Shown: positions 1-64,000, counted from the stretch's first letter. The stretch: 64,000 bases of DNA from Candidatus Buchananbacteria bacterium (GCA_903888345.1 CAISTG010000004.1:6393-70392), one strand, 5' to 3'. Numbers and translations: made by a program. The notes: a model not told the origin generated them from the sequence alone.

Positions 1-353
1 TTGGATCGGCTGTGGCCGCCTTACCGTTATTACTAATGCCGGGCGTCGTTTTCTTTAAGTCTAAAGTGGCGATCAAAAAAGTTAAGCAACCTTGGACTTT
101 GTTAGTAATTGGACAGGCGAGCGGCGCTTTAGCCTCGGTGGGTGTGAATTTAGCCATCGCCATCTCGACTAATGCGACCGCGATTATTAATGCGATGCAG
201 GGTTTGCAATATGCGATTTTATTTGTGGCGGTTTTAGTTCTTACCAAATTCTTTCCGAAAATTTTAAAAGAAAATATGAGTGCGGCGGTGTTGCTGCAAA
301 AAGCCATCGCGACGAGTTTGATAATTTTGGGTTTAGTGCTCATTGCTTTTTAA
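1..353 (+). CDS. C-terminal part of an integral membrane protein (5' end outside window)
   Basis: Frame is open from position 1. The translation is hydrophobic and multi-helix and ends at a TAA at 351-353. The M at position 12 is probably internal. Confidence 0.4.
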   Translation, partial: GSAVAALPLLLMPGVVFFKSKVAIKKVKQPWTLLVIGQASGALASVGVNLAIAISTNATAIINAMQGLQYAILFVAVLVLTKFFPKILKENMSAAVLLQKAIATSLIILGLVLIAF

Positions 354-358
354 ACGAT

Positions 359-436
359 ACGTCATTCTGAGTGAAGTGAAGAATCTCTGAAATAACACGG
401 GATCCTTCATCCGCCGCGGCGGATTCAGGCTGACGT
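359..436. repeat. 78-bp intergenic repeat element with short terminal inverted repeats (ACGTCA...TGACGT)
   Basis: ACGTCATTCTGAGTGAAGTGAAGAATCTC...CATCCGCCGCGGCGGATTCAGGCTGACGT. Contains the 16-bp perfect palindrome ATCCGCCGCGGCGGAT, which also occurs at 24357 and 43455. Confidence 0.6.
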
Positions 437-450
437 TGTTAGAATAACTT

Positions 451-1461
451 ATGAAATTTAAATTAACATTGAAGTTTTATATTATAACCGCAATCATTGT
501 GGTATTGGTCGGCGCCTTCGCCTCGACTTATTTTTTGAAATTCAATCAACCAATGAATTGGGGTGTCACTTATTCGTGGTCTTATACTCGTGATGAATTA
601 GGTTTGGATCCCAAGGAGGTTTACGTGGCAATTCTTGATGACTTAAAAGTTGATCGGATTAGATTGTCGGCTTACTGGAATGAGATTGAGGAGCAAAAAG
701 GTGTCTATGATTTTTCGCAGCTAGACTATTTAATGACTGAGGCGAAGAAACGCAACGTTAAAGTAATTTTGGCAGTAGGACGACGTTTACCGCGTTGGCC
801 GGAATGTCATGATCCGGCTTGGACTTCGAGCACGAACTCTATTGAGGTTGATGAGCGCCAATTAAAGTTTGTTGAAGCCACGGTTAGACGTTACAATAAA
901 TACGACAATATTCTTTATTGGCAGGTGGAGAATGAACCATATCTGTCGACCTTCGGTATTTGTCCGGCACCTAATCCCAGTCTACTAAAATCAGAAATTA
1001 AGTTAGTAAAAAGTTTAGTGTCGCAACCGATTTTGGTGACTGATTCGGGAGAGTTATCTACCTGGTGGCCGATTAGCCATAGCGGGGGAGACATTTTAGG
1101 CACAACCTTGTACCGCGTAGTTTATAATCAGACGATTGGTTATTTCCGCTGGTTTACGCCACCTTTTTTCTATTGGGCGCGAGTCGAATTAATAAAAAAA
1201 GTTTCACCGATCAAGCGCGTGATTGTCGCCGAGTTACAAGCCGAAAGTTGGCATAAAGCGTATAAGAATTTAGCTGAAATGACGCTGGCGGAGCATAATG
1301 AGTCCATGAGTATCAAGCAGTTTAAGGATAATATTAAATTCACGCGCGAAGCTGGCTTTGATGAAGCCTATTTGTGGGGTGCGGAATGGTGGTATTTAAT
1401 GAAAGTTAAAAATAATTATCCCGGCTATTGGGAAGAAGCGAAGAAGTTGTGGAATCAATAA
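451..1461 (+). CDS. Secreted or membrane-anchored glycoside hydrolase, TIM-barrel cellulase-like (GH5-like)
   Basis: N-terminal TM or signal segment. Contains a WQVENEPYL motif with the NEP catalytic-acid signature of clan GH-A hydrolases. It lies next to glycan export genes. Confidence 0.5.
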   Translation: MKFKLTLKFYIITAIIVVLVGAFASTYFLKFNQPMNWGVTYSWSYTRDELGLDPKEVYVAILDDLKVDRIRLSAYWNEIEEQKGVYDFSQLDYLMTEAKKRNVKVILAVGRRLPRWPECHDPAWTSSTNSIEVDERQLKFVEATVRRYNKYDNILYWQVENEPYLSTFGICPAPNPSLLKSEIKLVKSLVSQPILVTDSGELSTWWPISHSGGDILGTTLYRVVYNQTIGYFRWFTPPFFYWARVELIKKVSPIKRVIVAELQAESWHKAYKNLAEMTLAEHNESMSIKQFKDNIKFTREAGFDEAYLWGAEWWYLMKVKNNYPGYWEEAKKLWNQ

Positions 1462-1488
1462 GAAAGTAAGAATATTTAAAGTAAATAA

Positions 1489-2913
1489 ATGTCACTAGCA
1501 GCAAAAATTGCCAAAAATACTATTTATCAAATCACCGGCAAGGGCGCGGGGATGTTGTTGGGTTTGGCGACTGTCGCCTTGATGACGCGTTATTTGGGGC
1601 GGCAGGGCTTTGGTTATTACACTATTATTATTTCTTATCTGCAATTTTTCGGTGTGCTGATCGATTTTGGTTTACAAATGACAACTTCGCAATTGTTGGC
1701 TAAACCCGGAGCGAATCAGAGTCAAATTTTTGGTAATCTGCTCGCCGTGCGTTTATTGTCGGCCCTAGTTTTTATTGGCCTCGGATCAATTATCGTCTGG
1801 TTTTTGCCGTATCCTTATGAGGTCAAGATTGGCGTTGGCGTGGCTGCTTTTTCCTTCTTTTTTATTTCTTTGCAATCAGTCTTAATTGGTTTATTTCAGA
1901 AACACTTAGCGATGGCTGAAGTGGCGATGGCCGAGGTTTGGGGTCGGCTGATTTTATTAATTGGTGTTTGGTTAACGATTACTTATAATTGGGGCTTTTT
2001 GCCGATTATCGCGGCGATTGCTTTGGGTAGTTTTGTTAACTTTATAATTCTCTATATTAAGTCGCAGACCTATATTCGTTATCGTTTAGCTTGGGACAAA
2101 AAAACGCTCAAAGAAATTTGGGACGTTTCTTGGCCGTTGGCAATTACGATTTCTTTGACCTTGGTCTATTTTCGTGCCGATACTATCGTCTTGTCGTTGG
2201 TGCGGCCGGCGGAAGAAGTTGGTATTTATGGTGCCGCTTATAAAGTGCTCGAAATTTTGATTCAATTTCCTTATTTATTTTTGGGTTTGCTCTTGCCACT
2301 CTTAACGGAATTCTATTTAGTTAATAAAGACTTATATAATAAAATCTTGCAGAAGGCGTTTGATTTTTTGGCGATTATAGCGGTGCCGATTGTTTTTGGT
2401 TGCTGGGTGTTAGCAGAAAAGTTAATGATTTTTGTTGCTGGTCCTGATTTTGCTGTTGCTGGCCAACCACTCCGGATTTTAATTATTGCAATGGCGATGA
2501 TTTATTTCGGCGCGCTCTTCGGTTATGCAATTGTTGCCACGGGTCAACAAAAAAAGATGATCGGCTTTTATTTATTCGACGCTGTTTTTTCTTTGATCGC
2601 TTATCTAATTTTTATTCCAGCCTTTGGAATTGTGGCAGCGGCTATTTTAACCGTTTTAACCGAAACACTGATTACTATTCCCGCTTTTTGGTTAATTAGA
2701 AAGACGACTGACTTCCGTTTGCATTTCGGTGTTTTCTTTAAGGCGATGATCGCGGCAATAATTATGTCAGTGATTTTAATAGGGCTATTTAGTCAATCGG
2801 TTATCACTTTGATAATTGTCGGCGCCATTGTTTATTTTGTGGTTTTGTATTGGTTGCGTGGCTTCCGCAAAGAAGATATTTTGGCCATGATCGGCAAAAA
2901 TAAGTTAGTTTAA
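1489..2913 (+). CDS. Polysaccharide biosynthesis protein / oligosaccharide flippase (Wzx, MOP superfamily)
   Basis: 474 aa with about 12-14 predicted TM helices and a typical Wzx-like N-terminus (KNTIYQITGKGAGMLLGL). Confidence 0.65.
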   Translation: MSLAAKIAKNTIYQITGKGAGMLLGLATVALMTRYLGRQGFGYYTIIISYLQFFGVLIDFGLQMTTSQLLAKPGANQSQIFGNLLAVRLLSALVFIGLGSIIVWFLPYPYEVKIGVGVAAFSFFFISLQSVLIGLFQKHLAMAEVAMAEVWGRLILLIGVWLTITYNWGFLPIIAAIALGSFVNFIILYIKSQTYIRYRLAWDKKTLKEIWDVSWPLAITISLTLVYFRADTIVLSLVRPAEEVGIYGAAYKVLEILIQFPYLFLGLLLPLLTEFYLVNKDLYNKILQKAFDFLAIIAVPIVFGCWVLAEKLMIFVAGPDFAVAGQPLRILIIAMAMIYFGALFGYAIVATGQQKKMIGFYLFDAVFSLIAYLIFIPAFGIVAAAILTVLTETLITIPAFWLIRKTTDFRLHFGVFFKAMIAAIIMSVILIGLFSQSVITLIIVGAIVYFVVLYWLRGFRKEDILAMIGKNKLV

Positions 2914-2936
2914 TTTTTTCAATTAGTAATTTTTTT

Positions 2937-4244
2937 ATGTTCACTTATATTATTTTGGTTTTGGCTGCTGCCGCTTTTTTGTTTGTAGCCTTCGCGCGGC
3001 CGATTTGGGCGCTTAGTATTGTGGCCTTTTTGTTGCCGACATATATGATTAGGTTTACTATCGGTCTAATACCTTTTACATTTTTAGAAACTTTAATTAT
3101 ATTGCTGGCGCTCGTCGTGCTTATTACCAAAAAATTTGATTGGGAAAAAATTTATCATGATTCTTTGTTTTGGCCAATTATCGCTATCTTAATTACTTCC
3201 ACCATTGCTGTCGTGGCCTCCTATTCTCCGATTCAGGGGGCGGGATTATGGAAGGCCTATTTCGTTGAACCAGTAATTTTTTATTGGTTGATGCTGAGTT
3301 TGATTGACCGTCGGAGGTACTTGGAAGGCCTGTTTTGGGCCTTGGGTGGGTCGGTAATATATTTGAGCCTAATAGCCATATTCCAGAAGATCTTTGCTGT
3401 AGGTGTGCCACAGGCCTTTATGGACCCTGCTGGAGGGGTAGATCGCGTTGTTTCCGTCTTTGGCTATCCCAATGCGATTGGCCTATTTTTTGGCCCAATT
3501 ATCATCTTATTTCTTGGCTTTCTGTATTATCGCAATCCAGACTCATTATTGCTCTATTTATCTAATGCCAACCGTTTTTGGTTTAAGGCGGCGGTGATCA
3601 TTTTGGGTGTTTTTACTATTGTTTTGGCTAAATCAGAGGGTGCGATTGTCGCCATTGTTGTTTGTGCCTGGTTGATGTTGGTTTTTAATAGAAAAACGAG
3701 ATTATTGATCTTGGTTGTGACTGGAGTCTTTGGGGTAGAGTTATTAATTAATTCACCTTTGCGTGAATTCATCGCTTTTAAGCTATTCTTACAAGATTGG
3801 TCTGGTCAAATTCGACGGATTATGTGGGGTGAAACTTGGGCGATGTTAAAAAATAATTGGTTTTTTGGGGCTGGATTAGCTGGTTACCCGGTAGCGATTG
3901 TGCCTTATCACGCTAAATGGTTTGAGATTTTTCCCTATCCGCATAATATTTTACTTAATCTCTGGGTCGCCTTGGGTATTCCTGGATTATTGGCTTTTGT
4001 CTGGCTGGGATTAGCATTTATTTGGCTAAATTTAAAAAATTTCTTCGGTATCGTGTATGAAAAAGGCAAGAATTTGTCATTTGATAAGATTGCCAGCTTG
4101 TTATTTTTGTTAGTAGGTTTAGAGATGGTGATTCATGGATTAGTTGACGTGCCGTATTTCAAAAATGATTTGGCAGTTTTGTTTTGGATTTTGGTGGGTG
4201 CCGCTAGTTTGAATGCTAAGTTGGTGCAAGAAAAAAATAACTAA
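2937..4244 (+). CDS. O-antigen ligase / Wzy-like polytopic membrane protein
   Basis: 435 aa polytopic membrane protein with a large periplasmic-loop region. It sits directly downstream of the flippase. Confidence 0.5.
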   Translation: MFTYIILVLAAAAFLFVAFARPIWALSIVAFLLPTYMIRFTIGLIPFTFLETLIILLALVVLITKKFDWEKIYHDSLFWPIIAILITSTIAVVASYSPIQGAGLWKAYFVEPVIFYWLMLSLIDRRRYLEGLFWALGGSVIYLSLIAIFQKIFAVGVPQAFMDPAGGVDRVVSVFGYPNAIGLFFGPIIILFLGFLYYRNPDSLLLYLSNANRFWFKAAVIILGVFTIVLAKSEGAIVAIVVCAWLMLVFNRKTRLLILVVTGVFGVELLINSPLREFIAFKLFLQDWSGQIRRIMWGETWAMLKNNWFFGAGLAGYPVAIVPYHAKWFEIFPYPHNILLNLWVALGIPGLLAFVWLGLAFIWLNLKNFFGIVYEKGKNLSFDKIASLLFLLVGLEMVIHGLVDVPYFKNDLAVLFWILVGAASLNAKLVQEKNN

Positions 4245-4428
4245 AAATAGCCAAAAACGTATTATTTATTGACTTTTATCGATAAAAGGTGTATAATTAG
4301 AGTGTTGTGAGTTTTCTTGGTTTAGCGCATTGATAGCGCGTTAAATCGTTAGTTTAATTAAGCGTCAACTAAAGCGAATCGAGAAGGTCGGCTTACACAT
4401 CTTAAAAAAGTTATTTTACAACAAAAAT

Positions 4429-4746
4429 ATGGCTTTAAAGCTATTTGTCGGCAATCTAAGCTTCAGCATGACTGAAGATGAATTGAGAGATTTATTCTCC
4501 CAAGCCGGCACCGTTCAGACCGCGACTATTATCAAAGATAAGATGTCCGGCCGATCAAAGGGATTTGCTTTTGTAGAAATGTCTTCCGATGAGGAAGCCC
4601 AATCCGCCATTGAAATGTACAATGGTAAGGAAATTGGCGGCAGAGCAATCGTCGTCAATGAGGCTCGCCCTATGGAAAAACGCACTGATGACAGAGGCGG
4701 TTTCCGTGGTGGTAACAGCGGAGGTTTTTCCCGAAACAGATACTAA
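4429..4746 (+). CDS. RRM-type RNA-binding protein with glycine-rich tail
   Basis: Has RNP-2 (LFVGNLS) and RNP-1 (KGFAFVEM) motifs and a C-terminal RGG/GG-rich tail. A terminator follows. Confidence 0.9.
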   Translation: MALKLFVGNLSFSMTEDELRDLFSQAGTVQTATIIKDKMSGRSKGFAFVEMSSDEEAQSAIEMYNGKEIGGRAIVVNEARPMEKRTDDRGGFRGGNSGGFSRNRY

Positions 4747-4760
4747 ACCTTTATTAAAAA

Positions 4761-4787
4761 CAACTCGCTTCGGCGGGTTGTTTTTTT
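4761..4787 (+). terminator. Intrinsic terminator after the RRM gene
   Basis: CAACTCGC-TTCG-GCGGGTTG hairpin followed by TTTTTTT. Confidence 0.7.
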
Positions 4788-4850
4788 GTCTAAATTTTGG
4801 TACGATAAGGGAAGTTTTAAGTGTATTTTAGAGAAAATAATTATTTGATC

Positions 4851-5408
4851 ATGAACGATATTAAAGCTATTTTATTTGATTTTATGGGCGTCTTATTATT
4901 TAAGCGTTCTGATTATCTATCTGATCCTTTAGTTGATGCGATTGACAAGGAGATGGGGCAAGTAACTGATGAGATTGTGTTTAAGCAAAAGATGTTAAGT
5001 GAACATAATCTAAGTGAGGCTGAATTTGAACAAGTAACGAAGAAAATTGGCGAAAAGTATGAGGCCAATCAAGTGCTCTGGAAGTTATTGCCGGAATTAA
5101 GAAAAAAATATAAATTAGGAATTGTTAATAATGGTGCAATATTGACTCTGCCGATGTTTGAGGCCGAATATGGCATAAAAAGTAAGTTTGATTTATATGT
5201 AAACTCAGCGATTGAAGGAATTAAAAAGCCGGATCCTAGAATTTTTATGATAGCTGTCGAACGATTGGGCATTAACCAGAGTGAATGTCTGTATATGGAT
5301 GATTTAATTGTAAATGTTGAAGCGGCAGAAAAGTTAGGCATGAAAGTTATCTGTTGGGATAATAAAGAGCAGGGAATGAAAAAGTTTTTAGAGTTTGTTG
5401 GTGGTTAA
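4851..5408 (+). CDS. HAD-superfamily hydrolase
   Basis: Motif I is ILFDFMGVL. A GIVNNG segment and a YMDD motif sit near the C-terminus. The start was chosen at the MNDIK methionine, and the longer ORF starts at 4821. Confidence 0.6.
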   Translation: MNDIKAILFDFMGVLLFKRSDYLSDPLVDAIDKEMGQVTDEIVFKQKMLSEHNLSEAEFEQVTKKIGEKYEANQVLWKLLPELRKKYKLGIVNNGAILTLPMFEAEYGIKSKFDLYVNSAIEGIKKPDPRIFMIAVERLGINQSECLYMDDLIVNVEAAEKLGMKVICWDNKEQGMKKFLEFVGG

Positions 5409-5413
5409 AATAT

Positions 5414-5502
5414 GGAGAGGTGTCTGAGTTGGTTTAAGGTACCGCTCTCGAAAAGCGGCAGGGGTTTATAGCCCCTCGGGAGTTCGAATCTCCCCCTCTC
5501 CG
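5414..5502 (+). tRNA. tRNA-Ser (anticodon CGA), no encoded CCA
   Basis: Acceptor stem GGAGAGG/CCTCTCC. Anticodon stem CCGCT/AGCGG with loop CTCGAAA. A long variable arm (CAGGGGTTTATAGCCCCTCG). T-arm GGGAG-TTCGAAT-CTCCC. Discriminator G. Confidence 0.9.
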
Positions 5503-5514
5503 AAAATAAAAAAT

Positions 5515-5856
5515 ATGCGATCAGTCTTGCATGCTAAAATCCATCAAGCAACAGTGACCGAAGCTAATCTTGCTTATGTCGGCAGCATTACGATTGATCA
5601 GGAATTAATCGATCGGGCTGGTTTGTGGTTGGGTGAGAAGGTTTTGGTGGTTAGTAATACTACTGGCGCGCGCCTGGAAACTTACATTATTGCCGGCGAG
5701 CGTAATTCTGGAGTTATTTGTATGAATGGTGCCGCCGCTCATATCATTAAGGCAGGTGAAGAAATAATTATCATGGGTTTTGAATTGACCGATAAGCCGA
5801 TCGAAGCCAAAATTGTTTTAGTTGATCAGGCTAACAAATTCTTAAAATATTTATAA
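5515..5856 (+). CDS. panD: Aspartate 1-decarboxylase (pyruvoyl-dependent)
   Basis: 113 aa with N-terminal [15 protein letters not shown] and a GS self-cleavage site in YVGSITID. Matches PanD along the full length. Confidence 0.85.
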
Positions 5857-5866
5857 TCAAGTAAAT

Positions 5867-6544
5867 ATGGATTTAGCTAAACAGTACGATGATTTTGCTG
5901 CTGATTTTTCTCGGGTTCATGATGTCGGCGAAAATAGTAATCGTGATAACCGGCAAAAATTTTATAGCGTTTTGAATTTTATTAAGCCGGGAATGAAGTT
6001 GCTTGATTTGGCCTGTGGCGACGGCTTGGATTTAGTTTATTATAAAAGTTTAGGTGCCGAAGTTTATGGTCTTGATGCCTCGGCAGAGCTTATTAAAATT
6101 GCCAAAGAGAGATTGCCAGCTGATGATATCGTCGTTGGCTTATTTGATCAGACTCACTATGCTGATGCTAGTTTTGACGTGATTCTTTCCAAGTATGCCA
6201 TTCAAACTTCAGCCGATATGGCTTCAGTATTTAAAGAGATCGCGCGCATTATAAAGCCGGGAGGAATCTTGGTGTATTTAGTGACACATCCTTTCCGTCA
6301 ATACTTTGAAAAGAAAAATTCTACTGCCGATTATTTTCAACAAGAAGTGGTTGAGGCTAGTATCTTAAATAACTCTATTATAGTACGTGAACCATCGCAT
6401 ACTTTTAATGAATATTTTACCGCTGAATTTTTAAACGACTTTGATATTCAATTATTTCAAGAACAATGGGATGCTTCCGCTGAACAGATTGACGGCAAAA
6501 AGTATCCAGGTTATTTTATTGTTAAAGCGCAAAAAAGAATTTAA
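5867..6544 (+). CDS. Class I SAM-dependent methyltransferase
   Basis: Motif I is LLDLACGDGLD, and a motif-post-II IIKPGGILV segment is present. Confidence 0.75.
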   Translation: MDLAKQYDDFAADFSRVHDVGENSNRDNRQKFYSVLNFIKPGMKLLDLACGDGLDLVYYKSLGAEVYGLDASAELIKIAKERLPADDIVVGLFDQTHYADASFDVILSKYAIQTSADMASVFKEIARIIKPGGILVYLVTHPFRQYFEKKNSTADYFQQEVVEASILNNSIIVREPSHTFNEYFTAEFLNDFDIQLFQEQWDASAEQIDGKKYPGYFIVKAQKRI

Positions 6545-6545
6545 C

Positions 6546-7106
6546 ATGGATAATAAAACTTACAACAAAGAAGATTTCACGACTGAGATATTACCAAAAG
6601 GGGAATATCAGAATTGTATTTTTACTAATTGTAATTTTCATGGTTGTGATTTATCTAATTACAAATTTTTTGATTCGGAATTTACTGGTTGTGATTTAAG
6701 CTTAGTAAAAACGGCACAAACAACTTTAGCTAATGTGGCTTTTAAGGGCAGTAAATTGTTGGGTTGGCGCTTTGAAAATTGCGCCGAGTTTGGCTTAGCG
6801 GTCAGCTTCGATAATTGCTTGTTAGATCACTCTTCATTTTTTAAAACTAAATTGAAAAAATCAATCTTTAAAGATTCGCAATTGCATGAAGTAGATTTTA
6901 CTGATTGTGATTTGACTGAGGCGGTTTTTAATAATTGTGATTTGGCCAAAGCGATTTTTCGCTCTACGAATTTAGAAAAAGCAGATTTACGTTCATCATA
7001 TAATTACGCAATTGATCCGGAAAACAACAAGATCAAGAAAGCCAAATTTTCTTTGGCGGGAGTTCCGGGGTTATTGGTTAAGTATGATCTAAAGATTGAA
7101 ATATAA
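6546..7106 (+). CDS. Pentapeptide-repeat protein (Qnr/MfpA-like)
   Basis: About 186 aa of tandem A(D/N)LXX-type pentapeptides (CDLSN, CDLSL, CDLTE, ADLRS). The start was set at the ATG at 6546 immediately after the methyltransferase stop, and the listed ORF start at 6441 overlaps the upstream gene. Confidence 0.75.
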   Translation: MDNKTYNKEDFTTEILPKGEYQNCIFTNCNFHGCDLSNYKFFDSEFTGCDLSLVKTAQTTLANVAFKGSKLLGWRFENCAEFGLAVSFDNCLLDHSSFFKTKLKKSIFKDSQLHEVDFTDCDLTEAVFNNCDLAKAIFRSTNLEKADLRSSYNYAIDPENNKIKKAKFSLAGVPGLLVKYDLKIEI

Positions 7107-7114
7107 TTAAATTT

Positions 7115-7660
7115 ATGTCGATTATAATTACTTATTTTGTTCATGGTACAACTACTGATAATGAACAGAAACTTTCCTCTGGTTGGAACGATGTGGAATT
7201 ATCGGAGTTGGGCATTAGACAAGCGATAGAATTAAAAGAGTTAACCAAAGATCAGGACTTTGATGTTGTATTTTGTTCTGATTTAAAGCGTGCCATTAGG
7301 TCCGCCGAGCTATGTTTCGAGGGTAGGGCACCGATTATTATTGATACCCGTTTAAGAGAGTGTAATTATGGAACTTATAATAGTCACCCGTCTAGTATTG
7401 TCGAACCAATGCAAGAGACTAAGGTTTCTGAAAGATTTCTAGAAGGAGAGAGTTGTGAAGATGTCAAAAATAGAATTGCTGATTTTTTAGAATTTTTAAA
7501 ACTTAATTATGCTGGCAAGCGAGTGGCAATTGTGGCACACAAAGCTCCGCAACTAGCGCTTGACGTTTTGTTGACAGGTAAAACTTGGGAGGAGGCTTTT
7601 GCTCAGGATTGGCGAAAGCTCAAAGCCTGGCAGCCTGGTTGGCCTTACGAAATTAACTAA
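7115..7660 (+). CDS. Histidine phosphatase family protein (phosphoglycerate-mutase-like)
   Basis: N-terminus IITYFVHGTTTDNE...GWNDVELSELG aligns with the RHGE-WN-GW-D-LS-G signature of GpmB/PhoE-type phosphatases. The Arg of the RHG motif is replaced by Val. Confidence 0.6.
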   Translation: MSIIITYFVHGTTTDNEQKLSSGWNDVELSELGIRQAIELKELTKDQDFDVVFCSDLKRAIRSAELCFEGRAPIIIDTRLRECNYGTYNSHPSSIVEPMQETKVSERFLEGESCEDVKNRIADFLEFLKLNYAGKRVAIVAHKAPQLALDVLLTGKTWEEAFAQDWRKLKAWQPGWPYEIN

Positions 7661-7677
7661 TTTTTTGACAAATAAAA

Positions 7678-7716
7678 CAGCCGCTCGATTTCCCATCGGG
7701 CGGCTTTGTTGTTGAG
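7678..7716. terminator. Bidirectional intrinsic terminator between 7115..7660(+) and 7739..8857(-)
   Basis: AGCCGCTCGA-tttccca-TCGGGCGGCT hairpin with T-rich runs on both sides. Confidence 0.65.
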
Positions 7717-7738
7717 ACGAATGTGCGTTTGTCATCGG

Positions 7739-8857
7739 TTACTGGAGTTCGATCTCCACCAACCGGCGATTAATGTCGTACTTGTACTGCTCCTGGCATT
7801 TCTTGGTCAGGGCGTCTTGGAAGGCCAGAACGTCTTCCTTGGTGGTCAGTGAAGCGAGCGTCCATAGCACCCAGCGGTAGGGGCTATCGCTAGGGAGATT
7901 GCGATCTTCGGTCAGAAACTCCAGCTGGCCAAACGGATCAAGCTGTAGCAACTTCACATAGATGGCGTCGCAGAGTTCTCCACGCTCGAGATACTCTTCG
8001 TGCGCGTGGCATTCAAGATTCTCTGCCACTTCGATGAATTCCCGGAGCGTCTTCGTATCTGTGATTTGCTCATGTGTCTTGACGACACGCAGAGTTGCTG
8101 CGCGCACCAATGCGTAGGCAGCAATTTCCCATTTCATGGAGCTTTTGTCCCAGCCAAAGGGATGCTCAGAGAGCTCCTTTTTTAATACATTGATTTCGGC
8201 TAGTGTCGTCTGTTCCGCGATTTCCTTGGAGAAATCATCGAAGAGCATCGCGGTCACGGTGAGGTGGCTTTTCATGGACTTGATGACAGCTCGCCTGGTG
8301 ACGAAGTTCGGTGCCGATTTGACGTAGGCGTTCGACGCTTCATCACTGAAGCCATCGCGTCCGACCAGTTGCCAGGCGCGGTGGAATTCGTCATAGCTGG
8401 AAAAGTTGTCGGTATAGACGACCGTGCGACGCGCCCAATATTCGGGCAGCCGTTTGCTGGTCCAGTACTTTTCCAGGTCGTCCAGCCGCAGGTAGTAGAG
8501 GCCGTAGGAAACGTTTTTTGACGCTAGAGCGTCGAACAGATTGGCGCCCTTGGTTTCGCAGAGGGCTCGAGCGGTTTCTACCCACTCTTTTTCTTCTGCT
8601 TTCTTGGCGCGTCTTTCTTCTTCATTCTGACGCGCCGCTTCCTGTTGGCGCAAGGCCCAGGCGGCCAACTCTTGTGCTGCGGCTTCCTTTTTGTCCTTTT
8701 TGGCCTGTTCGTACTCGTCTTGCTTCCGCTTTTTTTCTTTGATTTCAGAAAGGGAACATTTGACAATAATCGCGGCGATAGCAGCAACTACGACAAGGAT
8801 TCCCAGAAAAAACAGACAGATTCCAGTCATGGAACTCATAATCTTTCTCCATGCCAC
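7739..8857 (-). CDS. Hypothetical membrane-anchored protein (GC-rich cassette I1)
   Basis: The ORF opens with GTG at 8857. A better start is the ATG at 8839, which has a GGAG SD, giving MSSMTGICLFF with a TM helix. A KE-rich coiled-coil segment follows, then about 230 aa with no recognisable domain. Codon third positions are strongly C/G, unlike the neighbouring genes. Confidence 0.6.
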   Translation of the reverse strand: MAWRKIMSSMTGICLFFLGILVVVAAIAAIIVKCSLSEIKEKKRKQDEYEQAKKDKKEAAAQELAAWALRQQEAARQNEEERRAKKAEEKEWVETARALCETKGANLFDALASKNVSYGLYYLRLDDLEKYWTSKRLPEYWARRTVVYTDNFSSYDEFHRAWQLVGRDGFSDEASNAYVKSAPNFVTRRAVIKSMKSHLTVTAMLFDDFSKEIAEQTTLAEINVLKKELSEHPFGWDKSSMKWEIAAYALVRAATLRVVKTHEQITDTKTLREFIEVAENLECHAHEEYLERGELCDAIYVKLLQLDPFGQLEFLTEDRNLPSDSPYRWVLWTLASLTTKEDVLAFQDALTKKCQEQYKYDINRRLVEIELQ

Positions 8858-8929
8858 CTTGCGATGGCTCTTGTTGTAAGGTCCGACAACACCCAGAATT
8901 GACCCTTGCCAATCTTAGTGTAATATCTA

Positions 8930-8958
8930 ATTATAGCATATAGTGTTAAATTTGTCAA
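8930..8958 (-). promoter_or_regulatory. Consensus sigma70 promoter (TTGACA-17-TATAAT) for the 7739..8857 gene
   Basis: Reverse complement reads cTTGACAaatttaacactatatgcTATAAT. Confidence 0.6.
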
Positions 8959-9158
8959 GTAGTTATCAACAGCCTATTAATTTTTATGTTTAAATTTAGC
9001 TAAAATATTTATCGTATATACTTGATTATCGCTTAAATTAAAGCAAATCTTGGCGCGTGACCGAATTATCAATATTTCAGTGCGAAGTTTTTATTTGAGG
9101 ATAAATTTCGGTTTTAGTCAAATTAGGAGTATAATTAAAGTAATTAATACCTTAATTT

Positions 9159-9485
9159 ATGAAACTTAAACACTTGTATCTAATTTTGTGTGTGATCGCT
9201 GTTATTTTAACTTATTCGCAAATGCTGCCGTTTCTGGCGGCCAACAATAATGACATTCTGGTTTTGTTTCAGCAGATGTTTATTAATCAGGGAGTAGGGT
9301 TCTTTTCCATGGATCTCTTAGTTTTATCACTCGTCGCTTTGGTTTTTATGATTGTCGAGACTAAGCGCTTGCATTTAAAATATCTCTGGTTGCCAATAGT
9401 GGCGATTTTTATGGTCGGCATGTCGTTGGCGTTGCCGTTATTTTTATTTTTGCGTGAACTACAATTAGAAAAATCTAAAATATAA
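9159..9485 (+). CDS. Small integral membrane protein (3-4 TM), function unknown
   Basis: 108 aa and hydrophobic. A TATAATTAA -10 lies upstream at about 9128. Confidence 0.5.
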   Translation: MKLKHLYLILCVIAVILTYSQMLPFLAANNNDILVLFQQMFINQGVGFFSMDLLVLSLVALVFMIVETKRLHLKYLWLPIVAIFMVGMSLALPLFLFLRELQLEKSKI

Positions 9486-9489
9486 ATTT

Positions 9490-9963
9490 ATGAAATTCAA
9501 ATGGAATTATGCAGTGATCCCACTCAGCGTGATCGCTATTTCAGTGGCCGGCAGTTTAGTGACTGGCGGTAATATGAATTGGTATCGCGCTTTGAATTTG
9601 CCCCCAATCGCGCCACCAGGTGCCTTTATTGGCGCTGTCTGGACCGTAATCTTTATCCTGTCAGCTATTTCCATCTTATTATTTTGGAATAAAGAAAAAA
9701 ATAAAAAAGTAAAAAAGAATCTGGCGGAGTTATTTTTACTTAATGGGTTATTAAATTTATTATGGAGCATCGTCTTTTTCGGCTTGCATTTGATCGGTTG
9801 GTCGATTGTAGAAATGCTGGCTTTAAATATTACTAATCTCGTATTGATCGTCTGGCTCTGGCGCCGGAAAAAGCAGGCCGCCTCGATCCTCTTGTGGCCG
9901 TATTTTGCCTGGGTTAGTTTTGCGACCTACTTGGCCTATTCAGTGTGGTTACTAAATCGTTAG
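9490..9963 (+). CDS. tspO: TspO/MBR family tryptophan-rich sensory protein
   Basis: 157 aa with 5 TM segments and Trp-rich motifs (WYRALNLPPIAPPGAFIGAVWT and LWPYFAWVSFATYLAYSVWLLN) characteristic of TspO. Confidence 0.8.
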   Translation: MKFKWNYAVIPLSVIAISVAGSLVTGGNMNWYRALNLPPIAPPGAFIGAVWTVIFILSAISILLFWNKEKNKKVKKNLAELFLLNGLLNLLWSIVFFGLHLIGWSIVEMLALNITNLVLIVWLWRRKKQAASILLWPYFAWVSFATYLAYSVWLLNR

Positions 9964-10009
9964 GTCTTGAACAATATATCAGATTATGCTATGCTAATTT
10001 GATATCAAT

Positions 10010-11026
10010 ATGACTAGCAACAATAAAACAATCGGTTTAGTGCCGGTGATAGCGGCAATTCTGGGTAATTTCACCGTTACCTTTTTGAAATTTGCCGCTT
10101 TTTTCTTTTCCGGTTCCAGTGCGATGTTTTCGGAAGGCATCCATAGTGTCGCGGACACCGCTAATCAGGTATTTTTAGCGGTCGGCTTGCGTCGGTCTAA
10201 AAAGCTACCGGATGAGGATTTCTTATATGGCTATGGTAACGAACGATTCTTTTGGGCGCTCATATCGGCCTGTGGTATTTTCTTTATCGGTGCCGGTGTT
10301 ACTATCTACAAGGGTATTAATACTTTACTTACTGCTGGTGAAGTTCACTTTAATTTTTTTACAGTTATTGTCTTGTTAGTGTCGTTCGTGATTGAGTCGA
10401 TTACTTTGGGTTTGGCGATTTACGAATTACGCACGCATAATCCCGGTAAGTCGGCGTTAGAAATTTATGCTGATGGTGATCCCTCCACTTTAGCCGTTTT
10501 ATTAGAAGACAGTGTCGCCTTAATTGGTATCTTGGTGGCGTTCGCCAGTATCGGTTTGAGTTATTTAACTGGCCAAACATATTTTGATGCTATCGGCTCG
10601 ATTATTATTGGTTTGATGTTAGCGGTCGTGGCGATTATTTTGATCACCAAGAATCGCGAATATTTAATTGGCCGTGCTATTCCTGATGATTTGCAAGATG
10701 ATATTATCGATGTTTTGGAGGCAGAACCGGCAATCGAAAAGATTTTAGACTTTAAATCCCAGACTCTTGATGTCGGCATTTATCGCATTAAGTGTGAGAT
10801 CGAATTTAATGGTTATGTCTTACTGAAAGAAATTTATCAATCGCGCGGCACGACCCTACGAGAGGACTATAATGATGTTAAAGATGATTTTGAAGAATTC
10901 AAAAAATTCTGCGCTGATTATGCTGATCGTTTACCGCGCTTAGTGGGTAAGAAAATCGATGATATTGAAAATACTCTAAAGCTGAAGTATCCTAGTATTA
11001 AGTATATCGATATTGAAATCAATTAA
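10010..11026 (+). CDS. Cation diffusion facilitator (CDF) family metal efflux transporter
   Basis: Six TM segments with a HSVADTANQ motif in TM2 and HD-type metal sites, followed by a C-terminal cytoplasmic domain. Confidence 0.75.
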   Translation: MTSNNKTIGLVPVIAAILGNFTVTFLKFAAFFFSGSSAMFSEGIHSVADTANQVFLAVGLRRSKKLPDEDFLYGYGNERFFWALISACGIFFIGAGVTIYKGINTLLTAGEVHFNFFTVIVLLVSFVIESITLGLAIYELRTHNPGKSALEIYADGDPSTLAVLLEDSVALIGILVAFASIGLSYLTGQTYFDAIGSIIIGLMLAVVAIILITKNREYLIGRAIPDDLQDDIIDVLEAEPAIEKILDFKSQTLDVGIYRIKCEIEFNGYVLLKEIYQSRGTTLREDYNDVKDDFEEFKKFCADYADRLPRLVGKKIDDIENTLKLKYPSIKYIDIEIN

Positions 11027-11035
11027 AATTTACGA

Positions 11036-11068
11036 TAAAAAAATCCCGCTGCTATGGCGGGATTTTTT
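11036..11068. terminator. Bidirectional terminator between the CDF gene and the giant-protein gene
   Basis: ATCCCGC-tgctatg-GCGGGAT hairpin flanked by an A-run and a T-run. Confidence 0.75.
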
Positions 11069-11079
11069 AATGAGATTAT

Positions 11080-14000
11080 TTATCTGACTTTATCAGTCAA
11101 GATGGTGAAAATTGTTTTGATACCCTTGTCGACGTTTTTGATGTTTTTGAGACTAACGGATTCATCGCCGACATAACCCATCATTTCATTTTTGGCGGCA
11201 TTAAAGGAGAAGTGCATATCGCCTAATTGCTCGGCGGCTAGATGGTTGATTGGCGGTGGTACATCAAAATTTAATTCGCCACCCTTGTAAGAAATATTCT
11301 TGACAGCGAAATCGGCAGCGTCGGCAGCTGAGTATTCTTTGGCAACGCCGAAGTGACGGAAGATACTATCTAATGATTTGCCAATGCCCCGTTCGTTATG
11401 AGTATTGGCCATCAAGTCAGTTACTTTTTGCCATTCACTCATAGTTGCAGAGTCTTGGTAACTCTCGACATTAGTTGGTAGCGGGAAAATTTCAGAAGTT
11501 GGTGCAGTGACTTGTTCGACGCCGGTAGTAGCGAGTGTTTCGGAGGTACCGCCGGTCCCAGTCATTAAGTGCTCAGTTCTTAGCGGACCAACGGGTAAGT
11601 TATCGGGAATATGACCAGTTGCGTTGGCGGCGTGAATAGCTGCTTCCTGCGATTGTTGTAAGGCATGGGCGGCGGCATCGGCCGATAATCCTTGATTATG
11701 TAGTTGGCTCATCGTGTCATAGGCCTGTTGATTCAGATGGATGCCTTTGGGTAGATGTTCGACAACCTGTTGATTGAAAGCATTATTGGCTTCGATATGT
11801 TTAACCGCTTCGGCTGATAAATTACTGGCTTGCTCGGCGAAGGATTCCTTATTAAACATTCCACCGATTACTTCGTTGAAGTGATCGTTCTGGGAAATTT
11901 TTTCTAAGTCAGCAGGAGTTAAAATATCAATGTTAGCCCCTTTATGTAAGCCAAAGAGTTCGGGATTTTTAGCAATTTGATCTTTGATGTTATCAATGAT
12001 GTGAGTTTCTCGGCCGTCAGAAATACTGGGGGCATGTAAATGATTAATTAAGGTATCAACTTTTTTATCAATGAGGCCCCAGAGGTGAGGAGACTTGTCG
12101 CCATGAACGCCTCGCATTTCTTTAATGGCATCGGCAAGTGGATTAACTTTCGGAGCTTCGATAACCGCGGCAGCAGCACCCGTTGGGTGTGCTTGTTCTA
12201 CTGCGGCAGCAGCAACATTAGGACTGGTCGGAGTGCCGGCCTCAATGGGAGTCCCCCAATGTGAATGAATATAATCCATGGCCACATGACCAATGGTTGG
12301 TGCCAGCGCCGCCGCTAGACCAACGGTAATCATGCCACCATATTTGAGTAAATCCTTTTTTTGTTTATCTGAAAGAGCGCTATCTTTGAGGGTTTGTAAT
12401 TTAAGCGCTAGTGATTCTGGTGTGTCATTATCGGTGATTTTCATGGCTTCATAATCATTATTGCCCCACTTTTTTTCACCAATTGCTTTAAAAGCTCTTT
12501 CTGCTGTCCACATGGCCATCGGAACACGGGTAATCCACATTTCACGAGCCGCAATAGTTCCAAGGCCCAGTAAGACAGCCGTGAACGCTCGTTGATAATT
12601 ATTACCGCCACCCTTAACCATGAAGCCACTAATGGCTGATGTGACTTTTTGTGGAAACTTTAATATTCGACTATCAGATCGTTTAATTTTATCTGATAAT
12701 CCCTCGATTGCAGTCATTTCTTTCTCGAATGTTTTCTGATCAATTTTCTGAAGTGTTGATAATGATTTAATAATATCAGCACGTTTTTCTACTTCAACAT
12801 CAGCTAGTAATTCATCATTATCTTTAATAAAATCATTGAAGACAAATTTGCGATTGCCGTTGATACGTTTTTGTTGGGTGATGGCCGCTTCAGTAAAAAA
12901 TTGTTTTAAGAAAGCCTCCCGACTGTCGGGATCAGCTTCGAGGGCAGCTCGCATTTTGGCATACTTGGCATCAACTAGCTTCTTTTGTCTGCGGTCGGTG
13001 ACAAAATTATCAACCACTCTTGCTCCGGCGATTGTTGCCACGGTGCCGATACCGGCAGTGGCGCCAGTTAAGAGAGCGGCGGCCCCAACACCGGCACCAA
13101 TGCCAAGATAAACACCAAATTTTGTTAGTTTTGCTTTACGAGCCGCAGCAATGTTTGTGCTGGCCTCATCAGCGGTAGTGACATCAGCTAAACGCCCAGC
13201 ATTGATTTCAATCAAAGCTAGTTTTCTTAATCGTTCTTCCTGGTTACTGATTAAATCCTCGGCTTGTTCTAAGGTTAAGCCGGTTTCTTTGGCTAGTTGA
13301 TTGGCTAATAATTTTTGTTTAGTTTGGTGATCAAGGCTTTTGCTGTCGAGTAGGGTAGCTAATAGCTCTTTACGCAAAGCTTCTTGTGAAATTGTTTTCT
13401 TGCCTTCGGGCGAGAAAATATCTTTGATAGTTTGACTACCTTTCATGATAAGCTCTTCAACCTTACTGGATTTAACAAATTCAGCTTGAGCCGCAGCTGT
13501 AGCCTTAATTTCATCTTCAGTGAGAATACGTCCTTCTGTCCTGGATGTTTTCGCTAAAAGTTCTCTGAGTTGGGTTTGATTAGAGATGTTTCTAATGTTA
13601 GGTTGGTTCTCGGCTTTAGTGGCCTTTGGTTTACGTTTTGGTTTGGGGATTGGCGGGGGAGTGGCGTTATCTTCCACGATAGGCTCTGTTTCTTCTACGG
13701 CTGGGGCCGGTGTTTCTGCCGGTTCAACGGTTGACTCTACAGCTGGTTCATTTGCCTGCTGTTCTTCCCATTGATTATGCCAAACAAACATAATGCTATT
13801 ATATGTTTCATAATCCTCTTCAATTTCGATTTGCAAAACAGTTAAAATATCAAGAGTCTCGTTTGGTTTTAATTTTTCAGTGGCCTTTTTTAATCTTTCT
13901 TCAAATCTCGCTTTTATATCAAGCAACTTTTGTCGCATTCGTGGATTAATTAGATCTTTATTGTCTTCGTATAACTGATTAAATTCTCCAATCTTGGCGC

Positions 14001-15261
14001 TAACTATTGCCGCCCTTAATCTAATCTCTTCTTTTTCTCCAGCAGAGATGATTGTCTCGGGCGCTGGTGGAGGAGCAGTTTCGTGATTTGTTGGCGCAGT
14101 AGTCCCTGCGGCTTCGCGCTCAGCATCAGCGACCATTCTTTCAAAATCAATAGTTGGTGTTGTTGTTGGAACTTCGCCAATTGGTTTGGGATTGCGACTT
14201 TCCCAATTAAAAAGCTTTTCATCGACTACGTGATGGTGCCATTGTTGATAGCCCGGTTCCTGTTCTCCAACTGGGGCACTCTGGGTTAATTGTGAGATAT
14301 AAGCGCGGCGGTTATTTTCCCACTCAGTTAACGTCATTATTTTTTTCTCCGTCGTTTTTCTGGGTTCAGTTGGCGCTGGATTGGGTTGGTTTTCAGTTAG
14401 GGGAGGCTGTTGGTTAACTGGAGTTTCGACTACATGAATCTGTGTGTCAGTAGTTAATGGTGCAGTTGTCTCACTATTTAATAGTGGTTCTGGAAGGGGT
14501 GCTTCTGGTATTGGAGCGACGTTTGAATTTTCAAGTGGCGGCACTGGGGGTTTCGGCGCCTTGGCCGTCTCGATTATTTTTCTAACGATGCGCATTCTCT
14601 CTTCGCCTCGTTTTAAGATATCTTCAAATTCTCTAGCAGCATCAGCGGCAGTTACTTCACCTTGATTTTTACGATAAAGAATATCATAAGTGGTGCGTGT
14701 TTCATTAGCAACAAAATCTCGATAAGCATCACCTAATTTAAATTTTGGATCTACTTGAGATAAATCTCTTATTATACCTGCATAGGTTTTAAATTGGGTA
14801 TTTACTCTATTTTGCATGTCCGTCATTCTGGCAAGGTCAGCTTCAGATTCAACTGACATTGGGGGGCGCTCTGGGGTTGGTTCAATTGGTGCCGGATTGG
14901 ATTCAACTGAAGTGGTCACATCAGCTAAACGTTCTTCAGTGGTCGCGACTAAGCCTTGCACTTGCTCGGCATTTTTTTCGATTATAGCGGCATCGGCTGA
15001 TTCCTCGATCGGTTCAGTTGGCTGTAACTCTAAAACAGCGGCAGCGGCTGTTTCAGCTTGCTGCTGCTTTTCTTGGGCGGCTTTAATAACTTCAGCAACT
15101 GGCGCTGCTTCTTGCTCCCCGGACGCATTAGCGTTAGCTTCAGCTGCTTGACGTGCTTTAATTTCAGCTTGATTTTTTATCCATTCCTGCTGTGCCTTGA
15201 GTCCATCCTCAGGGCTTTCGCCTTTATCCTTAGTGAGTTTTTTTCTCTTGTTATCCGCCAT
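11080..15261 (-). CDS. Giant (1393 aa) hypothetical surface/membrane protein
   Basis: One uninterrupted ORF. Contains Pro/Ala/Glu-rich low-complexity stretches, coiled-coil segments and a glycine-zipper hydrophobic segment (GVYLGIGAGVGAAALLTGATAGIGTVATIAGA). No catalytic motif recognised. Native (AT-rich) codon usage. Confidence 0.7.
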   Translation of the reverse strand: MADNKRKKLTKDKGESPEDGLKAQQEWIKNQAEIKARQAAEANANASGEQEAAPVAEVIKAAQEKQQQAETAAAAVLELQPTEPIEESADAAIIEKNAEQVQGLVATTEERLADVTTSVESNPAPIEPTPERPPMSVESEADLARMTDMQNRVNTQFKTYAGIIRDLSQVDPKFKLGDAYRDFVANETRTTYDILYRKNQGEVTAADAAREFEDILKRGEERMRIVRKIIETAKAPKPPVPPLENSNVAPIPEAPLPEPLLNSETTAPLTTDTQIHVVETPVNQQPPLTENQPNPAPTEPRKTTEKKIMTLTEWENNRRAYISQLTQSAPVGEQEPGYQQWHHHVVDEKLFNWESRNPKPIGEVPTTTPTIDFERMVADAEREAAGTTAPTNHETAPPPAPETIISAGEKEEIRLRAAIVSAKIGEFNQLYEDNKDLINPRMRQKLLDIKARFEERLKKATEKLKPNETLDILTVLQIEIEEDYETYNSIMFVWHNQWEEQQANEPAVESTVEPAETPAPAVEETEPIVEDNATPPPIPKPKRKPKATKAENQPNIRNISNQTQLRELLAKTSRTEGRILTEDEIKATAAAQAEFVKSSKVEELIMKGSQTIKDIFSPEGKKTISQEALRKELLATLLDSKSLDHQTKQKLLANQLAKETGLTLEQAEDLISNQEERLRKLALIEINAGRLADVTTADEASTNIAAARKAKLTKFGVYLGIGAGVGAAALLTGATAGIGTVATIAGARVVDNFVTDRRQKKLVDAKYAKMRAALEADPDSREAFLKQFFTEAAITQQKRINGNRKFVFNDFIKDNDELLADVEVEKRADIIKSLSTLQKIDQKTFEKEMTAIEGLSDKIKRSDSRILKFPQKVTSAISGFMVKGGGNNYQRAFTAVLLGLGTIAAREMWITRVPMAMWTAERAFKAIGEKKWGNNDYEAMKITDNDTPESLALKLQTLKDSALSDKQKKDLLKYGGMITVGLAAALAPTIGHVAMDYIHSHWGTPIEAGTPTSPNVAAAAVEQAHPTGAAAAVIEAPKVNPLADAIKEMRGVHGDKSPHLWGLIDKKVDTLINHLHAPSISDGRETHIIDNIKDQIAKNPELFGLHKGANIDILTPADLEKISQNDHFNEVIGGMFNKESFAEQASNLSAEAVKHIEANNAFNQQVVEHLPKGIHLNQQAYDTMSQLHNQGLSADAAAHALQQSQEAAIHAANATGHIPDNLPVGPLRTEHLMTGTGGTSETLATTGVEQVTAPTSEIFPLPTNVESYQDSATMSEWQKVTDLMANTHNERGIGKSLDSIFRHFGVAKEYSAADAADFAVKNISYKGGELNFDVPPPINHLAAEQLGDMHFSFNAAKNEMMGYVGDESVSLKNIKNVDKGIKTIFTILTDKVR

Positions 15262-15265
15262 AAGA

Positions 15266-15448
15266 TTATTTTATTTTCTTTAGGATTGCTTGGATTTTTT
15301 TATCATCAGACTTGCGATTAAGACGATCGATAATTTTTATTCTCTCCGCTTTAAGCAAAGCCAGTTCATATTCGAACTCGCGATAGATGTTGTCTATTTT
15401 TTTAAGCGCCGCTTGCAGCTGTTGCTGCGAAAGTGCTTTAGTGGCCAT
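15266..15448 (-). CDS. Small coiled-coil protein (60 aa), first or second gene of the giant-protein operon
   Basis: Stop lies 4 nt upstream of the giant gene start. Helical and K/E-rich. Confidence 0.45.
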   Translation of the reverse strand: MATKALSQQQLQAALKKIDNIYREFEYELALLKAERIKIIDRLNRKSDDKKIQAILKKIK

Positions 15449-15460
15449 AATAATTTGGCG

Positions 15461-15775
15461 TTACTTTTGTGAAGCAGTAATAAAGTCGGTAGCAAATTCC
15501 GCTAATGCCGCCTGGATTTTTTGTTCGACGTTAGGAATTTTTTCTTGATAGAATTTTTCGACAGCGCGAAAATCCGGCTGTGGTTCAACCGACATTAACT
15601 CGCTGAATTCCGTGAGTGCGGCTTCGTCTAAGTTTTCCATTAAGGCAATACCTAAACGGCGATTAACCTGCTCTTTGAGCTTTTCGATATATTGCGCTTT
15701 GAAATCAGTTGGTAAATTAAGCTTAGATTCTCTCAGTAGATTTTCCACAAAGAGATTTAAAGGTTCTTGGTCCAT
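15461..15775 (-). CDS. Hypothetical protein (104 aa), operon with the 60-aa and 1393-aa genes
   Basis: Co-directional with 12-nt spacing. A TGTTATAATTAA-type -10 lies upstream on the minus strand at about 15803-15818. Confidence 0.5.
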   Translation of the reverse strand: MDQEPLNLFVENLLRESKLNLPTDFKAQYIEKLKEQVNRRLGIALMENLDEAALTEFSELMSVEPQPDFRAVEKFYQEKIPNVEQKIQAALAEFATDFITASQK

Positions 15776-16084
15776 AGAAATGGTTTTAGATGATTTAGGT
15801 TGAATTAATTATAACATAATTTTGAGATTTATTGAAAAGATATCTATATAAATATTATGAATAACTAATGATATTGCCTCTCGTCACTTTTTTCTAGAAA
15901 AAAGTAACCAAAAAAGTCGCGACGGTCATAAAACATGGCCAAATTTTAAACTTCATTCACTAAACCAAAAACGCTGTCGCTGTTTTGGTTTGCCCTAACG
16001 GGCCGTTCATTCCCGTTTAAAATTGGCACAAGTTTTATTCATGTCGCCCTTGGCAGAATTTTCATATATTTTAATTTCTTATTT

Positions 16085-16312
16085 TTGTTCCCGTCCCCGT
16101 CTTGCCACCATTTGAAAATATTGTGCTGATTTTATGCGGGAACGACTCAAAAATTATCGCAAGCGACAGCGTCAGATAATTTTTAGGAGTGAAGCATAAA
16201 ATTCAGCCATGATTTTCATCCGGTGGCGATTCTTGCTCCACTTCTTCTAAAGAAGTGGAAAAGGTTAATTCATAAAAACTAGATTCCTGGTCAGGCAAGG
16301 AATGACGCAACT
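16085..16312. repeat. Intergenic repeat block (largest copy of the TTGTTCCC..CCGTCCCCG / hairpin-GAATGACG family)
   Basis: 16085-16120 matches 24322-24358. 16285-16312 (ATTCCTGGTCAGGCAAGGAATGACGC) matches 24400-24418, 43470-43484 and the reverse complement of 359-372. No ORF longer than 60 aa lies in the surrounding 15780-16500 span. Confidence 0.55.
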
Positions 16313-16442
16313 ATGTGGATTGCTATATTTTTTCCACTAGTTGGTAATTCATGGGAGAATTAGTCAATCATTGTAGCTAATTGGATATCTTTCAATTAAG
16401 TTTAGGTGGTTGTACTAATGATTGCAAAGAGAATAAGCAGTA

Positions 16443-16490
16443 AAAAAAAGAAGCGCCGTCCGGAAAACCGGGCGGCGCAATTGTAGATAA
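16443..16490 (-). terminator. Intrinsic terminator of the 16502..16849 gene
   Basis: GCGCCGCCCGG-tttt-CCGGACGGCGC hairpin followed by TTCTTTTTTTT on the minus strand. Confidence 0.8.
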
Positions 16491-16501
16491 AAATGTTCGA
16501 T

Positions 16502-16849
16502 CTAGGAGAGTTTTAACTCTCCTTCCTTATACCAACCAACACCGCCCTGATCGTGGCGTACAATGAAGACTTTGCCTTGGGTCGTCATCCTTTCATCGAT
16601 AATTATTCCCCTGGCATTTGGTATGCGCTTGCCTCCGAACGTGTCGGTATTGATCTCAGCCGGGGTGATGACTTTGGTTCCGTACCGCATGTTTTTTGGT
16701 TTGGTCGACCGATACAGGAACCAATAGATTGTTGCCGCGATACCCCAGCTCAATACGGCAAATTGCCAGTGGAGGGTCGATACGAATACAAGTGCGAACA
16801 ACATACAGAGGGTCGCGAAAAATTCCAGACTCGACTTATACTTGCTCAT
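16502..16849 (-). CDS. Small 2-TM membrane protein with a C-terminal beta-rich domain (GC-rich cassette I2)
   Basis: 115 aa with an AAGGAG SD 8 nt upstream and C/G-ending codons. Carries its own promoter and terminator. Confidence 0.65.
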   Translation of the reverse strand: MSKYKSSLEFFATLCMLFALVFVSTLHWQFAVLSWGIAATIYWFLYRSTKPKNMRYGTKVITPAEINTDTFGGKRIPNARGIIIDERMTTQGKVFIVRHDQGGVGWYKEGELKLS

Positions 16850-16977
16850 CTTTAGACTCCTTTCCTCTTTGAGGATTGTATTTCGGTTAACTTAATTCTC
16901 TGGTTTTAGGATAAAAAGTAGAAAATTTACTTATTGTCCTAAAATCAAGTAATTACGCCATTTCGCTAATAATTAGT

Positions 16978-17006
16978 AGTATAACATACAAAATATAATT
17001 TGTCAA
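16978..17006 (-). promoter_or_regulatory. Consensus sigma70 promoter (TTGACA-17-TATACT) for the 16502..16849 gene
   Basis: Reverse complement reads TTGACAaattatattttgtatgtTATACT. Confidence 0.6.
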
Positions 17007-17121
17007 TTATTTAATGGGTTAATCACTGTTAAATTAGGGAAATATATTTAATCAATTTAATAATATTTATCTAAATTTAAACAAAATATCAATTATTATT
17101 ACTAAATAGTGGATAAAGTAC

Positions 17122-17150
17122 TTGACAAAATATGATAGTTGTGCTATACT
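17122..17150 (+). promoter_or_regulatory. Consensus sigma70 promoter (TTGACA-17-TATACT) for the 17245..18066 gene
   Basis: Reads cTTGACAaaatatgatagttgtgcTATACTg. Confidence 0.6.
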
Positions 17151-17244
17151 GATATATTACACTAAGTTTGGCAAAAGGCCAGGCTAGGGTGTAGGGACCT
17201 ACAAAAACAGGGAATAATCCCTAAAACAAAAGAAAGGGCATACT

Positions 17245-18066
17245 ATGCCTGACAACGACACGAACGCCAACGTCAACGTTACCGAAACCGCAGCGACTCA
17301 GAAGGCTTCATGGAGCGAGCGGAGCAGGGCCTTTTTCCGCAAGATCAACCTGAGGAAGGTTGCTCCCATTGCCATGTTCGCCAGCTTCACCGTTTTGCTC
17401 CTCGTCGCTCTGATCCTGATCGGTATGCAGGCCGCCCAGGAAGTGAACTCAGTCAAAGCGACGGCCAATCAGGCGCTGTCTTTGGCCGCAACCACCTCCG
17501 ATCGGGTCGACACCGCCGAACAGGGGATTGCCCTACTCGCCGGAGAAAATCAGGCGCAGAATCAGCGCTTGACCGCCGTGGAACAAGCGACAGTGGTCGC
17601 GAGCGAAACTGCCACTGCTGCTGTCGCCAAAGCGGACACAGCCAATTCGCGGTTGAACGCGAAGAAGAAGGCCGATAACCAGTTGCACAAGCAGCATGTC
17701 GCCTACATCCGCGGTGCCAATCCTGACAGTCCGATTGCCAAGAAGAGCAACGCTGAAATCGAGGCGTTGCTCAATGATGGCATCTGGAACATCGAAGGCG
17801 ATATTCAGACCGAGTTTGATCGGCTGATCGCTCTCGCTGCTGCCCAGGCCAAGCAGACGGCCGACAGTGTCGTGGAGACTGCCAAGCTGACCGCCACCAA
17901 GTTGGAAGCGGTTGACGTGACGGCGACAAAGGCGCTTGCTGCCGGCGACACCGCAGTCTCGGGGATCAAAGTGATCGCCGATCAGCCTAACAAGCTTTTT
18001 GGCAAGTCGGTCAACGGCGACTCCAAGAAGACTCTCCAAGAGCTGGTGGCCACTTACTCCAAGTAA
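17245..18066 (+). CDS. Membrane-anchored Ala/Thr-rich coiled-coil protein (GC-rich cassette I3)
   Basis: 273 aa with one TM helix (MFASFTVLLLVALILIGM) followed by an Ala-rich helical ectodomain. About 55% GC. The antisense ORFs at 17310..17678 and 17533..18039 are GC artefacts. Confidence 0.65.
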   Translation: MPDNDTNANVNVTETAATQKASWSERSRAFFRKINLRKVAPIAMFASFTVLLLVALILIGMQAAQEVNSVKATANQALSLAATTSDRVDTAEQGIALLAGENQAQNQRLTAVEQATVVASETATAAVAKADTANSRLNAKKKADNQLHKQHVAYIRGANPDSPIAKKSNAEIEALLNDGIWNIEGDIQTEFDRLIALAAAQAKQTADSVVETAKLTATKLEAVDVTATKALAAGDTAVSGIKVIADQPNKLFGKSVNGDSKKTLQELVATYSK

Positions 18067-18104
18067 GCGACCACACCAAAAAAACGTTCATTTTCGACCA
18101 AACC

Positions 18105-18137
18105 GGACGGAGCAACAATTGCTCCGTCTTTTCTTTT
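18105..18137 (+). terminator. Intrinsic terminator of cassette I3
   Basis: GACGGAGCA-acaa-TTGCTCCGTC hairpin followed by TTTTCTTTTG. Confidence 0.8.
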
Positions 18138-18240
18138 GTCTAAAAATATCTATTGTGGATAATCAGTACTAATTTATTAGCTTGTAACTCCGAATTATGT
18201 TATAATTAAATTAACTTTGTTAAGTAAGTGGCAACTTAAA

Positions 18241-19635
18241 ATGAACAAAATCAATAAAACTTCGCTCAAGGTCCTCAACTTGTTTTTGGTAGTAGTTTTT
18301 TTAGTGGTGTCTGGCTTTGGTTGCAGCTTGCAATCAGCCCAACAAACCGCTGCGATTGCGCCGATAACTCTAACTTATTGGCGTGTTTGGGATGATCAAG
18401 ATGCTTTCGATCAAGTGATTCGCGATTATCAATTAATCCATCCTAACGTTACAATTAATTACCGCAAATTTCGATATGAAGAATTTGAGGCGGAATTATT
18501 GAACGCTTTAGCCGAAGATCGCGGTCCGGATATTTTTTCTATCCCGGAAGCCTTATTAAAAAAATATCAATCGAAACTCACACCAATGCCCGCTCAGTTA
18601 AAGCTTGGTTATATTGTTGAAAAAAGTTATTTTGGCATCAAAAAAGAACAGGTAGTTGAAATTCGTACCGATAAAACACCAACCTTGCGGGAGATTAAAG
18701 ATCAATATGCGGATACGGTTTATGCCGATGCTGTTATTGATAATCAGGTTTATGGTTTGCCGCTGAGTTTGGATACCTTAGTCATGTATTACAATAAGGA
18801 CATTCTTAATCAGGCGGGGATTGCGCAGTTACCGATCGATTGGAAAACTTTTCAGGAGGACGTCGTTAAGATGACTAAGTTCGAAACGCAGAATGTTATT
18901 TTACAATCCGGCACAGCTTTGGGCACTGGTTATAATGTCGAACGAATGTTTGATATTTTATCGGTGTTAATGATGCAAAATGGCGCCATCATGGCTAATG
19001 CACAGGGTTATCCGACGTTTTTTTCGAATATTAAAGTTGGTGGCCAAACCATTAATCCGGGCTTAACAGCACTCCAGTTTTATGCTGATTTCGCCTTGCC
19101 ACTGAAACAAGTTTATAGCTGGAACAATACCATGGACAATTCTTTGTCGGCTTTTATGGCGGGCAAAGTTGGTTTTTTCTTTGGTTATAATTATCATTTA
19201 GCGCAAATTCGATCGCAATCCCGCGTTAATTTCGGTATTGCTCCATTACCACAGATTGCCGGTAATCCAGTAAAAAATTATGCCAACTATTGGTTGGAAG
19301 TGGTGTCAAAAAAATCAAAGTATCAGAACGAGGCCTGGGATTTTATTTTATTTGCTAATAAACCGGCCGAAGTTAAGAAGTATTTAGCTGAGACTAATCG
19401 ACCGACCGCACAAAAGGCGTTGATTGCCTCGCAACAAGATAGTGAAGACTTGCACGCTTCCGTTGGCCAGATTTTAACGGCTGCTACTTGGTATCGGGGA
19501 CAGGACGTTAATGCGGCTGAGTTAGCCTTTAAAGAAATGGCTGAAAGATTTTTGTTAGTCACTATTAATAGTGAAATCAGTAACGTAATGTCAGTCGCGA
19601 CTCAAAAAGTAACGCAAACGATTAATGCCCAGTAG
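18241..19635 (+). CDS. ABC transporter substrate-binding lipoprotein (family 1, sugar/oligosaccharide type)
   Basis: Signal peptide with a lipobox (VVSGFGCS). About 440-aa periplasmic-binding-protein fold. The start was set at the ATG at 18241. The listed ORF start at 18217 is a TTG only 11 nt downstream of the TGTTATAATTAA -10 at 18192-18206, and the ATG at 18241 is 35 nt downstream of it. Confidence 0.7.
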   Translation: MNKINKTSLKVLNLFLVVVFLVVSGFGCSLQSAQQTAAIAPITLTYWRVWDDQDAFDQVIRDYQLIHPNVTINYRKFRYEEFEAELLNALAEDRGPDIFSIPEALLKKYQSKLTPMPAQLKLGYIVEKSYFGIKKEQVVEIRTDKTPTLREIKDQYADTVYADAVIDNQVYGLPLSLDTLVMYYNKDILNQAGIAQLPIDWKTFQEDVVKMTKFETQNVILQSGTALGTGYNVERMFDILSVLMMQNGAIMANAQGYPTFFSNIKVGGQTINPGLTALQFYADFALPLKQVYSWNNTMDNSLSAFMAGKVGFFFGYNYHLAQIRSQSRVNFGIAPLPQIAGNPVKNYANYWLEVVSKKSKYQNEAWDFILFANKPAEVKKYLAETNRPTAQKALIASQQDSEDLHASVGQILTAATWYRGQDVNAAELAFKEMAERFLLVTINSEISNVMSVATQKVTQTINAQ

Positions 19636-19685
19636 CGATTGTCTTTTTAGTAAAATTATCGTTTTTTTGTTATAATTAAACCATT

Positions 19686-20207
19686 GTGAAAAACCAAAAA
19701 CTTCGAGCGATTGTGATGATGGTAGTTATTGTGAGCGGGCTAGCAGTAGCCGGTAATGCTTTAGCATTGGGCTACGCTTTAAAAGATGTGCCTTGCGCTC
19801 AAATTGGAACGACTGGTGCCGGTGGTTATGAAATGGCGCCGAGTTGTGGGCCCTGCGATCTAATCAGAGTCGGAGTCAATTTGACTAACATGATTATGGC
19901 AGTTAGTGGTAGTATTGCCTTACTGATGTTCGTGTTGGCGGGCGTGATGATGATTGCCTCTTTTGTTAATCCGAAATGGGTGACTACGGCTAAGGATACC
20001 GTTAAATATACTATTATTGGATTATTTCTGATTTTTAGTTCTTATACGATTGTTAATTTCGTCATCTCGGCGCTTTATGGCGGTGTCGGAGATATGGGCG
20101 TCTTACAGGGAAATTATGCCGCGATTACTGGTAAAGCCAATTGGGGCGTTTGTAGTAGTGCGAATTTAGGTACTGGTGCAGCCGGAACTCCGGCAGCGAC
20201 CAAGTAA
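19686..20207 (+). CDS. Secreted VirB2/TrbC-like pilin-domain protein, paralog 1
   Basis: Signal peptide, a Cys-containing ectodomain (CAQIGTTGAGGYEMAPSCGPCDL) and the family C-terminus of two hydrophobic helices separated by a short basic loop (AKDTVKYTIIGLFLIFSSYTIVNFVISAL). The start is GTG at 19686, and an alternative ATG lies at 19716. Confidence 0.6.
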   Translation: MKNQKLRAIVMMVVIVSGLAVAGNALALGYALKDVPCAQIGTTGAGGYEMAPSCGPCDLIRVGVNLTNMIMAVSGSIALLMFVLAGVMMIASFVNPKWVTTAKDTVKYTIIGLFLIFSSYTIVNFVISALYGGVGDMGVLQGNYAAITGKANWGVCSSANLGTGAAGTPAATK

Positions 20208-20221
20208 TTCAATTTGAAGAT

Positions 20222-20740
20222 ATGAAACTAAAATATTTTAACTTATCTATTGTATTGATGCTGTTATTTCTTGTTGTGGGTGTTTTTTCATTTATTAATA
20301 TTGCTACTGTTCAAGCAGAAACTTTAGAACAATGTTTTGATCGTTGTGTTAAAGAAAAAGGTGAGGCGACGCAAGCCGTAAATACTGCCGCGGAAGTAAA
20401 ATATCAAACCTGTATCACTGGTTGTCGAAATCCCGTGGTTGCCCCCGCTGCTTCTCAAGGTTATACTGCAGCACTAGTTGATCCTCTGGGCCTGAATAAA
20501 GCACAACCGATTGCTGATTTGGCGAAGCGTTTGATTATGACTACTCTGGGGTTAGTTGGTGTTCTGGCATTACTCGCGTTTATTTATGGCGGCGTCCTAT
20601 ATATGCTCGTTGGCGTTAAGGCTGACAATGTTAAGAAAGGTAAAGAAGTTATGAAGTGGGCAGTGGCTGGATTATTTTTAATTTTTTCCGCTTATGCTAT
20701 TTTGAATTTCTTGTTTACTACCGTGCTGGGCGTTAAATAA
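20222..20740 (+). CDS. Secreted VirB2/TrbC-like pilin-domain protein, paralog 2
   Basis: Signal peptide, 4-Cys ectodomain and a conserved C-terminus (KKGKEVMKWAVAGLFLIFSAYAILNFLFTTVLGVK). Confidence 0.65.
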   Translation: MKLKYFNLSIVLMLLFLVVGVFSFINIATVQAETLEQCFDRCVKEKGEATQAVNTAAEVKYQTCITGCRNPVVAPAASQGYTAALVDPLGLNKAQPIADLAKRLIMTTLGLVGVLALLAFIYGGVLYMLVGVKADNVKKGKEVMKWAVAGLFLIFSAYAILNFLFTTVLGVK

Positions 20741-20773
20741 TATCGGTCGCTATAATTTTATCAATTGCGCTTT

Positions 20774-21721
20774 ATGGAGAAAATTAAATTAAATATTTTA
20801 TTGGGTCTAATAGTCACTTGCGGCTTGTTGGCTATTGGGGGCGAGGTTAAAGCGGCTTGTATGTGTACTGAGGCGGGAGGGGTTTGTATGCATCATCCTT
20901 ACGTAGCGGCGCAATGTAATAGTTGTTTAAAAGCTAATGCCGCGAATTGCGCAGGTGAAATAGCGCCTGCATGTGACGAAGATAGTGGATTATGCCCTGG
21001 TTCCTTTCCGGCAGCGCAACAATGTCCTACTGTTTGTGACTACCCTGGAGGCAGCGTGCCTGACGGAACTGGTAAAGTTATAATTTGTCAGCCCACTGCC
21101 GCCTGTAAACCCACCGGAGTTGGGGTTCCAAAAACTCCGGCTAAACCAGCAACAACAAAGCCAGCAGCTAATAATTGTGATGTTTGTTATGATACTTATG
21201 GTGCTTGTATGCAGGATTCAAATAGTGCTGAATGCTTGTCTTGCGAGGCTGGTTGTTCTGCTGCAGCTACTACGGCTAATAGTTGCGATGTTTGTTATGG
21301 TGCCGGGGGAGTTTGTCAGACGGATTCTGATAGCGCTGAATGTGCGGCTTGTGCCAGTGGTTGTTCTGCGGGTGCGTCAGCGGGTGTCACACCAAGCGCT
21401 TCGACTCAGGGCAACATTGCTAACCCTAATGCTAATTCCGGTAGCGGTGTCGCCATCACCGATCCTTTAAATATAAATTCCAAAACACCGATTGCTGATC
21501 TAGCCAAAAAATTGATCAACATCATTCTTGGCTTGACTGGCGTCATAGCTTTGTTATCATTCATTTATGGTGGTGTTTTGTATATGCTCTCAGGTGTTAG
21601 TCCTGATAATGTCAAAAAAGGCAAAGAGGTTATGAAGTGGGCGGTTGCCGGTTTATTTATTATTTTTTCCAGTTATGCAATATTAAATTTCTTATTGACG
21701 ACGGTGCTGGGAGTAAAATAA
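20774..21721 (+). CDS. Secreted VirB2/TrbC-like pilin-domain protein with Cys-rich tandem-repeat ectodomain, paralog 3
   Basis: C-terminus is identical in pattern to paralog 2. The ectodomain contains two 36-aa repeats (NxCDVCY...C..DS.SAEC..C..GCSA) plus further Cys pairs. The start was set at the ATG at 20774, and the listed ORF begins with TTG at 20765. Confidence 0.65.
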   Translation: MEKIKLNILLGLIVTCGLLAIGGEVKAACMCTEAGGVCMHHPYVAAQCNSCLKANAANCAGEIAPACDEDSGLCPGSFPAAQQCPTVCDYPGGSVPDGTGKVIICQPTAACKPTGVGVPKTPAKPATTKPAANNCDVCYDTYGACMQDSNSAECLSCEAGCSAAATTANSCDVCYGAGGVCQTDSDSAECAACASGCSAGASAGVTPSASTQGNIANPNANSGSGVAITDPLNINSKTPIADLAKKLINIILGLTGVIALLSFIYGGVLYMLSGVSPDNVKKGKEVMKWAVAGLFIIFSSYAILNFLLTTVLGVK

Positions 21722-21803
21722 GTTTATTAATAAAAAATATTGTTGCTAATATAACAATATCCAAATCTCCTCTTGTAGGGGAACCAGGAAAGGGGGTGAC
21801 AAC

Positions 21804-22193
21804 ATGAAAAAAACAACTAAATACGCTTGCGCTAGTTTATTAACTTTGGGAACTGTAGCTTTAGTCGGTACTCCAGCTTTGGCGGCCGTCATCAGCGGTG
21901 TCCCAACTTTATCATCGATTAATTCTGCCAATGGTAGTGCCGTTTTCGGCTCTGCTACTTTGAGCGAAATTATTTCCGGTGTTATCAGCGTTATTCTAGC
22001 TTTCTTAGGCGTTATCACTGTCTTAATCATCCTGTGGGGAGGTTTCATTTGGATGACTGCTGGTGGCGAACCGGACAAGGTAGAAAAAGCCAAAAAAATG
22101 ATTTATTCCGGTATTATCGGCTTAATTATCATTTTTGCCGCCTACGCTATCGCTAATTTCGTAATGAGTGCTATCCAGGGAGTAACTAAATAG
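21804..22193 (+). CDS. Secreted VirB2/TrbC-like pilin-domain protein, paralog 4
   Basis: Signal peptide followed by WGGFIWMTAGGEPDKVEKAKKMIYSGIIGLIIIFAAYAIANFV. Confidence 0.65.
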   Translation: MKKTTKYACASLLTLGTVALVGTPALAAVISGVPTLSSINSANGSAVFGSATLSEIISGVISVILAFLGVITVLIILWGGFIWMTAGGEPDKVEKAKKMIYSGIIGLIIIFAAYAIANFVMSAIQGVTK

Positions 22194-22263
22194 TTATTTT
22201 ATTTCTTCTCTCGGGGATTGATCATGGTGTTCAATCCCCGGTTCGAGAAGAGCAATCAATATT

Positions 22264-22698
22264 ATGTCCATGAATAAAAAATACTTATCGTTAGTCATTG
22301 TTTCTTTGATTTTTTGTCCGTTGGCTGTTTCGGCTACCGGTGTGCTTACCGGCTTAAATAATACTGCCGCGGGAACTGGCTTGGATGCCAATAAAGACTT
22401 AATTACTTTTGTCGGAAAAATCATCGGTGTTATTTTGGGTCTCTTAGGCGCGGTGCTAGTTGTTATTCTGATTTATGCTGGAATTATGTGGGGTTTCTTA
22501 GCGCGTGGTGATAATACTCAAATTAAAAAAGCTAAAGAAATGATTATTAATGCAGTGATCGGACTGGCGATTGTCTTAGCCGCTTATGCGATTACCACTT
22601 TCGTGTTTACTAGTCTCAACAACGCTTTAGTTAATAATGTTAAGACGGCTAATCCGAACGTTAACTCGAATAATCCGGGTCAGTATTCGGCACAATAA
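22264..22698 (+). CDS. Secreted VirB2/TrbC-like pilin-domain protein, paralog 5
   Basis: Signal peptide followed by IYAGIMWGFLARGDNTQIKKAKEMIINAVIGLAIVLAAYAITTFV. Confidence 0.65.
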   Translation: MSMNKKYLSLVIVSLIFCPLAVSATGVLTGLNNTAAGTGLDANKDLITFVGKIIGVILGLLGAVLVVILIYAGIMWGFLARGDNTQIKKAKEMIINAVIGLAIVLAAYAITTFVFTSLNNALVNNVKTANPNVNSNNPGQYSAQ

Positions 22699-22740
22699 TT
22701 TAAAAATTAATTTATATTAAATAAAATAACAAATAAAATT

Positions 22741-23169
22741 ATGAACAGATCAATTGCCAAACTTGGCAAACAAGCAGCCGCCCTCGCGGCAACAATCGGT
22801 GCCTGCGCACTGCCGATGATGGCAGCGGCAGAAATTAAGTATTCCACTAACCTTAATAGTTTGGCTGGAGCTGCTGGCATTAGTACTGGTGGTAACAACA
22901 GTTTAGTACAGATTATCGGCGCGTTAATTGGTACCGTTTTGGTGCTACTCGGCGTGTTGTTGGTGGTGTTTATCTTATGGGCTGGTTTCATTTGGATGAC
23001 CTCTCAAGGTGAAGCAGGAAAGACCAAGAAAGCTAAGGATATGATTTATCAATCAATCATTGGTTTACTGATTATTTTTGCTGCTTATGCTATTACCAAT
23101 TTCGTTTTCTCGGCTTTGACTCATGTAGTTAATACCGGTTCAGCTTATACTGGTACGGGACAACAATAA
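22741..23169 (+). CDS. Secreted VirB2/TrbC-like pilin-domain protein, paralog 6
   Basis: Signal peptide followed by WAGFIWMTSQGEAGKTKKAKDMIYQSIIGLLIIFAAYAITNFV. Confidence 0.65.
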   Translation: MNRSIAKLGKQAAALAATIGACALPMMAAAEIKYSTNLNSLAGAAGISTGGNNSLVQIIGALIGTVLVLLGVLLVVFILWAGFIWMTSQGEAGKTKKAKDMIYQSIIGLLIIFAAYAITNFVFSALTHVVNTGSAYTGTGQQ

Positions 23170-23182
23170 ACTTCCTAAAAAT

Positions 23183-23217
23183 TAAAAGACGTCAGCGGCA
23201 AGCTGGCGTCTTTTTTT
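23183..23217. terminator. Bidirectional terminator between the pilin-like array and pgi/pmi
   Basis: AGACGTCAGC-ggcaa-GCTGGCGTCT hairpin flanked by an A-run and a T-run. Confidence 0.75.
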
Positions 23218-23224
23218 GAGTAAA

Positions 23225-24292
23225 TTATTTTTCTAATTCTTTTTTGAAGAAGTTCACCCAAGGAATTTTGGCAGGATTAACTTGGTTGAGCATGGCTAAA
23301 TAAAAACTGAGCCAGCCGCCATAAGCTAAGACTTCTAGGGTCTGAGTGAGGCTATCAGTGGCGGCGGTTTTGATCAAGTAGCTCTTAATGCCTTGGCGGT
23401 CTAAGACTTTTTTGGTGGCAGCAAAACGTTTGATAATTCTCGGGTCGTAAGTAGCGGCAACAAGAAAAATAAAGCAGGTATCTCGGGTAATTTTTTTGGG
23501 GTTAGCAAGAGCTTCAAGAAAATGATGATTAAGCTCCGGGATTTTATAAGGGCTCGCCAATTGTTTAGCACTCTCATTGATTTGGTTGGCTAAAATATGG
23601 GCGTTAGCTGATAGATTTTCTGCACCTAAAAGATAAATATTTTGACCATAAACTTCTTGAGCGAGTAATTTAGAAAAATTATGTTTAGTTGGTATGGTTG
23701 GCAATAATTCATAACCGAGATTGACCAGGGTCGTCGCTGTAGTTAGGAGTTGTTTCTCGGTGAGCTTAATAAATTTTAGTTGGCTAAAAATATAGAGAAC
23801 AGTACCGAGTTGTGAGCCAACATCATAACGTGGTTGGCCAGAAGGATTAAGACTGGGGTTTAATTTAAAGAAAATCGATTTTGATTTTTTGGCGAGTCGT
23901 TCTAATTGGCCGCCACCAGAGATAACAATAATTTTAGCCTTTAGTTTGTTGGCCTGGGTTAAACACGATAACATTTCTTCGGTGTTACCAGAGTAACTGT
24001 CAACAATCACTAAACTGTCCTGGCCAACAAAAGCTGGCAGATTATAATTACGCACCAGTACGAAGGGCACCTTAAGCTGAGAACCAAAAGCACGCTTGAT
24101 TAATTCGGAGGCGAGATTGGAGCCACCCATACCGCAAAAAACGATATTTTTGGCTTTAGCCAAAGTTGGCGGTAATTTGATTTTCTTGCTTTCATTGTAA
24201 GAATTAATCAATTGTTTCGGCAGATTAGCAATCGAGGCGGCGACATTATTCTGATCTAATTTTTTGATGGCAGCTTGATTATCGAGATTCAT
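23225..24292 (-). CDS. Bifunctional phosphoglucose/phosphomannose isomerase (SIS domain, archaeal type)
   Basis: 355 aa with SIS-domain motifs (VFCGMGGSNLASEL and VISGGGQ). Confidence 0.7.
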   Translation of the reverse strand: MNLDNQAAIKKLDQNNVAASIANLPKQLINSYNESKKIKLPPTLAKAKNIVFCGMGGSNLASELIKRAFGSQLKVPFVLVRNYNLPAFVGQDSLVIVDSYSGNTEEMLSCLTQANKLKAKIIVISGGGQLERLAKKSKSIFFKLNPSLNPSGQPRYDVGSQLGTVLYIFSQLKFIKLTEKQLLTTATTLVNLGYELLPTIPTKHNFSKLLAQEVYGQNIYLLGAENLSANAHILANQINESAKQLASPYKIPELNHHFLEALANPKKITRDTCFIFLVAATYDPRIIKRFAATKKVLDRQGIKSYLIKTAATDSLTQTLEVLAYGGWLSFYLAMLNQVNPAKIPWVNFFKKELEK

Positions 24293-24321
24293 ATATATAA
24301 TTAAGTAGTTATGTTTTTTTT

Positions 24322-24418
24322 GTTCCCAGTACCCGTCCCCGCCTTGCGACCATTAGAATCCGCCGCGGCGGATTGTGCCAATTGACCTAGATTCCGGGTC
24401 AAGCCCGGAATGACGGAT
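24322..24418. repeat. Intergenic repeat copy (TTGTTCCC..CCGTCCCCG box + ATCCGCCGCGGCGGAT palindrome + hairpin-GAATGACG)
   Basis: Shares blocks with 16085-16312, 408-428 and 43455-43484. Confidence 0.6.
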
Positions 24419-24493
24419 AGAGAAAATACGGATTACTATCATAATCTTATTATAGCAGACAAAGGCTTGACTTAAAAGCGTATTTTAGATAAG

Positions 24494-25459
24494 ATGAAAG
24501 ACTTGATTATGAATAATACTTTTACCGAAATTGACCAATTATTGTTGCGCTCGCAGCGGATTCTGCTGATCGGCCATCAACGCCCTGACGAAGACACGCT
24601 CGGGTCGGTTTTAAGTTTCTATATTTATTTGAAATTACTGGGTAAAGAAGTCAAAATGTATTTCAATGACCCAGCCCCGTCCTATCTGTTCTTTATGCCG
24701 GAAATCGATCAAATTTCTACGGACCAGCAGTTGTTTGCTGAGCGCTATGATTTGTATGTATTCTTGGATTGTGGCTCAATTAGCAATACGCGTTTAAGTG
24801 AAGTTGTAATCCAGGGTCAGACGGTTTTAAATATTGACCATCATGCCTCTAATACTAATTATGGGACTGTTAATTATGTTAACACTAAGGCGAGCTCGAC
24901 TTGCGAGATTGTTTATAATTTTTTTATGGCCATTGGATTTAAAGTGGACAAAAAAATTGCTACCTGTTTGTTAGCGGGAATATTGGGCGACACCTCTGGC
25001 TTTATCCATTCTACTACCCAAGCCGAAACGATTAAGATTGCATCCGAATTGATAAAAACTGGCATCAAGATTCATCAAATCTTTAATTTCGTTGTCCGCA
25101 ACAAAACCATTGACGGTTTGCGGTTGTGGGGAGAAATCTTGTCGCGCTTACGGGTCAATACGGAACTAAATATTGCCTATTCTTGGATTAAGGATACTGA
25201 CTTTGCTGATTTTCGTGTCCAAGAGGATGAACTTGATGGCATTGCTAACTTTTTAAATGCGATTGTTGACGTCAATGCGACGGCTTTATTCCGAATCAGT
25301 GACCAGCGGATTAAGGCTAGCTGGCGTACTAAGCGCGATGATATCGACTTGTCAAAATTTTGCGGTCTCTTTGGTGGCGGGGGACACAAAAAGGCCTCCG
25401 GTTTCACTTTGGACTTAAAAGTAGTCGAACAAGATGGTGGTCTCGCTGTCGCCGGTTGA
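24494..25459 (+). CDS. DHH/DHHA1 family phosphoesterase (NrnA-like oligoribonuclease/pAp phosphatase)
   Basis: Motifs DHH (NIDHHASN), GHQRPDEDTLGS and a GGGH segment in DHHA1. A TTGACT-17-TAAGAT promoter at about 24463-24493 abuts the first ATG, so the true start may be the ATG at 24509. Confidence 0.75.
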   Translation: MKDLIMNNTFTEIDQLLLRSQRILLIGHQRPDEDTLGSVLSFYIYLKLLGKEVKMYFNDPAPSYLFFMPEIDQISTDQQLFAERYDLYVFLDCGSISNTRLSEVVIQGQTVLNIDHHASNTNYGTVNYVNTKASSTCEIVYNFFMAIGFKVDKKIATCLLAGILGDTSGFIHSTTQAETIKIASELIKTGIKIHQIFNFVVRNKTIDGLRLWGEILSRLRVNTELNIAYSWIKDTDFADFRVQEDELDGIANFLNAIVDVNATALFRISDQRIKASWRTKRDDIDLSKFCGLFGGGGHKKASGFTLDLKVVEQDGGLAVAG

Positions 25460-25491
25460 TAATTCCGCTCCAAGTGCTAGAATAAAGGCAT

Positions 25492-27360
25492 ATGGAAAAG
25501 ATTTTGGCTAAATTAGTTAGTCTCTCGGATTATTATCTCGAGATTTATCATCGGCGAGTTGTTCAGCCGCTCAGTTGTTTTAATTCATGGCAAAATTGGC
25601 TCTCCTTTTCTGCTATATTATTTTTCGTAATTTGGGTCAATATCTGCTTAGTTATTATGGCGGTGTTTTCACGTAATTGGTTCCTCGAATTATTTAAATG
25701 GAGCCAATTTTTTTGTTTGGTCTTGTTGGTTTACTTGCTGCTGAGCCTCATTAATAGAAAGCTGTCGTTGTTGGTGGTTGGTATTGTCATCTTTTTTTAT
25801 GGATTACTGATAACCTACTTTGCTCGGACTTATACGCATCTGACCTATGTGTTTATTACCCGCAATGTTGCGGACATTGAGAGCGTAAAAAGTTATCTGG
25901 CCTGGCCTTTGGTGCTAGTAGTGTTAGCTAGCTTCAGCGCCGTGTTAGCGCTGCATAAATTTAGTCGGCCCTTATGGCGCCAAAAAACCGCGCGTTGGTT
26001 TATTATACTGCTGGCGGCCTCGGGATTTTTCTTGCCGTTTGATTGGCGCAATGAACTGGTGGTGTTCGCGCAAACCGCCTATAATCATAGTCCGATTGTT
26101 GAACAGTATCAAACTTTTTATCAACAATTATTAAAAACCTCGGCTCAGAACAAGGCCGCTAATTTAAGCGAGTGGCAGAAAATTGCCACCCAACCAGTTC
26201 CGAGCTATTTAGACAATATTATATTTTTACATTTAGAAAGTTTTAACGGTCAGTTAGTTTCTGCCAGTATTACTCCGAATTTTTATGATTTGGCAACGAG
26301 CAGCTATTACTTCCCACGGTTTTATGCTAATAATATCCAGACGATTTATGGTCAAGAAAATATTTTGTGTTCAATGCCTGGATCATTCTCGCCCATTCTA
26401 GTGGAGTCCGGCGAAGACAAAAATATTTTGTGTTTACCTCAGATGCTGCGAACCGCTGGTTACCGTACCTTTTTTGCTAAAGCGGGTGAACTAAGCTTTG
26501 CTCAGACGGGAAAATTCATGACTAATATTGGTTTTAGTGAAACTCATAGTGCCGACTTGATGCAGCCGGGTGATCCGAAGTATGTTATGGGCTATCGCGA
26601 GGATGTTTTTTATGCACGCGTCTTTGATTATTTACAAGCGCATCCAGCGCCGCGCAATTTAATCTATATCGCAGTTTCGGGAACCAGTCATTGGCCCTTC
26701 GAATTGCCCAAAGATATTACACCAGCTCAAACCGCCGGTTTACCATATTCGCAACCCAAGAATTTTGAAGAGCGTTTCAGTAATAATAGTTATTTGCAAG
26801 ATAGCTACTTAAAAATCGCGCTACAGCGAATTGACCAGTTATATCCGGCGCATAATTATACTTTACTAGTTGTCGGTGATCATAGTTGGCCGTTGGGACG
26901 GCATCCCAATAATGTTTTTATCGGTGCTGATTGTTATGAAGAAAACTTTACTACCGCTTTGGCGGTGCGAGTTGGTCAAGAGTCAATTTATCAACAGCGA
27001 GTCGCGAGCTCGCCTTATAGTCAAATGGATATCATCCCTAGCTTAGCGCAATTATTCGGCGTCAATTATGCTACCAGTACTTACGAGCGTTCATTTTTTG
27101 CAACGAGCACCGGAGCTGATAACAAAATCATTTCGGTGCAGCCGCTGGCTAATCAATGCCTCAATATTATTAAAGTTAAGGATAATCAGAAGTTGCGCTA
27201 TAATTTAATCAACAATCGGGCGGCTGTCTTTGACTTAAATCGTGATCCGCAAGAGCAATGGCCGCGCGAATTACCAAGTAACAGCTCAACTACCAGCGTA
27301 GAATTAGAAACCTTTCTCAATTTTACCGCAACAACCACAGTTGAAAAAATAACGAATTAA
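25492..27360 (+). CDS. LTA-synthase/sulfatase family membrane protein (alkaline-phosphatase superfamily)
   Basis: An N-terminal domain of about 5 TM helices followed by an extracellular sulfatase-like domain of about 400 aa. Confidence 0.55.
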   Translation: MEKILAKLVSLSDYYLEIYHRRVVQPLSCFNSWQNWLSFSAILFFVIWVNICLVIMAVFSRNWFLELFKWSQFFCLVLLVYLLLSLINRKLSLLVVGIVIFFYGLLITYFARTYTHLTYVFITRNVADIESVKSYLAWPLVLVVLASFSAVLALHKFSRPLWRQKTARWFIILLAASGFFLPFDWRNELVVFAQTAYNHSPIVEQYQTFYQQLLKTSAQNKAANLSEWQKIATQPVPSYLDNIIFLHLESFNGQLVSASITPNFYDLATSSYYFPRFYANNIQTIYGQENILCSMPGSFSPILVESGEDKNILCLPQMLRTAGYRTFFAKAGELSFAQTGKFMTNIGFSETHSADLMQPGDPKYVMGYREDVFYARVFDYLQAHPAPRNLIYIAVSGTSHWPFELPKDITPAQTAGLPYSQPKNFEERFSNNSYLQDSYLKIALQRIDQLYPAHNYTLLVVGDHSWPLGRHPNNVFIGADCYEENFTTALAVRVGQESIYQQRVASSPYSQMDIIPSLAQLFGVNYATSTYERSFFATSTGADNKIISVQPLANQCLNIIKVKDNQKLRYNLINNRAAVFDLNRDPQEQWPRELPSNSSTTSVELETFLNFTATTTVEKITN

Positions 27361-27391
27361 TGCTAGGATAGAAACGTTCTCAACTCCCAAC

Positions 27392-27468
27392 TTTAAACAC
27401 TTTCCACTTTTAACTTTCTAACTTCCCCCTTTAAACTTTCCACTTTTAACTTTCTAACTACCCCCCCA
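27392..27468 (+). repeat. About 35-bp direct tandem repeat (x2) immediately upstream of clpP
   Basis: TTTAAACACTTTCCACTTTTAACTTTCTAACTTCCCCC is followed by TTTAAACTTTCCACTTTTAACTTTCTAACTACCCCCCC, ending 2 nt before the clpP ATG. Confidence 0.8.
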
Positions 27469-27469
27469 T

Positions 27470-28045
27470 ATGTATCTAATTCCAACCGTCTTAGAAAAAA
27501 CCAGCCAGGGTGAGCGCGCTTATGATATTTATTCACGCCTGCTTAAAGATCGAATTATTTTTTTAGGTTCGCCAATTGATGATGCGGTCGCTAATACCGT
27601 GATCGCTCAGCTATTATTTTTGGATAATGATGATAGTAAGGCGGATATTAAAATTTATATCAATTCTCCGGGAGGTTCAGTTTCAGCGGGACTAGCAATT
27701 TACGACACCATGCAACATGTGAAAGCAAACGTTTCGACGATTTGTGTCGGTATGGCCGCTTCGATGGGCGCGGTAATTTTGGCTGGTGGCGCTAAGGGTA
27801 AACGGTTAGCATTGCCTAATGCCGAGATTATGATTCATCAAGTGATGGGCGGAGCCGAAGGCCAAGCCACCGATATCAAAATTCGCGCCGAACATATTTT
27901 AAAAATTAAAGCGAAGTTAGATAAGATTTTAACTAAGCATACTAATAAATCCTTAACGCAAATTGAGAAGGACACTGATCGTGATTATTATATGTCAGCA
28001 GAAGAAGCGGTTACGTACGGAATAATTGATAAAATAATTAAGTAA
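27470..28045 (+). CDS. clpP: ATP-dependent Clp protease proteolytic subunit
   Basis: Catalytic triad context present (GMAASMGA Ser, IMIHQ His, Asp). Full-length match to ClpP. Confidence 0.95.
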
Positions 28046-28054
28046 AGCAAAATA

Positions 28055-28088
28055 GAAAAGCCTCTCGGGAAACCGGGAGGCTTTTTAA
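28055..28088. terminator. Bidirectional terminator shared by clpP(+) and the GC-rich operon(-)
   Basis: GCCTCTCGG-gaaa-CCGGGAGGC hairpin with AAAAG upstream and TTTTT downstream. Confidence 0.75.
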
Positions 28089-28099
28089 AGGTGCGAAAA

Positions 28100-28690
28100 T
28101 TAAAGGTGCTGCTCAATAATTGCTAACACAGCGGCAATTTTTTCATTCAAGTCGGAAATGCTAGTTATTACTTGTTGCTGGGGATGAACCGACCAAGCGG
28201 CTTTAATTTTATGTTCGATTGTTTGAGCTTCAACTAAAGACTCAAAACGCTCAGCATTATTGCCTCGGCCGTAAAGGTGCGGTGCGGTTACAGCCAATGA
28301 CTCCAGATGAATAACTGTCGTGTAGTTGGCGATAGCGTCCGCTTCATTAATATTATTACGGCGATAGAATTCAGCGGCGCCACCCGGAGTGTAGGCCGCT
28401 CCGTCTAAAATTCCGCGGTCGCAGACTAGCAAGGTTGCTCCTCGTTGCTCGGCCATCAATTGATACGAGTGTTCAAGGGAGGTTTGTAGGACAGTAACAG
28501 AGGCTTGAAAATCATGTTGCCAATCCTCACTCCAGGCTAGGTCACGACCCGGAACCGGGAAACCACCCGAGAGTAAAATTGTTGCTGCTTCTGGTACGAC
28601 TAATACTTGGCAGGGAAAATTCAGTTTAATAGCTTCTAGTGCGGAAGTCTTTCCGCCACAAGGGCCGCCGGTTAAAACGATTTTTTTCAT
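28100..28690 (-). CDS. P-loop NTPase, AAA_28/NadR-kinase-like (cassette I4, gene 6)
   Basis: Walker A is VLTGGPCGGKTS and Walker B is LLVCDRG. 196 aa with an AAAGGAG SD. GC-rich codons. Confidence 0.6.
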   Translation of the reverse strand: MKKIVLTGGPCGGKTSALEAIKLNFPCQVLVVPEAATILLSGGFPVPGRDLAWSEDWQHDFQASVTVLQTSLEHSYQLMAEQRGATLLVCDRGILDGAAYTPGGAAEFYRRNNINEADAIANYTTVIHLESLAVTAPHLYGRGNNAERFESLVEAQTIEHKIKAAWSVHPQQQVITSISDLNEKIAAVLAIIEQHL

Positions 28691-28824
28691 GATCGTGCTC
28701 CTTTCGTTGGGATTTGAGTAAGAAGTTAAAGAGCAGTTTAGTGACTTGCTCAGGTCAGTTAGAATTAACTTAGGAGATCAAGGACTTTCTTCCAGTTCTT
28801 GCCCTTCAGTAGGCCAGTGCGCGA

Positions 28825-29454
28825 TTACCAATTGCCCGGGTATTTCTCTTTGCCCTCAGGCGTCGTCAGGTACTTCTCATCAATCACCTCCAGTATCTGC
28901 TTATCGACGTTAACTAGACCGATGCGATTGGTGCTGGTGCACAACACCTTAACCTCATCGCCGCCAACACCGCGGAAGCAGTCGAAGGCCGCCGATGCCG
29001 GGTGCTGGTGGTGATCAGTGTCCGTCACCACCGCCACCCTTTTGACACCAACCTTGATTGCCAGTAGTGCAATGATCGTGCCCAGCGGCATCTCCTCCTT
29101 AGCATACTTAACTTTGTTGGCCTGTGCCTGCCCGGATGGCGGAACCATCAAGTCAGTCAGGACGACGTCGAAGTTGGGGACGATTGTGAAGTCTTTGGTG
29201 GCCTGATTTTTGGCTAGCTGGTAAGCTGCCTTTTTGTTTGCCTCCTCTTCGGTAGCGCGCCAGGGATTGAAATCACCGAACAGCTCTTTCATCTTGGCGT
29301 CAATGGCGTCAAAGTCAGTCACCGGCAGTAGTGCTGCCTGCGCTTCGTCATAGGTGCCGACGACCGTCAAGTTGTGATCCTTGAGAGTAACTTCGGCAGC
29401 GGTACGATGAGCGGCACTGTCATCAAACACGAGGATGTTGAGTTTCGTTGTCAT
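28825..29454 (-). CDS. CheY/flavodoxin-like alpha/beta-fold protein, divergent REC-like (cassette I4, gene 5)
   Basis: Has ILVFDD (acidic pair), a possible phospho-acceptor context (DFDAIDAKM or FDVVLTDLMVP) and a later RVAVVTDTDHHQH strand. The long inserts are not canonical for a receiver domain. AAAGGAAG SD. Confidence 0.35.
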   Translation of the reverse strand: MTTKLNILVFDDSAAHRTAAEVTLKDHNLTVVGTYDEAQAALLPVTDFDAIDAKMKELFGDFNPWRATEEEANKKAAYQLAKNQATKDFTIVPNFDVVLTDLMVPPSGQAQANKVKYAKEEMPLGTIIALLAIKVGVKRVAVVTDTDHHQHPASAAFDCFRGVGGDEVKVLCTSTNRIGLVNVDKQILEVIDEKYLTTPEGKEKYPGNW

Positions 29455-29513
29455 GATGTTCTTCCTTTTTGCTTCGGTGGTTGGTTGTTTCTCGTCGACA
29501 AGTTGGAATAATA

Positions 29514-29753
29514 CTAGATGCGGCGCGGGTCTTTCAAATCTCTGATTTCACTGGCATCAGGAACGTGCTTCTTTCGTTTCACTTCCAATTCTTTCATGCT
29601 ATTAACAGTTCTTTGAAAGTTTCGGGCCATTGTTTCCAAATCACCTAAGTGGGTCGACATCCACAAGTCATAATGCGCGCGACAAATGTCGCCGTTGCCT
29701 TGGCAAGTGCAATTGTCTTGTGCGATTCCATCCCAGGTATGCGATTTCGCCAT
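29514..29753 (-). CDS. Small CTC-motif Cys protein, paralog 3 (cassette I4, gene 4)
   Basis: The start was set at the MAKSHTWDG methionine, 7 nt after an AAGGAG SD, and the longer listed ORF overlaps the upstream gene. N-terminal motif NCTCQGNGDICRAH. Confidence 0.5.
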   Translation of the reverse strand: MAKSHTWDGIAQDNCTCQGNGDICRAHYDLWMSTHLGDLETMARNFQRTVNSMKELEVKRKKHVPDASEIRDLKDPRRI

Positions 29754-29764
29754 GATGTTCTCCT

Positions 29765-30280
29765 TTAGAGGTCGAGTAGAATTCGCTCTAGTAAGCCGCC
29801 ACACTCGTGACTCAGCTTAGGATCATGTGGTAATTGTTCCAGTAGTTCTTGCAGTAATTTTCGTTCGCTCGAACTGGTGAAATTGCGATCGCGTTTGATC
29901 GCACCAACAATCACCGACCGTACAAACAGTCGTAGATCGGCATCGCGGCGTATTGCTTCGGCCAGAATCAGTGGATTCAGTTTGGCGACTTCGGCAAAGC
30001 CAACCGGCAGATCACGACCCATAAAACTCGAGCGCAATCCCAGACCGTAGTTCAGGTTACTCAAAACGCACTCGTCAATTCCGCCGGCAAAGGGTCCATC
30101 AAAGATCTGCGGCGGAATAAAACCGCCATAGCCATCCTGATGCAATTTTTGCTCTTTAGTGTAATACATAAACACCTGAAATTCATCCGAACTTTTAAAT
30201 TTGCTGCGGATCAGCTCCTGAAATTTTTTCAGCACTTCAGCAATCATTTTTTCTTTGATTGTCGTCAGAAATTCTTCCAT
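29765..30280 (-). CDS. Hypothetical protein, 171 aa (cassette I4, gene 3)
   Basis: AAGGAG SD 7 nt upstream. No recognisable motif. Confidence 0.5.
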   Translation of the reverse strand: MEEFLTTIKEKMIAEVLKKFQELIRSKFKSSDEFQVFMYYTKEQKLHQDGYGGFIPPQIFDGPFAGGIDECVLSNLNYGLGLRSSFMGRDLPVGFAEVAKLNPLILAEAIRRDADLRLFVRSVIVGAIKRDRNFTSSSERKLLQELLEQLPHDPKLSHECGGLLERILLDL

Positions 30281-30403
30281 TTCGCATCTCCTTTCTCGGT
30301 TAATTGTAAGGTGCAGTACTCGATTTCGCTGTTTTCAGCTCATCAGTCCAGGCACACACCTGGAAATCGTCGAGCAGTTTTAGAACTTGCTCAGGTTTAA
30401 TTC

Positions 30404-30631
30404 TCAACTTAGCCCCATTACCTCAAGCAGCTCCTTTTCTGGTAAGTTGCGGCAAGACTCACACCAAGTTTCGATCGATTGACGCGTGGTCGATACTCCT
30501 TGACCGCAGCCACAACAAGGCTTGATAACTGGCTCGTTGGCTAGCACATCGATTTTCTTTAACCTTTCTGATGTGCAGTTCAGGCACGCAACTTCGATAT
30601 CATCGCCGCAAGTGCAAGTATGTTTCTTCAT
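30404..30631 (-). CDS. Small CTC-motif Cys-rich protein, paralog 2 (cassette I4, gene 2)
   Basis: 75 aa with 9 Cys, N-terminal HTCTCGDDIEVACLNC plus CCGCG and CESC. Its start overlaps the upstream gene's stop (ATGA). Confidence 0.55.
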   Translation of the reverse strand: MKKHTCTCGDDIEVACLNCTSERLKKIDVLANEPVIKPCCGCGQGVSTTRQSIETWCESCRNLPEKELLEVMGLS

Positions 30632-30876
30632 GGTGCTTCTCCTTGTTTTTGTTTGTTTTGCTCAATCTGATCTAGTCTTTCCTGTAGGGCTGCCTGATTG
30701 TGCTGTTTAGCAGTTTCATGAAGTGTGATTACCGCTTTAAAGAGGCGCTGTTCTTCAATGACGGCATCCCAAAGTTTGCTTTGAAGTCTCGCCTTTTGTT
30801 CGCGGAAGCATTTCGGGCAGCAGTCGTGCGGGTATTTGCAGGTGCAGTCGGCATTTATCGTGGTTTCGTTACGCAT
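30628..30876 (-). CDS. Small CTC-motif Cys protein, paralog 1 (cassette I4, gene 1)
   Basis: 82 aa with DCTCKYPHDCCPKC followed by a Q/E-rich helix. Confidence 0.55.
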   Translation of the reverse strand: MRNETTINADCTCKYPHDCCPKCFREQKARLQSKLWDAVIEEQRLFKAVITLHETAKQHNQAALQERLDQIEQNKQKQGEAP

Positions 30877-30920
30877 GCTAGTCCTCGCTTTCTTGGTTGG
30901 GTTGTAAGGTTCTAAGGTTC

Positions 30921-30958
30921 AAAAAAACCGGTTGCTTTTTTAGCAATCGGTTTTTTTG
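30921..30958 (-). terminator. Leader hairpin/attenuator between the I4 promoter and its first gene
   Basis: ACCGATTGC-taaaaaa-GCAACCGGT followed by TTTTTTT on the minus strand, and symmetric on the plus strand. Confidence 0.45.
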
Positions 30959-31036
30959 AACCACCAAACAAAAGTTGGTTTGATTTGTATTTGGTTTTGT
31001 TGGTTTTGTTTAGTCATAGTTTTTCTATCTATAAGT

Positions 31037-31065
31037 AGTGTATCATAGCTAAAATATTTTGTCAA
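31037..31065 (-). promoter_or_regulatory. Sigma70-like promoter (TTGACA-17-TACACT) for the I4 operon
   Basis: Reverse complement reads cTTGACAaaatattttagctatgaTACACT. Confidence 0.5.
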
Positions 31066-31344
31066 GTATTACGACACTTAATAAATCTTTTGCGATAAAT
31101 TTAGCCAAAATATTGATTAAAATCACTTAATAATTTGATATAAATTTACAATAATGTCTAAATAATTTTGAATATTATGGGAAATTGATAACAAGAGTGT
31201 ATAACTAGTTAATTTTTAATTAATATTTGTCATAAATACCGACATTTAAAATACTAAAATATCGATTTGAGTAAATTTAGCCGTTCAAAATATCTATATT
31301 GTGTGATATACTATAATTAAGTAAGAGAAATAATTTACTATTGT

Positions 31345-31866
31345 ATGTCATCAGAAACTTTTGAAAATCAGAATCCCTTGGAAATCGAGCGTAAGTTTTT
31401 AATTCGTCAGCTGCCGACGGGATTAGGGGAGCAACAAGGAGAAAGAATTGAACAGGGCTATCTGGCCATCGATGCCAATTTGACCGAAGTACGTTTGCGA
31501 CATCGAGGCGAAAAATATTATCTAACCGTCAAGGGTGCCGGTATGGTTATTCGTAACGAATGGGAGATGGAGATTCCTGAAAATCAGTTTAATAAATTTT
31601 GGCCGGCGACAATTGGCCGGCGGTTAACAAAAACTCGCTATGAAATACCTTATGAAAATGTTATGATTGAAATAGATATTTATGCTGACAAGTTAAAGGG
31701 ATTAGTAACGGCTGAAGTTGAATTTAAATCGGAAGCAGAGATGGAAAGATTTGTGCCACCGGCCTGGTTAGGTGAGGAGGTAACGACTAATAATGATTAT
31801 AGAAACAAAAATTTAATTACTTTAAATGAGCTCGAAATTATAAAATTATTGCAGAGTAAGTTATGA
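31345..31866 (+). CDS. CYTH-domain protein (CyaB/thiamine-triphosphatase-like triphosphate tunnel metalloenzyme)
   Basis: Has the EIERKFLI (ExExK) motif, RxR, TVKG and the AEVEF...PPAWLGEEVT signature. Native AT-rich codons. Confidence 0.75.
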   Translation: MSSETFENQNPLEIERKFLIRQLPTGLGEQQGERIEQGYLAIDANLTEVRLRHRGEKYYLTVKGAGMVIRNEWEMEIPENQFNKFWPATIGRRLTKTRYEIPYENVMIEIDIYADKLKGLVTAEVEFKSEAEMERFVPPAWLGEEVTTNNDYRNKNLITLNELEIIKLLQSKL

Positions 31867-33527
31867 GACGCAAATCGCCAGAAACGACCATCAATAATTC
31901 AGAGGTAGAAACACGGGATTTAAGTTCCGAGTATTTTGCCGATGCTTATCCAAAGCCAGAAAAATTTATTGAAGTCCTAGAAGCGACTAATCCGGAATTG
32001 GTAGAAACCTACCAAGGGGTTCTTGCTCTTTGCGAGCGTTTGGTTAGTGAGGGCGGACAGGGATTGCTAGTTGGTGGTAGTGTCCGCGATTTTTATTCGG
32101 GCTTAGTGCCTAAGGATTATGATATCGAGGTTTATCGCATCGAGCTGGATTATTTACGTCAGATTTTGGCCGATTTCGGTGAAGTCAATGAAGTCGGTGC
32201 CTCGTTTATCGTTCTGAAAGTTACCTTGCAAAATGGTGATACGCTTGATGTTTCTTTGCCGCGGCGCGATAGCAAGGTTGGCGATGGCCATAATGACTTT
32301 GTAATCACGGCTGACCCCTCAATGAGTGTTAAAGAGGCGGCGCGCCGGCGCGATTTCACGATTAATTCGCTAGCGGCAAATCCGCTAACCGGAGAAGTTT
32401 TTAATTATTTTGATGGACTAAGAGATCTGAATAATAAGGTGTTAAGGGTGACTGATCCGAAAACTTTTACTGATGATGCTTTGCGAGTTCTGCGTGGCGC
32501 CCAGTTTACGGCGCGATTAGATTTAAATGTTGATCCTGATACTTTCGACTTTATGAAAAGCGTTGTACCAGCCTTAAAAAAGGTATCTAAAGTTCGATAT
32601 TTTGAGGAGTATGATAAATTACTGATTAAGGGTAATCGTCCATCACGGGGCTTGCAATTATTAAAAGATTTGGGCGCTTTAGGTATGTGTCATCCGGAGC
32701 TGGATGTTTTAGAAAGTTTGCCGCAAGAAAAAGAGTGGCATCCGGAAGGGGATGTTTGGAAGCACACTTTGATGGCAGTTGACGCGGCGAGCGAGCATTT
32801 GAATGATTTCGGACTCGATAAAAAACAAAAATCAAATGTCATGCTGGCAACTTTATGTCATGACTTGGGCAAAGCCACCACGACGCAACCCAATCACGAT
32901 AAGCTTAACAGCGAGGGTTTGCCGCGGATTACTTCACATGGACATGAAGAGGCGGGTGAAATACCGACCAAAAACTTTTTGTCGAGTATTGGACTAGATG
33001 CTAAAAATGTTGAATTTAAAAAAATTATCAAGTTAGTAACGGAACATCTATCGCCAACCCTGCTTTATGCCAGTCGCTTTGAAGGTAATAATCGAGTTAA
33101 AGCGGCGGCTGACGGCGCCATTCGGCGTTTGGCCAAAAGAATTTTTCCAGCGACGATTAGGGAGTTAGTGGCGGTGGCAACAGCTGATCATTTAGGGCGG
33201 GGGCCATTTACCGAAGCTGATGGTCAAATCCTCATCAATCTCTATACGGCCGGCACTTGGCTAGTTCGGGAAGCGGAACGACTCGGGGTTGATCGTGAAC
33301 CGGCGCCTAAATTGCTGAGTGGCAAGGATCTTTTGATTCTGGGATTTCAACCAGGGGAAAATATGGGACGCGTTATCGCTTTAGCTGATAATTTGCGCGA
33401 TGCAAAACATTTGACGGAAAATGATGTGTTAGGGGAGATACTTTTCACGAAACCCGAGGGAATTAGCAGCAGCCAGGACGAAGCAGAAGTAATCGCGGCC
33501 TTAGAAAAAATACTTAGTACTGAATAA
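31863..33527 (+). CDS. cca: Pol-beta-family nucleotidyltransferase with C-terminal HD domain (CCA-adding enzyme / poly(A) polymerase family)
   Basis: Head domain GLLVGGSVRDFY...DYDIEV and RRDFTINSLA. HD motif LCHDLGK. Its start overlaps the CYTH gene's stop (ATGA), so the two are co-transcribed. Confidence 0.7.
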   Translation: MRRKSPETTINNSEVETRDLSSEYFADAYPKPEKFIEVLEATNPELVETYQGVLALCERLVSEGGQGLLVGGSVRDFYSGLVPKDYDIEVYRIELDYLRQILADFGEVNEVGASFIVLKVTLQNGDTLDVSLPRRDSKVGDGHNDFVITADPSMSVKEAARRRDFTINSLAANPLTGEVFNYFDGLRDLNNKVLRVTDPKTFTDDALRVLRGAQFTARLDLNVDPDTFDFMKSVVPALKKVSKVRYFEEYDKLLIKGNRPSRGLQLLKDLGALGMCHPELDVLESLPQEKEWHPEGDVWKHTLMAVDAASEHLNDFGLDKKQKSNVMLATLCHDLGKATTTQPNHDKLNSEGLPRITSHGHEEAGEIPTKNFLSSIGLDAKNVEFKKIIKLVTEHLSPTLLYASRFEGNNRVKAAADGAIRRLAKRIFPATIRELVAVATADHLGRGPFTEADGQILINLYTAGTWLVREAERLGVDREPAPKLLSGKDLLILGFQPGENMGRVIALADNLRDAKHLTENDVLGEILFTKPEGISSSQDEAEVIAALEKILSTE

Positions 33528-33681
33528 ATTTTAAACTCCGCCCTCGTTTGGGGCGGAGTTTTGGGCTTGAGCAATAATTACTTTGTCGTCATTTGTGACA
33601 TTTTTTGCATTAAATGCAGACAACTGATAATATAATAATATTGGTTAAGATTAATGATTTGTCAAAAATTTAGACAGCAAT

Positions 33682-34419
33682 ATGCTATTAGAACAATACC
33701 TACAAAATATCGGACTCGACGATAAAGAGGCTAAATTATATTTGGCGGGCTTACAACTTGGTCCGGCGAGTATTCAGGATTTGGCCAAAGCGGCTAATAT
33801 CAAACGCACCACTATTTATGAAATTGTGGAAACTTTAATTAGCAAGAATTTATTTACGGTAACACAAAAAGGTAAGCGAAAATTATTTGTGGCTCAAGAA
33901 CCCGATAATTTACTGTTGTTTCTCAAGCAGCGCGAAAATATTTTAGAACAGATCATGCCGGATTTGGAATCTTTAAAAAATAGTACGGCGACACGGCCAG
34001 CGATTAGGATTTATGAGGGGGTCGAAGGCGTTAAACAGGTCTATTTGGATATGTTAAAAAAGCCTGGTGAATTATCAATTTTAGCAGCGCCACCGGAAAT
34101 GATTGCTAAAACGATTAGCGACTATCTGGATAAAGAGTGGGAGCCACTGCGACGAAAAAGTAAAATTGCTAAACGTTGGGTTAAAATTAACGACAGCGGG
34201 CAAGTGCGACGAGACTTTACAAAAGAAGAATTTGCTAATAAACTGGAAACAATTAAGTATTTACCGGCGGCGGGCTATCCGTTTACGGTCGGTATTTATC
34301 TCTATCGTCAAAAAACCGCTTTCGTGTCATTTAGTGAAAACGAAATGGTGGCCATCGTTATTCGTAGTCCAGAAATCAATCGAACTTTGAAGTTGATTTT
34401 TGAAATGTATTTCAAGTAA
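33682..34419 (+). CDS. TrmB-family transcriptional regulator (wHTH)
   Basis: N-terminal wHTH (LGLDDKEAKLYLAGLQLGPASIQDLAKAANIKRTTIYEIVETLISKNL) followed by the TrmB C-terminal domain. Confidence 0.65.
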   Translation: MLLEQYLQNIGLDDKEAKLYLAGLQLGPASIQDLAKAANIKRTTIYEIVETLISKNLFTVTQKGKRKLFVAQEPDNLLLFLKQRENILEQIMPDLESLKNSTATRPAIRIYEGVEGVKQVYLDMLKKPGELSILAAPPEMIAKTISDYLDKEWEPLRRKSKIAKRWVKINDSGQVRRDFTKEEFANKLETIKYLPAAGYPFTVGIYLYRQKTAFVSFSENEMVAIVIRSPEINRTLKLIFEMYFK

Positions 34420-34432
34420 TAAAGTAATATTT

Positions 34433-36382
34433 ATGAAACTTAAATCGGTCGAGTCCGGTCCCGTGCTGGAGCAGAATCTCACTCAACAAATCGAAACTAA
34501 TTTGCAGGAATTAGAAAGTCAGCAGACACCGGTGGTGGGCGAGTTGGTAACAATTGAAAATAATCCCGATTACAGCTTTGTCCATTTGCCACCTTTTTAT
34601 ATTCCGCGCTCAACCAAAGAACAATTGGCTTTAGATCGGGGAGTGAAATTAGGCGGCTTAGAATTGGATAGCGGCCGCTTCTTGCCGTTGCACGCTTCAT
34701 TACTGGAGATTGTTAAGCAAAGGATCAGAGAGATTCGGGAAAAATATGCCGGCAGTCGTAAAGACCTGGCCTTGGAACAGCAAAAGCAGGCGGATCTAAG
34801 ACGGTTAGAACAAGAAGTTATCGCCGTTTTGGTGCCGCGGATTGCGAGTGAAAAAAAGCGGGCCATTAATGGTCAACCGTCATTGCAGTTTTATACTCTA
34901 CTAGAAAAGCAAAAGCGGTCTGGCGCTTCGGTGGAAGCGGCGGCAGAAAAACCACCAACGCCGGCCGAAATGATTGATTTAAGCAATTTGGATTTTACTC
35001 AATTAGTTGGCATCACTAATCTCGAAGAATTTGTTGGCACGGCCGTAGCCGAGCAACCAGAAGAGACTCTGGTAAAAGTAAGCAAAAAAGTTGCCGGGAA
35101 GTCCACCTCCGCTTTATTGCCTAATGATTTACAACGTTTACGCTATAACTTAGGTAAACCCATGAAGGAGCGGACGCCTGAGGAATGGTCGGCCGTGGTT
35201 GAAGATTATATTAGGCTAATGGATTATATGCCGCAGTATTTAGAGCATCGTTTGGCGGTTTTGGATTTATTTAGTCGTTATCAAAAAGGCGAACTGAAGA
35301 TGCCCGAGACTATCCTGAGTGTCGCTTCTGGTCCTTATGAAGAGGCACGGGCACAAATGGATTTTGATTATCTGTATCAGGAATTAGATTTAAAGCAACC
35401 GCAAATTATTAATTATGATTTTGTACGCGATATTTTGGTTAAAGGCGAAGCGGGCTATTTGGATAAGGCGGTTAAAGAAAATAAGGATGATCTGGTAGTG
35501 CCGTTTCAAGTGCAAGGTGATATGCGTCAGTTAGCTTTTAAGACGGAGGCCGTGGATATGGTCGAATGCTCTTCATTGGATAATGTTATTAACCATCAAG
35601 AAGATTTAGATCAATCAATTGCAGAAATAGCGCGCGTAACAAAAATCGGTGGCATTATCAGGCTAACTTATAAGGGTCAACTGCCGGAGAAGTTTTATGA
35701 TTTTTTGGAAGCGAGTGGTTTGAAATTGTTAACGGCTCGTCACACCGTATTTCAATTGTCGAAAGCAAAATTAACTGAAATCAAACGTGTTTATGGCGAT
35801 GTCTTCGCGAATAAACTAAAACAGAAATTAAGTCGAAAGGCCGAATATATCATGGCGGTTAAAATTGCCGAGCAACGGGCAGCACCGAATTTGGCGGCCG
35901 CAGTGATAACTGAGTTGCAAACACCATCAGAACCAGCAGCAATTGAAGAAGTGATCAGCGTCAAAACGGCGGAGCAGGAATTAATGGATCAGACGCGCGA
36001 GGCGATCAGAAAAAAACGCGCGGCTGTCGGTAATGATATTCGTTTATCCTTAATCCGGGATGCGGCGGCGGGCTTGTTCTTTCACAATGGCGAGCCCCTC
36101 GAGTTGGATAAGCATAAGATTAACGAGTTAATTAGTTTGACGCATTTAGGCAGTCCGCAACGCCTAGAAACAATCAAACGATACCAGGAATTACCGCGCT
36201 ATTTTCGAATCTCTTTGTTGCAAGAAGAATATTTCAGTGGCTATCAGGACTTAGTATTAGACGGAATATTGGGAGAGGATTTTGCGGCGTTGCCGGGCAT
36301 TGAAAAATTAGCGGAAAAAAATTATCGAGCTTATGAAAAGTTGCGACTAATGTTTAACCAAGCAAGAAAAAATGATAAATAG
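34433..36382 (+). CDS. Large hypothetical protein with central class I methyltransferase-like domain
   Basis: Motif I-like ILSVASGP, acidic-loop DLVVPFQ, VDMVECSSLDNV and IARVTKIGGIIRL (motif III). The flanks are charged and helical. The start was set at the ATG at 34433, and the listed ORF start at 34400 overlaps the TrmB gene. Confidence 0.45.
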   Translation: MKLKSVESGPVLEQNLTQQIETNLQELESQQTPVVGELVTIENNPDYSFVHLPPFYIPRSTKEQLALDRGVKLGGLELDSGRFLPLHASLLEIVKQRIREIREKYAGSRKDLALEQQKQADLRRLEQEVIAVLVPRIASEKKRAINGQPSLQFYTLLEKQKRSGASVEAAAEKPPTPAEMIDLSNLDFTQLVGITNLEEFVGTAVAEQPEETLVKVSKKVAGKSTSALLPNDLQRLRYNLGKPMKERTPEEWSAVVEDYIRLMDYMPQYLEHRLAVLDLFSRYQKGELKMPETILSVASGPYEEARAQMDFDYLYQELDLKQPQIINYDFVRDILVKGEAGYLDKAVKENKDDLVVPFQVQGDMRQLAFKTEAVDMVECSSLDNVINHQEDLDQSIAEIARVTKIGGIIRLTYKGQLPEKFYDFLEASGLKLLTARHTVFQLSKAKLTEIKRVYGDVFANKLKQKLSRKAEYIMAVKIAEQRAAPNLAAAVITELQTPSEPAAIEEVISVKTAEQELMDQTREAIRKKRAAVGNDIRLSLIRDAAAGLFFHNGEPLELDKHKINELISLTHLGSPQRLETIKRYQELPRYFRISLLQEEYFSGYQDLVLDGILGEDFAALPGIEKLAEKNYRAYEKLRLMFNQARKNDK

Positions 36383-36394
36383 ATAGAAAAAATT

Positions 36395-37075
36395 ATGAAT
36401 TATCAGCAGGTCTTAAAAGCGATCCAGAATCGCGATAGTCAAGACGCACGATTGGAGAAAATCAATCGGGCGAAGCTCTTGAAATTAAAATTAAAGTTGT
36501 ATAAACCGAAGCGTGTCTTGACGGTTAATACTGGTAAAATCGAAGGCGTCGACAAAGTGGCGCAATATCTAAAAACACAATTGAAGAAAGCAGAAAATAT
36601 TATTACGTTAGAGGGTGTTTCCGGTTCTGGCAAATCGTCGACCGCTCAATTATTGGCCGGGAAGATCGGCGCGATTCGTTTTTCGTTTGGGGAGTTATTT
36701 CGCTATCTGACATATTTACGTTTGGTAAAGGGGATTGATGATTTGGAGCCGGTGTTCAAGAAATTACGTTATCGTTATAGCGGGTCAAAGTTATCATTGT
36801 GGCATGATAAGAAAAACGTTTCCAAGGGTTTAGACCGGGAATTGCGCGATCCAAAAATTGAAGCCTTGGTGCCCAAGGTGGCTGAAGTCACGCAAAAGTC
36901 GTCAATCGAATTGTTTGCTAAAGAGATTACGGTGCTGGCAGATTCGGGTCATAAGATTATTATTGAAGGTCGTGCTTTCACTTTAGACTTCTTGCCATCA
37001 GACGCGCGGATTAAATTACGCTGCGCGGCCAGTGTTCGGGCGAAGCGACGCTTGAAGCAAATACAAAAAAAATAA
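36395..37075 (+). CDS. P-loop kinase, cytidylate-kinase-like
   Basis: Walker A is LEGVSGSGKSSTAQ. Resembles Cmk/AAA_18. No LID domain recognised. Confidence 0.5.
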   Translation: MNYQQVLKAIQNRDSQDARLEKINRAKLLKLKLKLYKPKRVLTVNTGKIEGVDKVAQYLKTQLKKAENIITLEGVSGSGKSSTAQLLAGKIGAIRFSFGELFRYLTYLRLVKGIDDLEPVFKKLRYRYSGSKLSLWHDKKNVSKGLDRELRDPKIEALVPKVAEVTQKSSIELFAKEITVLADSGHKIIIEGRAFTLDFLPSDARIKLRCAASVRAKRRLKQIQKK

Positions 37076-37080
37076 AAATA

Positions 37081-37116
37081 AAAACGCCTCGGCTAATTGC
37101 CGGGGCGTTGTTGTCT
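37081..37116. terminator. Bidirectional terminator between the kinase(+) and the CYTH xenolog(-)
   Basis: AACGCCTCGG-ctaattg-CCGGGGCGTT hairpin. The minus-strand side is followed by TTTTTATTTTTATTTT. Confidence 0.7.
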
Positions 37117-37117
37117 A

Positions 37118-37669
37118 TTAAAGTACGGTAGCGCCACTTGCCAGTTCTGTAAAGGTTTGGGTGCCGCTGAGCATGCGCCCGGTATAGAGGACGTCCTCAG
37201 TTACTTCTTTGCCAAACCAAATTGGCGGAGCGAAATTTGCAGCCTCTTCCGTGGTGGCAAACTTTACTTCGGCAATAATCAGGCCGTTAAGGCGGTTACC
37301 TTCGAAAACGTCAAGCTCGATTGTCTTGTCGCCATAAGGCAGCCAATAGCGCTTCTTCTGTAGAGCCGATTGCAAGCTATTGCAATGAAGCTTGAATGTG
37401 GCCTCATCAATCTCCACCTCCATCTTGGTCCGGACTAGTCCGTCTTCAAACTTGGCAGAGATGAAGTAGCGTTTACCGAGATGCTCAACGTTACCCGCAG
37501 TATTGCGAATCCGTTGTTCCTCGCGGAAGCGGATGATATTTTCACCATCAATGCCCTGGATAAAACCACTGCGACAGTTAATATACTCGGTCTCGGCAAG
37601 CGAAGGCATTGCTGGCGGCATAACAATAAACTTTCTTTCAATTTCTGTTTTCAGGTGTTCATTACTCAT
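37118..37669 (-). CDS. CYTH-domain protein, GC-rich xenolog of the native CYTH gene (cassette I5)
   Basis: Has EIERKFIV and AEVKF...PPIWFGKEVTED. Carries a GAGGAG SD and C/G-ending codons. The start was set at the second ATG. Confidence 0.7.
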   Translation of the reverse strand: MSNEHLKTEIERKFIVMPPAMPSLAETEYINCRSGFIQGIDGENIIRFREEQRIRNTAGNVEHLGKRYFISAKFEDGLVRTKMEVEIDEATFKLHCNSLQSALQKKRYWLPYGDKTIELDVFEGNRLNGLIIAEVKFATTEEAANFAPPIWFGKEVTEDVLYTGRMLSGTQTFTELASGATVL

Positions 37670-37756
37670 GACTCTTCTCCTCATTGGTTGGGGACAGATT
37701 GTTAAAAGGGCGGTTGATTAACCATAGTCTTTTTTAAGTATTTTGTCAAGTGTGAC

Positions 37757-37795
37757 TCCTTGATTGACCCTAGCTTATTTTTATGATATAATGAT
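37757..37795 (+). promoter_or_regulatory. Sigma70-like promoter (TTGACC-17-TATAAT) upstream of rny
   Basis: Reads aTTGACCctagcttatttttatgaTATAATgat. Confidence 0.45.
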
Positions 37796-38058
37796 AACAG
37801 AATTAATAATAATGTTTGGTTAGCGAGTGACTACAGTATCAGGACGAAAAAGGAGGATTTATTGTAAATTTAGACAATTTGAAATGAATTTTAACTACCG
37901 AAATATAACAATTAAAGCTTGGAAATAAGACTTGTAAAACGGCTCAACCGTTGATTTTTGTTTAATTGATAATTTTGGTTTCAATTCAATTTTATCCTTT
38001 TTCGTTGTTCGGCATGGTTGCCAGTACTGGGTTTTTTCGTGGCCACATAGGAAAAAAT

Positions 38059-39585
38059 ATGGAAATAATTTTAGCGGCAGTAGTAGCCCTCGTTACCTTT
38101 GCACTTGGCATGGGTGGCGGCTATTTGCTTAGAAAATCTTGGGCCCAAAAACGTAAAGATTCAGTTGAGGCTAGAATTGAAAAAGCCTTGATTGATGCCA
38201 AAGGCAAACAGAAAGAAATTTTATTGCAAGCGCAAGAAAAATCCTTGAAGGTTGTCGATGAAGCGAAGGTTGAAGCGCGACAAATTAAGCAGGAGGCTGA
38301 CGGGTTAAGAGCTAGTCTCGAGAAACGTGAGTCGTTATTTGATCAGAAGATTTTAGAGTTAGAAAATCAAAAAACTGACTTAGTCACTAAAGCCGAGCAA
38401 ATCACCAAGTCCAAAGAAGAAATTCAGAAAATTAAGGAAGATCAGTTGGCGAAGTTAGAGAAGATTGCCGCCTTAACCAAAGATGAGGCGCAGAAGGTGT
38501 TGATGGATAACGCCGAAAAAATGATTGCTGATAACTTAGTGCAACGCATTAAGAAGTTAGAAGAAGAAGCTTCTGACGAATTAGAAAAGAAATCTAAAGA
38601 AGTTTTGTCGATGGTGATCGAACGCTGCGCATCGAGCCATGCTGCCGAAACCACTTCCTCGACCGTTGATTTGCCCTCCGATGAAATGAAAGGCAGAATT
38701 ATTGGTCGTGAAGGCCGCAACATCAAGACGATTGAACAGTTAACGGGTGTCGAAATTATTATTGATGATACGCCTCAAGCAATTACGTTATCTTCTTTCT
38801 CACCAATCCGCCGTCAAGTTGCCAAGCGCACGATTGAGAAATTGATTTTTGATGGCCGTATTCATCCGGCTCGAATTGAAGAAACTATTAAGGAGGCTAA
38901 GCAAGAATTAGCTTTAGATATTAAGAAGGCCGGTGAGAATGCCGTTTACGAATTAGGTATTGCCGGACTCGATCCAAAGTTAGTACAGATCTTGGGCCGC
39001 TTAAAATATCGAACTTCCTATGGTCAAAATATTTTGAACCATTCCGTCGAAGTTTCGATTATCTCGGGAATGTTGGCTGAAGAATTGGGAGCCAATGTGG
39101 CTGTGGCCAAAAAAGGAGGCTTACTACATGATATTGGCAAAGCCGTTGATCACGAAGTTGCTGGTACCCATCCAGAAATTGGTCGTGATATTTGTAAAAA
39201 ATTCAATGTGCCGGAAGAAGTAATTATTCCAGTTTTTGAACATCATAATGATAAACCATCAACCTTAGAGGCGGTCATTGTCAAAGTAGCTGATGCTATT
39301 TCTGGTGCTCGCGAAGGTGCCCGTAAGGATTCTTATGAGAATTATTTAGCACGTTTAGAGGAGCTAGAAAAGATCGCTACCAGTTTTTCAGGCGTTGATA
39401 AGGTTTATGCGATTCAAGCCGGTCGCGAAGTTCGTGTTTTCGTTACTCCGGATGAAGTTGATGATTTGGGTGCCGTTAAGATGGCTAAAGACATTGCCGA
39501 AAAGATTGAGGCTGAGTTGAAATACCCAGGTGAAATCAAGGTCAATGTTATTCGCGAAAAACGTATTACTGAATACGCTAGATAA
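38059..39585 (+). CDS. rny: Ribonuclease Y
   Basis: N-terminal TM helix, a coiled-coil region, a KH domain (GRIIGREGRNIKTIEQLTGVEIIIDD) and an HD domain (LLHDIGKAVDHE). The start was set at the ATG at 38059 (MEIILAAVV). Confidence 0.9.
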   Translation: MEIILAAVVALVTFALGMGGGYLLRKSWAQKRKDSVEARIEKALIDAKGKQKEILLQAQEKSLKVVDEAKVEARQIKQEADGLRASLEKRESLFDQKILELENQKTDLVTKAEQITKSKEEIQKIKEDQLAKLEKIAALTKDEAQKVLMDNAEKMIADNLVQRIKKLEEEASDELEKKSKEVLSMVIERCASSHAAETTSSTVDLPSDEMKGRIIGREGRNIKTIEQLTGVEIIIDDTPQAITLSSFSPIRRQVAKRTIEKLIFDGRIHPARIEETIKEAKQELALDIKKAGENAVYELGIAGLDPKLVQILGRLKYRTSYGQNILNHSVEVSIISGMLAEELGANVAVAKKGGLLHDIGKAVDHEVAGTHPEIGRDICKKFNVPEEVIIPVFEHHNDKPSTLEAVIVKVADAISGAREGARKDSYENYLARLEELEKIATSFSGVDKVYAIQAGREVRVFVTPDEVDDLGAVKMAKDIAEKIEAELKYPGEIKVNVIREKRITEYAR

Positions 39586-39609
39586 TATTTAATAACTAAA
39601 CATAAAAGT

Positions 39610-40167
39610 ATGGAGACTATTTTATATGTCATCCTAGCAATTATCGCTGTTGTTATCATTTGGTTAGTCATGATTTATAACGGCTTAATTACTTTAAAAA
39701 ATCGTACGGATGAAGCGTGGTCCGATATTGATGTTCAATTAAAACGCCGTTACGATTTAATTCCTAATCTAGTCGAAACCGTCAAAGGTTACGCTACTCA
39801 TGAACAGGGAACTTTAGAAAAAGTCATCGAAGCCAGAAACTCAGCCATGGCGCAATCTGGTCACGATGCTTCTAAGGCTGAAGCGGAAAATCAATTATCT
39901 TCAACCTTAAAATCCATTTTTGCTTTAAGCGAAAACTACCCGGATTTGAAGGCTAATCAGAATTTTATGAAGTTGCAGGATGAGCTCTCAGACACTGAGA
40001 ATAAGATCCAAGCGGCCAGAAGATTCTACAATGGCAATGTTCGTGACTTCAATACTAAGATCGAAGTCTTCCCGAATAACACTATTAACAATTTATTGAA
40101 ATTCAAGAAGTATGATTTCTTTGAAGCGGCTGCCGCGGAAAAAGAAAACGTACAGGTAAAATTCTAA
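39610..40167 (+). CDS. lemA: LemA family protein
   Basis: N-terminal TM helix and the conserved LemA core (GLITLKNRTDEAWSDIDVQLKRRYDLIPNLVETVKGYATHE). Confidence 0.85.
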   Translation: METILYVILAIIAVVIIWLVMIYNGLITLKNRTDEAWSDIDVQLKRRYDLIPNLVETVKGYATHEQGTLEKVIEARNSAMAQSGHDASKAEAENQLSSTLKSIFALSENYPDLKANQNFMKLQDELSDTENKIQAARRFYNGNVRDFNTKIEVFPNNTINNLLKFKKYDFFEAAAAEKENVQVKF

Positions 40168-40183
40168 AACTACCGATAGTTAA

Positions 40184-40216
40184 AAAGCAATCCGCTTTGG
40201 CGGGTTGCTTTTTTGA
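40184..40216 (+). terminator. Intrinsic terminator after lemA
   Basis: AGCAATCCGC-tttg-GCGGGTTGCT followed by TTTTTTG. Confidence 0.8.
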
Positions 40217-40309
40217 TTCTCTTAAAGACGTTGGTTAATTTAGGTAGCTAATAGTTCATCTAAATTTAGGCTAAATATTGGTTAATATCTAATTTTAGAG
40301 ATAATACAA

Positions 40310-40338
40310 TTGACAAAATAGATATTATATGTTAATAT
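40310..40338 (+). promoter_or_regulatory. Consensus sigma70 promoter (TTGACA-17-TAATAT) for cassette I6
   Basis: Reads aTTGACAaaatagatattatatgtTAATAT. Confidence 0.6.
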
Positions 40339-40443
40339 ATTATATTGGTAAACTATCATTTCGATAGAGCCATTGGGTACCTTTTCAACTATTGATCCTG
40401 ACTGATTGATTTCGGTTACGGGGAGATAGAAAGGACGGAAAAC

Positions 40444-41124
40444 ATGTCGACAAAGAAGAGCCTCAGTTGGAAGGAAGCGGGTCGGAATGTGGCAGCGCTG
40501 GTAGCGTTGTTTACCTTGGCCAGCCGGGTCTTGAAAAAGATTAAAGTCGGTCCGGAGATCATTGATTGGTTGACGGGCTCCGGTAAGGATTTATTCAGCC
40601 AGAAGCTGATTGAACTGGGTACTGAGTTTCAGCTCCAAGCCCCTATTTTGCGGGCCGAAATCGATACAAACATTGATCCGCGTTTGCCCATTGGTGGGGC
40701 GACAATCGATACACATCGGCGCCAGGGAAGGGTGGTGATCGAAAAGCGGGTTGATGGCTTGTATGTAGATGGACATAAGGTCGTTTTGTATCGATCGCCC
40801 AGGCAAATGTACGGCAACAAAATCAATGGCCGTGAATTACGTATTGAATTGGATGGTCAGACCCATGATCGATCAGCACTTTCAGCGAATGTTGCCGACT
40901 TCCTATTTGCTAACCAAGAGTATCTGCCGGAAGATTGGAAGAAGAAAGATGAAAACGATAAAACCATTTTTATCTTGTTTTGGGGCACCATCTATCGACG
41001 CTTTGATCGCAGTCCCTGCATTCGAACTCTGTGTTGGTGTGATGGTCAGTGTCATGAGAATTGTTACTGGCTCGGCCTTGATTGTTACTCCAACTTTTAT
41101 TCAGCAGTGCTCGAAAATAAGTAG
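40444..41124 (+). CDS. Hypothetical protein with Cys-rich C-terminus (GC-rich cassette I6)
   Basis: 226 aa with a C-terminal CIRTLCWCDGQCHENCYWLGLDCY. C/G-ending codons. It sits between lemA and htpX. Confidence 0.6.
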   Translation: MSTKKSLSWKEAGRNVAALVALFTLASRVLKKIKVGPEIIDWLTGSGKDLFSQKLIELGTEFQLQAPILRAEIDTNIDPRLPIGGATIDTHRRQGRVVIEKRVDGLYVDGHKVVLYRSPRQMYGNKINGRELRIELDGQTHDRSALSANVADFLFANQEYLPEDWKKKDENDKTIFILFWGTIYRRFDRSPCIRTLCWCDGQCHENCYWLGLDCYSNFYSAVLENK

Positions 41125-41146
41125 TTAGTCTGTTCTTTAATCTTTA

Positions 41147-41183
41147 CCCGCGTTGGCCTCTGGCTGACGCGGTCTTTTATTTT
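41147..41183 (+). terminator. Intrinsic terminator of cassette I6
   Basis: CGCGTTGGCC-tctg-GCTGACGCG hairpin followed by GTCTTTTATTTT. Confidence 0.7.
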
Positions 41184-41238
41184 CAGTAAATTGCTAATTA
41201 TATTGATATTTGCTAAAATTACGGTATAAAATATCTAT

Positions 41239-42126
41239 ATGTATAATGAAATTGCTTCCAATAAACGCCGGACATGGCTGTTAATCGCTATTTTTACTGC
41301 CGTTATTCTGGCTATTGGCTGGTTTGCTGGCTATTATTTTGATTATGGCTATGGCGCTGTTGGTGTGGCTTTGGTATTTTCTTTGGTCATGACCGCGTTT
41401 AGCTATTATGGTGGCGACAAGGTAGCCTTAATGTCTTCGGGAGCCCAAGAAATTCAGCATGACGATAATGAAGCGCTATTCCATGTGGTGGAAAATTTAT
41501 GTATTGCCGATGGTCTACCGATGCCCAAAATTTATCTATTGCCAGAAGAGGCGATCAATGCGTTCGCAACTGGTCGCGATCCGCAGCATGCTTCTATTGC
41601 TGTGACTGTTGGAGCGCTAAAAAAATTAAACAATGAAGAATTAGAGGGTGTAATTGCTCATGAATTATCACATGTCAAAAATTATGACATTAGATTAATG
41701 ATGGTAGTAGTGGTTTTGGTGGGCATGATTTCTATTTTGGCTAATATATTTTTTCGTGGCGCGATGTTTGGGGGTGGCAAGCGTGACAGCGAAGATCGTG
41801 GTGGCGGAATTTTGATGATTGTAGGAATTGTGTTAATTATTTTATCACCGATCATTGCTCAGTTAATCCAGTTAGCGATTTCTCGCCGTCGGGAATATTT
41901 AGCTGATGCTTCAGGCGCTTTATTAACGCGTTATCCGGATGGCCTGGCCAATGCGCTCGAAAAGATTAATACCGATGCAGCTGTTATTAATTCAGCCTCA
42001 TCGGCCACGGCCCATCTCTATATTGCCAATCCATTTAAAGGATCGGGCAAAATGTTTGCTAATGCTTTTTCGACTCATCCGCCGATTGAAGATCGAGTTA
42101 AGAGGCTAAGAGGAATGATCATTTAG
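41239..42126 (+). CDS. htpX: Zinc metalloprotease HtpX (M48 family)
   Basis: HELSHVKNYD (HExxH) motif with 4 TM helices. Full-length HtpX architecture. Confidence 0.9.
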   Translation: MYNEIASNKRRTWLLIAIFTAVILAIGWFAGYYFDYGYGAVGVALVFSLVMTAFSYYGGDKVALMSSGAQEIQHDDNEALFHVVENLCIADGLPMPKIYLLPEEAINAFATGRDPQHASIAVTVGALKKLNNEELEGVIAHELSHVKNYDIRLMMVVVVLVGMISILANIFFRGAMFGGGKRDSEDRGGGILMIVGIVLIILSPIIAQLIQLAISRRREYLADASGALLTRYPDGLANALEKINTDAAVINSASSATAHLYIANPFKGSGKMFANAFSTHPPIEDRVKRLRGMII

Positions 42127-42162
42127 AAAATTACGAATTCAAAATTACGAATTACGAATTTT
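42127..42162. repeat. Left arm of perfect inverted repeats flanking the four-helix-bundle gene
   Basis: AAAATTACGAATTCAAAATTACGAATTACGAATTTT. Its reverse complement matches the right arm at 42528-42560. Confidence 0.8.
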
Positions 42163-42176
42163 ATATAATTTAGCAC

Positions 42177-42533
42177 ATGAAGGAAAATAATATTATTTTG
42201 AAAAAATCTTTTGATTTTTCATTAAGAATAATTAAATTATATAAATTTCTAAGAAGTAAGAAAGAATTTATAATTTCTAACCAGTTATTGGGGTCTGGAA
42301 CATCAATAGGCGCAAATATTGAGGAGGCAGTTGGCGGAGTATCCAAAAAAGATTTTTTGAATAAAATAACTATTGCTTATAAGGAGGCTAGGGAAACGAG
42401 TTATTGGATAAAATTGTTGGGAGCTAGTGGCTATTTAGATGCTATTCAATCTCAGTCTATTTTAATGGATTGCGAGGAACTCCTTCGTATACTAGGCAAG
42501 ATTCAAATTTCAAGCAAAACTGATAATCCGTAA
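42177..42533 (+). CDS. Four-helix-bundle protein (23S rRNA intervening-sequence protein family, TIGR02436-like)
   Basis: 118 aa with the family pattern (SFDFSLRIIKLYKFL...NQLLGSGTSIGANIEEA...AYKEARETSYWIKLL). Confidence 0.75.
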   Translation: MKENNIILKKSFDFSLRIIKLYKFLRSKKEFIISNQLLGSGTSIGANIEEAVGGVSKKDFLNKITIAYKEARETSYWIKLLGASGYLDAIQSQSILMDCEELLRILGKIQISSKTDNP

Positions 42534-42560
42534 TTCGTAATTTTTAATTCGTAATTAATC
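42528..42560. repeat. Right arm of the inverted repeats flanking the four-helix-bundle gene
   Basis: CCGTAATTCGTAATTTTTAATTCGTAATTAATC. Confidence 0.8.
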
Positions 42561-42565
42561 TAGCT

Positions 42566-43381
42566 ATGTTAAAGATTTTATTTATACCCGATATTGTCGG
42601 AAAAATTGGACGTAATGCGGTGCGTCAAGAATTACCGAAGCTGCGAAAAAAATATCAGCCTGATGTAGTGATTTTAAACGCCGAAAATTCGGCGCATGGT
42701 ATTGGCGCGACCCAAAAAATTATTGATGAACTCAAAGAATTAAAAATTGACGTGTTTACTTCTGGCAATCATATTTGGGATAAGGGCGGATCGGATGAAA
42801 TGTTGGATAATCCCGAAAATCGTTTGATTCGTCCCGCTAATTACCCATCAAAAAAAGCGGGCGTTGGCGTGCTGCAATTGAATATTGGCGAAATTAAGCT
42901 AAATGTGGTAAACTTACAGGGTAGGGTATTTCATGATTGGAATAAGGAAGATTCAGAACACTTACATGATCCTTTTAAAACATTAGAAAAGATTATTGCC
43001 AGTGATCGCCAAGGCCTTTATTTTGTTGATTTTCATGCTGACGCTACCTCAGAAAAAGCGGCTTTAGCGACTTACTTTGATGGCCAGGTGCAGGCGGTTT
43101 GTGGTACACATACACACATCCAAACGGCTGATGATCGAATTTTGGCTCGCGGCACTGCCTTTATTACTGATGCGGGATCGGTGATGTATGCCGACTCGAT
43201 AATTGGCGCCGCGAAGGAGCAGGTTTGGAATTTATTTTTCAAAATTGGCCAAACATCCAAGAAGCATGATTTACCAGCAACTGGAAAAGCGGTTTTTAAT
43301 GCAATTTACCTTGAGCTTGACGTAAAAGAAAGAAAAGCCAAAAAAATTGAAAGAATCAATAAGATTATTGAAGTTAAATAA
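42566..43381 (+). CDS. ymdB: YmdB-like metallophosphoesterase (TIGR00282, 2',3'-cyclic-nucleotide phosphodiesterase family)
   Basis: Has ILFIPDIVGKIGR, NAENSAHGIG and the GNH and GTHTH metal-ligand motifs. Confidence 0.8.
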   Translation: MLKILFIPDIVGKIGRNAVRQELPKLRKKYQPDVVILNAENSAHGIGATQKIIDELKELKIDVFTSGNHIWDKGGSDEMLDNPENRLIRPANYPSKKAGVGVLQLNIGEIKLNVVNLQGRVFHDWNKEDSEHLHDPFKTLEKIIASDRQGLYFVDFHADATSEKAALATYFDGQVQAVCGTHTHIQTADDRILARGTAFITDAGSVMYADSIIGAAKEQVWNLFFKIGQTSKKHDLPATGKAVFNAIYLELDVKERKAKKIERINKIIEVK

Positions 43382-43392
43382 AATAATTAATT

Positions 43393-43484
43393 CCTGACGT
43401 TATTTTAGTATTTACGGGAGTCTAGTAATTGTAGACGGTTTCTAGATTACCGATATCCGCCGCGGCGGATTCTGGAATGACGTT
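43393..43484. repeat. Intergenic repeat copy (ATCCGCCGCGGCGGAT palindrome + GGAATGACGT), 24 nt upstream of hup
   Basis: The palindrome at 43455-43472 and GAATGACGT at 43476-43484 match elements at 408-436 and 24357-24415. Confidence 0.6.
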
Positions 43485-43507
43485 AAAGGATAAAGTCTAA
43501 TAAAAAT

Positions 43508-43849
43508 ATGAACAAAACAGAACTCGCGCAAAAAGTTTCCGACAAAGTCGGTATCACCAAAGCGCAAGCCGAAGCTTCGCTAGAAGCTTTCACTGAGATC
43601 GCTACCGGCGAAATGAAAGCGGGCGGCGAAGTGGTCTTAACTGGGTTTGGCACTTTTTCGGCCAGAGCTCGTAAGGGACGTGAAGGCATTAATCCTCGCA
43701 ACCCTTCACAAAAGATTGCGATTCCGACCGTTGTTGTGGCTAAATTCAAAGCAGGTAAAAATTTGAAAGATGCTTTGAAGGGTAAGACGCACGCGCCAAA
43801 AGCGGAAGCTCCGGTCGCGGCTGTGGAAGCCGAACCAGTTGTTGAATAA
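43508..43849 (+). CDS. hup: HU-family DNA-binding protein with C-terminal extension
   Basis: HU fold (MNKTELAQKVSDKVGITKAQAEASLEAF...GFGTFSARARKGREGINPRNPSQKIAIPTVVVAKFKAGK) plus an Ala/Glu/Pro-rich tail of about 20 aa. Confidence 0.9.
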   Translation: MNKTELAQKVSDKVGITKAQAEASLEAFTEIATGEMKAGGEVVLTGFGTFSARARKGREGINPRNPSQKIAIPTVVVAKFKAGKNLKDALKGKTHAPKAEAPVAAVEAEPVVE

Positions 43850-43864
43850 AATTTGTTGGCTCAT

Positions 43865-43902
43865 AAAAAACTCGGCTTTGCTTCCGAGTTTTTTTATTTT
43901 TT
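43865..43902 (+). terminator. Intrinsic terminator after hup
   Basis: AAAAAACTCGG-ctttgctt-CCGAGTTTTTTT. Confidence 0.8.
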
Positions 43903-43946
43903 AAAATATTATGTTATAATTAATTATATCGTTAAAATAATTTGGT

Positions 43947-44246
43947 ATGCCAAAGAAAGTTTTAATGACCGCCGTTAAAGCGAAGCCGAAAGTTAAACGT
44001 AAAGTTAAGTCGCTTAAAGCAAAAACAAGCGGTGCGGTTAAAAAACCAAAACATAATCATAAAAAACCAGGCGCTAATCACGTTAAATCTTTTTATCGAC
44101 CGAAATCAATGTCGCGCGCTCTGTATGATTTAGAAGAGGAGTTAGAATCAGAGCTATGTCATATCGTTTGGATACCGCTGGCCTTGGGATTGGCTTGCAC
44201 TGCCATTGGTCTAAATTTGATGTTAGCCATTGCTTATAGCCGTTAG
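43947..44246 (+). CDS. Lys-rich basic protein with C-terminal TM anchor
   Basis: An N-terminal half of about 50 aa rich in K/R and KPK motifs (histone-H1-like), an acidic linker and a single C-terminal TM helix. A TGTTATAATTAA promoter lies at 43908-43923. Confidence 0.5.
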   Translation: MPKKVLMTAVKAKPKVKRKVKSLKAKTSGAVKKPKHNHKKPGANHVKSFYRPKSMSRALYDLEEELESELCHIVWIPLALGLACTAIGLNLMLAIAYSR

Positions 44247-44263
44247 TTGTTTATTTAAAATTC

Positions 44264-44306
44264 AAAAAACGTCCGACCTTAGGTTATTTTGGTCGGGCGT
44301 TTTATA
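44264..44306. terminator. Bidirectional terminator between 43947..44246(+) and the elp3-like gene(-)
   Basis: ACGTCCGACC-ttaggttatttt-GGTCGGGCGT flanked by an A-run and a T-run. Confidence 0.7.
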
Positions 44307-44313
44307 TTTAACA

Positions 44314-45903
44314 TTAGAGTTGCTTTAACATGTAAGTGCCGGTCAGACGGTAGCCAGATTTCTGGTAGTACTGGCGGACGCCAATACCTGAGATGATGGC
44401 TATTTTTTTTAGTTTATTTTTTTGCGCAATTTTTTCAGCTTCAAGTAGTAATTTTTTACCTAGACCCAAATGCTGTACTTCACCAGAAGTTCCGATTTCA
44501 GCTAGTTGACCGTAAGTGTGAAGTTCACGGATGAGGGCAGAATCAATTAATTCGGTTAGGGGAGCTTTGGCTGGTTCAGCCGGCAGACGTAAGCGCAGAA
44601 AGGCATAGAGAACTTTTTGATCAGGAGACTCAAAGGATAAAAAGTATTCAGTGCCACCATTACTTTGATATTTACGGGTAATCAATTTTAATTTTTCGGT
44701 TTGAGTTGGTTGGTGGCCCGCTTCACGGCAGCGGATACACTGACAACTCCAACCATCAAGTTTAGCTTGTTGTTGCAGGAGTTGGCGTAGGTTAGTAATT
44801 TTATTTCCGGCGATAATTGATTCTTCCGGAATATCCCGTATTAAACGAGTGATGCGCACCCAGGGCGGCGTCATCTTTTTTATTTTGATTAACAAAGTTA
44901 ATAATTGCTTATCGGTATAGGGTTTGTATTTGCCTTGCTTATAGAGTTTATTTAAATCGGCGAATTCATTGACAACACAAGGATAGATTTTAATCATGTC
45001 TGGCATGTAATTGCCATCAGTAAAGATTTTTTTGAACATGGCCAAATCTTTAGCGGGAGTTGAGCCATACATATTGGGCATCAAATGTAGATTGAGTTTG
45101 AAGCCAGCGTCCTTAAGTAATTTAATGGCAGCAATACTTTGAGCGGCGGTGTGGCCGCGACGATTTATTTTTAAAACTTGATCATCGGTATGTTGAATGC
45201 CCAACTCGACACGCGTACAACCGAAATTTCGCAGGCGTTTGACTTCAGTTTGATCAATATAGTCGGGTCGAGTTTCTAAAGTTAAGCCGATACAACGATG
45301 TTTGGCGGTTTCATTTTTCTTTTGGGCTTCAGTTAAAGTTTTAGCGGACTTACCATTGAGAGCCTCGAGGCAACGCTTAATGAACCAATTTTGGTATTGG
45401 TGGGCGTGGTAGGACCAAGTTCCGCCCATCACGATTAATTCTACTTTATCGGTGGTGTGACCATTAGCTTCTAAGGCTTTAAGGCGCATCGTTACCTGAC
45501 GGAAGGGGTCAAAGTCGTTTAAAATGGCGCGCATGACGGCCGGTTCGTTGCTGAGGTAAGATTTGGGCATGTTCTTTTCGGTCGGACAGAAAAGGCAGTT
45601 TCCGGGGCAGTCTTGGGGTTTGGTGAGAACAGAAATGACGGCGACGCCCGATAATGTTCGCACGGCACGCTTCGTTAGTAATCGTTCAAGATTTTTGTTC
45701 ACTTTGATTTTCTTGTCTTTCACGAGCCGGCGGTATTGTTCTAGCAGTTCCGATTTTTGTGGTGGTGGCAATTTCAGTTTGCCAGCCGCTTTTCGCGCCA
45801 AATTAAAAAGTTCCTTCTCGGAAGTAGGATTGGCTTGACTTAACTCTAAAGCGATGGATTTTAGTTTGTTGATGGCCATAATGATTAAAATATAGTATAG
45901 CAC
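44314..45903 (-). CDS. Elp3-family radical-SAM + GNAT protein (tRNA uridine-34 acetyltransferase-like)
   Basis: Radical-SAM Cys triad CPGNCLFC (Cx3Cx2C), a TIM-barrel core and a C-terminal GNAT domain (HLGLGKKLLLEAEKIA...IAIISGIGVRQYY). Confidence 0.8.
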   Translation of the reverse strand: MLYYILIIMAINKLKSIALELSQANPTSEKELFNLARKAAGKLKLPPPQKSELLEQYRRLVKDKKIKVNKNLERLLTKRAVRTLSGVAVISVLTKPQDCPGNCLFCPTEKNMPKSYLSNEPAVMRAILNDFDPFRQVTMRLKALEANGHTTDKVELIVMGGTWSYHAHQYQNWFIKRCLEALNGKSAKTLTEAQKKNETAKHRCIGLTLETRPDYIDQTEVKRLRNFGCTRVELGIQHTDDQVLKINRRGHTAAQSIAAIKLLKDAGFKLNLHLMPNMYGSTPAKDLAMFKKIFTDGNYMPDMIKIYPCVVNEFADLNKLYKQGKYKPYTDKQLLTLLIKIKKMTPPWVRITRLIRDIPEESIIAGNKITNLRQLLQQQAKLDGWSCQCIRCREAGHQPTQTEKLKLITRKYQSNGGTEYFLSFESPDQKVLYAFLRLRLPAEPAKAPLTELIDSALIRELHTYGQLAEIGTSGEVQHLGLGKKLLLEAEKIAQKNKLKKIAIISGIGVRQYYQKSGYRLTGTYMLKQL

Positions 45904-45935
45904 TTATAGGCGAAAATATCAATGGTCGTCGATCA

Positions 45936-45963
45936 TTGACAAATTATAGCTATCGGGTATAAT
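45936..45963 (+). promoter_or_regulatory. Consensus sigma70 promoter (TTGACA-16-TATAAT) for cassette I7
   Basis: Reads aTTGACAaattatagctatcgggTATAATa. Confidence 0.6.
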
Positions 45964-46023
45964 ATCCTATCAGTCTATTGTTACTGAGAAGTACATTTAA
46001 ACCAAACCAGAGGAGAATTCATC

Positions 46024-46647
46024 ATGACTGAGTCGATGCGGCAAAATCCGAATGCCAGCGAGTTTCCAATGTGTACTGCTCGACCGATTGAGGAGCCACA
46101 GGGACAAGTATATTTTGATCAGTTTTGTCAGTCGATGCCGACCTGGAAGAGAATTCGACCTAATCGACGGCTTGAGCTGATGGGAGAGTTCCGGCGTGCG
46201 CTTCAATCAAGACACATGCCGATTGGTGATTTGGCCAATCGGGTTATTGAAGCTAACGGCTTGAACCTGGAAGTACCCGCGGGCATTAAACGGGTGAAAT
46301 TTATTAAGACTACACTGAAAGAAATGACCGGGAAAGATGAAGCGGATTACTTCGAAATCTATTCTCACTTCATTGGTCTCCAAAATTTCCCGCTGGCCGT
46401 TTGGTTGAATTTGCGCCTACAGTATCTGGACCAACCGCATAATGAGTGCCTTTACACTTTGTCGCGTTATGAAGCTATCAATGTTGATGGCCGAACTATC
46501 GATTGTGTTTTGGCAATCGATAATGATCCTTCGATTGGTAAGTGGCTTTATGGTCGGTCGATCGGTTATTTTGCGGCTCCCACGGTATTTTCCGGCGACT
46601 CGCTTTGGTTGATACCAAGTGTGCCAATGCCAAAACTGGCAACCTAA
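46024..46647 (+). CDS. Hypothetical protein, 207 aa (GC-rich cassette I7, gene 1)
   Basis: GAGGAG SD and C/G-ending codons. No recognisable motif. Confidence 0.6.
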   Translation: MTESMRQNPNASEFPMCTARPIEEPQGQVYFDQFCQSMPTWKRIRPNRRLELMGEFRRALQSRHMPIGDLANRVIEANGLNLEVPAGIKRVKFIKTTLKEMTGKDEADYFEIYSHFIGLQNFPLAVWLNLRLQYLDQPHNECLYTLSRYEAINVDGRTIDCVLAIDNDPSIGKWLYGRSIGYFAAPTVFSGDSLWLIPSVPMPKLAT

Positions 46648-46662
46648 GAAAGGGTTAATGAT

Positions 46663-46839
46663 ATGTCGGAAAGTGAGGCGGAAAGAAAGGAAAGATTGGC
46701 TCGGGAGTATGCAAAAGTGGCCGTCACTCAGACGCCACAAGAAAGACGTGAGTTCGAGCGGGCGCAAGCAAAAAAAGAGGAATTGGATGATTTGGCTAAT
46801 TATGGAACGCCCGTTGATGCTTTTCTGAAAGATAGTTAA
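46663..46839 (+). CDS. Small charged helical protein, 58 aa (cassette I7, gene 2; below the 60-aa ORF-track cutoff)
   Basis: ATG at 46663 sits 15 nt after the stop of the 46024 gene with AAGGG upstream. Translation is MSESEAERKERLAREYAKVAVTQTPQERREFERAQAKKEELDDLANYGTPVDAFLKDS. A terminator follows directly. The listed 46619..46828 ORF is in another frame and is implausible. Confidence 0.45.
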   Translation: MSESEAERKERLAREYAKVAVTQTPQERREFERAQAKKEELDDLANYGTPVDAFLKDS

Positions 46840-46851
46840 TTGTACATTTCA

Positions 46852-46887
46852 CCCGCTAGAGCGTATTGCGCTGGCGGGTTTTTTATT
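46852..46887 (+). terminator. Intrinsic terminator of cassette I7
   Basis: CCCGCTAGAGCG-tatt-GCGCTGGCGGG followed by TTTTTTATTT. Confidence 0.75.
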
Positions 46888-46923
46888 TGATAATTATTAA
46901 AAATATGCTAAAGTAAAGCCAAT

Positions 46924-47658
46924 ATGAAACCAAAAACTCAAAAAATATTAGACCAAGTCCAGAATATATATAATCAAATTTCGCGCGGTTTTTCCGATAC
47001 CCGTGGTAAATCTTGGCAAGGGTTTGGTGATTTTAATAAGTACACTAAGAATGGTGATAGTGTTTTAGATTTGGGTTGCGGTAACGGCCGGATGGCAGAT
47101 ATTTTTAATGAGCAGGCGATTGATTATTTGGGTATTGATAATTCATCTGAACTTATTAAGTTGGCGCAAGCTCGATTTACTAATCAATCCAACTACAGAT
47201 TTGAAGTTGGTGATGCTCTGACCTTTAGCTATCAGGAAAAATTCAATTTAGTTTTAATGATCGCCGTTTTGCATCATGTTCCGACTAGAGAATTGCGATT
47301 GCGAGTTTTAAAAAATACTTATAATTCCTTAAAGCCAGGCGGTCGCTTAGTAATTAGCAATTGGAATTTGTGGCAGGTGATTGGCGGTCGGAAACGTTTT
47401 AGATATTACCGCTACATCTTTGATTATGCCGAGAAATTAAAGCGGGGAGTTTGGCAGTTATCCGATGCTTTTGTGCCGTGGAAACCATTAGCTGGAGATA
47501 ATCTGCGCTATGTCCACTCCTTTAAGCGCGGTGAATTAGCCGGACTATTAAAAACGGCAGGATTTGTGATCGAGAAAATTAATTTTGAAACTAAAAATGG
47601 CGAACTGTCAGATATTTGGCACGGTGATAATTTGTTGGCGGTAGCTATCAAAAAATGA
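46924..47658 (+). CDS. Class I SAM-dependent methyltransferase
   Basis: Motif I VLDLGCGNGR and post-II LKPGGRLVI. Confidence 0.75.
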   Translation: MKPKTQKILDQVQNIYNQISRGFSDTRGKSWQGFGDFNKYTKNGDSVLDLGCGNGRMADIFNEQAIDYLGIDNSSELIKLAQARFTNQSNYRFEVGDALTFSYQEKFNLVLMIAVLHHVPTRELRLRVLKNTYNSLKPGGRLVISNWNLWQVIGGRKRFRYYRYIFDYAEKLKRGVWQLSDAFVPWKPLAGDNLRYVHSFKRGELAGLLKTAGFVIEKINFETKNGELSDIWHGDNLLAVAIKK

Positions 47659-47670
47659 TAAACTATAATT

Positions 47671-49053
47671 ATGAAAATAAATAAAAACATTTTTAAGGAA
47701 TACGATATCCGCGGTAAGTATCCGGAAGAATTAGATGAAAATACTGCCTATGCTTTGGGTTTGTCGTTTGCTAAATTGATTAAAGCCAAAAAAGTAATCA
47801 TTGGTCGCGATGCACGTCGCGAATCTGAGAAAGTATTTTGGCCGCTAGTTTTGGGTTTACTAGACAGTGGAGTCAAGGTTGATGATTTGGGTGTTTGCGC
47901 TACACCGGAATTGTTTTTTGCTGTTGGTGTCAAAAACTATGATGCTGGTTGTATGGTAACAGCTTCGCATTCGCCAGCCGGACAGACGGGCTATAAATTC
48001 TGCGATGGTCGTGGTCGCCCCTTGTTAACGGTTAGTCTCAACAAATTACAATCGATAGCTGGCCAAGTCAAACAGAAATTCGACGTTGCTGAATTAAAAA
48101 AACAAACTAAAGCGATCGACTTTGTTTCAGTGGTAGCGGAATACAAAAAATTTGCTTTGTCATTTATTAAGCCCGAAATACTAAAGAATTTAAAAATCGT
48201 CTTGGACGCCTCGAGTGGTTCCGGGTCGCGCTTAGCCGAAGATGTTTTTTGTGCTTTGCCGGCCACTGCTATTTTAATGAATTTTTGTACCACTGATCAG
48301 TATCCCGACCACGGTCCGAATCCCTTATTGCCGGAAAACCAGCAGTCAATTATTAAAAAAATAAAATCCGAGCAAGCTGATCTGGGAGTGTTGTTTGATG
48401 GCGATGCTGATCGTGCGATATTTTTTGATGAGACTGGAACTTTTGTGGAGCCGTATTACATTAATTGTTTATTATCGGAGCTAATACTTAAGAATAATAA
48501 GAAGATCAAATTAATGGTGGATGCGCGCTTAAGTCTCGGAATTTCAGAGACGATCAAGAGAGCGGGCGGGAAAGTTGTAAGACATCGCAGTGGTTTTTCT
48601 AATATCATCAACTCCATGGTGGCAAAAAATATATTGTTCGGTTGTGAAAATTCTGGTCATTTCATGTTTAATTTTGGCCTGAAAAAGAAAGGTAATTTCG
48701 TTTATGGCGAAGCCATTATCCCGGTTTTATTGGTGTTAAATTATTTGCAACAGAAAAAAATTAAATTGGCGCAAGCGCTTAAGCCGTTTAAAGACCAGTA
48801 TTTAATTTCTGGAGAGCTTAATTTTAAAACCGCTAAGTTTGCGGCTATTTGTAAAGTTTTACAGAAAAAGTTTGTCGGTTTAAAGTCAGATGAGATTGAT
48901 GGTTTATCATTTTTCGGTCCTAAAGGTGAATGGTTTTTTAATTTACGCACCTCACATACGGAGCCGGTAATCAGATTAAATATCGAAGCGAAAAATAGAG
49001 AGAAATTAAATCAGTTGAGAACAGAGATTGTTGCTATTATTAATAAATTTTAA
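47671..49053 (+). CDS. Phosphomannomutase/phosphoglucomutase (alpha-D-phosphohexomutase)
   Basis: Active-site loop MVTASHSPAG, metal loop FDGDADR and sugar-binding GCENSGH. Confidence 0.8.
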   Translation: MKINKNIFKEYDIRGKYPEELDENTAYALGLSFAKLIKAKKVIIGRDARRESEKVFWPLVLGLLDSGVKVDDLGVCATPELFFAVGVKNYDAGCMVTASHSPAGQTGYKFCDGRGRPLLTVSLNKLQSIAGQVKQKFDVAELKKQTKAIDFVSVVAEYKKFALSFIKPEILKNLKIVLDASSGSGSRLAEDVFCALPATAILMNFCTTDQYPDHGPNPLLPENQQSIIKKIKSEQADLGVLFDGDADRAIFFDETGTFVEPYYINCLLSELILKNNKKIKLMVDARLSLGISETIKRAGGKVVRHRSGFSNIINSMVAKNILFGCENSGHFMFNFGLKKKGNFVYGEAIIPVLLVLNYLQQKKIKLAQALKPFKDQYLISGELNFKTAKFAAICKVLQKKFVGLKSDEIDGLSFFGPKGEWFFNLRTSHTEPVIRLNIEAKNREKLNQLRTEIVAIINKF

Positions 49054-49062
49054 TTATATTTT

Positions 49063-49332
49063 ATGGCTAACAAATTTACGGCTGAACAAGCACAAGAAAC
49101 TGGGGAGCGGCTGGGAATAGATTGGACAAAATTTGATGTCGAACAATTTCGGATGGGAATGGACGTTGAATTGGAACATGGTACTCGCGATCCTAAAACC
49201 AACGTCACTAATGACGGACCATTTGTCACGGGAAAAATCGCTTTGGCTCATCTTAATGAATTTCCCGATTATTATACCCGCCTAAAAGCGATGGAAGAGG
49301 AAGCCGAAGCCTTTTGGGGAAAAGAAGACTAA
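49063..49332 (+). CDS. Small conserved hypothetical protein, 89 aa
   Basis: Acidic, helical protein. A terminator hairpin at 49344-49376 follows. Confidence 0.5.
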   Translation: MANKFTAEQAQETGERLGIDWTKFDVEQFRMGMDVELEHGTRDPKTNVTNDGPFVTGKIALAHLNEFPDYYTRLKAMEEEAEAFWGKED

Positions 49333-49376
49333 CCATTTTAAGAAATCCGTCGTAGGAAACTGGGCGGATTTTTTCA

Positions 49377-49405
49377 TTGACAAAGTTGATTTTTCTGCGT
49401 ATAGT
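49377..49405 (+). promoter_or_regulatory. Consensus sigma70 promoter (TTGACA-17-TATAGT) for cassette I8
   Basis: Reads aTTGACAaagttgatttttctgcgTATAGT. Confidence 0.6.
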
Positions 49406-49462
49406 GTCAACAGCTCTTTTACAGCAACCACGGTCCATATAACCAAATAGGAGGCACAGATT

Positions 49463-50938
49463 ATGGACTTTCACCAACCGGAACCGGCCGCAGTTAGTCA
49501 CACCGTTTTATTGATTTTTTCGGTCATTTCTATGAGCACTATGATGGGTACTCTCTTGTCACAGTGTGATTCTAGTCCGCCGGTAATTACTCTTAGTCCG
49601 GTTTCTCAGGTAGCCAATCCTGGTTCGCGGGTGGAGTTCGCGGTTGTAGCCACTGGGGGTCGCGCTTATTCTTGGAGTCATGACGGTCAAGAAATTTCCG
49701 GTCAGACGGAGGCGTCGCTGGTCTTTGACCAGGCCGCTCAAGAAAATGAGGGCAGCTATACCTGCTTGGTTTCTAACAATCAAGGCTCGGTCGTGACTGA
49801 ACCAGCTACCCTGGATGTTAATGATCCGCCAGTGATTGTCGAAAACTTTACGTCGCAAACAGTGACCGAGGGTCAGGAGTTAATTTTGACTGGTCAAGTT
49901 AGTGGCACAGAACCGTTCACTTATCGGATTTTACACAACAACAAATTAGTGGCGGAAACCGCTGAATGTCGTTGGCGTATTGAGCAGGTAACTCTGGATG
50001 ATATTGGTCCCTGGCGTTTTGCCGTGACTAATGTTACAGGGATTTCACTTCGCTCAGATCCGGTCAATGTGATCGTGAAACCAATTATTATTACGCCCGA
50101 AGGAGAGGGCGAGGGTGAAGGTGAGGGCGAGCCGCCGATCGAGGGTGAGCCGGAACCTATCTTGTGTCAGCAGAATTTCTGTGCGACAGCCAATGATGGC
50201 GATAATGCGAGTTCGCCGATTGATAAGAGTTTTTGTGAATATTTCGCTGATCTATTTACAAATGCTCCGCGAGACCTATTGGGTAATTATGTAAAGTTTG
50301 TTAATCTGTTCGATCCTAGTAAGCCGGGCGATATGAATGGTGCTTCATCCATTGACAAGTCTCAGGGTGAAGATAAAATGACAATTCAGGTCGGGAGTAA
50401 CCATATTCCTGATTGTGCCTACGAACTAAAATTGATCGAGGCAGTATTGCTAAAGCGAGATTTCTGCGAGTGTCACAGTGGTTTAAGTCATAAGCTGGTT
50501 CATGAGGCCTGGAATTTCAATATGGCCCGACTATCGCAAGATTTTGCTGGCTTGTATTGGACTTTGGCCGATGCAGTTTTGCCAGGCTTCAAGCAGATCT
50601 TGTGTGCTCATATGATGATTGGTAATGGCAATATCCAGTATTATAAGGATGATGTTCTGGTGCCGTTAACTGATCCGGAAAATGCCAATGCCAATAAAGT
50701 TATCGGTTATGGCTCAGGTGGCTTGGTTCAAGGAATCGCTTTCCTGCTGGGCAAAAATATTGCCAACTCTCGTTTGAATTTAGCGGATTATGCAACTTTG
50801 CCCGAATACTTTGGTCCGGATGGCGATGCTGATGGTGATGGAACAACTAATGCCGAAGAGTATGATGCTTTTGGATCTACTCCCGAGGCTTATGTGGCAG
50901 CAGCCCTTGATCCCGAAATCCATCTTGATAAGAAGTAG
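49463..50938 (+). CDS. Secreted or membrane-anchored protein with two Ig-like (I-set-type) domains, G/E-rich linker and a C-terminal domain bearing a DxDxDG Ca-binding-like motif (GC-rich cassette I8)
   Basis: AGGAGG SD. Domain 1 has W...DGQ and the EGSYTCLVSN Ig signature. Domain 2 runs FTSQTVTEGQELILTGQ...GPWRFAVTN. Linker PEGEGEGEGEGEPPIEGEPEP. Tail GPDGDADGDGTTNAEEYDAFG. Confidence 0.6.
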   Translation: MDFHQPEPAAVSHTVLLIFSVISMSTMMGTLLSQCDSSPPVITLSPVSQVANPGSRVEFAVVATGGRAYSWSHDGQEISGQTEASLVFDQAAQENEGSYTCLVSNNQGSVVTEPATLDVNDPPVIVENFTSQTVTEGQELILTGQVSGTEPFTYRILHNNKLVAETAECRWRIEQVTLDDIGPWRFAVTNVTGISLRSDPVNVIVKPIIITPEGEGEGEGEGEPPIEGEPEPILCQQNFCATANDGDNASSPIDKSFCEYFADLFTNAPRDLLGNYVKFVNLFDPSKPGDMNGASSIDKSQGEDKMTIQVGSNHIPDCAYELKLIEAVLLKRDFCECHSGLSHKLVHEAWNFNMARLSQDFAGLYWTLADAVLPGFKQILCAHMMIGNGNIQYYKDDVLVPLTDPENANANKVIGYGSGGLVQGIAFLLGKNIANSRLNLADYATLPEYFGPDGDADGDGTTNAEEYDAFGSTPEAYVAAALDPEIHLDKK

Positions 50939-50951
50939 AACTTTAGATCCC

Positions 50952-50987
50952 TGAGCGGGAGGAGAAATTCTTCCGCTTTTTTATTTC
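50952..50987 (+). terminator. Intrinsic terminator of cassette I8
   Basis: AGCGGGAGGAGAA-att-CTTCCGCT followed by TTTTTTATTT. Confidence 0.6.
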
Positions 50988-51023
50988 AATATGTATGATA
51001 AGATATTTATATATAATTAATTT

Positions 51024-51794
51024 ATGATTGGTATTTTTGACTCCGGTGTCGGAGGTTTAACAGTGGTCAAGGAACTGCGACGGCAACTGCCGGGCGCGTC
51101 TTTTATTTATCTTGGTGATAATGCCCGCACACCCTATGGTAATCGCAGTCAGGATATTATTCAAAAATATTCCAGTGATGATGTTGAGTTTTTGATTGGT
51201 AAGGGCGCTAAGGTAATTGTCGTCGCCTGTAATACTGCCTCAGCTTTAGCGGGTGAGTATTTAAAACAGAAATATGACTTGCCGATTTTTGAAGTGATTA
51301 CTCCAGCGGCAGCAGCAGCCTCTCAAGTGGCGATAGGACATGTGGGGGTGATTGGCACCCGTGGTACCATCAACAGCAATGCGTACGGTCGACAGCTTCA
51401 GGGATTACGTCCCGAATTATTAATCTCTTCTCAGGCTTGCCCGTTGTTGGTGCCATTAGTCGAAGAAAATTTGTTCAACCGGGCCGAAACCAAAATGATT
51501 TTGCGCAGTTATTTGCATCCTCTAAAATTAAAAGGAGTGGATACTTTGATTTTGGGTTGTACGCATTATCCGTTACTCAAAAAGCATATTCAGATAAAGG
51601 TTGGTGGACAAGTTAAATTGATTGATCCAGCCGAAGAAGTGATTAAGTCGCTGGGTGAGTATCTACTGGCGACTAAGCAAAATTTCGGTGATGGCGTTGC
51701 CGAATTTTATGCTACTGATCCTGATAGTCGGTTTAAGGAAATCGGCGAAGTCTGGCTGCAAGAAGAAATTGATTTACAGCGGGCTACTTTATAA
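51024..51794 (+). CDS. murI: Glutamate racemase
   Basis: Has IGIFDSGVGGLTV, VVACNTAS and GCTHYP motifs. Confidence 0.9.
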   Translation: MIGIFDSGVGGLTVVKELRRQLPGASFIYLGDNARTPYGNRSQDIIQKYSSDDVEFLIGKGAKVIVVACNTASALAGEYLKQKYDLPIFEVITPAAAAASQVAIGHVGVIGTRGTINSNAYGRQLQGLRPELLISSQACPLLVPLVEENLFNRAETKMILRSYLHPLKLKGVDTLILGCTHYPLLKKHIQIKVGGQVKLIDPAEEVIKSLGEYLLATKQNFGDGVAEFYATDPDSRFKEIGEVWLQEEIDLQRATL

Positions 51795-51802
51795 TTTAAT
51801 CT

Positions 51803-51846
51803 CAAAAAAAGAATCCCAGTCGCTTCATAGCGGCTGGGATTTTGTG
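51803..51846. terminator. Bidirectional terminator between murI(+) and the beta-CASP gene(-)
   Basis: AATCCCAGTCGC-ttcata-GCGGCTGGGATT flanked by an A-run and a T-run. Confidence 0.75.
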
Positions 51847-51852
51847 AACAAG

Positions 51853-53337
51853 TTATCTAACTTTAATTTTCAACTTTTCTTTTTCTTTGGGAATAACCAC
51901 CTGAGTACCATCAGGCGAGAATTCAGCTTCGAGTAATTGTTTCAAGTTGGCACTGCCAGTTTCTTCTCCGTGGAGAATAAAGATGGTTTGACCAGTTGCT
52001 TCAACTGAAAGAACGGCCTTGGCGTAATCAACGAGTTCAGAGCAATCAGCATGAGCCGAAAAACTTTGAAACAATTTGATTTGCGCTTTGATAATAACTT
52101 CTTGGCCATTCATATTGACTTTGGCAGGATTGCCTTGAAGTTTTCGGCCTAAGCTTGCCGGTGACATGTAGCCAACCAAACAAACAATAGTCTGATCACT
52201 GGGCAAATTGACGCGCAGGTGATTTCTCACGCGTCCCGCATCACACATTCCAGATCCGGAAATAACAATCAGTGGTGCCATTTTTCCGGCCAACTGGATT
52301 GATTCCTCATAGTCGGTAATAAATTGGACGTAAGGATTTTCTTTGTTAAACGGATTAAAGTCCAGCGTGTGCTTGTTTTTGAATGATCCTAGATCCCAGT
52401 ACTTGGCATAGACTTCAGTCAGCTTTACCGACATCGGGGAATCCAAGTAAATTGGAATGTCGGGTATTTTACCAGATTTCATGGCGAGCGTGAGCAAATA
52501 GATCAATTCCTGACTTCGTTGCAGAGCAAAGGAGGGGATGATAATCTTTTTGCCGCTTGAAGCGGCTTCGGTAATCGTCGCAAACAATTCATCAACTTCA
52601 GGTTGACGTTCCGGATGATGCTTATTTCCGTAAGTCGATTCGGTAAACCAGCAATCGAGCGGTTCTTTGACTACTGCCGGCGGATAAAGAAGCATACCTT
52701 CTTGCCGGCCCAAATCGCCGCTGAATCCTAAACGTAGGACTTTTTTGCTTTTCGGTTCCGTCATCGTCAAAACGGAAATGGCTCCACCCAAAATATGTCC
52801 TGAGGCATAAAACTTCAAAGTCATCTGATTAGACAGTTTGACTTGCTCTTTGTAGGTCAAGCCAGATTTCATAATCAAATTAATCGCCTTGGCGACATCA
52901 CGTTCCGTAAACAAGGGCCCAGTTTCTTTCGAGGTGCGGTCTTTGTTACGGGGGCGTTCATCGGCATGTTGGCACTTTCTTTTGGCCAACTCGCGCTGAA
53001 TCTTAAAAGAGTCAGCCAGCATGATAGGAATTAGGTCAGCCGTTTGTTTGGTACAGAGCACTTTTCCTTTAAAGCCGTTATTTACCAAAAACGGCAACAG
53101 GCCGACATGGTCAATATGAGCATGGGTGATGATGACGTAGTCAACTTTAGCCGGATTAATGCTTTTGAGCAGTTTGGAATTGTTGGCAAAAAAGTTTTTG
53201 ACATCGCCCTGAACTAGGCCGACATCAACCAGAATAGTCGTAGTCTTTTTTCCGCAGCTGACCGAAATTGCAGTGCAAGAACCGGTCAGATTGTCCGATG
53301 TGGCTAGGCCGCCGAGAAATTCCAGCGATACATCCAT
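51853..53337 (-). CDS. MBL-fold beta-CASP family ribonuclease (RNase J / CPSF-like)
   Basis: Metallo-beta-lactamase motif ITHAHIDHVG and downstream His/Asp ligands, followed by beta-CASP and C-terminal RNA-specificity regions. Confidence 0.65.
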   Translation of the reverse strand: MDVSLEFLGGLATSDNLTGSCTAISVSCGKKTTTILVDVGLVQGDVKNFFANNSKLLKSINPAKVDYVIITHAHIDHVGLLPFLVNNGFKGKVLCTKQTADLIPIMLADSFKIQRELAKRKCQHADERPRNKDRTSKETGPLFTERDVAKAINLIMKSGLTYKEQVKLSNQMTLKFYASGHILGGAISVLTMTEPKSKKVLRLGFSGDLGRQEGMLLYPPAVVKEPLDCWFTESTYGNKHHPERQPEVDELFATITEAASSGKKIIIPSFALQRSQELIYLLTLAMKSGKIPDIPIYLDSPMSVKLTEVYAKYWDLGSFKNKHTLDFNPFNKENPYVQFITDYEESIQLAGKMAPLIVISGSGMCDAGRVRNHLRVNLPSDQTIVCLVGYMSPASLGRKLQGNPAKVNMNGQEVIIKAQIKLFQSFSAHADCSELVDYAKAVLSVEATGQTIFILHGEETGSANLKQLLEAEFSPDGTQVVIPKEKEKLKIKVR

Positions 53338-53512
53338 TGCTTTCTCCTTGGTTGATGGTTGCGGACGTTGTGAGGGGTAATGATGGCCTTATATTTTCAA
53401 GGAACTGAAACTATCTTTCTGGTTTTCATCTTATAGTATAATCAAATTTTATGCAAATTTAATAGATTTTGTGCCGATATTTGATAATACTCAACATTTA
53501 TCGGTAAAAAAA

Positions 53513-53560
53513 GCCGTCCCGCCTCAGTTTTGATAAACTGAGATTGGACGGCAGTTAAGG
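53513..53560 (-). terminator. Intrinsic terminator of plsX
   Basis: Long hairpin GCCGTCC..CTCAGTTT-tgat-AAACTGAG..GGACGGC. On the minus strand it is followed by TTTTTTTACC. Confidence 0.7.
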
Positions 53561-53562
53561 TA

Positions 53563-54738
53563 CTAAAATTTTTGCTTAATGGTTTCTACCACCTGCATTT
53601 TGGCTTCTTGCTTGGCGCGGCGAATGGCGTTGGCAATAGCCATCGAGTCAGATTTGCCATGACTGATAATCAAAATACCGTTAACTCCCAGGAGGATGGC
53701 GCCACCAACTTCTTTATAGTCAGAGCGTTTGTGATGGTTCCAGAAAAAGGAAACAAATTTCCATAGTATGCCCATCTTGTCTTTGACTAAATTGAGTACG
53801 CCCTCGCCGACTTTAATAGTGTTGTTGCCCATCTCGCCGGAGCAAACAATTACATTAACATCGTCGGTAAAAACTTTGTCGCCTTCGATGTTGCCCTGAT
53901 AATTTATTTTTCCGTCTAGCGAACCATCAGGGAGTCTTTTGTGCTTCTTATTTCCCAAATCCCAATAAGAGTTGCTATGGAGGAGACTGTCAGCACCCTT
54001 GATGTCGGGATTGCCCTTGCCTGCTTCACCGCCAATATTTAGCAATTTAACAATCGGCTCTTCTATTTGCCACATGGCTTGGGCATAAATTGATCCCATC
54101 AGGGCACAGTTGTATAAATCTTCGGCCGAGGCGCGATGAATCGCTCCCGCATCAAGAATCAGACAGCCATTGGAATTATTATTAGGCAAAGGGACGGCAA
54201 TCGCTGGCTTCACATTTTTTCCTGGTTTGCCCAGGATAAATGATCCTAGCCCGACCATGCCAGCAGTATTGCCGGCGGAAACTAAGGCGCGAGCTTTTGC
54301 AGTTTTTACCATATTGATGCCAATACCCATGGCGGAAGTGCGACGTTTTTTACCGATTGTATTATAGTCGTCATCCATCTCGATCTTGTCGGTACATTCC
54401 AGGGCGAGGACACCTTCGAGTGGATTTTTGAAGATCCGCAAAAATTGCCAACAGCGATCAATCCAACTCAATTCGTAGAATTTCTTGATGGCTGCGGAAG
54501 TGCCGATAGCAATAATTTCCTCCGGTTCAACAAAGTCTTCAATAATGGCTTTTTTGATGCCTCTTTTAACCGCGTCCGGTGCATTGTCGCCACCATCTAA
54601 GTCAACGACAATGATCGTCTTTGGCTCCTCTGGTTCGTCGTTGAGAATTTGCGGTACACGACGGCGTAGCCTGTTGATGGTTCGCTTGAAGACGCCAATA
54701 AAATCTTCCCAATGTTCGCGAAGCTTTTCTTTATCCAT
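53563..54738 (-). CDS. plsX: Phosphate acyltransferase PlsX
   Basis: Blocks VDLDGGDNAP, VSAGNTAGMVGL, LDAGA, NIGGE, VIVCSGEMGNNTIK and LLGVNGILIISHG match PlsX. Carries an N-terminal extension of about 40 aa. Confidence 0.8.
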   Translation of the reverse strand: MDKEKLREHWEDFIGVFKRTINRLRRRVPQILNDEPEEPKTIIVVDLDGGDNAPDAVKRGIKKAIIEDFVEPEEIIAIGTSAAIKKFYELSWIDRCWQFLRIFKNPLEGVLALECTDKIEMDDDYNTIGKKRRTSAMGIGINMVKTAKARALVSAGNTAGMVGLGSFILGKPGKNVKPAIAVPLPNNNSNGCLILDAGAIHRASAEDLYNCALMGSIYAQAMWQIEEPIVKLLNIGGEAGKGNPDIKGADSLLHSNSYWDLGNKKHKRLPDGSLDGKINYQGNIEGDKVFTDDVNVIVCSGEMGNNTIKVGEGVLNLVKDKMGILWKFVSFFWNHHKRSDYKEVGGAILLGVNGILIISHGKSDSMAIANAIRRAKQEAKMQVVETIKQKF

Positions 54739-54879
54739 GATGTTTCTCCTGTGTTTTGATTATTTTAAAGGTGCTTAAGGCTATCTTATCAAATTATGGC
54801 CAAATGGCAAGTGAGATTTTAGTAACTAAAAACCCCCGTTGTTCAGACGGGGGTTTTGCGAATTATATTAGCCGTTTTG

Positions 54880-56157
54880 TTATTCTTTAACTTCTTCAGC
54901 GACCTCAGTTGGAGCTTCGGCTTCAGTAGTTTCTTCCTTTTTCTTGCGGCCTCGTTTTTTGACTTCTTTTACTTCTTCAGTGGTTTCAGCTTCTTCAGTC
55001 TTGGTTTCGGTAGCTTCAACCTTAGTTTCAGCCACTTCGGTTTTGACTTCTTTAGCTTCCTTAGTGCTGGACTTTGGTTTAGCTAAGCTCAAACCTAAAC
55101 GATGGTTTTTTGGTTCGATAGAAACAACGTAGAATTCAACTTCATCACCAGCTTTAGCGATATCGGTTGGGTTCAAATTGCTCTTATCAGATAATTGAGA
55201 AACGTGAGCTAAGCCTTGGATGTTTTTTTCGAGTTCAACAAATAAGCCGAAAGGATTTACTTTGATAACAGTACCCTTAACTTTTTGACCGACTTTGTAT
55301 TTGCTTTCAATACCAACCCAAGGGTCATGTTCTAATTTCTTCATGGATAAGAAAATCTTAGAATTTTCAATACCGATAATTTCGGCTTTGACTTTCTGAC
55401 CGACTTTAACAAAGTCATGAGGATTGTCGATTCTTTGCCAAGCTATTTCGGAAATATGGATTAAGCCTTCTAACTTATCGGAGAATTCAACGAAGACACC
55501 GAAGTCAGTAACGGCCGTGACAGTACCTTCGACGGACATGCCAACTTTATATTTGCCGATAACGTCTTTTTGGGTTTCTTCCCAAGCGGCTTTTTCGGAA
55601 ACAATTAACTTATCATCATTCTCGTTAGCATCGATAACCTTAACTTCAAATTTCTTGCCAACGTAGCTTTTTAAGATTTCATAAATACGATTCTTGTCGC
55701 CACCCGGAACGCGAGGATAGTGCTCTGGGGATAATTGAGAAACTGGTAAGAAGCCATTAATACTTTCTACCTTGATCATCAAACCACCCTTGTTAGCTTC
55801 AGTGATGACACATTGAACGATTTCACCGCTCTTAATATAATCAGCCAAAGTCTGCCAAGCTTTTTGTTTGCCGGCATATTGGAAGGATAATTCAACTTCA
55901 CCATTTTCATTTTCTAATTCTAAAACAGTCGCTTCGATTAAATCGCCAGCTTTTAAGTTTTTGTAAGCATCACCTTCATCATAACGTTCTTTGCCACGAA
56001 TAACACCAGTCATGGTGCCGTTCAAATCGACGTGAATTTCGTTCTTATCGATTGAAATTACATTACCGCGGGTAAGATCACCAATTTTAGGTAAATCAAA
56101 ATACTGCTTTTCATCAAGCAGTTTTCCCATTTCGGAGTTTTTGTTTCCGTAAATCAT
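54880..56157 (-). CDS. rpsA: 30S ribosomal protein S1 (four S1 domains, acidic/Lys-rich tail)
   Basis: Repeated S1 OB-fold signatures (G.V.G.V....FG.FV....GL.H.S) x4. The C-terminal charged low-complexity tail ends KKRGRKKKEETTEAEAPTEVAEEVKE. Confidence 0.85.
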   Translation of the reverse strand: MIYGNKNSEMGKLLDEKQYFDLPKIGDLTRGNVISIDKNEIHVDLNGTMTGVIRGKERYDEGDAYKNLKAGDLIEATVLELENENGEVELSFQYAGKQKAWQTLADYIKSGEIVQCVITEANKGGLMIKVESINGFLPVSQLSPEHYPRVPGGDKNRIYEILKSYVGKKFEVKVIDANENDDKLIVSEKAAWEETQKDVIGKYKVGMSVEGTVTAVTDFGVFVEFSDKLEGLIHISEIAWQRIDNPHDFVKVGQKVKAEIIGIENSKIFLSMKKLEHDPWVGIESKYKVGQKVKGTVIKVNPFGLFVELEKNIQGLAHVSQLSDKSNLNPTDIAKAGDEVEFYVVSIEPKNHRLGLSLAKPKSSTKEAKEVKTEVAETKVEATETKTEEAETTEEVKEVKKRGRKKKEETTEAEAPTEVAEEVKE

Positions 56158-56404
56158 ACTTTAGTTGTAGCCATTAATTAACCGGACCACGGGCGTCGCT
56201 AGAATCTGGCCCAAGCCTAGCGAAAACCTTAATCGTTTCCCAGTACCGCTTTTTATTAAATTGCGGATTTGCTTTAATTTGTAAGGTAATTATAACAAAA
56301 GATGCTTTAAAAGTCAATATTAGACTAATAATTAAATATAGTGAATATATTTTATCTAAATTTAAACAAAAAACTGAATCGAGAAATCCTTTGGTTGGCG
56401 CTGA

Positions 56405-56433
56405 TTGACTTTTTGTTGTTTTACTGATATAAA
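56405..56433 (+). promoter_or_regulatory. Sigma70-like promoter (TTGACT-17-TATAAA) for cassette I9
   Basis: Reads aTTGACTttttgttgttttactgaTATAAAt. Confidence 0.5.
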
Positions 56434-56489
56434 TAGGTATTCAAGTGAATTTGAATACGTACCTAAACATTCAGAACAAAGAGGAGTTC

Positions 56490-56816
56490 ATGGTTATGAA
56501 CATGCAGCCAGTTATTAATGGATTAATTGAGAATTATGATTCCAAATTAAGCAAGACTTGGGTTAATTTACCCTCTTCATTTGCACTTCATTCGGGAATT
56601 GAATCCTTGGTTATGTGTGGTTTTTTAACGCCGGAGGACATTCAGTGGGTTTGGCAGTATGGAAAAATTTCCTTCGGTATGAACGAGAGGCAATTTCGAT
56701 CACTGAGAAGTCGTGCTCAGCGTTACCACGCTGAAAGATTGAGGGCGGGAAGGGAATTTGAAAAAAATAACGCTCGATTACGACAGCAGAACTTCAACCC
56801 CAAAAGGACCTATTAA
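56490..56816 (+). CDS. Hypothetical protein of about 108 aa (GC-rich cassette I9, gene 1)
   Basis: AGAGGAG SD immediately upstream. The start is ambiguous among the ATGs at 56490, 56496 and 56502. C/G-ending codons. Confidence 0.5.
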   Translation: MVMNMQPVINGLIENYDSKLSKTWVNLPSSFALHSGIESLVMCGFLTPEDIQWVWQYGKISFGMNERQFRSLRSRAQRYHAERLRAGREFEKNNARLRQQNFNPKRTY

Positions 56817-56817
56817 A

Positions 56818-57117
56818 ATGAATCTGGAGCTTATTGGCGGTATCGTCTTCGTGTTGTTTCTTGTTGGCGTGACGGTCTGGCTGTTTCAGATGTGGCTGTC
56901 AGCAGTAAAGTGCGGGCGACAACTGTTGGCCCAAGATCAATTGCAGTCGATGCAGGCGGTGCTGGGAAAGCGGCCGAGCGAGTCTGTTCCTATGTTCGAT
57001 GGCGAGACCAGGATGTATTGTCTGATTAACGTAATCTTCGGCGGGCTGACCTGCCTAATGATTGGTTATCTCGCAGTTGCTGGCTTGATTAGTTGCGGTC
57101 TCTATCTTTGTTCTTGA
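56818..57117 (+). CDS. Small 2-3 TM membrane protein (cassette I9, gene 2)
   Basis: The start was set at the ATG at 56818 (MNLELIGGIVFVLFLVG), 2 nt after gene 1's stop. The listed 56758 ORF overlaps gene 1. A terminator at 57133-57172 follows (CCCGTG-tcggacaaaagtgg-CACGGG then a T-rich run). Confidence 0.5.
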   Translation: MNLELIGGIVFVLFLVGVTVWLFQMWLSAVKCGRQLLAQDQLQSMQAVLGKRPSESVPMFDGETRMYCLINVIFGGLTCLMIGYLAVAGLISCGLYLCS

Positions 57118-57220
57118 ACTGAACCTTTTCCCGTGTCGGACAAAAGTGGCACGGGATTTATTTTATCTTTTGGATTGACTTTAATTATAAAAAATAATAG
57201 AATTTGAGAATTAACTATAT

Positions 57221-57538
57221 ATGGCTTTTATCAAAAAACAAGAAGACTTTATCTGTAAGTATTGTGGCGCCGAAGTTAAGGGTACTGGTTATACTAACCA
57301 CTGTACTAAATGCTTATGGTCACGACACGTAGACGTTAATCCGGGTGATCGCGCGGCTGAGTGTCGTGGCGGTATGCGTCCAGCTGATTTATTTTATCGC
57401 GGTGGCAAATGGATTATTTCTCATCGCTGTGAAAGTTGCGGCTATATTAGCAATGATAAAATTAGAGAAGAGGATGACTTTAATGAAGTGGTGCGTCTGG
57501 AAAAAGAAATTAATGATAAAAAAATTAAACGTTTTTAA
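57221..57538 (+). CDS. RNHCP-domain-like zinc-ribbon protein
   Basis: Has CKYCG....TNHCTKC and CESCG Cys pairs. AT-rich native codons. Confidence 0.5.
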   Translation: MAFIKKQEDFICKYCGAEVKGTGYTNHCTKCLWSRHVDVNPGDRAAECRGGMRPADLFYRGGKWIISHRCESCGYISNDKIREEDDFNEVVRLEKEINDKKIKRF

Positions 57539-57653
57539 TTAATTTTAACTTAGTTGGCAAGTTATTATATATATTAAGATTCGGTTTTAGTCTTTAGTGA
57601 TTAAAGCCGATTTTTTATTTGTCGGCATTATATGTTATAATTAAAATAATTAT

Positions 57654-58538
57654 ATGAACAGTTTTTTTACTATTCCCGATGTAATTATTTTAGCCCTGGT
57701 CTTAGTTATAATTATGGCCGGTTTTTTTGCTGTTGTTATTTCTAAGGAGCGCAAGAATGCAAAGAAAAATCGTGACTTATTAATCAAATTACAGAAACTT
57801 AATCAAGAGTTGAAGCGTTTAGATGATGCCAAGTCGGAATTCTTATCGATTGCCAGCCATCAATTACGAACACCAACAACAATTATTAAGGGTTATGTCT
57901 CAATGATCAGAGAGGGTAGTTTTGGTAAAGTGCCCAGACCCATTAAAGATAATCTAGATAAAGTAAATATTGCCGTGGAGCGCTTGCTTAATCTAATTGA
58001 GAACTTATTGGATATTTCTCGAATAGAAGCGGGTCGTTTAGAGTTTAATATCCAGTCGGTAGATTTAGGGCAGATTGCCCATGAACTTATCGAGGAATTT
58101 AAGCCCAAGGCCGATGCCAAAAAAATCAAATTGGTTTTGGCAGTACCGAAAAAATTTCCGAAAACGTTGACTGATCCGCAAAAAATAAAAGAGGTTGCTT
58201 CTAATTTGGTCGATAATGCCGTTAAATATACTGATAAAGGTGAGGTGATAATCGATTTACACCAAGAGGGGGCCTCAGTAGTTTTTTCAATCATTGATAC
58301 TGGCATGGGAATCGCTCCTACTGAGGTGGGAAGATTATTTAATAAATTTGTCCGAGGTGAAGATGTTGCTTCGGGTCATCCAGAGGGTACTGGATTGGGA
58401 CTTTACTTTGCTCGTATTGTGGTGGAGAATTTGGGTGGAAGAATTTGGGCCGAGTCGGCCGGTAAGGGACGAGGCTCTAAATTTAGTTTCTCTCTGCTTT
58501 TAGCCGATAAGAAGCAGGCTCCTAAAATTAGAAAATAA
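57654..58538 (+). CDS. Sensor histidine kinase (single N-terminal TM, HisKA + HATPase_c)
   Basis: H-box SHQLRTP, N-box LVDNAVKYT, G1 DTGMGI and G2 GTGLGL. A TGTTATAATTAA promoter lies at 57628-57645. Confidence 0.85.
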   Translation: MNSFFTIPDVIILALVLVIIMAGFFAVVISKERKNAKKNRDLLIKLQKLNQELKRLDDAKSEFLSIASHQLRTPTTIIKGYVSMIREGSFGKVPRPIKDNLDKVNIAVERLLNLIENLLDISRIEAGRLEFNIQSVDLGQIAHELIEEFKPKADAKKIKLVLAVPKKFPKTLTDPQKIKEVASNLVDNAVKYTDKGEVIIDLHQEGASVVFSIIDTGMGIAPTEVGRLFNKFVRGEDVASGHPEGTGLGLYFARIVVENLGGRIWAESAGKGRGSKFSFSLLLADKKQAPKIRK

Positions 58539-58556
58539 AATTAATAACATAAATAT

Positions 58557-58655
58557 ATGGGGTGTTCATGCAAGGGTTGCGGCACTTGCGGGGTCAAGAA
58601 AGTTGCCAAACCGGCAACCAAAAAGACAGTCAAGAAAGCTGCTAAGAAAAAGTAA
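58557..58655 (+). CDS. 32-aa Cys-cluster + Lys-rich peptide (below ORF-track cutoff)
   Basis: Translation is MGCSCKGCGTCGVKKVAKPATKKTVKKAAKKK. The ATG lies 18 nt after the histidine-kinase stop and the stop codon abuts the terminator hairpin. Confidence 0.35.
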   Translation: MGCSCKGCGTCGVKKVAKPATKKTVKKAAKKK

Positions 58656-58690
58656 AAAAATGACCGACGATTATTCGCCGGTCATTTTTG
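58654..58690. terminator. Bidirectional terminator between the small peptide/HK(+) and thrS(-)
   Basis: TGACCGACG-attattcg-CCGGTCA flanked by AAAAAA and TTTTTG. Confidence 0.7.
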
Positions 58691-60430
58691 TTATCGTTTT
58701 TCAGTAATCTCTTGCTGGATATTGGCGATGAAATCAGTGAGCTTAATGATTCCTTGATCGCCATCACTGCGTTTACGTACCGCCACTGATTCAGACTCAA
58801 CTTCCTTTTCGCCAATAACGAGGATATAGGGAGTTTTTTGTTTTTCGGCGTTGCGAACGCGTTTACCTAAAGATTCATTACTATCATCTAATTCGGCGCG
58901 TAAATCAGCTGTCTGCAAATCGGCTAAAACTTTACGACCGTAGTCATTGAATTTTTCTGATACTGGAATGATAACGATTTGGTTGGGCGAAAGCCAAGTT
59001 GGGAAAGCGCCGGCGAATTGTTCAATTAGTAAGGCGATGGTTCTCTCGTAGCAACCAATTGACGAACGATGAATGACAATTGGACGCTCTTCTTTGCCGG
59101 CTTCATTGATGAAAGTCATGTCAAATTTTTCGGGTAAGGCAAAATCAATTTGCACGGTAATAATCGTGTCTTCTTTGCCATAGACGTTCTTCATTTGAAT
59201 ATCTAATTTCGGACCATAGAAAGCCGCTTCGCCTTCAACTTCTTCGTATTGTAACTTATTTTTATCGAGAATTTTTTTCAATGTTTTTTGTGATTCTTCC
59301 CAAGCTTCTGGTGCATCAATATATTTACCCTTTTTATTGGCGGGATCCCATTTAGAAAAACGGTAAGTAAAATCTTCTAGCTTCAAGGTTTTCATGACGT
59401 AATTAATCAAATTAAGCACGTCATCAAATTCTTTTTCTAATTGGTCCATGCGACAAATTAAATGCCCCTCGGCTAGAGTGAATTGACGCAAGCGGATTAA
59501 GCCATGCATTTCACCAGATTCTTCATTACGGAAAAGAGTCGAAGTCTCATTATATCTGACTGGTAAATCGCGGTAGCTATGTAGGGTGGAATTGTAAATC
59601 ATGAATTGGAACGGGCAAGTCATGGGGCGTAAGGCCAGTTCATCGCCGGAGCCATCAATAATAAACATGCCATCACGATAATGATCCCAATGGCCAGAGA
59701 TTTTATATAAATCACTCTTAGCCATGAATGGTGTCATGGTTAACTGGTAACCACGTTTTTCTTCTTCGTCTTCAATCCAACGTTGTAGAATTTGTTTGAT
59801 TTTCGCGCCCTTAGGGGTTAAGAGGGGGAGTCCTTGGCCAATTGGTTCGGAGGTAATAAATAATCCCAGTTCACGACCCAATTTATTGTGATCGCGCTTT
59901 TCCGCTTCCTCTAACATTTTTAAATATTTTTGTAATTCGTCCTTGGTTGGAAAGGCCGTGCCATAAATGCGTTGTAACATTTTATTTTTGGCATCACCAC
60001 GCCAATACGCTCCGGCGGCACGTAGTAATTTGAACTGCCCTAATTCTTTGGTGGTTTCAGCGTGAGGGCCACGGCAGAGGTCGGTAAAGTCACCAACGGT
60101 ATAAAAACTGACGGTAGATTCGCCCTTAGCTTCCAAATCATTAATTAATTCTTGCTTGTAAGGCTGATCGGACATTTTCTCCAGTGCCTCTTTAATCGGT
60201 AAATCAAATTTCTCAAACGGTAATTTGCGTTTGATGATTTCTTCCATCTTTTTGTCGATGGCTTTGAGGTCTTCGGGAGAAAAAGTTTTTTCACCTAAAT
60301 CAAAGTCATAATAAAAGCCTTCGTCGATAGTTGGGCCGATGGCGAATTTAACGTCACCAAAAAGTTCGCGTACGGCGTAAGCCAAAATATGCGAAGTGGA
60401 ATGGCGGATTTTGTCTAATTGTTCGTTCAT
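58691..60430 (-). CDS. thrS: Threonyl-tRNA synthetase (short form lacking the N-terminal TGS domain)
   Basis: N2 editing-like and class II core motifs. An anticodon-binding domain and a Zn-site HxxxH/C context are present. 579 aa. Confidence 0.9.
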   Translation of the reverse strand: MNEQLDKIRHSTSHILAYAVRELFGDVKFAIGPTIDEGFYYDFDLGEKTFSPEDLKAIDKKMEEIIKRKLPFEKFDLPIKEALEKMSDQPYKQELINDLEAKGESTVSFYTVGDFTDLCRGPHAETTKELGQFKLLRAAGAYWRGDAKNKMLQRIYGTAFPTKDELQKYLKMLEEAEKRDHNKLGRELGLFITSEPIGQGLPLLTPKGAKIKQILQRWIEDEEEKRGYQLTMTPFMAKSDLYKISGHWDHYRDGMFIIDGSGDELALRPMTCPFQFMIYNSTLHSYRDLPVRYNETSTLFRNEESGEMHGLIRLRQFTLAEGHLICRMDQLEKEFDDVLNLINYVMKTLKLEDFTYRFSKWDPANKKGKYIDAPEAWEESQKTLKKILDKNKLQYEEVEGEAAFYGPKLDIQMKNVYGKEDTIITVQIDFALPEKFDMTFINEAGKEERPIVIHRSSIGCYERTIALLIEQFAGAFPTWLSPNQIVIIPVSEKFNDYGRKVLADLQTADLRAELDDSNESLGKRVRNAEKQKTPYILVIGEKEVESESVAVRKRSDGDQGIIKLTDFIANIQQEITEKR

Positions 60431-60579
60431 ATTTACCCTGTTAAATAAGATTTGAATCTGTTAATTCTGGTCTTATTAGATTAATTTGTTAATTATTTAT
60501 ACTAAACCCCTTAATTTATTAAAGTTTCAAAGCTAATTATAAATTTTCGAAAATTTATAATTTATTTAACGGGGTGAAG

Positions 60580-61128
60580 TTATTTGTTTTTTAATAGTTT
60601 GTATTCTGATTTTAACATACTCATAATGATTTCATCCCAATATTTGCCATAGCGGTAGATACTTTGTCTTTTAACTCCCTCTTTTTTGAGTCCACACTTG
60701 CTGTAGCATTTAATTCCGGCAGCGTTACCTTCGTAGACTGATAAGCCGAAACGATTTAGCTTTAGTGTATTGAAGCAATATTTCATTACCGTTTTTAAGG
60801 TGTCTTGCCCGTAGCCTTGGTTCCAATAATTTTTATCACCAATAATAATGCCCCAGTCGGTTTTTTTATTAACTAGATTGAGTGAATGTAAATCGGTACT
60901 GCCGATGTGGACACCGTCCTTAGTATCAATTGACCAAATTATTTGTTCTTTATTATTACCGATTTTTTTAATGTAAGCTTTTTCTTGATTTAAGGTAATT
61001 CCTGTATTTTGTCGACCGAGAAATCTCGTAACGGTTTCGTCATTAAACCAGCGGACGAAATTCGCCGCGTCTTTAAGCGACATTGGTCTTAAAATAACTT
61101 TCTTGCCTTTTAAAATTGGTCCGTTCAT
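60580..61128 (-). CDS. GNAT family N-acetyltransferase (RimJ/RimL-like)
   Basis: Acetyl-CoA-binding motif (NQGYGQDTLKTVMKYCF) and a YxxxGF context. Confidence 0.75.
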   Translation of the reverse strand: MNGPILKGKKVILRPMSLKDAANFVRWFNDETVTRFLGRQNTGITLNQEKAYIKKIGNNKEQIIWSIDTKDGVHIGSTDLHSLNLVNKKTDWGIIIGDKNYWNQGYGQDTLKTVMKYCFNTLKLNRFGLSVYEGNAAGIKCYSKCGLKKEGVKRQSIYRYGKYWDEIIMSMLKSEYKLLKNK

Positions 61129-61152
61129 ATGTTTAGATTAAAAAACTCTCAT

Positions 61153-61209
61153 CCCGAAAACACACCTTGGTTAAAGATATATTTTCGGGACGAGAGTTTA
61201 TTCCCGCGG
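61153..61209. repeat. 17-18-bp inverted repeat with 21-nt loop
   Basis: AAACTCTCATCCCGAAAA ... TTTTCGGGACGAGAGTTT. Confidence 0.7.
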
Positions 61210-61232
61210 TTCCACCCAAATTTCCTTCTTAA

Positions 61233-61308
61233 GGCTGTCATCCTGAACAAAGTGAAGGATCTCATGTTAATCTTAAATGGGACTCTTCGTTTCACTCAGA
61301 ATGACGAC
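61233..61308. repeat. Intergenic repeat copy (GTCATCCTGAACAAAGTGAAGGATCTC ... GTTTCACTCAGAATGACGAC)
   Basis: The 3' part is the reverse complement of the 5' end of the copy at 359-436 (CGTCATTCTGAGTGAA), and the 5' part resembles the same box in forward orientation. Confidence 0.6.
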
Positions 61309-61446
61309 TTATAAGTCGGACGCTTTTTGACGGGCTTAGTACGGCAAGCCGTAAAGTTGACGGAAATTTCCGACAGTCTTAGACAGTTGGTATCTGCCTC
61401 AATCGCTTAAACTTATTATACGTTATTTTATTCAAATAAACAAACA

Positions 61447-61475
61447 TTGACAAATTTTGTCATATACTGTATAAT
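61447..61475 (+). promoter_or_regulatory. Consensus sigma70 promoter (TTGACA-17-TATAAT) for cassette I10
   Basis: Reads aTTGACAaattttgtcatatactgTATAATa. It lies about 170 nt upstream of the ORF. Confidence 0.55.
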
Positions 61476-61642
61476 ATATCATTAGCTCATTGACATGTTG
61501 ATAAGTTTGATGTCCCGGCTTTCTTTTTGTTTAATTTAAGCTAAATTAGATAGAAAGAAAGTCTGGACCATTGAAAGTCCTGGCTTCTTCTTGGCCATAG
61601 TGGTCGAGAATACTGCCTCACAGAGGCGGAAAGACACACACC

Positions 61643-62356
61643 ATGAGTAAAACAACCGCAAAGGCCCTTTTGGCTGCACTCGGAATCCTAACGGAAGAAG
61701 AGATGAAAGAATGGACCGAAGGGCCAGGAGAAGTGAAGGATTTCTTGGCGGCTCGTGTCGCTGAGAAGATGGCGAACACCTTCTGTGTTTCGCTGTCGGA
61801 CAACGAGCTTCAGCAGCAGTTCCCGCAGTTCGCCGATCGTCTCGTTCCCTGGCGCAAGCTGGCGGCTCTGATGGGCTACACTGGCCATATTGTTTGGCTC
61901 GTCAAGCAGGGCTTCACGCTGAAAAAGCATGCCCCGCTTGTCGGCCCCTGTTACGATAATCTCGGCTATCTCCAGGACTGGAATTTCGATGACAATCCTA
62001 CCGATGATTGCCTGGTATTCTGGGTGCCCCGTTTGGCGGAAAACAGCACGGGCAAGAACATCAAGGCAATGGAAGCGCACCGCGCCGAACTCAAGAAGCG
62101 CTATGAGCTTCCTGGCGACCATGCCACGTATTTCGGTAGCATTCAGCTCCAGTTCGCTCTCATTCTCGCGCATTTCAAGCGCACGGGTGAACGCGTACCG
62201 CTGAATTTCCTCTACATGGCGTCTGACTCCCTGAGCGCAGACGGCAGCCGTCTCATTGCTGGCCACTTCGGCGACTTTGGTCTCCACTGCCACTACTGGG
62301 GTGGGAATGGCTGCGACGATATCGGCTTCGTCCTCCTGGGGGTGGAGAAGCTCTGA
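61643..62356 (+). CDS. Hypothetical protein, 237 aa (GC-rich cassette I10)
   Basis: C/G-ending codons. The antisense 61688..62293 ORF is a GC artefact. A terminator follows at 62403-62440 (GGGACCTTGG-tcatcgta-TCGAGGTCCC then TTTTTTTATT). Confidence 0.6.
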   Translation: MSKTTAKALLAALGILTEEEMKEWTEGPGEVKDFLAARVAEKMANTFCVSLSDNELQQQFPQFADRLVPWRKLAALMGYTGHIVWLVKQGFTLKKHAPLVGPCYDNLGYLQDWNFDDNPTDDCLVFWVPRLAENSTGKNIKAMEAHRAELKKRYELPGDHATYFGSIQLQFALILAHFKRTGERVPLNFLYMASDSLSADGSRLIAGHFGDFGLHCHYWGGNGCDDIGFVLLGVEKL

Positions 62357-62500
62357 CAGTAGAGTTCATTTAAGTTTTTAGCATTGAAACGTTTGCATAT
62401 TTGGGACCTTGGTCATCGTATCGAGGTCCCTTTTTTTATTATTAGGGTAATTAATCGGCTTGATTTTGAAGAGAGTTTATGTTATCTTACTATCAAGTTT

Positions 62501-64000
62501 ATGACCTATTTTTTAGACAAAGCGAAACAACAAATTCGTGAATCGATTGCACAGGCCTTAGGTCGAGAGATTGATTTTAACCAATTAGAAATTACTCGTC
62601 CGCCTGACAGCGCCATGGGTGATTTTGCGGTACCTTGTTTTTATTTGACTAAATTAACGCGGATTTCACCGAATCAAATCGCCGCCGAGCTGAAAAATAA
62701 AATTAAATTGAAGGCACCACTTAAATCAGTTCAGAATATTGGACCTTATTTGAATTTTTATTTTGATGACAAACAATTGGCCGAGAAGGTGATTAAAGAG
62801 GTGACTAAGGGTGGCGAAAAATACGGTAGCTTGAGTGGCGATAAAGAAAAGGTGATGATTGAATATTCTCAGCCTAACACGCACAAAGAATTTCATGTCG
62901 GTCATTTGCGCAATGCTGTTTTGGGTACGGCTTTAGTTAACCTATATCGTTTTAGTGGCAAAAAAGTAATCGCCGCTAATTATATTGGTGATATTGGTAA
63001 TCATGTTGCTAAATGTTTATGGGCATATGATAAATTTCATAAAGATGAGCCAGAACCAACTGAACATAAGGGTCAATATTTAGGAAAACTATATACTGAT
63101 GCTGTTAATCTGTGTGCCGAAAATGAAGACTACAAAAAAGAAGCAGACGTCGTTCAGAAAAAATTGGAAAGTGGTGATAAATATTTTACGGTACTCTGGA
63201 AAAAAACTCGTGCCTGGTCACTGGAAGAATTCGACGGCATCTATAAAATTTTAGGCGTTAAATTTGATAAGTTTTTTTATGAAAGTGAAGTCGAGAAGCC
63301 GGGCAAGGCGATTGTTGCTGATTTGTTGGAGCGAAAAATTGCCACGCACTCGCAAGGAGCGGTGATTGTTGATTTAGAAAAATACAATTTAAAGCAATTT
63401 CTTTTGCTGAAGTCTGATGGGTCGTCGTTATATTCCACTAAGGAGTTGGCGCTGGCAAAACTAAAATTTGAAAAATATAAAGTTGACGCTTCCTATGTCG
63501 TAGTTGATGCACGTCAAAGTTTTTATTTCCAACAATTTTTTAAGACTTTAGAGTTGATTGGTTTCAAGAAAAAAACTGAGCATATTGCTTACGAGTTTGT
63601 TACTCTACCAGAAGGTGCGATGTCATCGCGTAAAGGTAATGTGGTTTTGTTTGAAGATCTGCTCAAGGAAGCAACCGATTTAGCGGCTTCAGAAACTACT
63701 AAACGTCATACCGATTGGCCGGCCAAAGAATTAGAGATTGCGGCTCAAAAAATTGCTTTAGCTGCAATAAAATTTGCCATGTTAAAGACTGGTCGCAATA
63801 ATGTCATTACTTTTGAATTAAAAGAGGCGCTAGCCTTTGACGGCTTTACCGGGCCTTATTTGCAATATACCGTCTCACGTATTAATAGTATTCTCAAAAA
63901 AGAAACTGCTAAAAATTTAACGAACGTTAATTTTGGCCAGTTAGTAAATCACAAAGAAAAAGAACTCTTGGTGCTATTAGCTCAGTTTAGTGGCGTGACC
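62501..64000 (+). CDS. argS: Arginyl-tRNA synthetase, N-terminal 500 aa (3' end outside window)
   Basis: ATG at 62501 with the frame open to the window end. Has the N-terminal Add-1 domain and HIGH motif (HVGHLRN). Not in the ORF track because no stop falls within the window. Confidence 0.85.
   Translation, partial: MTYFLDKAKQQIRESIAQALGREIDFNQLEITRPPDSAMGDFAVPCFYLTKLTRISPNQIAAELKNKIKLKAPLKSVQNIGPYLNFYFDDKQLAEKVIKEVTKGGEKYGSLSGDKEKVMIEYSQPNTHKEFHVGHLRNAVLGTALVNLYRFSGKKVIAANYIGDIGNHVAKCLWAYDKFHKDEPEPTEHKGQYLGKLYTDAVNLCAENEDYKKEADVVQKKLESGDKYFTVLWKKTRAWSLEEFDGIYKILGVKFDKFFYESEVEKPGKAIVADLLERKIATHSQGAVIVDLEKYNLKQFLLLKSDGSSLYSTKELALAKLKFEKYKVDASYVVVDARQSFYFQQFFKTLELIGFKKKTEHIAYEFVTLPEGAMSSRKGNVVLFEDLLKEATDLAASETTKRHTDWPAKELEIAAQKIALAAIKFAMLKTGRNNVITFELKEALAFDGFTGPYLQYTVSRINSILKKETAKNLTNVNFGQLVNHKEKELLVLLAQFSGVT

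Follow-up and report, generated by a model that had tools for sequence, protein, structure and literature searches.

An overlapping CYTH-cca gene pair in a Patescibacteria genome is probably a local rearrangement and is not conserved in relatives

The short bacterial CYTH enzymes closest to the two described here are the specific inorganic triphosphatase NeuTTM of Nitrosomonas europaea (NE1496, PDB 2FBL/3TYP) and the enzymes of the CthTTM type. The catalytic dyad of NeuTTM is Tyr28-Lys52 (PMC3440374), and in the ExE motif of the TTM enzymes the first Glu serves metal site 1 and the second serves metal site 2 (PMC4641920). Class IV (CyaB-like) adenylate cyclases are marked by an HFxxxxExExK extension, and the plant proteins AtTTM1 and AtTTM2, in which a uridine-kinase-like P-loop domain is fused to CYTH, lack ExExK (PMC8233210). 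In Escherichia coli, a CYTH gene and an HD-type cca gene lie within 1 kb of each other and are divergent (ygiF-glnE and ygiM-cca); ygiF encodes a CYTH-CHAD protein, and ygiM stands between. This proximity may point to a loose functional association of CYTH with cca, although no functional link between ygiF and cca is reported in the literature. E. coli Cca itself (PRK10885) is a fused CCA tRNA nucleotidyltransferase/phosphohydrolase with head, neck and HD parts.

We analyzed a stretch of 64 kb (the window), through which we view a small Patescibacteria (CPR) genome. In the window a CYTH gene, CYTH1, overlaps a cca-like gene on the same strand, and a second CYTH gene, CYTH2, follows on the opposite strand. 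The features of the locus are:

28100-28690, minus strand: AAA_28 P-loop kinase-like gene (Pfam AAA_28, E=4.5e-19; synteny with relatives L010 and L011)
31059-31076, plus strand: palindromic site 1, TTGTCAAGTATTACGACA (exact motif match; conserved in L001, L010 and L011)
31227-31244, plus strand: palindromic site 2, TTGTCATAAATACCGACA (168 nt after site 1)
31284-31312, plus strand: promoter-like site TTCAAA-17-TATACT preceded by TG, with the CYTH1 start 33 nt further on (consensus scan only)
31345-31866, plus strand: CYTH1, canonical NeuTTM-like CYTH/TTM triphosphatase, 173 aa (Pfam CYTH and PDB 2fbl matches)
31863-33527, plus strand: class II nucleotidyltransferase with HD domain (NTase/HD), 554 aa, a CCA-adding enzyme of E. 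coli type in its Patescibacteria form (Pfam, NCBIfam, alignment to E. coli Cca)
33533-33561, no strand assigned: GC-rich hairpin with an 11-pair stem including 7 GC pairs, probably ending the CYTH1-cca unit, scored by the scan as terminator-like on the minus strand
33583-33601, no strand assigned: palindromic site 3, one mismatch, in the cca-TrmB spacer
33659-33676, plus strand: palindromic site 4, one mismatch, at a distance of 6 nt ahead of the TrmB start (L013 conserves it upstream of its TrmB)
33682-34419, plus strand: TrmB-family winged-helix regulator, 245 aa (Pfam TrmB, E=7e-13)
34400-36382, plus strand: P660, lineage-specific protein of 660 aa (partial SAM-methyltransferase match)
36395-37075, plus strand: Cmk-like P-loop kinase of 226 aa that appears to be circularly permuted (Pfam Cytidylate_kin)
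37083-37109, no strand assigned: hairpin terminator, 11-pair stem with 8 GC pairs, scored on the plus strand
37118-37669, minus strand: CYTH2, a CYTH/TTM protein of 183 aa, divergent and restricted to its lineage, carrying Y28F, E61K and E116K (NeuTTM numbering)
37721-37749, minus strand: promoter-like site of CYTH2, TTGACA-17-TATGGT (consensus scan)

All six open reading frames from CYTH1 to CYTH2 were recovered, the last of them as 37118-37684. The initial annotation was right about the genes lying between the two CYTH copies (TrmB, a methyltransferase-like protein, which is 660 aa long, and the Cmk-like kinase), and the 4-nt ATGA overlap that it described between CYTH1 and the 554-aa class II NTase with an HD domain is real (GTTATGAGACGC). 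The start of the NTase is backed by query coverage of 99-100% in its four closest homologs. Tight packing is nothing out of the ordinary here: of 48 co-directional gene pairs, 11 either overlap or lie at most 15 nt apart.

CYTH1 matches Pfam CYTH (PF01928, E=3e-9) and NE1496 (2FBL, E=3e-34), and the latter match suggests that its fold is a tunnel formed by a beta-barrel of eight strands. Aligned to 2fbl, it keeps ExExK, Y28, R39/R41, K52, K85/R87 and E114-x-E116 (NeuTTM numbering); the Tyr28-Lys52 dyad corresponds to Y39 and K63, and both Glu of the acidic C-terminal ExE motif are present (AEVEF). With these catalytic residues intact, its most likely activity would be hydrolysis of inorganic triphosphate or NTPs. 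It forms a clade with P0002 and P0003 in 98 of 100 bootstraps. Both CYTH proteins carry the EIERKF and AEV(E/K)F signatures originally noticed, the former including the N-terminal ExExK motif as EIERK. A class IV adenylate cyclase was considered for both and rejected: the corresponding segments are ENQNPLEIERK in CYTH1 and NEHLKTEIERK in CYTH2, neither with HF at the required position, and the name "adenylate cyclase" that source databases give is therefore unsupported.

The 554-aa protein contains PolyA_pol, PolyA_pol_RNAbd and HD domains (PF01743, PF12627 and PF01966), each above its cut-off, and aligns with E. coli Cca at 32% identity (E=1e-42) across head, neck and HD (residues 69-471 against 5-366). 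Across 26 homologs there is no variation at residues G71, G72, R75, D76, D85, D87, R162-D164, H333 and D334, and the GGxVRD, DxD, RRD and HD motifs are thus unchanged across the family. Compared with E. coli Cca it is longer by about 64 residues at the N-terminus and about 40 at the C-terminus, and all Patescibacteria homologs share these additions; the N-terminal extension singled out by the initial annotation is present but not peculiar to this protein. NCBI names homologs at 45-46% identity CCA tRNA nucleotidyltransferase. The best NCBIfam match, PRK10885, reaches 156.1 bits where the cut-off is 451, and TIGR02692 gives 117 bits against 439, so that the protein falls below every NCBIfam equivalog cut-off. 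Some Patescibacteria hold two NTase/HD paralogs (L019 with L093, and L073); because of these paralogs and of the scores, a specificity for CCA, as against addition of A, CC or poly(A), is only assumed. The protein is the only class II NTase within the 64 kb, and the sole tRNA gene there (tRNA-Ser) does not encode its CCA end, so a CCA-adding enzyme is needed. On this assumption, the organism would use the 554-aa protein to add and repair CCA ends, as an ordinary enzyme of the E. coli type.

It had been proposed that CYTH1 and the NTase/HD protein form a fixed operon and a functional pair with an activity other than plain CCA addition. CYTH1 might, for example, remove PPPi or NTPs, or supply a substrate, in the service of an activity on tRNA ends or signalling nucleotides. 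The ATGA overlap and the shared transcription unit speak for such a pair, as do the E. coli ygiF/ygiM-cca region, the presence of Maf, another NTP pyrophosphatase, ahead of the NTase in L180, and a CYTH gene near the NTase in two relatives, L010 and L011, which are the closest NTase relatives of the window. The neighborhoods argue against it. No CYTH gene was found within ±10 kb of the NTase/HD gene in any of 80 NTase/HD-centred loci, even with permissive CYTH detectors, and 80 CYTH-centred loci yielded no NTase/HD gene. The adjacency was not found in the close relatives L001, L007-9, L013, L180 and L182, and the place of CYTH1 is taken in other relatives by Maf, NIF3 or nothing. The CYTH genes of L010 and L011 lie about 0.5-0.8 kb from the NTase/HD gene, but they are divergent, on the opposite strand and not co-transcribed with it, like the E. 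coli pair and unlike the co-directional, overlapping genes of the window. In L011, a leftward run of AAA_28, CYTH and a 79-aa gene faces away from rightward NTase and TrmB, so that CYTH abuts the ortholog of the window's AAA_28 gene, which directly follows it on the same strand.

Every relative differs in gene order and orientation. L001 carries, all in one direction, a PRK-CYTH fusion gene, CYTH, a 655-aa gene, TrmB and Cmk, and its CYTH1 ortholog belongs to an operon without any NTase; in L182/183 the NTase homologs lie amid aaRS, RuvA and RpoBC genes. In two CYTH-encoding phages, nothing within 5 kb of the CYTH gene is annotated as a CCA enzyme, and our literature search found no functional link between CYTH and cca. 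The NTase/HD protein, moreover, is built like any CCA enzyme of its class, and its motifs are invariant. The initial annotation had itself named an adjacency that relatives do not conserve as grounds for giving up its central idea of a fixed operon with a coupled activity, and this is what the loci show; we regard a functional pair as quite unlikely. The CYTH-cca pairing is probably a local rearrangement, and it lacks conservation in relatives.

The TrmB regulator has orthologs of 67-87% identity in L001, L010, L011 and L013 (BLASTP), and in about ten Patescibacteria loci the NTase has a gene of the TrmB family nearby. The palindrome TTGTCA-N7-CGACA occurs six times in the window against 1.02 expected, four of the six being in this locus. 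Site 1 overlaps a minus-strand promoter-like site, TTGACA-17-TACACT, coinciding with its -35-like box, and the layout of sites 1 and 2 recurs in L001, L010 and L011 at a spacing of 148-169 nt. The palindrome accompanies an orthologous TrmB in five of five loci; other Patescibacteria loci, 368 kb in all, gave 10 matches. As it tracks the orthologous TrmB in every relative, the palindrome is a candidate TrmB operator and promoter element.

Downstream of TrmB, P660 is an insertion relative to L013 and L001, with the break in synteny at 34424-36389 of the window. It matches Methyltransf_11 over residues 359-420 only (E=2e-7) and showed no similarity to the 655-aa protein of L001 or the 1209-aa protein of L013. 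The Cmk-like kinase matches Cytidylate_kin (PF02224) at 62.1 bits over model positions 1-154 of 211. Its N-terminus holds a C-terminal-like segment, and re-permutation in silico adds about 12 bits, raising the score to 74.9 bits and the model coverage to 1-176; TIGR00017, with a cut-off of 135.55 bits, then scores 70.7 bits in place of 59.0. The kinase thus has neither the segment order of a canonical cytidylate kinase, in which the P-loop, NMP-binding and C-terminal RD..D segments are contiguous, nor an equivalog score, and appears to be circularly permuted.

These kinases raise the alternative that the whole cluster is one TrmB-controlled regulon for nucleotide homeostasis, comprising the CYTH enzymes, the P-loop nucleotide kinases (AAA_28, PRK-CYTH and Cmk-like) and cca, where the true coupling would be of CYTH with kinases, as in the plant fusions. 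Three CYTH-kinase pairings are consistent with this: CYTH beside AAA_28 in L011, the convergent Cmk-like and CYTH2 genes of the window and L013, and the 495-aa PRK+CYTH fusion of L001, directly upstream of the CYTH1 ortholog. The CYTH half of that fusion has DVQDK in place of ExExK and so resembles AtTTM1/AtTTM2, whereas the window holds separate CYTH and kinase genes only. The palindrome beside TrmB and the TrmB-family genes near NTases also fit a regulon. On the other side, binding of TrmB to the palindrome is putative, the palindrome may be merely a conserved bidirectional promoter, convergent genes that share a terminator need no co-regulation, and the association does not extend beyond a single narrow clade, which makes the loci non-independent. 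A single regulon is therefore conceivable but, on balance, rather unlikely.

CYTH2 is 32% identical to CYTH1 (E=1e-22). A Pfam search gave no match, and NE1496 is matched at E~3e-17. Its AlphaFold model (pLDDT 88, pTM 0.83) is a TTM barrel, mainly of beta-strand, whose best PDB matches are NE1496 at the top, AtTTM3 and SaTTM. It shares the NeuTTM fold, at a TM score of 0.71-0.74 normalised to the target, and still has ExExK, E114 and the basic residues, but it differs from NeuTTM at three positions: Phe replaces the dyad Tyr28, with the Lys partner retained, and Lys replaces two tunnel glutamates, E61 and E116 (AEVKF), the latter a ligand of metal site 2. The three substitutions are held in all three known members of the CYTH2 clade and, read against the published mechanisms, suggest that the triphosphatase chemistry may be altered or lost. 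The start at 37669 given by the initial annotation is right: L013 conserves ATGAGTAAT together with the GAGGAG ahead of it, but not the start of the longer frame. The promoter-like site of CYTH2 stands back to back with that of RNase Y at 37764-37792, in a spacer 91% identical to L013. At the other end, CYTH2 converges with the Cmk-like gene across a gap of 42 nt; the hairpin at 37083-37109 lies in this gap and is thus probably shared by both genes.

CYTH2 had also been read as a foreign copy on a GC-rich cassette. Phylogeny does separate it from CYTH1: the two are sisters in 0 of 100 bootstraps, which rejects a recent duplication, and its nearest relatives in the tree are on a Bacteroidota-like and a phage-like contig. 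Its GC3 (0.524 against about 0.40 in neighbors) and its absence from the Cmk-RNase Y junction of L001 would also fit an acquisition. The cassette, however, is not borne out. CYTH2 has a GC content of 0.480, compared with 0.426 (sd 0.050) for the mean gene, a z of only +1.1, where the true outliers of the window reach 0.52-0.58; the L013 ortholog has a GC of 0.438 in a locus of 0.402. CYTH2 lies within an uninterrupted block of 3785 nt (3.8 kb) that is 87.6% identical to L013, where TrmB and Cmk likewise converge on CYTH2 and RNase Y diverges from it. Against L013 its dN/dS is 0.10 and its dS 0.66, like the flanking genes (0.41-1.59). The flanks held no convincing repeats, only short imperfect matches of 12-18 nt, and none of the genes identified between 25.5 and 42.1 kb is an integrase. 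Among 1.84 billion (1.84e9) representatives, CYTH2 matches only itself at E<=1e-30, the best match outside its own clade is at E=3e-19 and 41% identity, and no donor of at least 50% identity was found; phage CYTHs reach at most 36%. Recent arrival on a GC-rich mobile cassette is thus very unlikely. As L001 is more distant than L013, the absence there allows a possible older gain, before the window and L013 split. CYTH2 is an isolated, fast-evolving lineage of a different CYTH subclade from CYTH1.

What the initial annotation had observed is thus confirmed in part, and its interpretation is upheld in part but mostly fails. We propose that a CYTH gene, which in relatives is on the opposite strand and coupled to AAA_28, would have moved directly ahead of cca in this lineage. 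CYTH1 and cca would now be transcribed together, as a unit of two genes that the hairpin at 33533-33561 closes, with the ATGA overlap probably a product of genome compaction. A second unit, TrmB-P660-Cmk-like, would follow, derived from an ancestral TrmB-Cmk-like pair by insertion of P660, and each unit would stand behind copies of the conserved palindrome. CYTH2 would be transcribed separately, inherited vertically and evolving fast. We consider it probable that the region contains no dedicated CYTH-NTase module but is a part of a Patescibacteria chromosome that is prone to rearrangement and carries ordinary housekeeping genes for nucleotides and tRNA. Since the CYTH-cca pairing is local and unconserved, the locus is largely an ordinary one.

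ORF calling in the window bore out the genes of the initial annotation, with those between the two CYTH copies encoding a TrmB-family regulator, a protein of 660 aa that matches methyltransferases in part, and a Cmk-like kinase:

31345-31866, plus strand: CYTH1, 173 aa
31863-33527, plus strand: NTase/HD, a cca-type gene of 554 aa
33682-34419, plus strand: TrmB regulator, 245 aa
34400-36382, plus strand: P660, 660 aa
36395-37075, plus strand: Cmk-like kinase (orthologs L001:5940-6620 and L013:4988-5668 in relatives)
37118-37669, minus strand: CYTH2

CYTH1 matched the Pfam CYTH family (E=3e-9) and, in the PDB, the solved inorganic triphosphatase NE1496/NeuTTM of Nitrosomonas europaea (E=3e-34). 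Its stop codon and the start of the 554-aa ORF share ATGA in the sequence, and the start of the latter is credible because alignments with its four closest homologs cover 99-100% of it. This overlap is weak evidence of coupling, since 11 of the 48 co-directional gene pairs in the window are equally tight (overlapping or at most 15 nt apart).

The fixed CYTH-NTase/HD operon initially proposed was not conserved. No CYTH gene was found in 80 NTase/HD-centred genome loci with flanks of up to 10 kb (about 25 from Patescibacteria, the rest mostly from Acidobacteriota), and no NTase/HD in 80 metagenome loci around CYTH1 homologs, of which 29 were at least 5 kb long. Re-scanning the NTase loci with a broader CYTH profile, a full-length E. 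coli ygiF query and the HMMER filters off (--max) again yielded none, which argues against missed ygiF-type CYTH genes near the NTase homologs. Gene orders at the loci of relatives were as follows:

L001 (CYTH 58% identical): rightward PRK-CYTH fusion, CYTH, 655-aa gene, TrmB and Cmk-like kinase; no NTase
L011 (NTase 59% identical): leftward AAA_28, CYTH and 79-aa gene, then rightward NTase and TrmB
L010 (NTase 64% identical): leftward AAA_28 and, further on, CYTH, then rightward NTase, 185-aa gene and TrmB
L007-9 (NTase 65% identical): no CYTH
L180 (NTase 57% identical): rightward Maf and NTase
L013 (closest relative, about 87% nucleotide identity): rightward TrmB and Cmk-like kinase, leftward CYTH2, then RNase Y; an unrelated 1209-aa gene upstream of TrmB

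As these orders differ from one another, CYTH is kept in the neighbourhood of the NTase only within a narrow clade, in which its strand and partner vary; among the relatives compared, it is joined to cca in one operon solely in this genome. The functional reading of the operon as a coupled CYTH-NTase activity was not supported. In E. coli K-12 (L179, NC_000913.3 3199664-3203129), ygiF, a CYTH inorganic triphosphatase gene, points away from ygiM-cca and is separated from cca by 926 bp, an order resembling those of L010 and L011, and this leaves some room for a functional coupling of CYTH1 and NTase/HD. Such coupling is nevertheless improbable, given that the broad neighbourhood scans for CYTH near NTase/HD were negative, that two CYTH-encoding phages lack an annotated CCA enzyme in the 5 kb to either side of CYTH, and that our literature search found no paper connecting CYTH with a CCA enzyme or ygiF with cca, nor any report of ygiF-cca proximity as a parallel to the CPR arrangement.

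The 554-aa protein contains PolyA_pol head, PolyA_pol RNA-binding and HD domains (Pfam), and its family comprises 6584 matches, with homologs in Patescibacteria (Buchananbacteria, Uhrbacteria, Magasanikbacteria and Falkowbacteria). A 26-sequence alignment shows no variation in the GG..RD, DxD, RRD and HD residues; all its members also have the N-terminal region in common, so the 40-aa extension is no peculiarity of this gene. E. coli Cca is alignable over the head, neck and HD (32% identity, E=1e-42). The best NCBIfam model was the multifunctional CCA addition/repair protein, at 156 bits below the cut-off of 451, and PDB matches (about 1e-18) covered the head domain only and did not separate CCA-adding enzymes from poly(A) polymerases. 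The sole tRNA gene in the window, a tRNA-Ser, has no encoded CCA, and homologs at 47% identity have aminoacyl-tRNA synthetase, RuvA and RpoBC genes as neighbours. We read NTase/HD as a housekeeping CCA-adding enzyme, with predicted specificity. Some Patescibacteria carry two NTase/HD paralogs, as in one Uhrbacteria MAG, SZUA-46 (L019 and L093), or in tandem (L073:8564-11397), possibly dividing CC-adding and A-adding activities.

The presence of two CYTH genes was real, while the placement of the second on a GC-rich cassette did not hold. CYTH2 had no Pfam match, matched NE1496 at about 3e-17 and was 32% identical to CYTH1 (E=1e-22); the structure that AlphaFold predicted from 40 aligned sequences is a beta-barrel (pLDDT 88) whose best PDB matches were NE1496, AtTTM3 and SaTTM. 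The start at 37669 is correct, as ATGAGTAAT and the preceding GAGGAG are kept in a relative and the start of the longer ORF is not. The GC content of CYTH2 (0.480) does not stand out against the mean of 64 ORFs (0.426, sd 0.050; z=+1.1), and that of its L013 ortholog is 0.438 within a locus of 0.402. True outliers reach 0.52-0.58 (GC3 0.63-0.73, z 1.9-3.1), namely:

7739-8857, minus strand
17245-18066, plus strand
28825-29454, minus strand
61643-62356, plus strand

None of these four had a Pfam family above cut-off, and their treatment as a single family of cassettes was rejected, the ORFs being mutually without similarity. ORF 28825 is among small genes that fill the slot of the CYTH gene of L011. 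A 17-nt box, TAAATTTAGCCAAAATA, occurs in 10 copies with at most 3 mismatches (1.14 expected), at window positions 8991, 17072, 31096, 40261, 56348/56357 and others; about half are intergenic and upstream of plus-strand genes, including GC-rich ORF 17245 and the window-specific gene 40444.

An uninterrupted 3785-nt alignment of the window with L013 (87.6% identity) covers LemA, RNase Y, CYTH2 and the Cmk-like gene, and by this comparison the insertion is P660, not CYTH2. The window segments 34424-36389, 40169-41237 and 42126-42564, which contain P660, an ORF of 226 aa and an AT-rich one of 118 aa, are missing from the otherwise collinear L013 (about 87% nucleotide identity), and their absence indicates that this lineage often gains or loses small genes by insertion or deletion. 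No homology was found among the large variable proteins P660, the 655-aa protein of L001 and the 1209-aa protein of L013. The dS of CYTH2 against L013 (0.66) falls within the range of its neighbours (0.41-1.59), its dN/dS was 0.10 (neighbours 0.02-0.05), and no convincing repeats flank it. CYTH2 is functional, vertically inherited and evolves faster than its neighbours.

In neighbour-joining trees, CYTH1 grouped with the CYTH sequences P0002/P0003 in 98 of 100 bootstraps and CYTH2 with P0122/P0123 in all 100, tending to join one Bacteroidota-like and one phage-like sequence; the two were never sister clades (0/100), supporting separate origins and arguing that CYTH2 is not a recent CYTH1 duplicate. 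When 1.84 billion representatives were searched exhaustively with HMMER, CYTH2 alone was found at E<=1e-30, the next-best match being 3e-19 at 41% identity. A phage origin was rejected, with phage CYTHs at most 36% identical. The Cmk-RNase Y junction of the more distant L001 has no CYTH2. CYTH2 is best read as an old paralog, or as a gene acquired in ancient times, that sits on a long branch and is native by now. P0142, among the nearest relatives of CYTH2, lies at L177:1267-1833; this contig is phage-like, and the neighbouring genes encode radical-SAM, ThyX and N6/N4 DNA methyltransferase proteins.

Mapped onto NE1496, CYTH2 keeps E4, E6, K8, R39, R41, K52, K85, R87 and E114, and differs from NeuTTM in that Tyr28 is replaced by Phe and both Glu61 and Glu116 by Lys, substitutions conserved in all three members of its clade. 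Tyr28-Lys52 is the proposed catalytic dyad of NeuTTM (PMC3440374), and the three ligands of catalytic metal site 2 include the second Glu of the C-terminal ExE motif (PMC4641920); with both substituted, CYTH2 is predicted to have a changed triphosphatase activity or none. Neither CYTH1 nor CYTH2 carries HFxxxxExExK, the signature by which true class IV adenylate cyclases are recognised (PMC8233210), which leaves the database label 'adenylate cyclase' unsupported. In L001, a 495-aa fusion of PRK (uridine-kinase-like) and CYTH (1078-2565) lies directly upstream of the CYTH1 ortholog, and DVQDK replaces ExExK in its CYTH half, as in plant AtTTM1/2.

The Cmk match of the kinase beside CYTH2 ends at position 154 of 211 in the model, and its N-terminus (YQQVLKAIQNRDSQDA...) resembles the C-terminal IQxRDxxD segment of Cmk. 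Shifting residues 1-65 to the C-terminus raised the score from 62.1 to 74.9 bits (Pfam) and from 59.0 to 70.7 bits (TIGR00017). Judged by its sequence, the kinase looks circularly permuted, and no literature report of such a Cmk was found.

The following signals were found between the genes:

31059-31076 and 31227-31244: exact copies of TTGTCA-N7-CGACA in the AT-rich spacer upstream of CYTH1
33533-33561: strong hairpin 3' of cca
33583-33601 and 33659-33676: one-mismatch copies of the palindrome beside the TrmB start
37083-37109: hairpin terminator where the Cmk-like and CYTH2 genes converge, in the short stretch that separates them

The window contains 6 palindrome matches against 1.02 expected; elsewhere the palindrome is rare, with 10 matches in 368 kb of other Patescibacteria loci. 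TTGTCA-N7-(C/T)GACA recurs at L001:680/849, L010:5205/5353, L011:7733/7893 and L013:6435; the first three have two sites 148-169 nt apart ahead of the first plus-strand gene, whichever gene that is, and L013 has one upstream of TrmB, so that the palindrome stays in front of any operon that includes, or is followed by, the orthologous TrmB. Palindrome-bearing loci are exactly those with an orthologous TrmB (67-87% identity), and loci with TrmB paralogs only had none. As the site at 31059 coincides with a minus-strand TTGACA-17-TACACT promoter-like site, this candidate element may serve as bidirectional promoter or TrmB operator, or combine the two roles. ARAGORN and Rfam found no tRNA or structured RNA in the conserved 30.9-31.3 kb spacer; this explanation was rejected, promoter and operator elements accounting better for the conservation. 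A defence-system reading was also rejected, as PADLOC matched HD, wHTH and P-loop domains only weakly and in a generic way. At 19686-23169, several small T4SS-pilin/TrbC-like paralogs follow one another, an array conserved with L011:1-1885.

CYTH1, CYTH2 and NTase/HD are additional members of known families. A more far-reaching joint proposal, which we regard as a long shot, is that the proximity of CYTH and HD-type cca recurring in this CPR clade and E. coli would reflect a real if loose link in function (such as the removal of inorganic triphosphate or aberrant NTPs in aid of making and repairing tRNA 3' ends, here under a dedicated TrmB-family repressor) and that, separately, CYTH2 (Y28F, E61K, E116K) would be a re-wired tunnel protein that has lost triphosphate hydrolysis, perhaps binding or sensing a phosphorylated ligand beside the circularly permuted Cmk-like kinase. 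The main value here is one of caution: an ATGA overlap is a weak sign of functional coupling in compact CPR genomes, and neighbourhood conservation must be checked before function is taken from gene adjacency. Small testable additions would be the previously unremarked CYTH-cca proximity common to the CPR clade and E. coli, if true, and, if those leads hold, a naturally circularly permuted cytidylate kinase, a TTM variant with the catalytic Tyr lost and two tunnel glutamates changed to lysines, and a lineage-specific TrmB operator.
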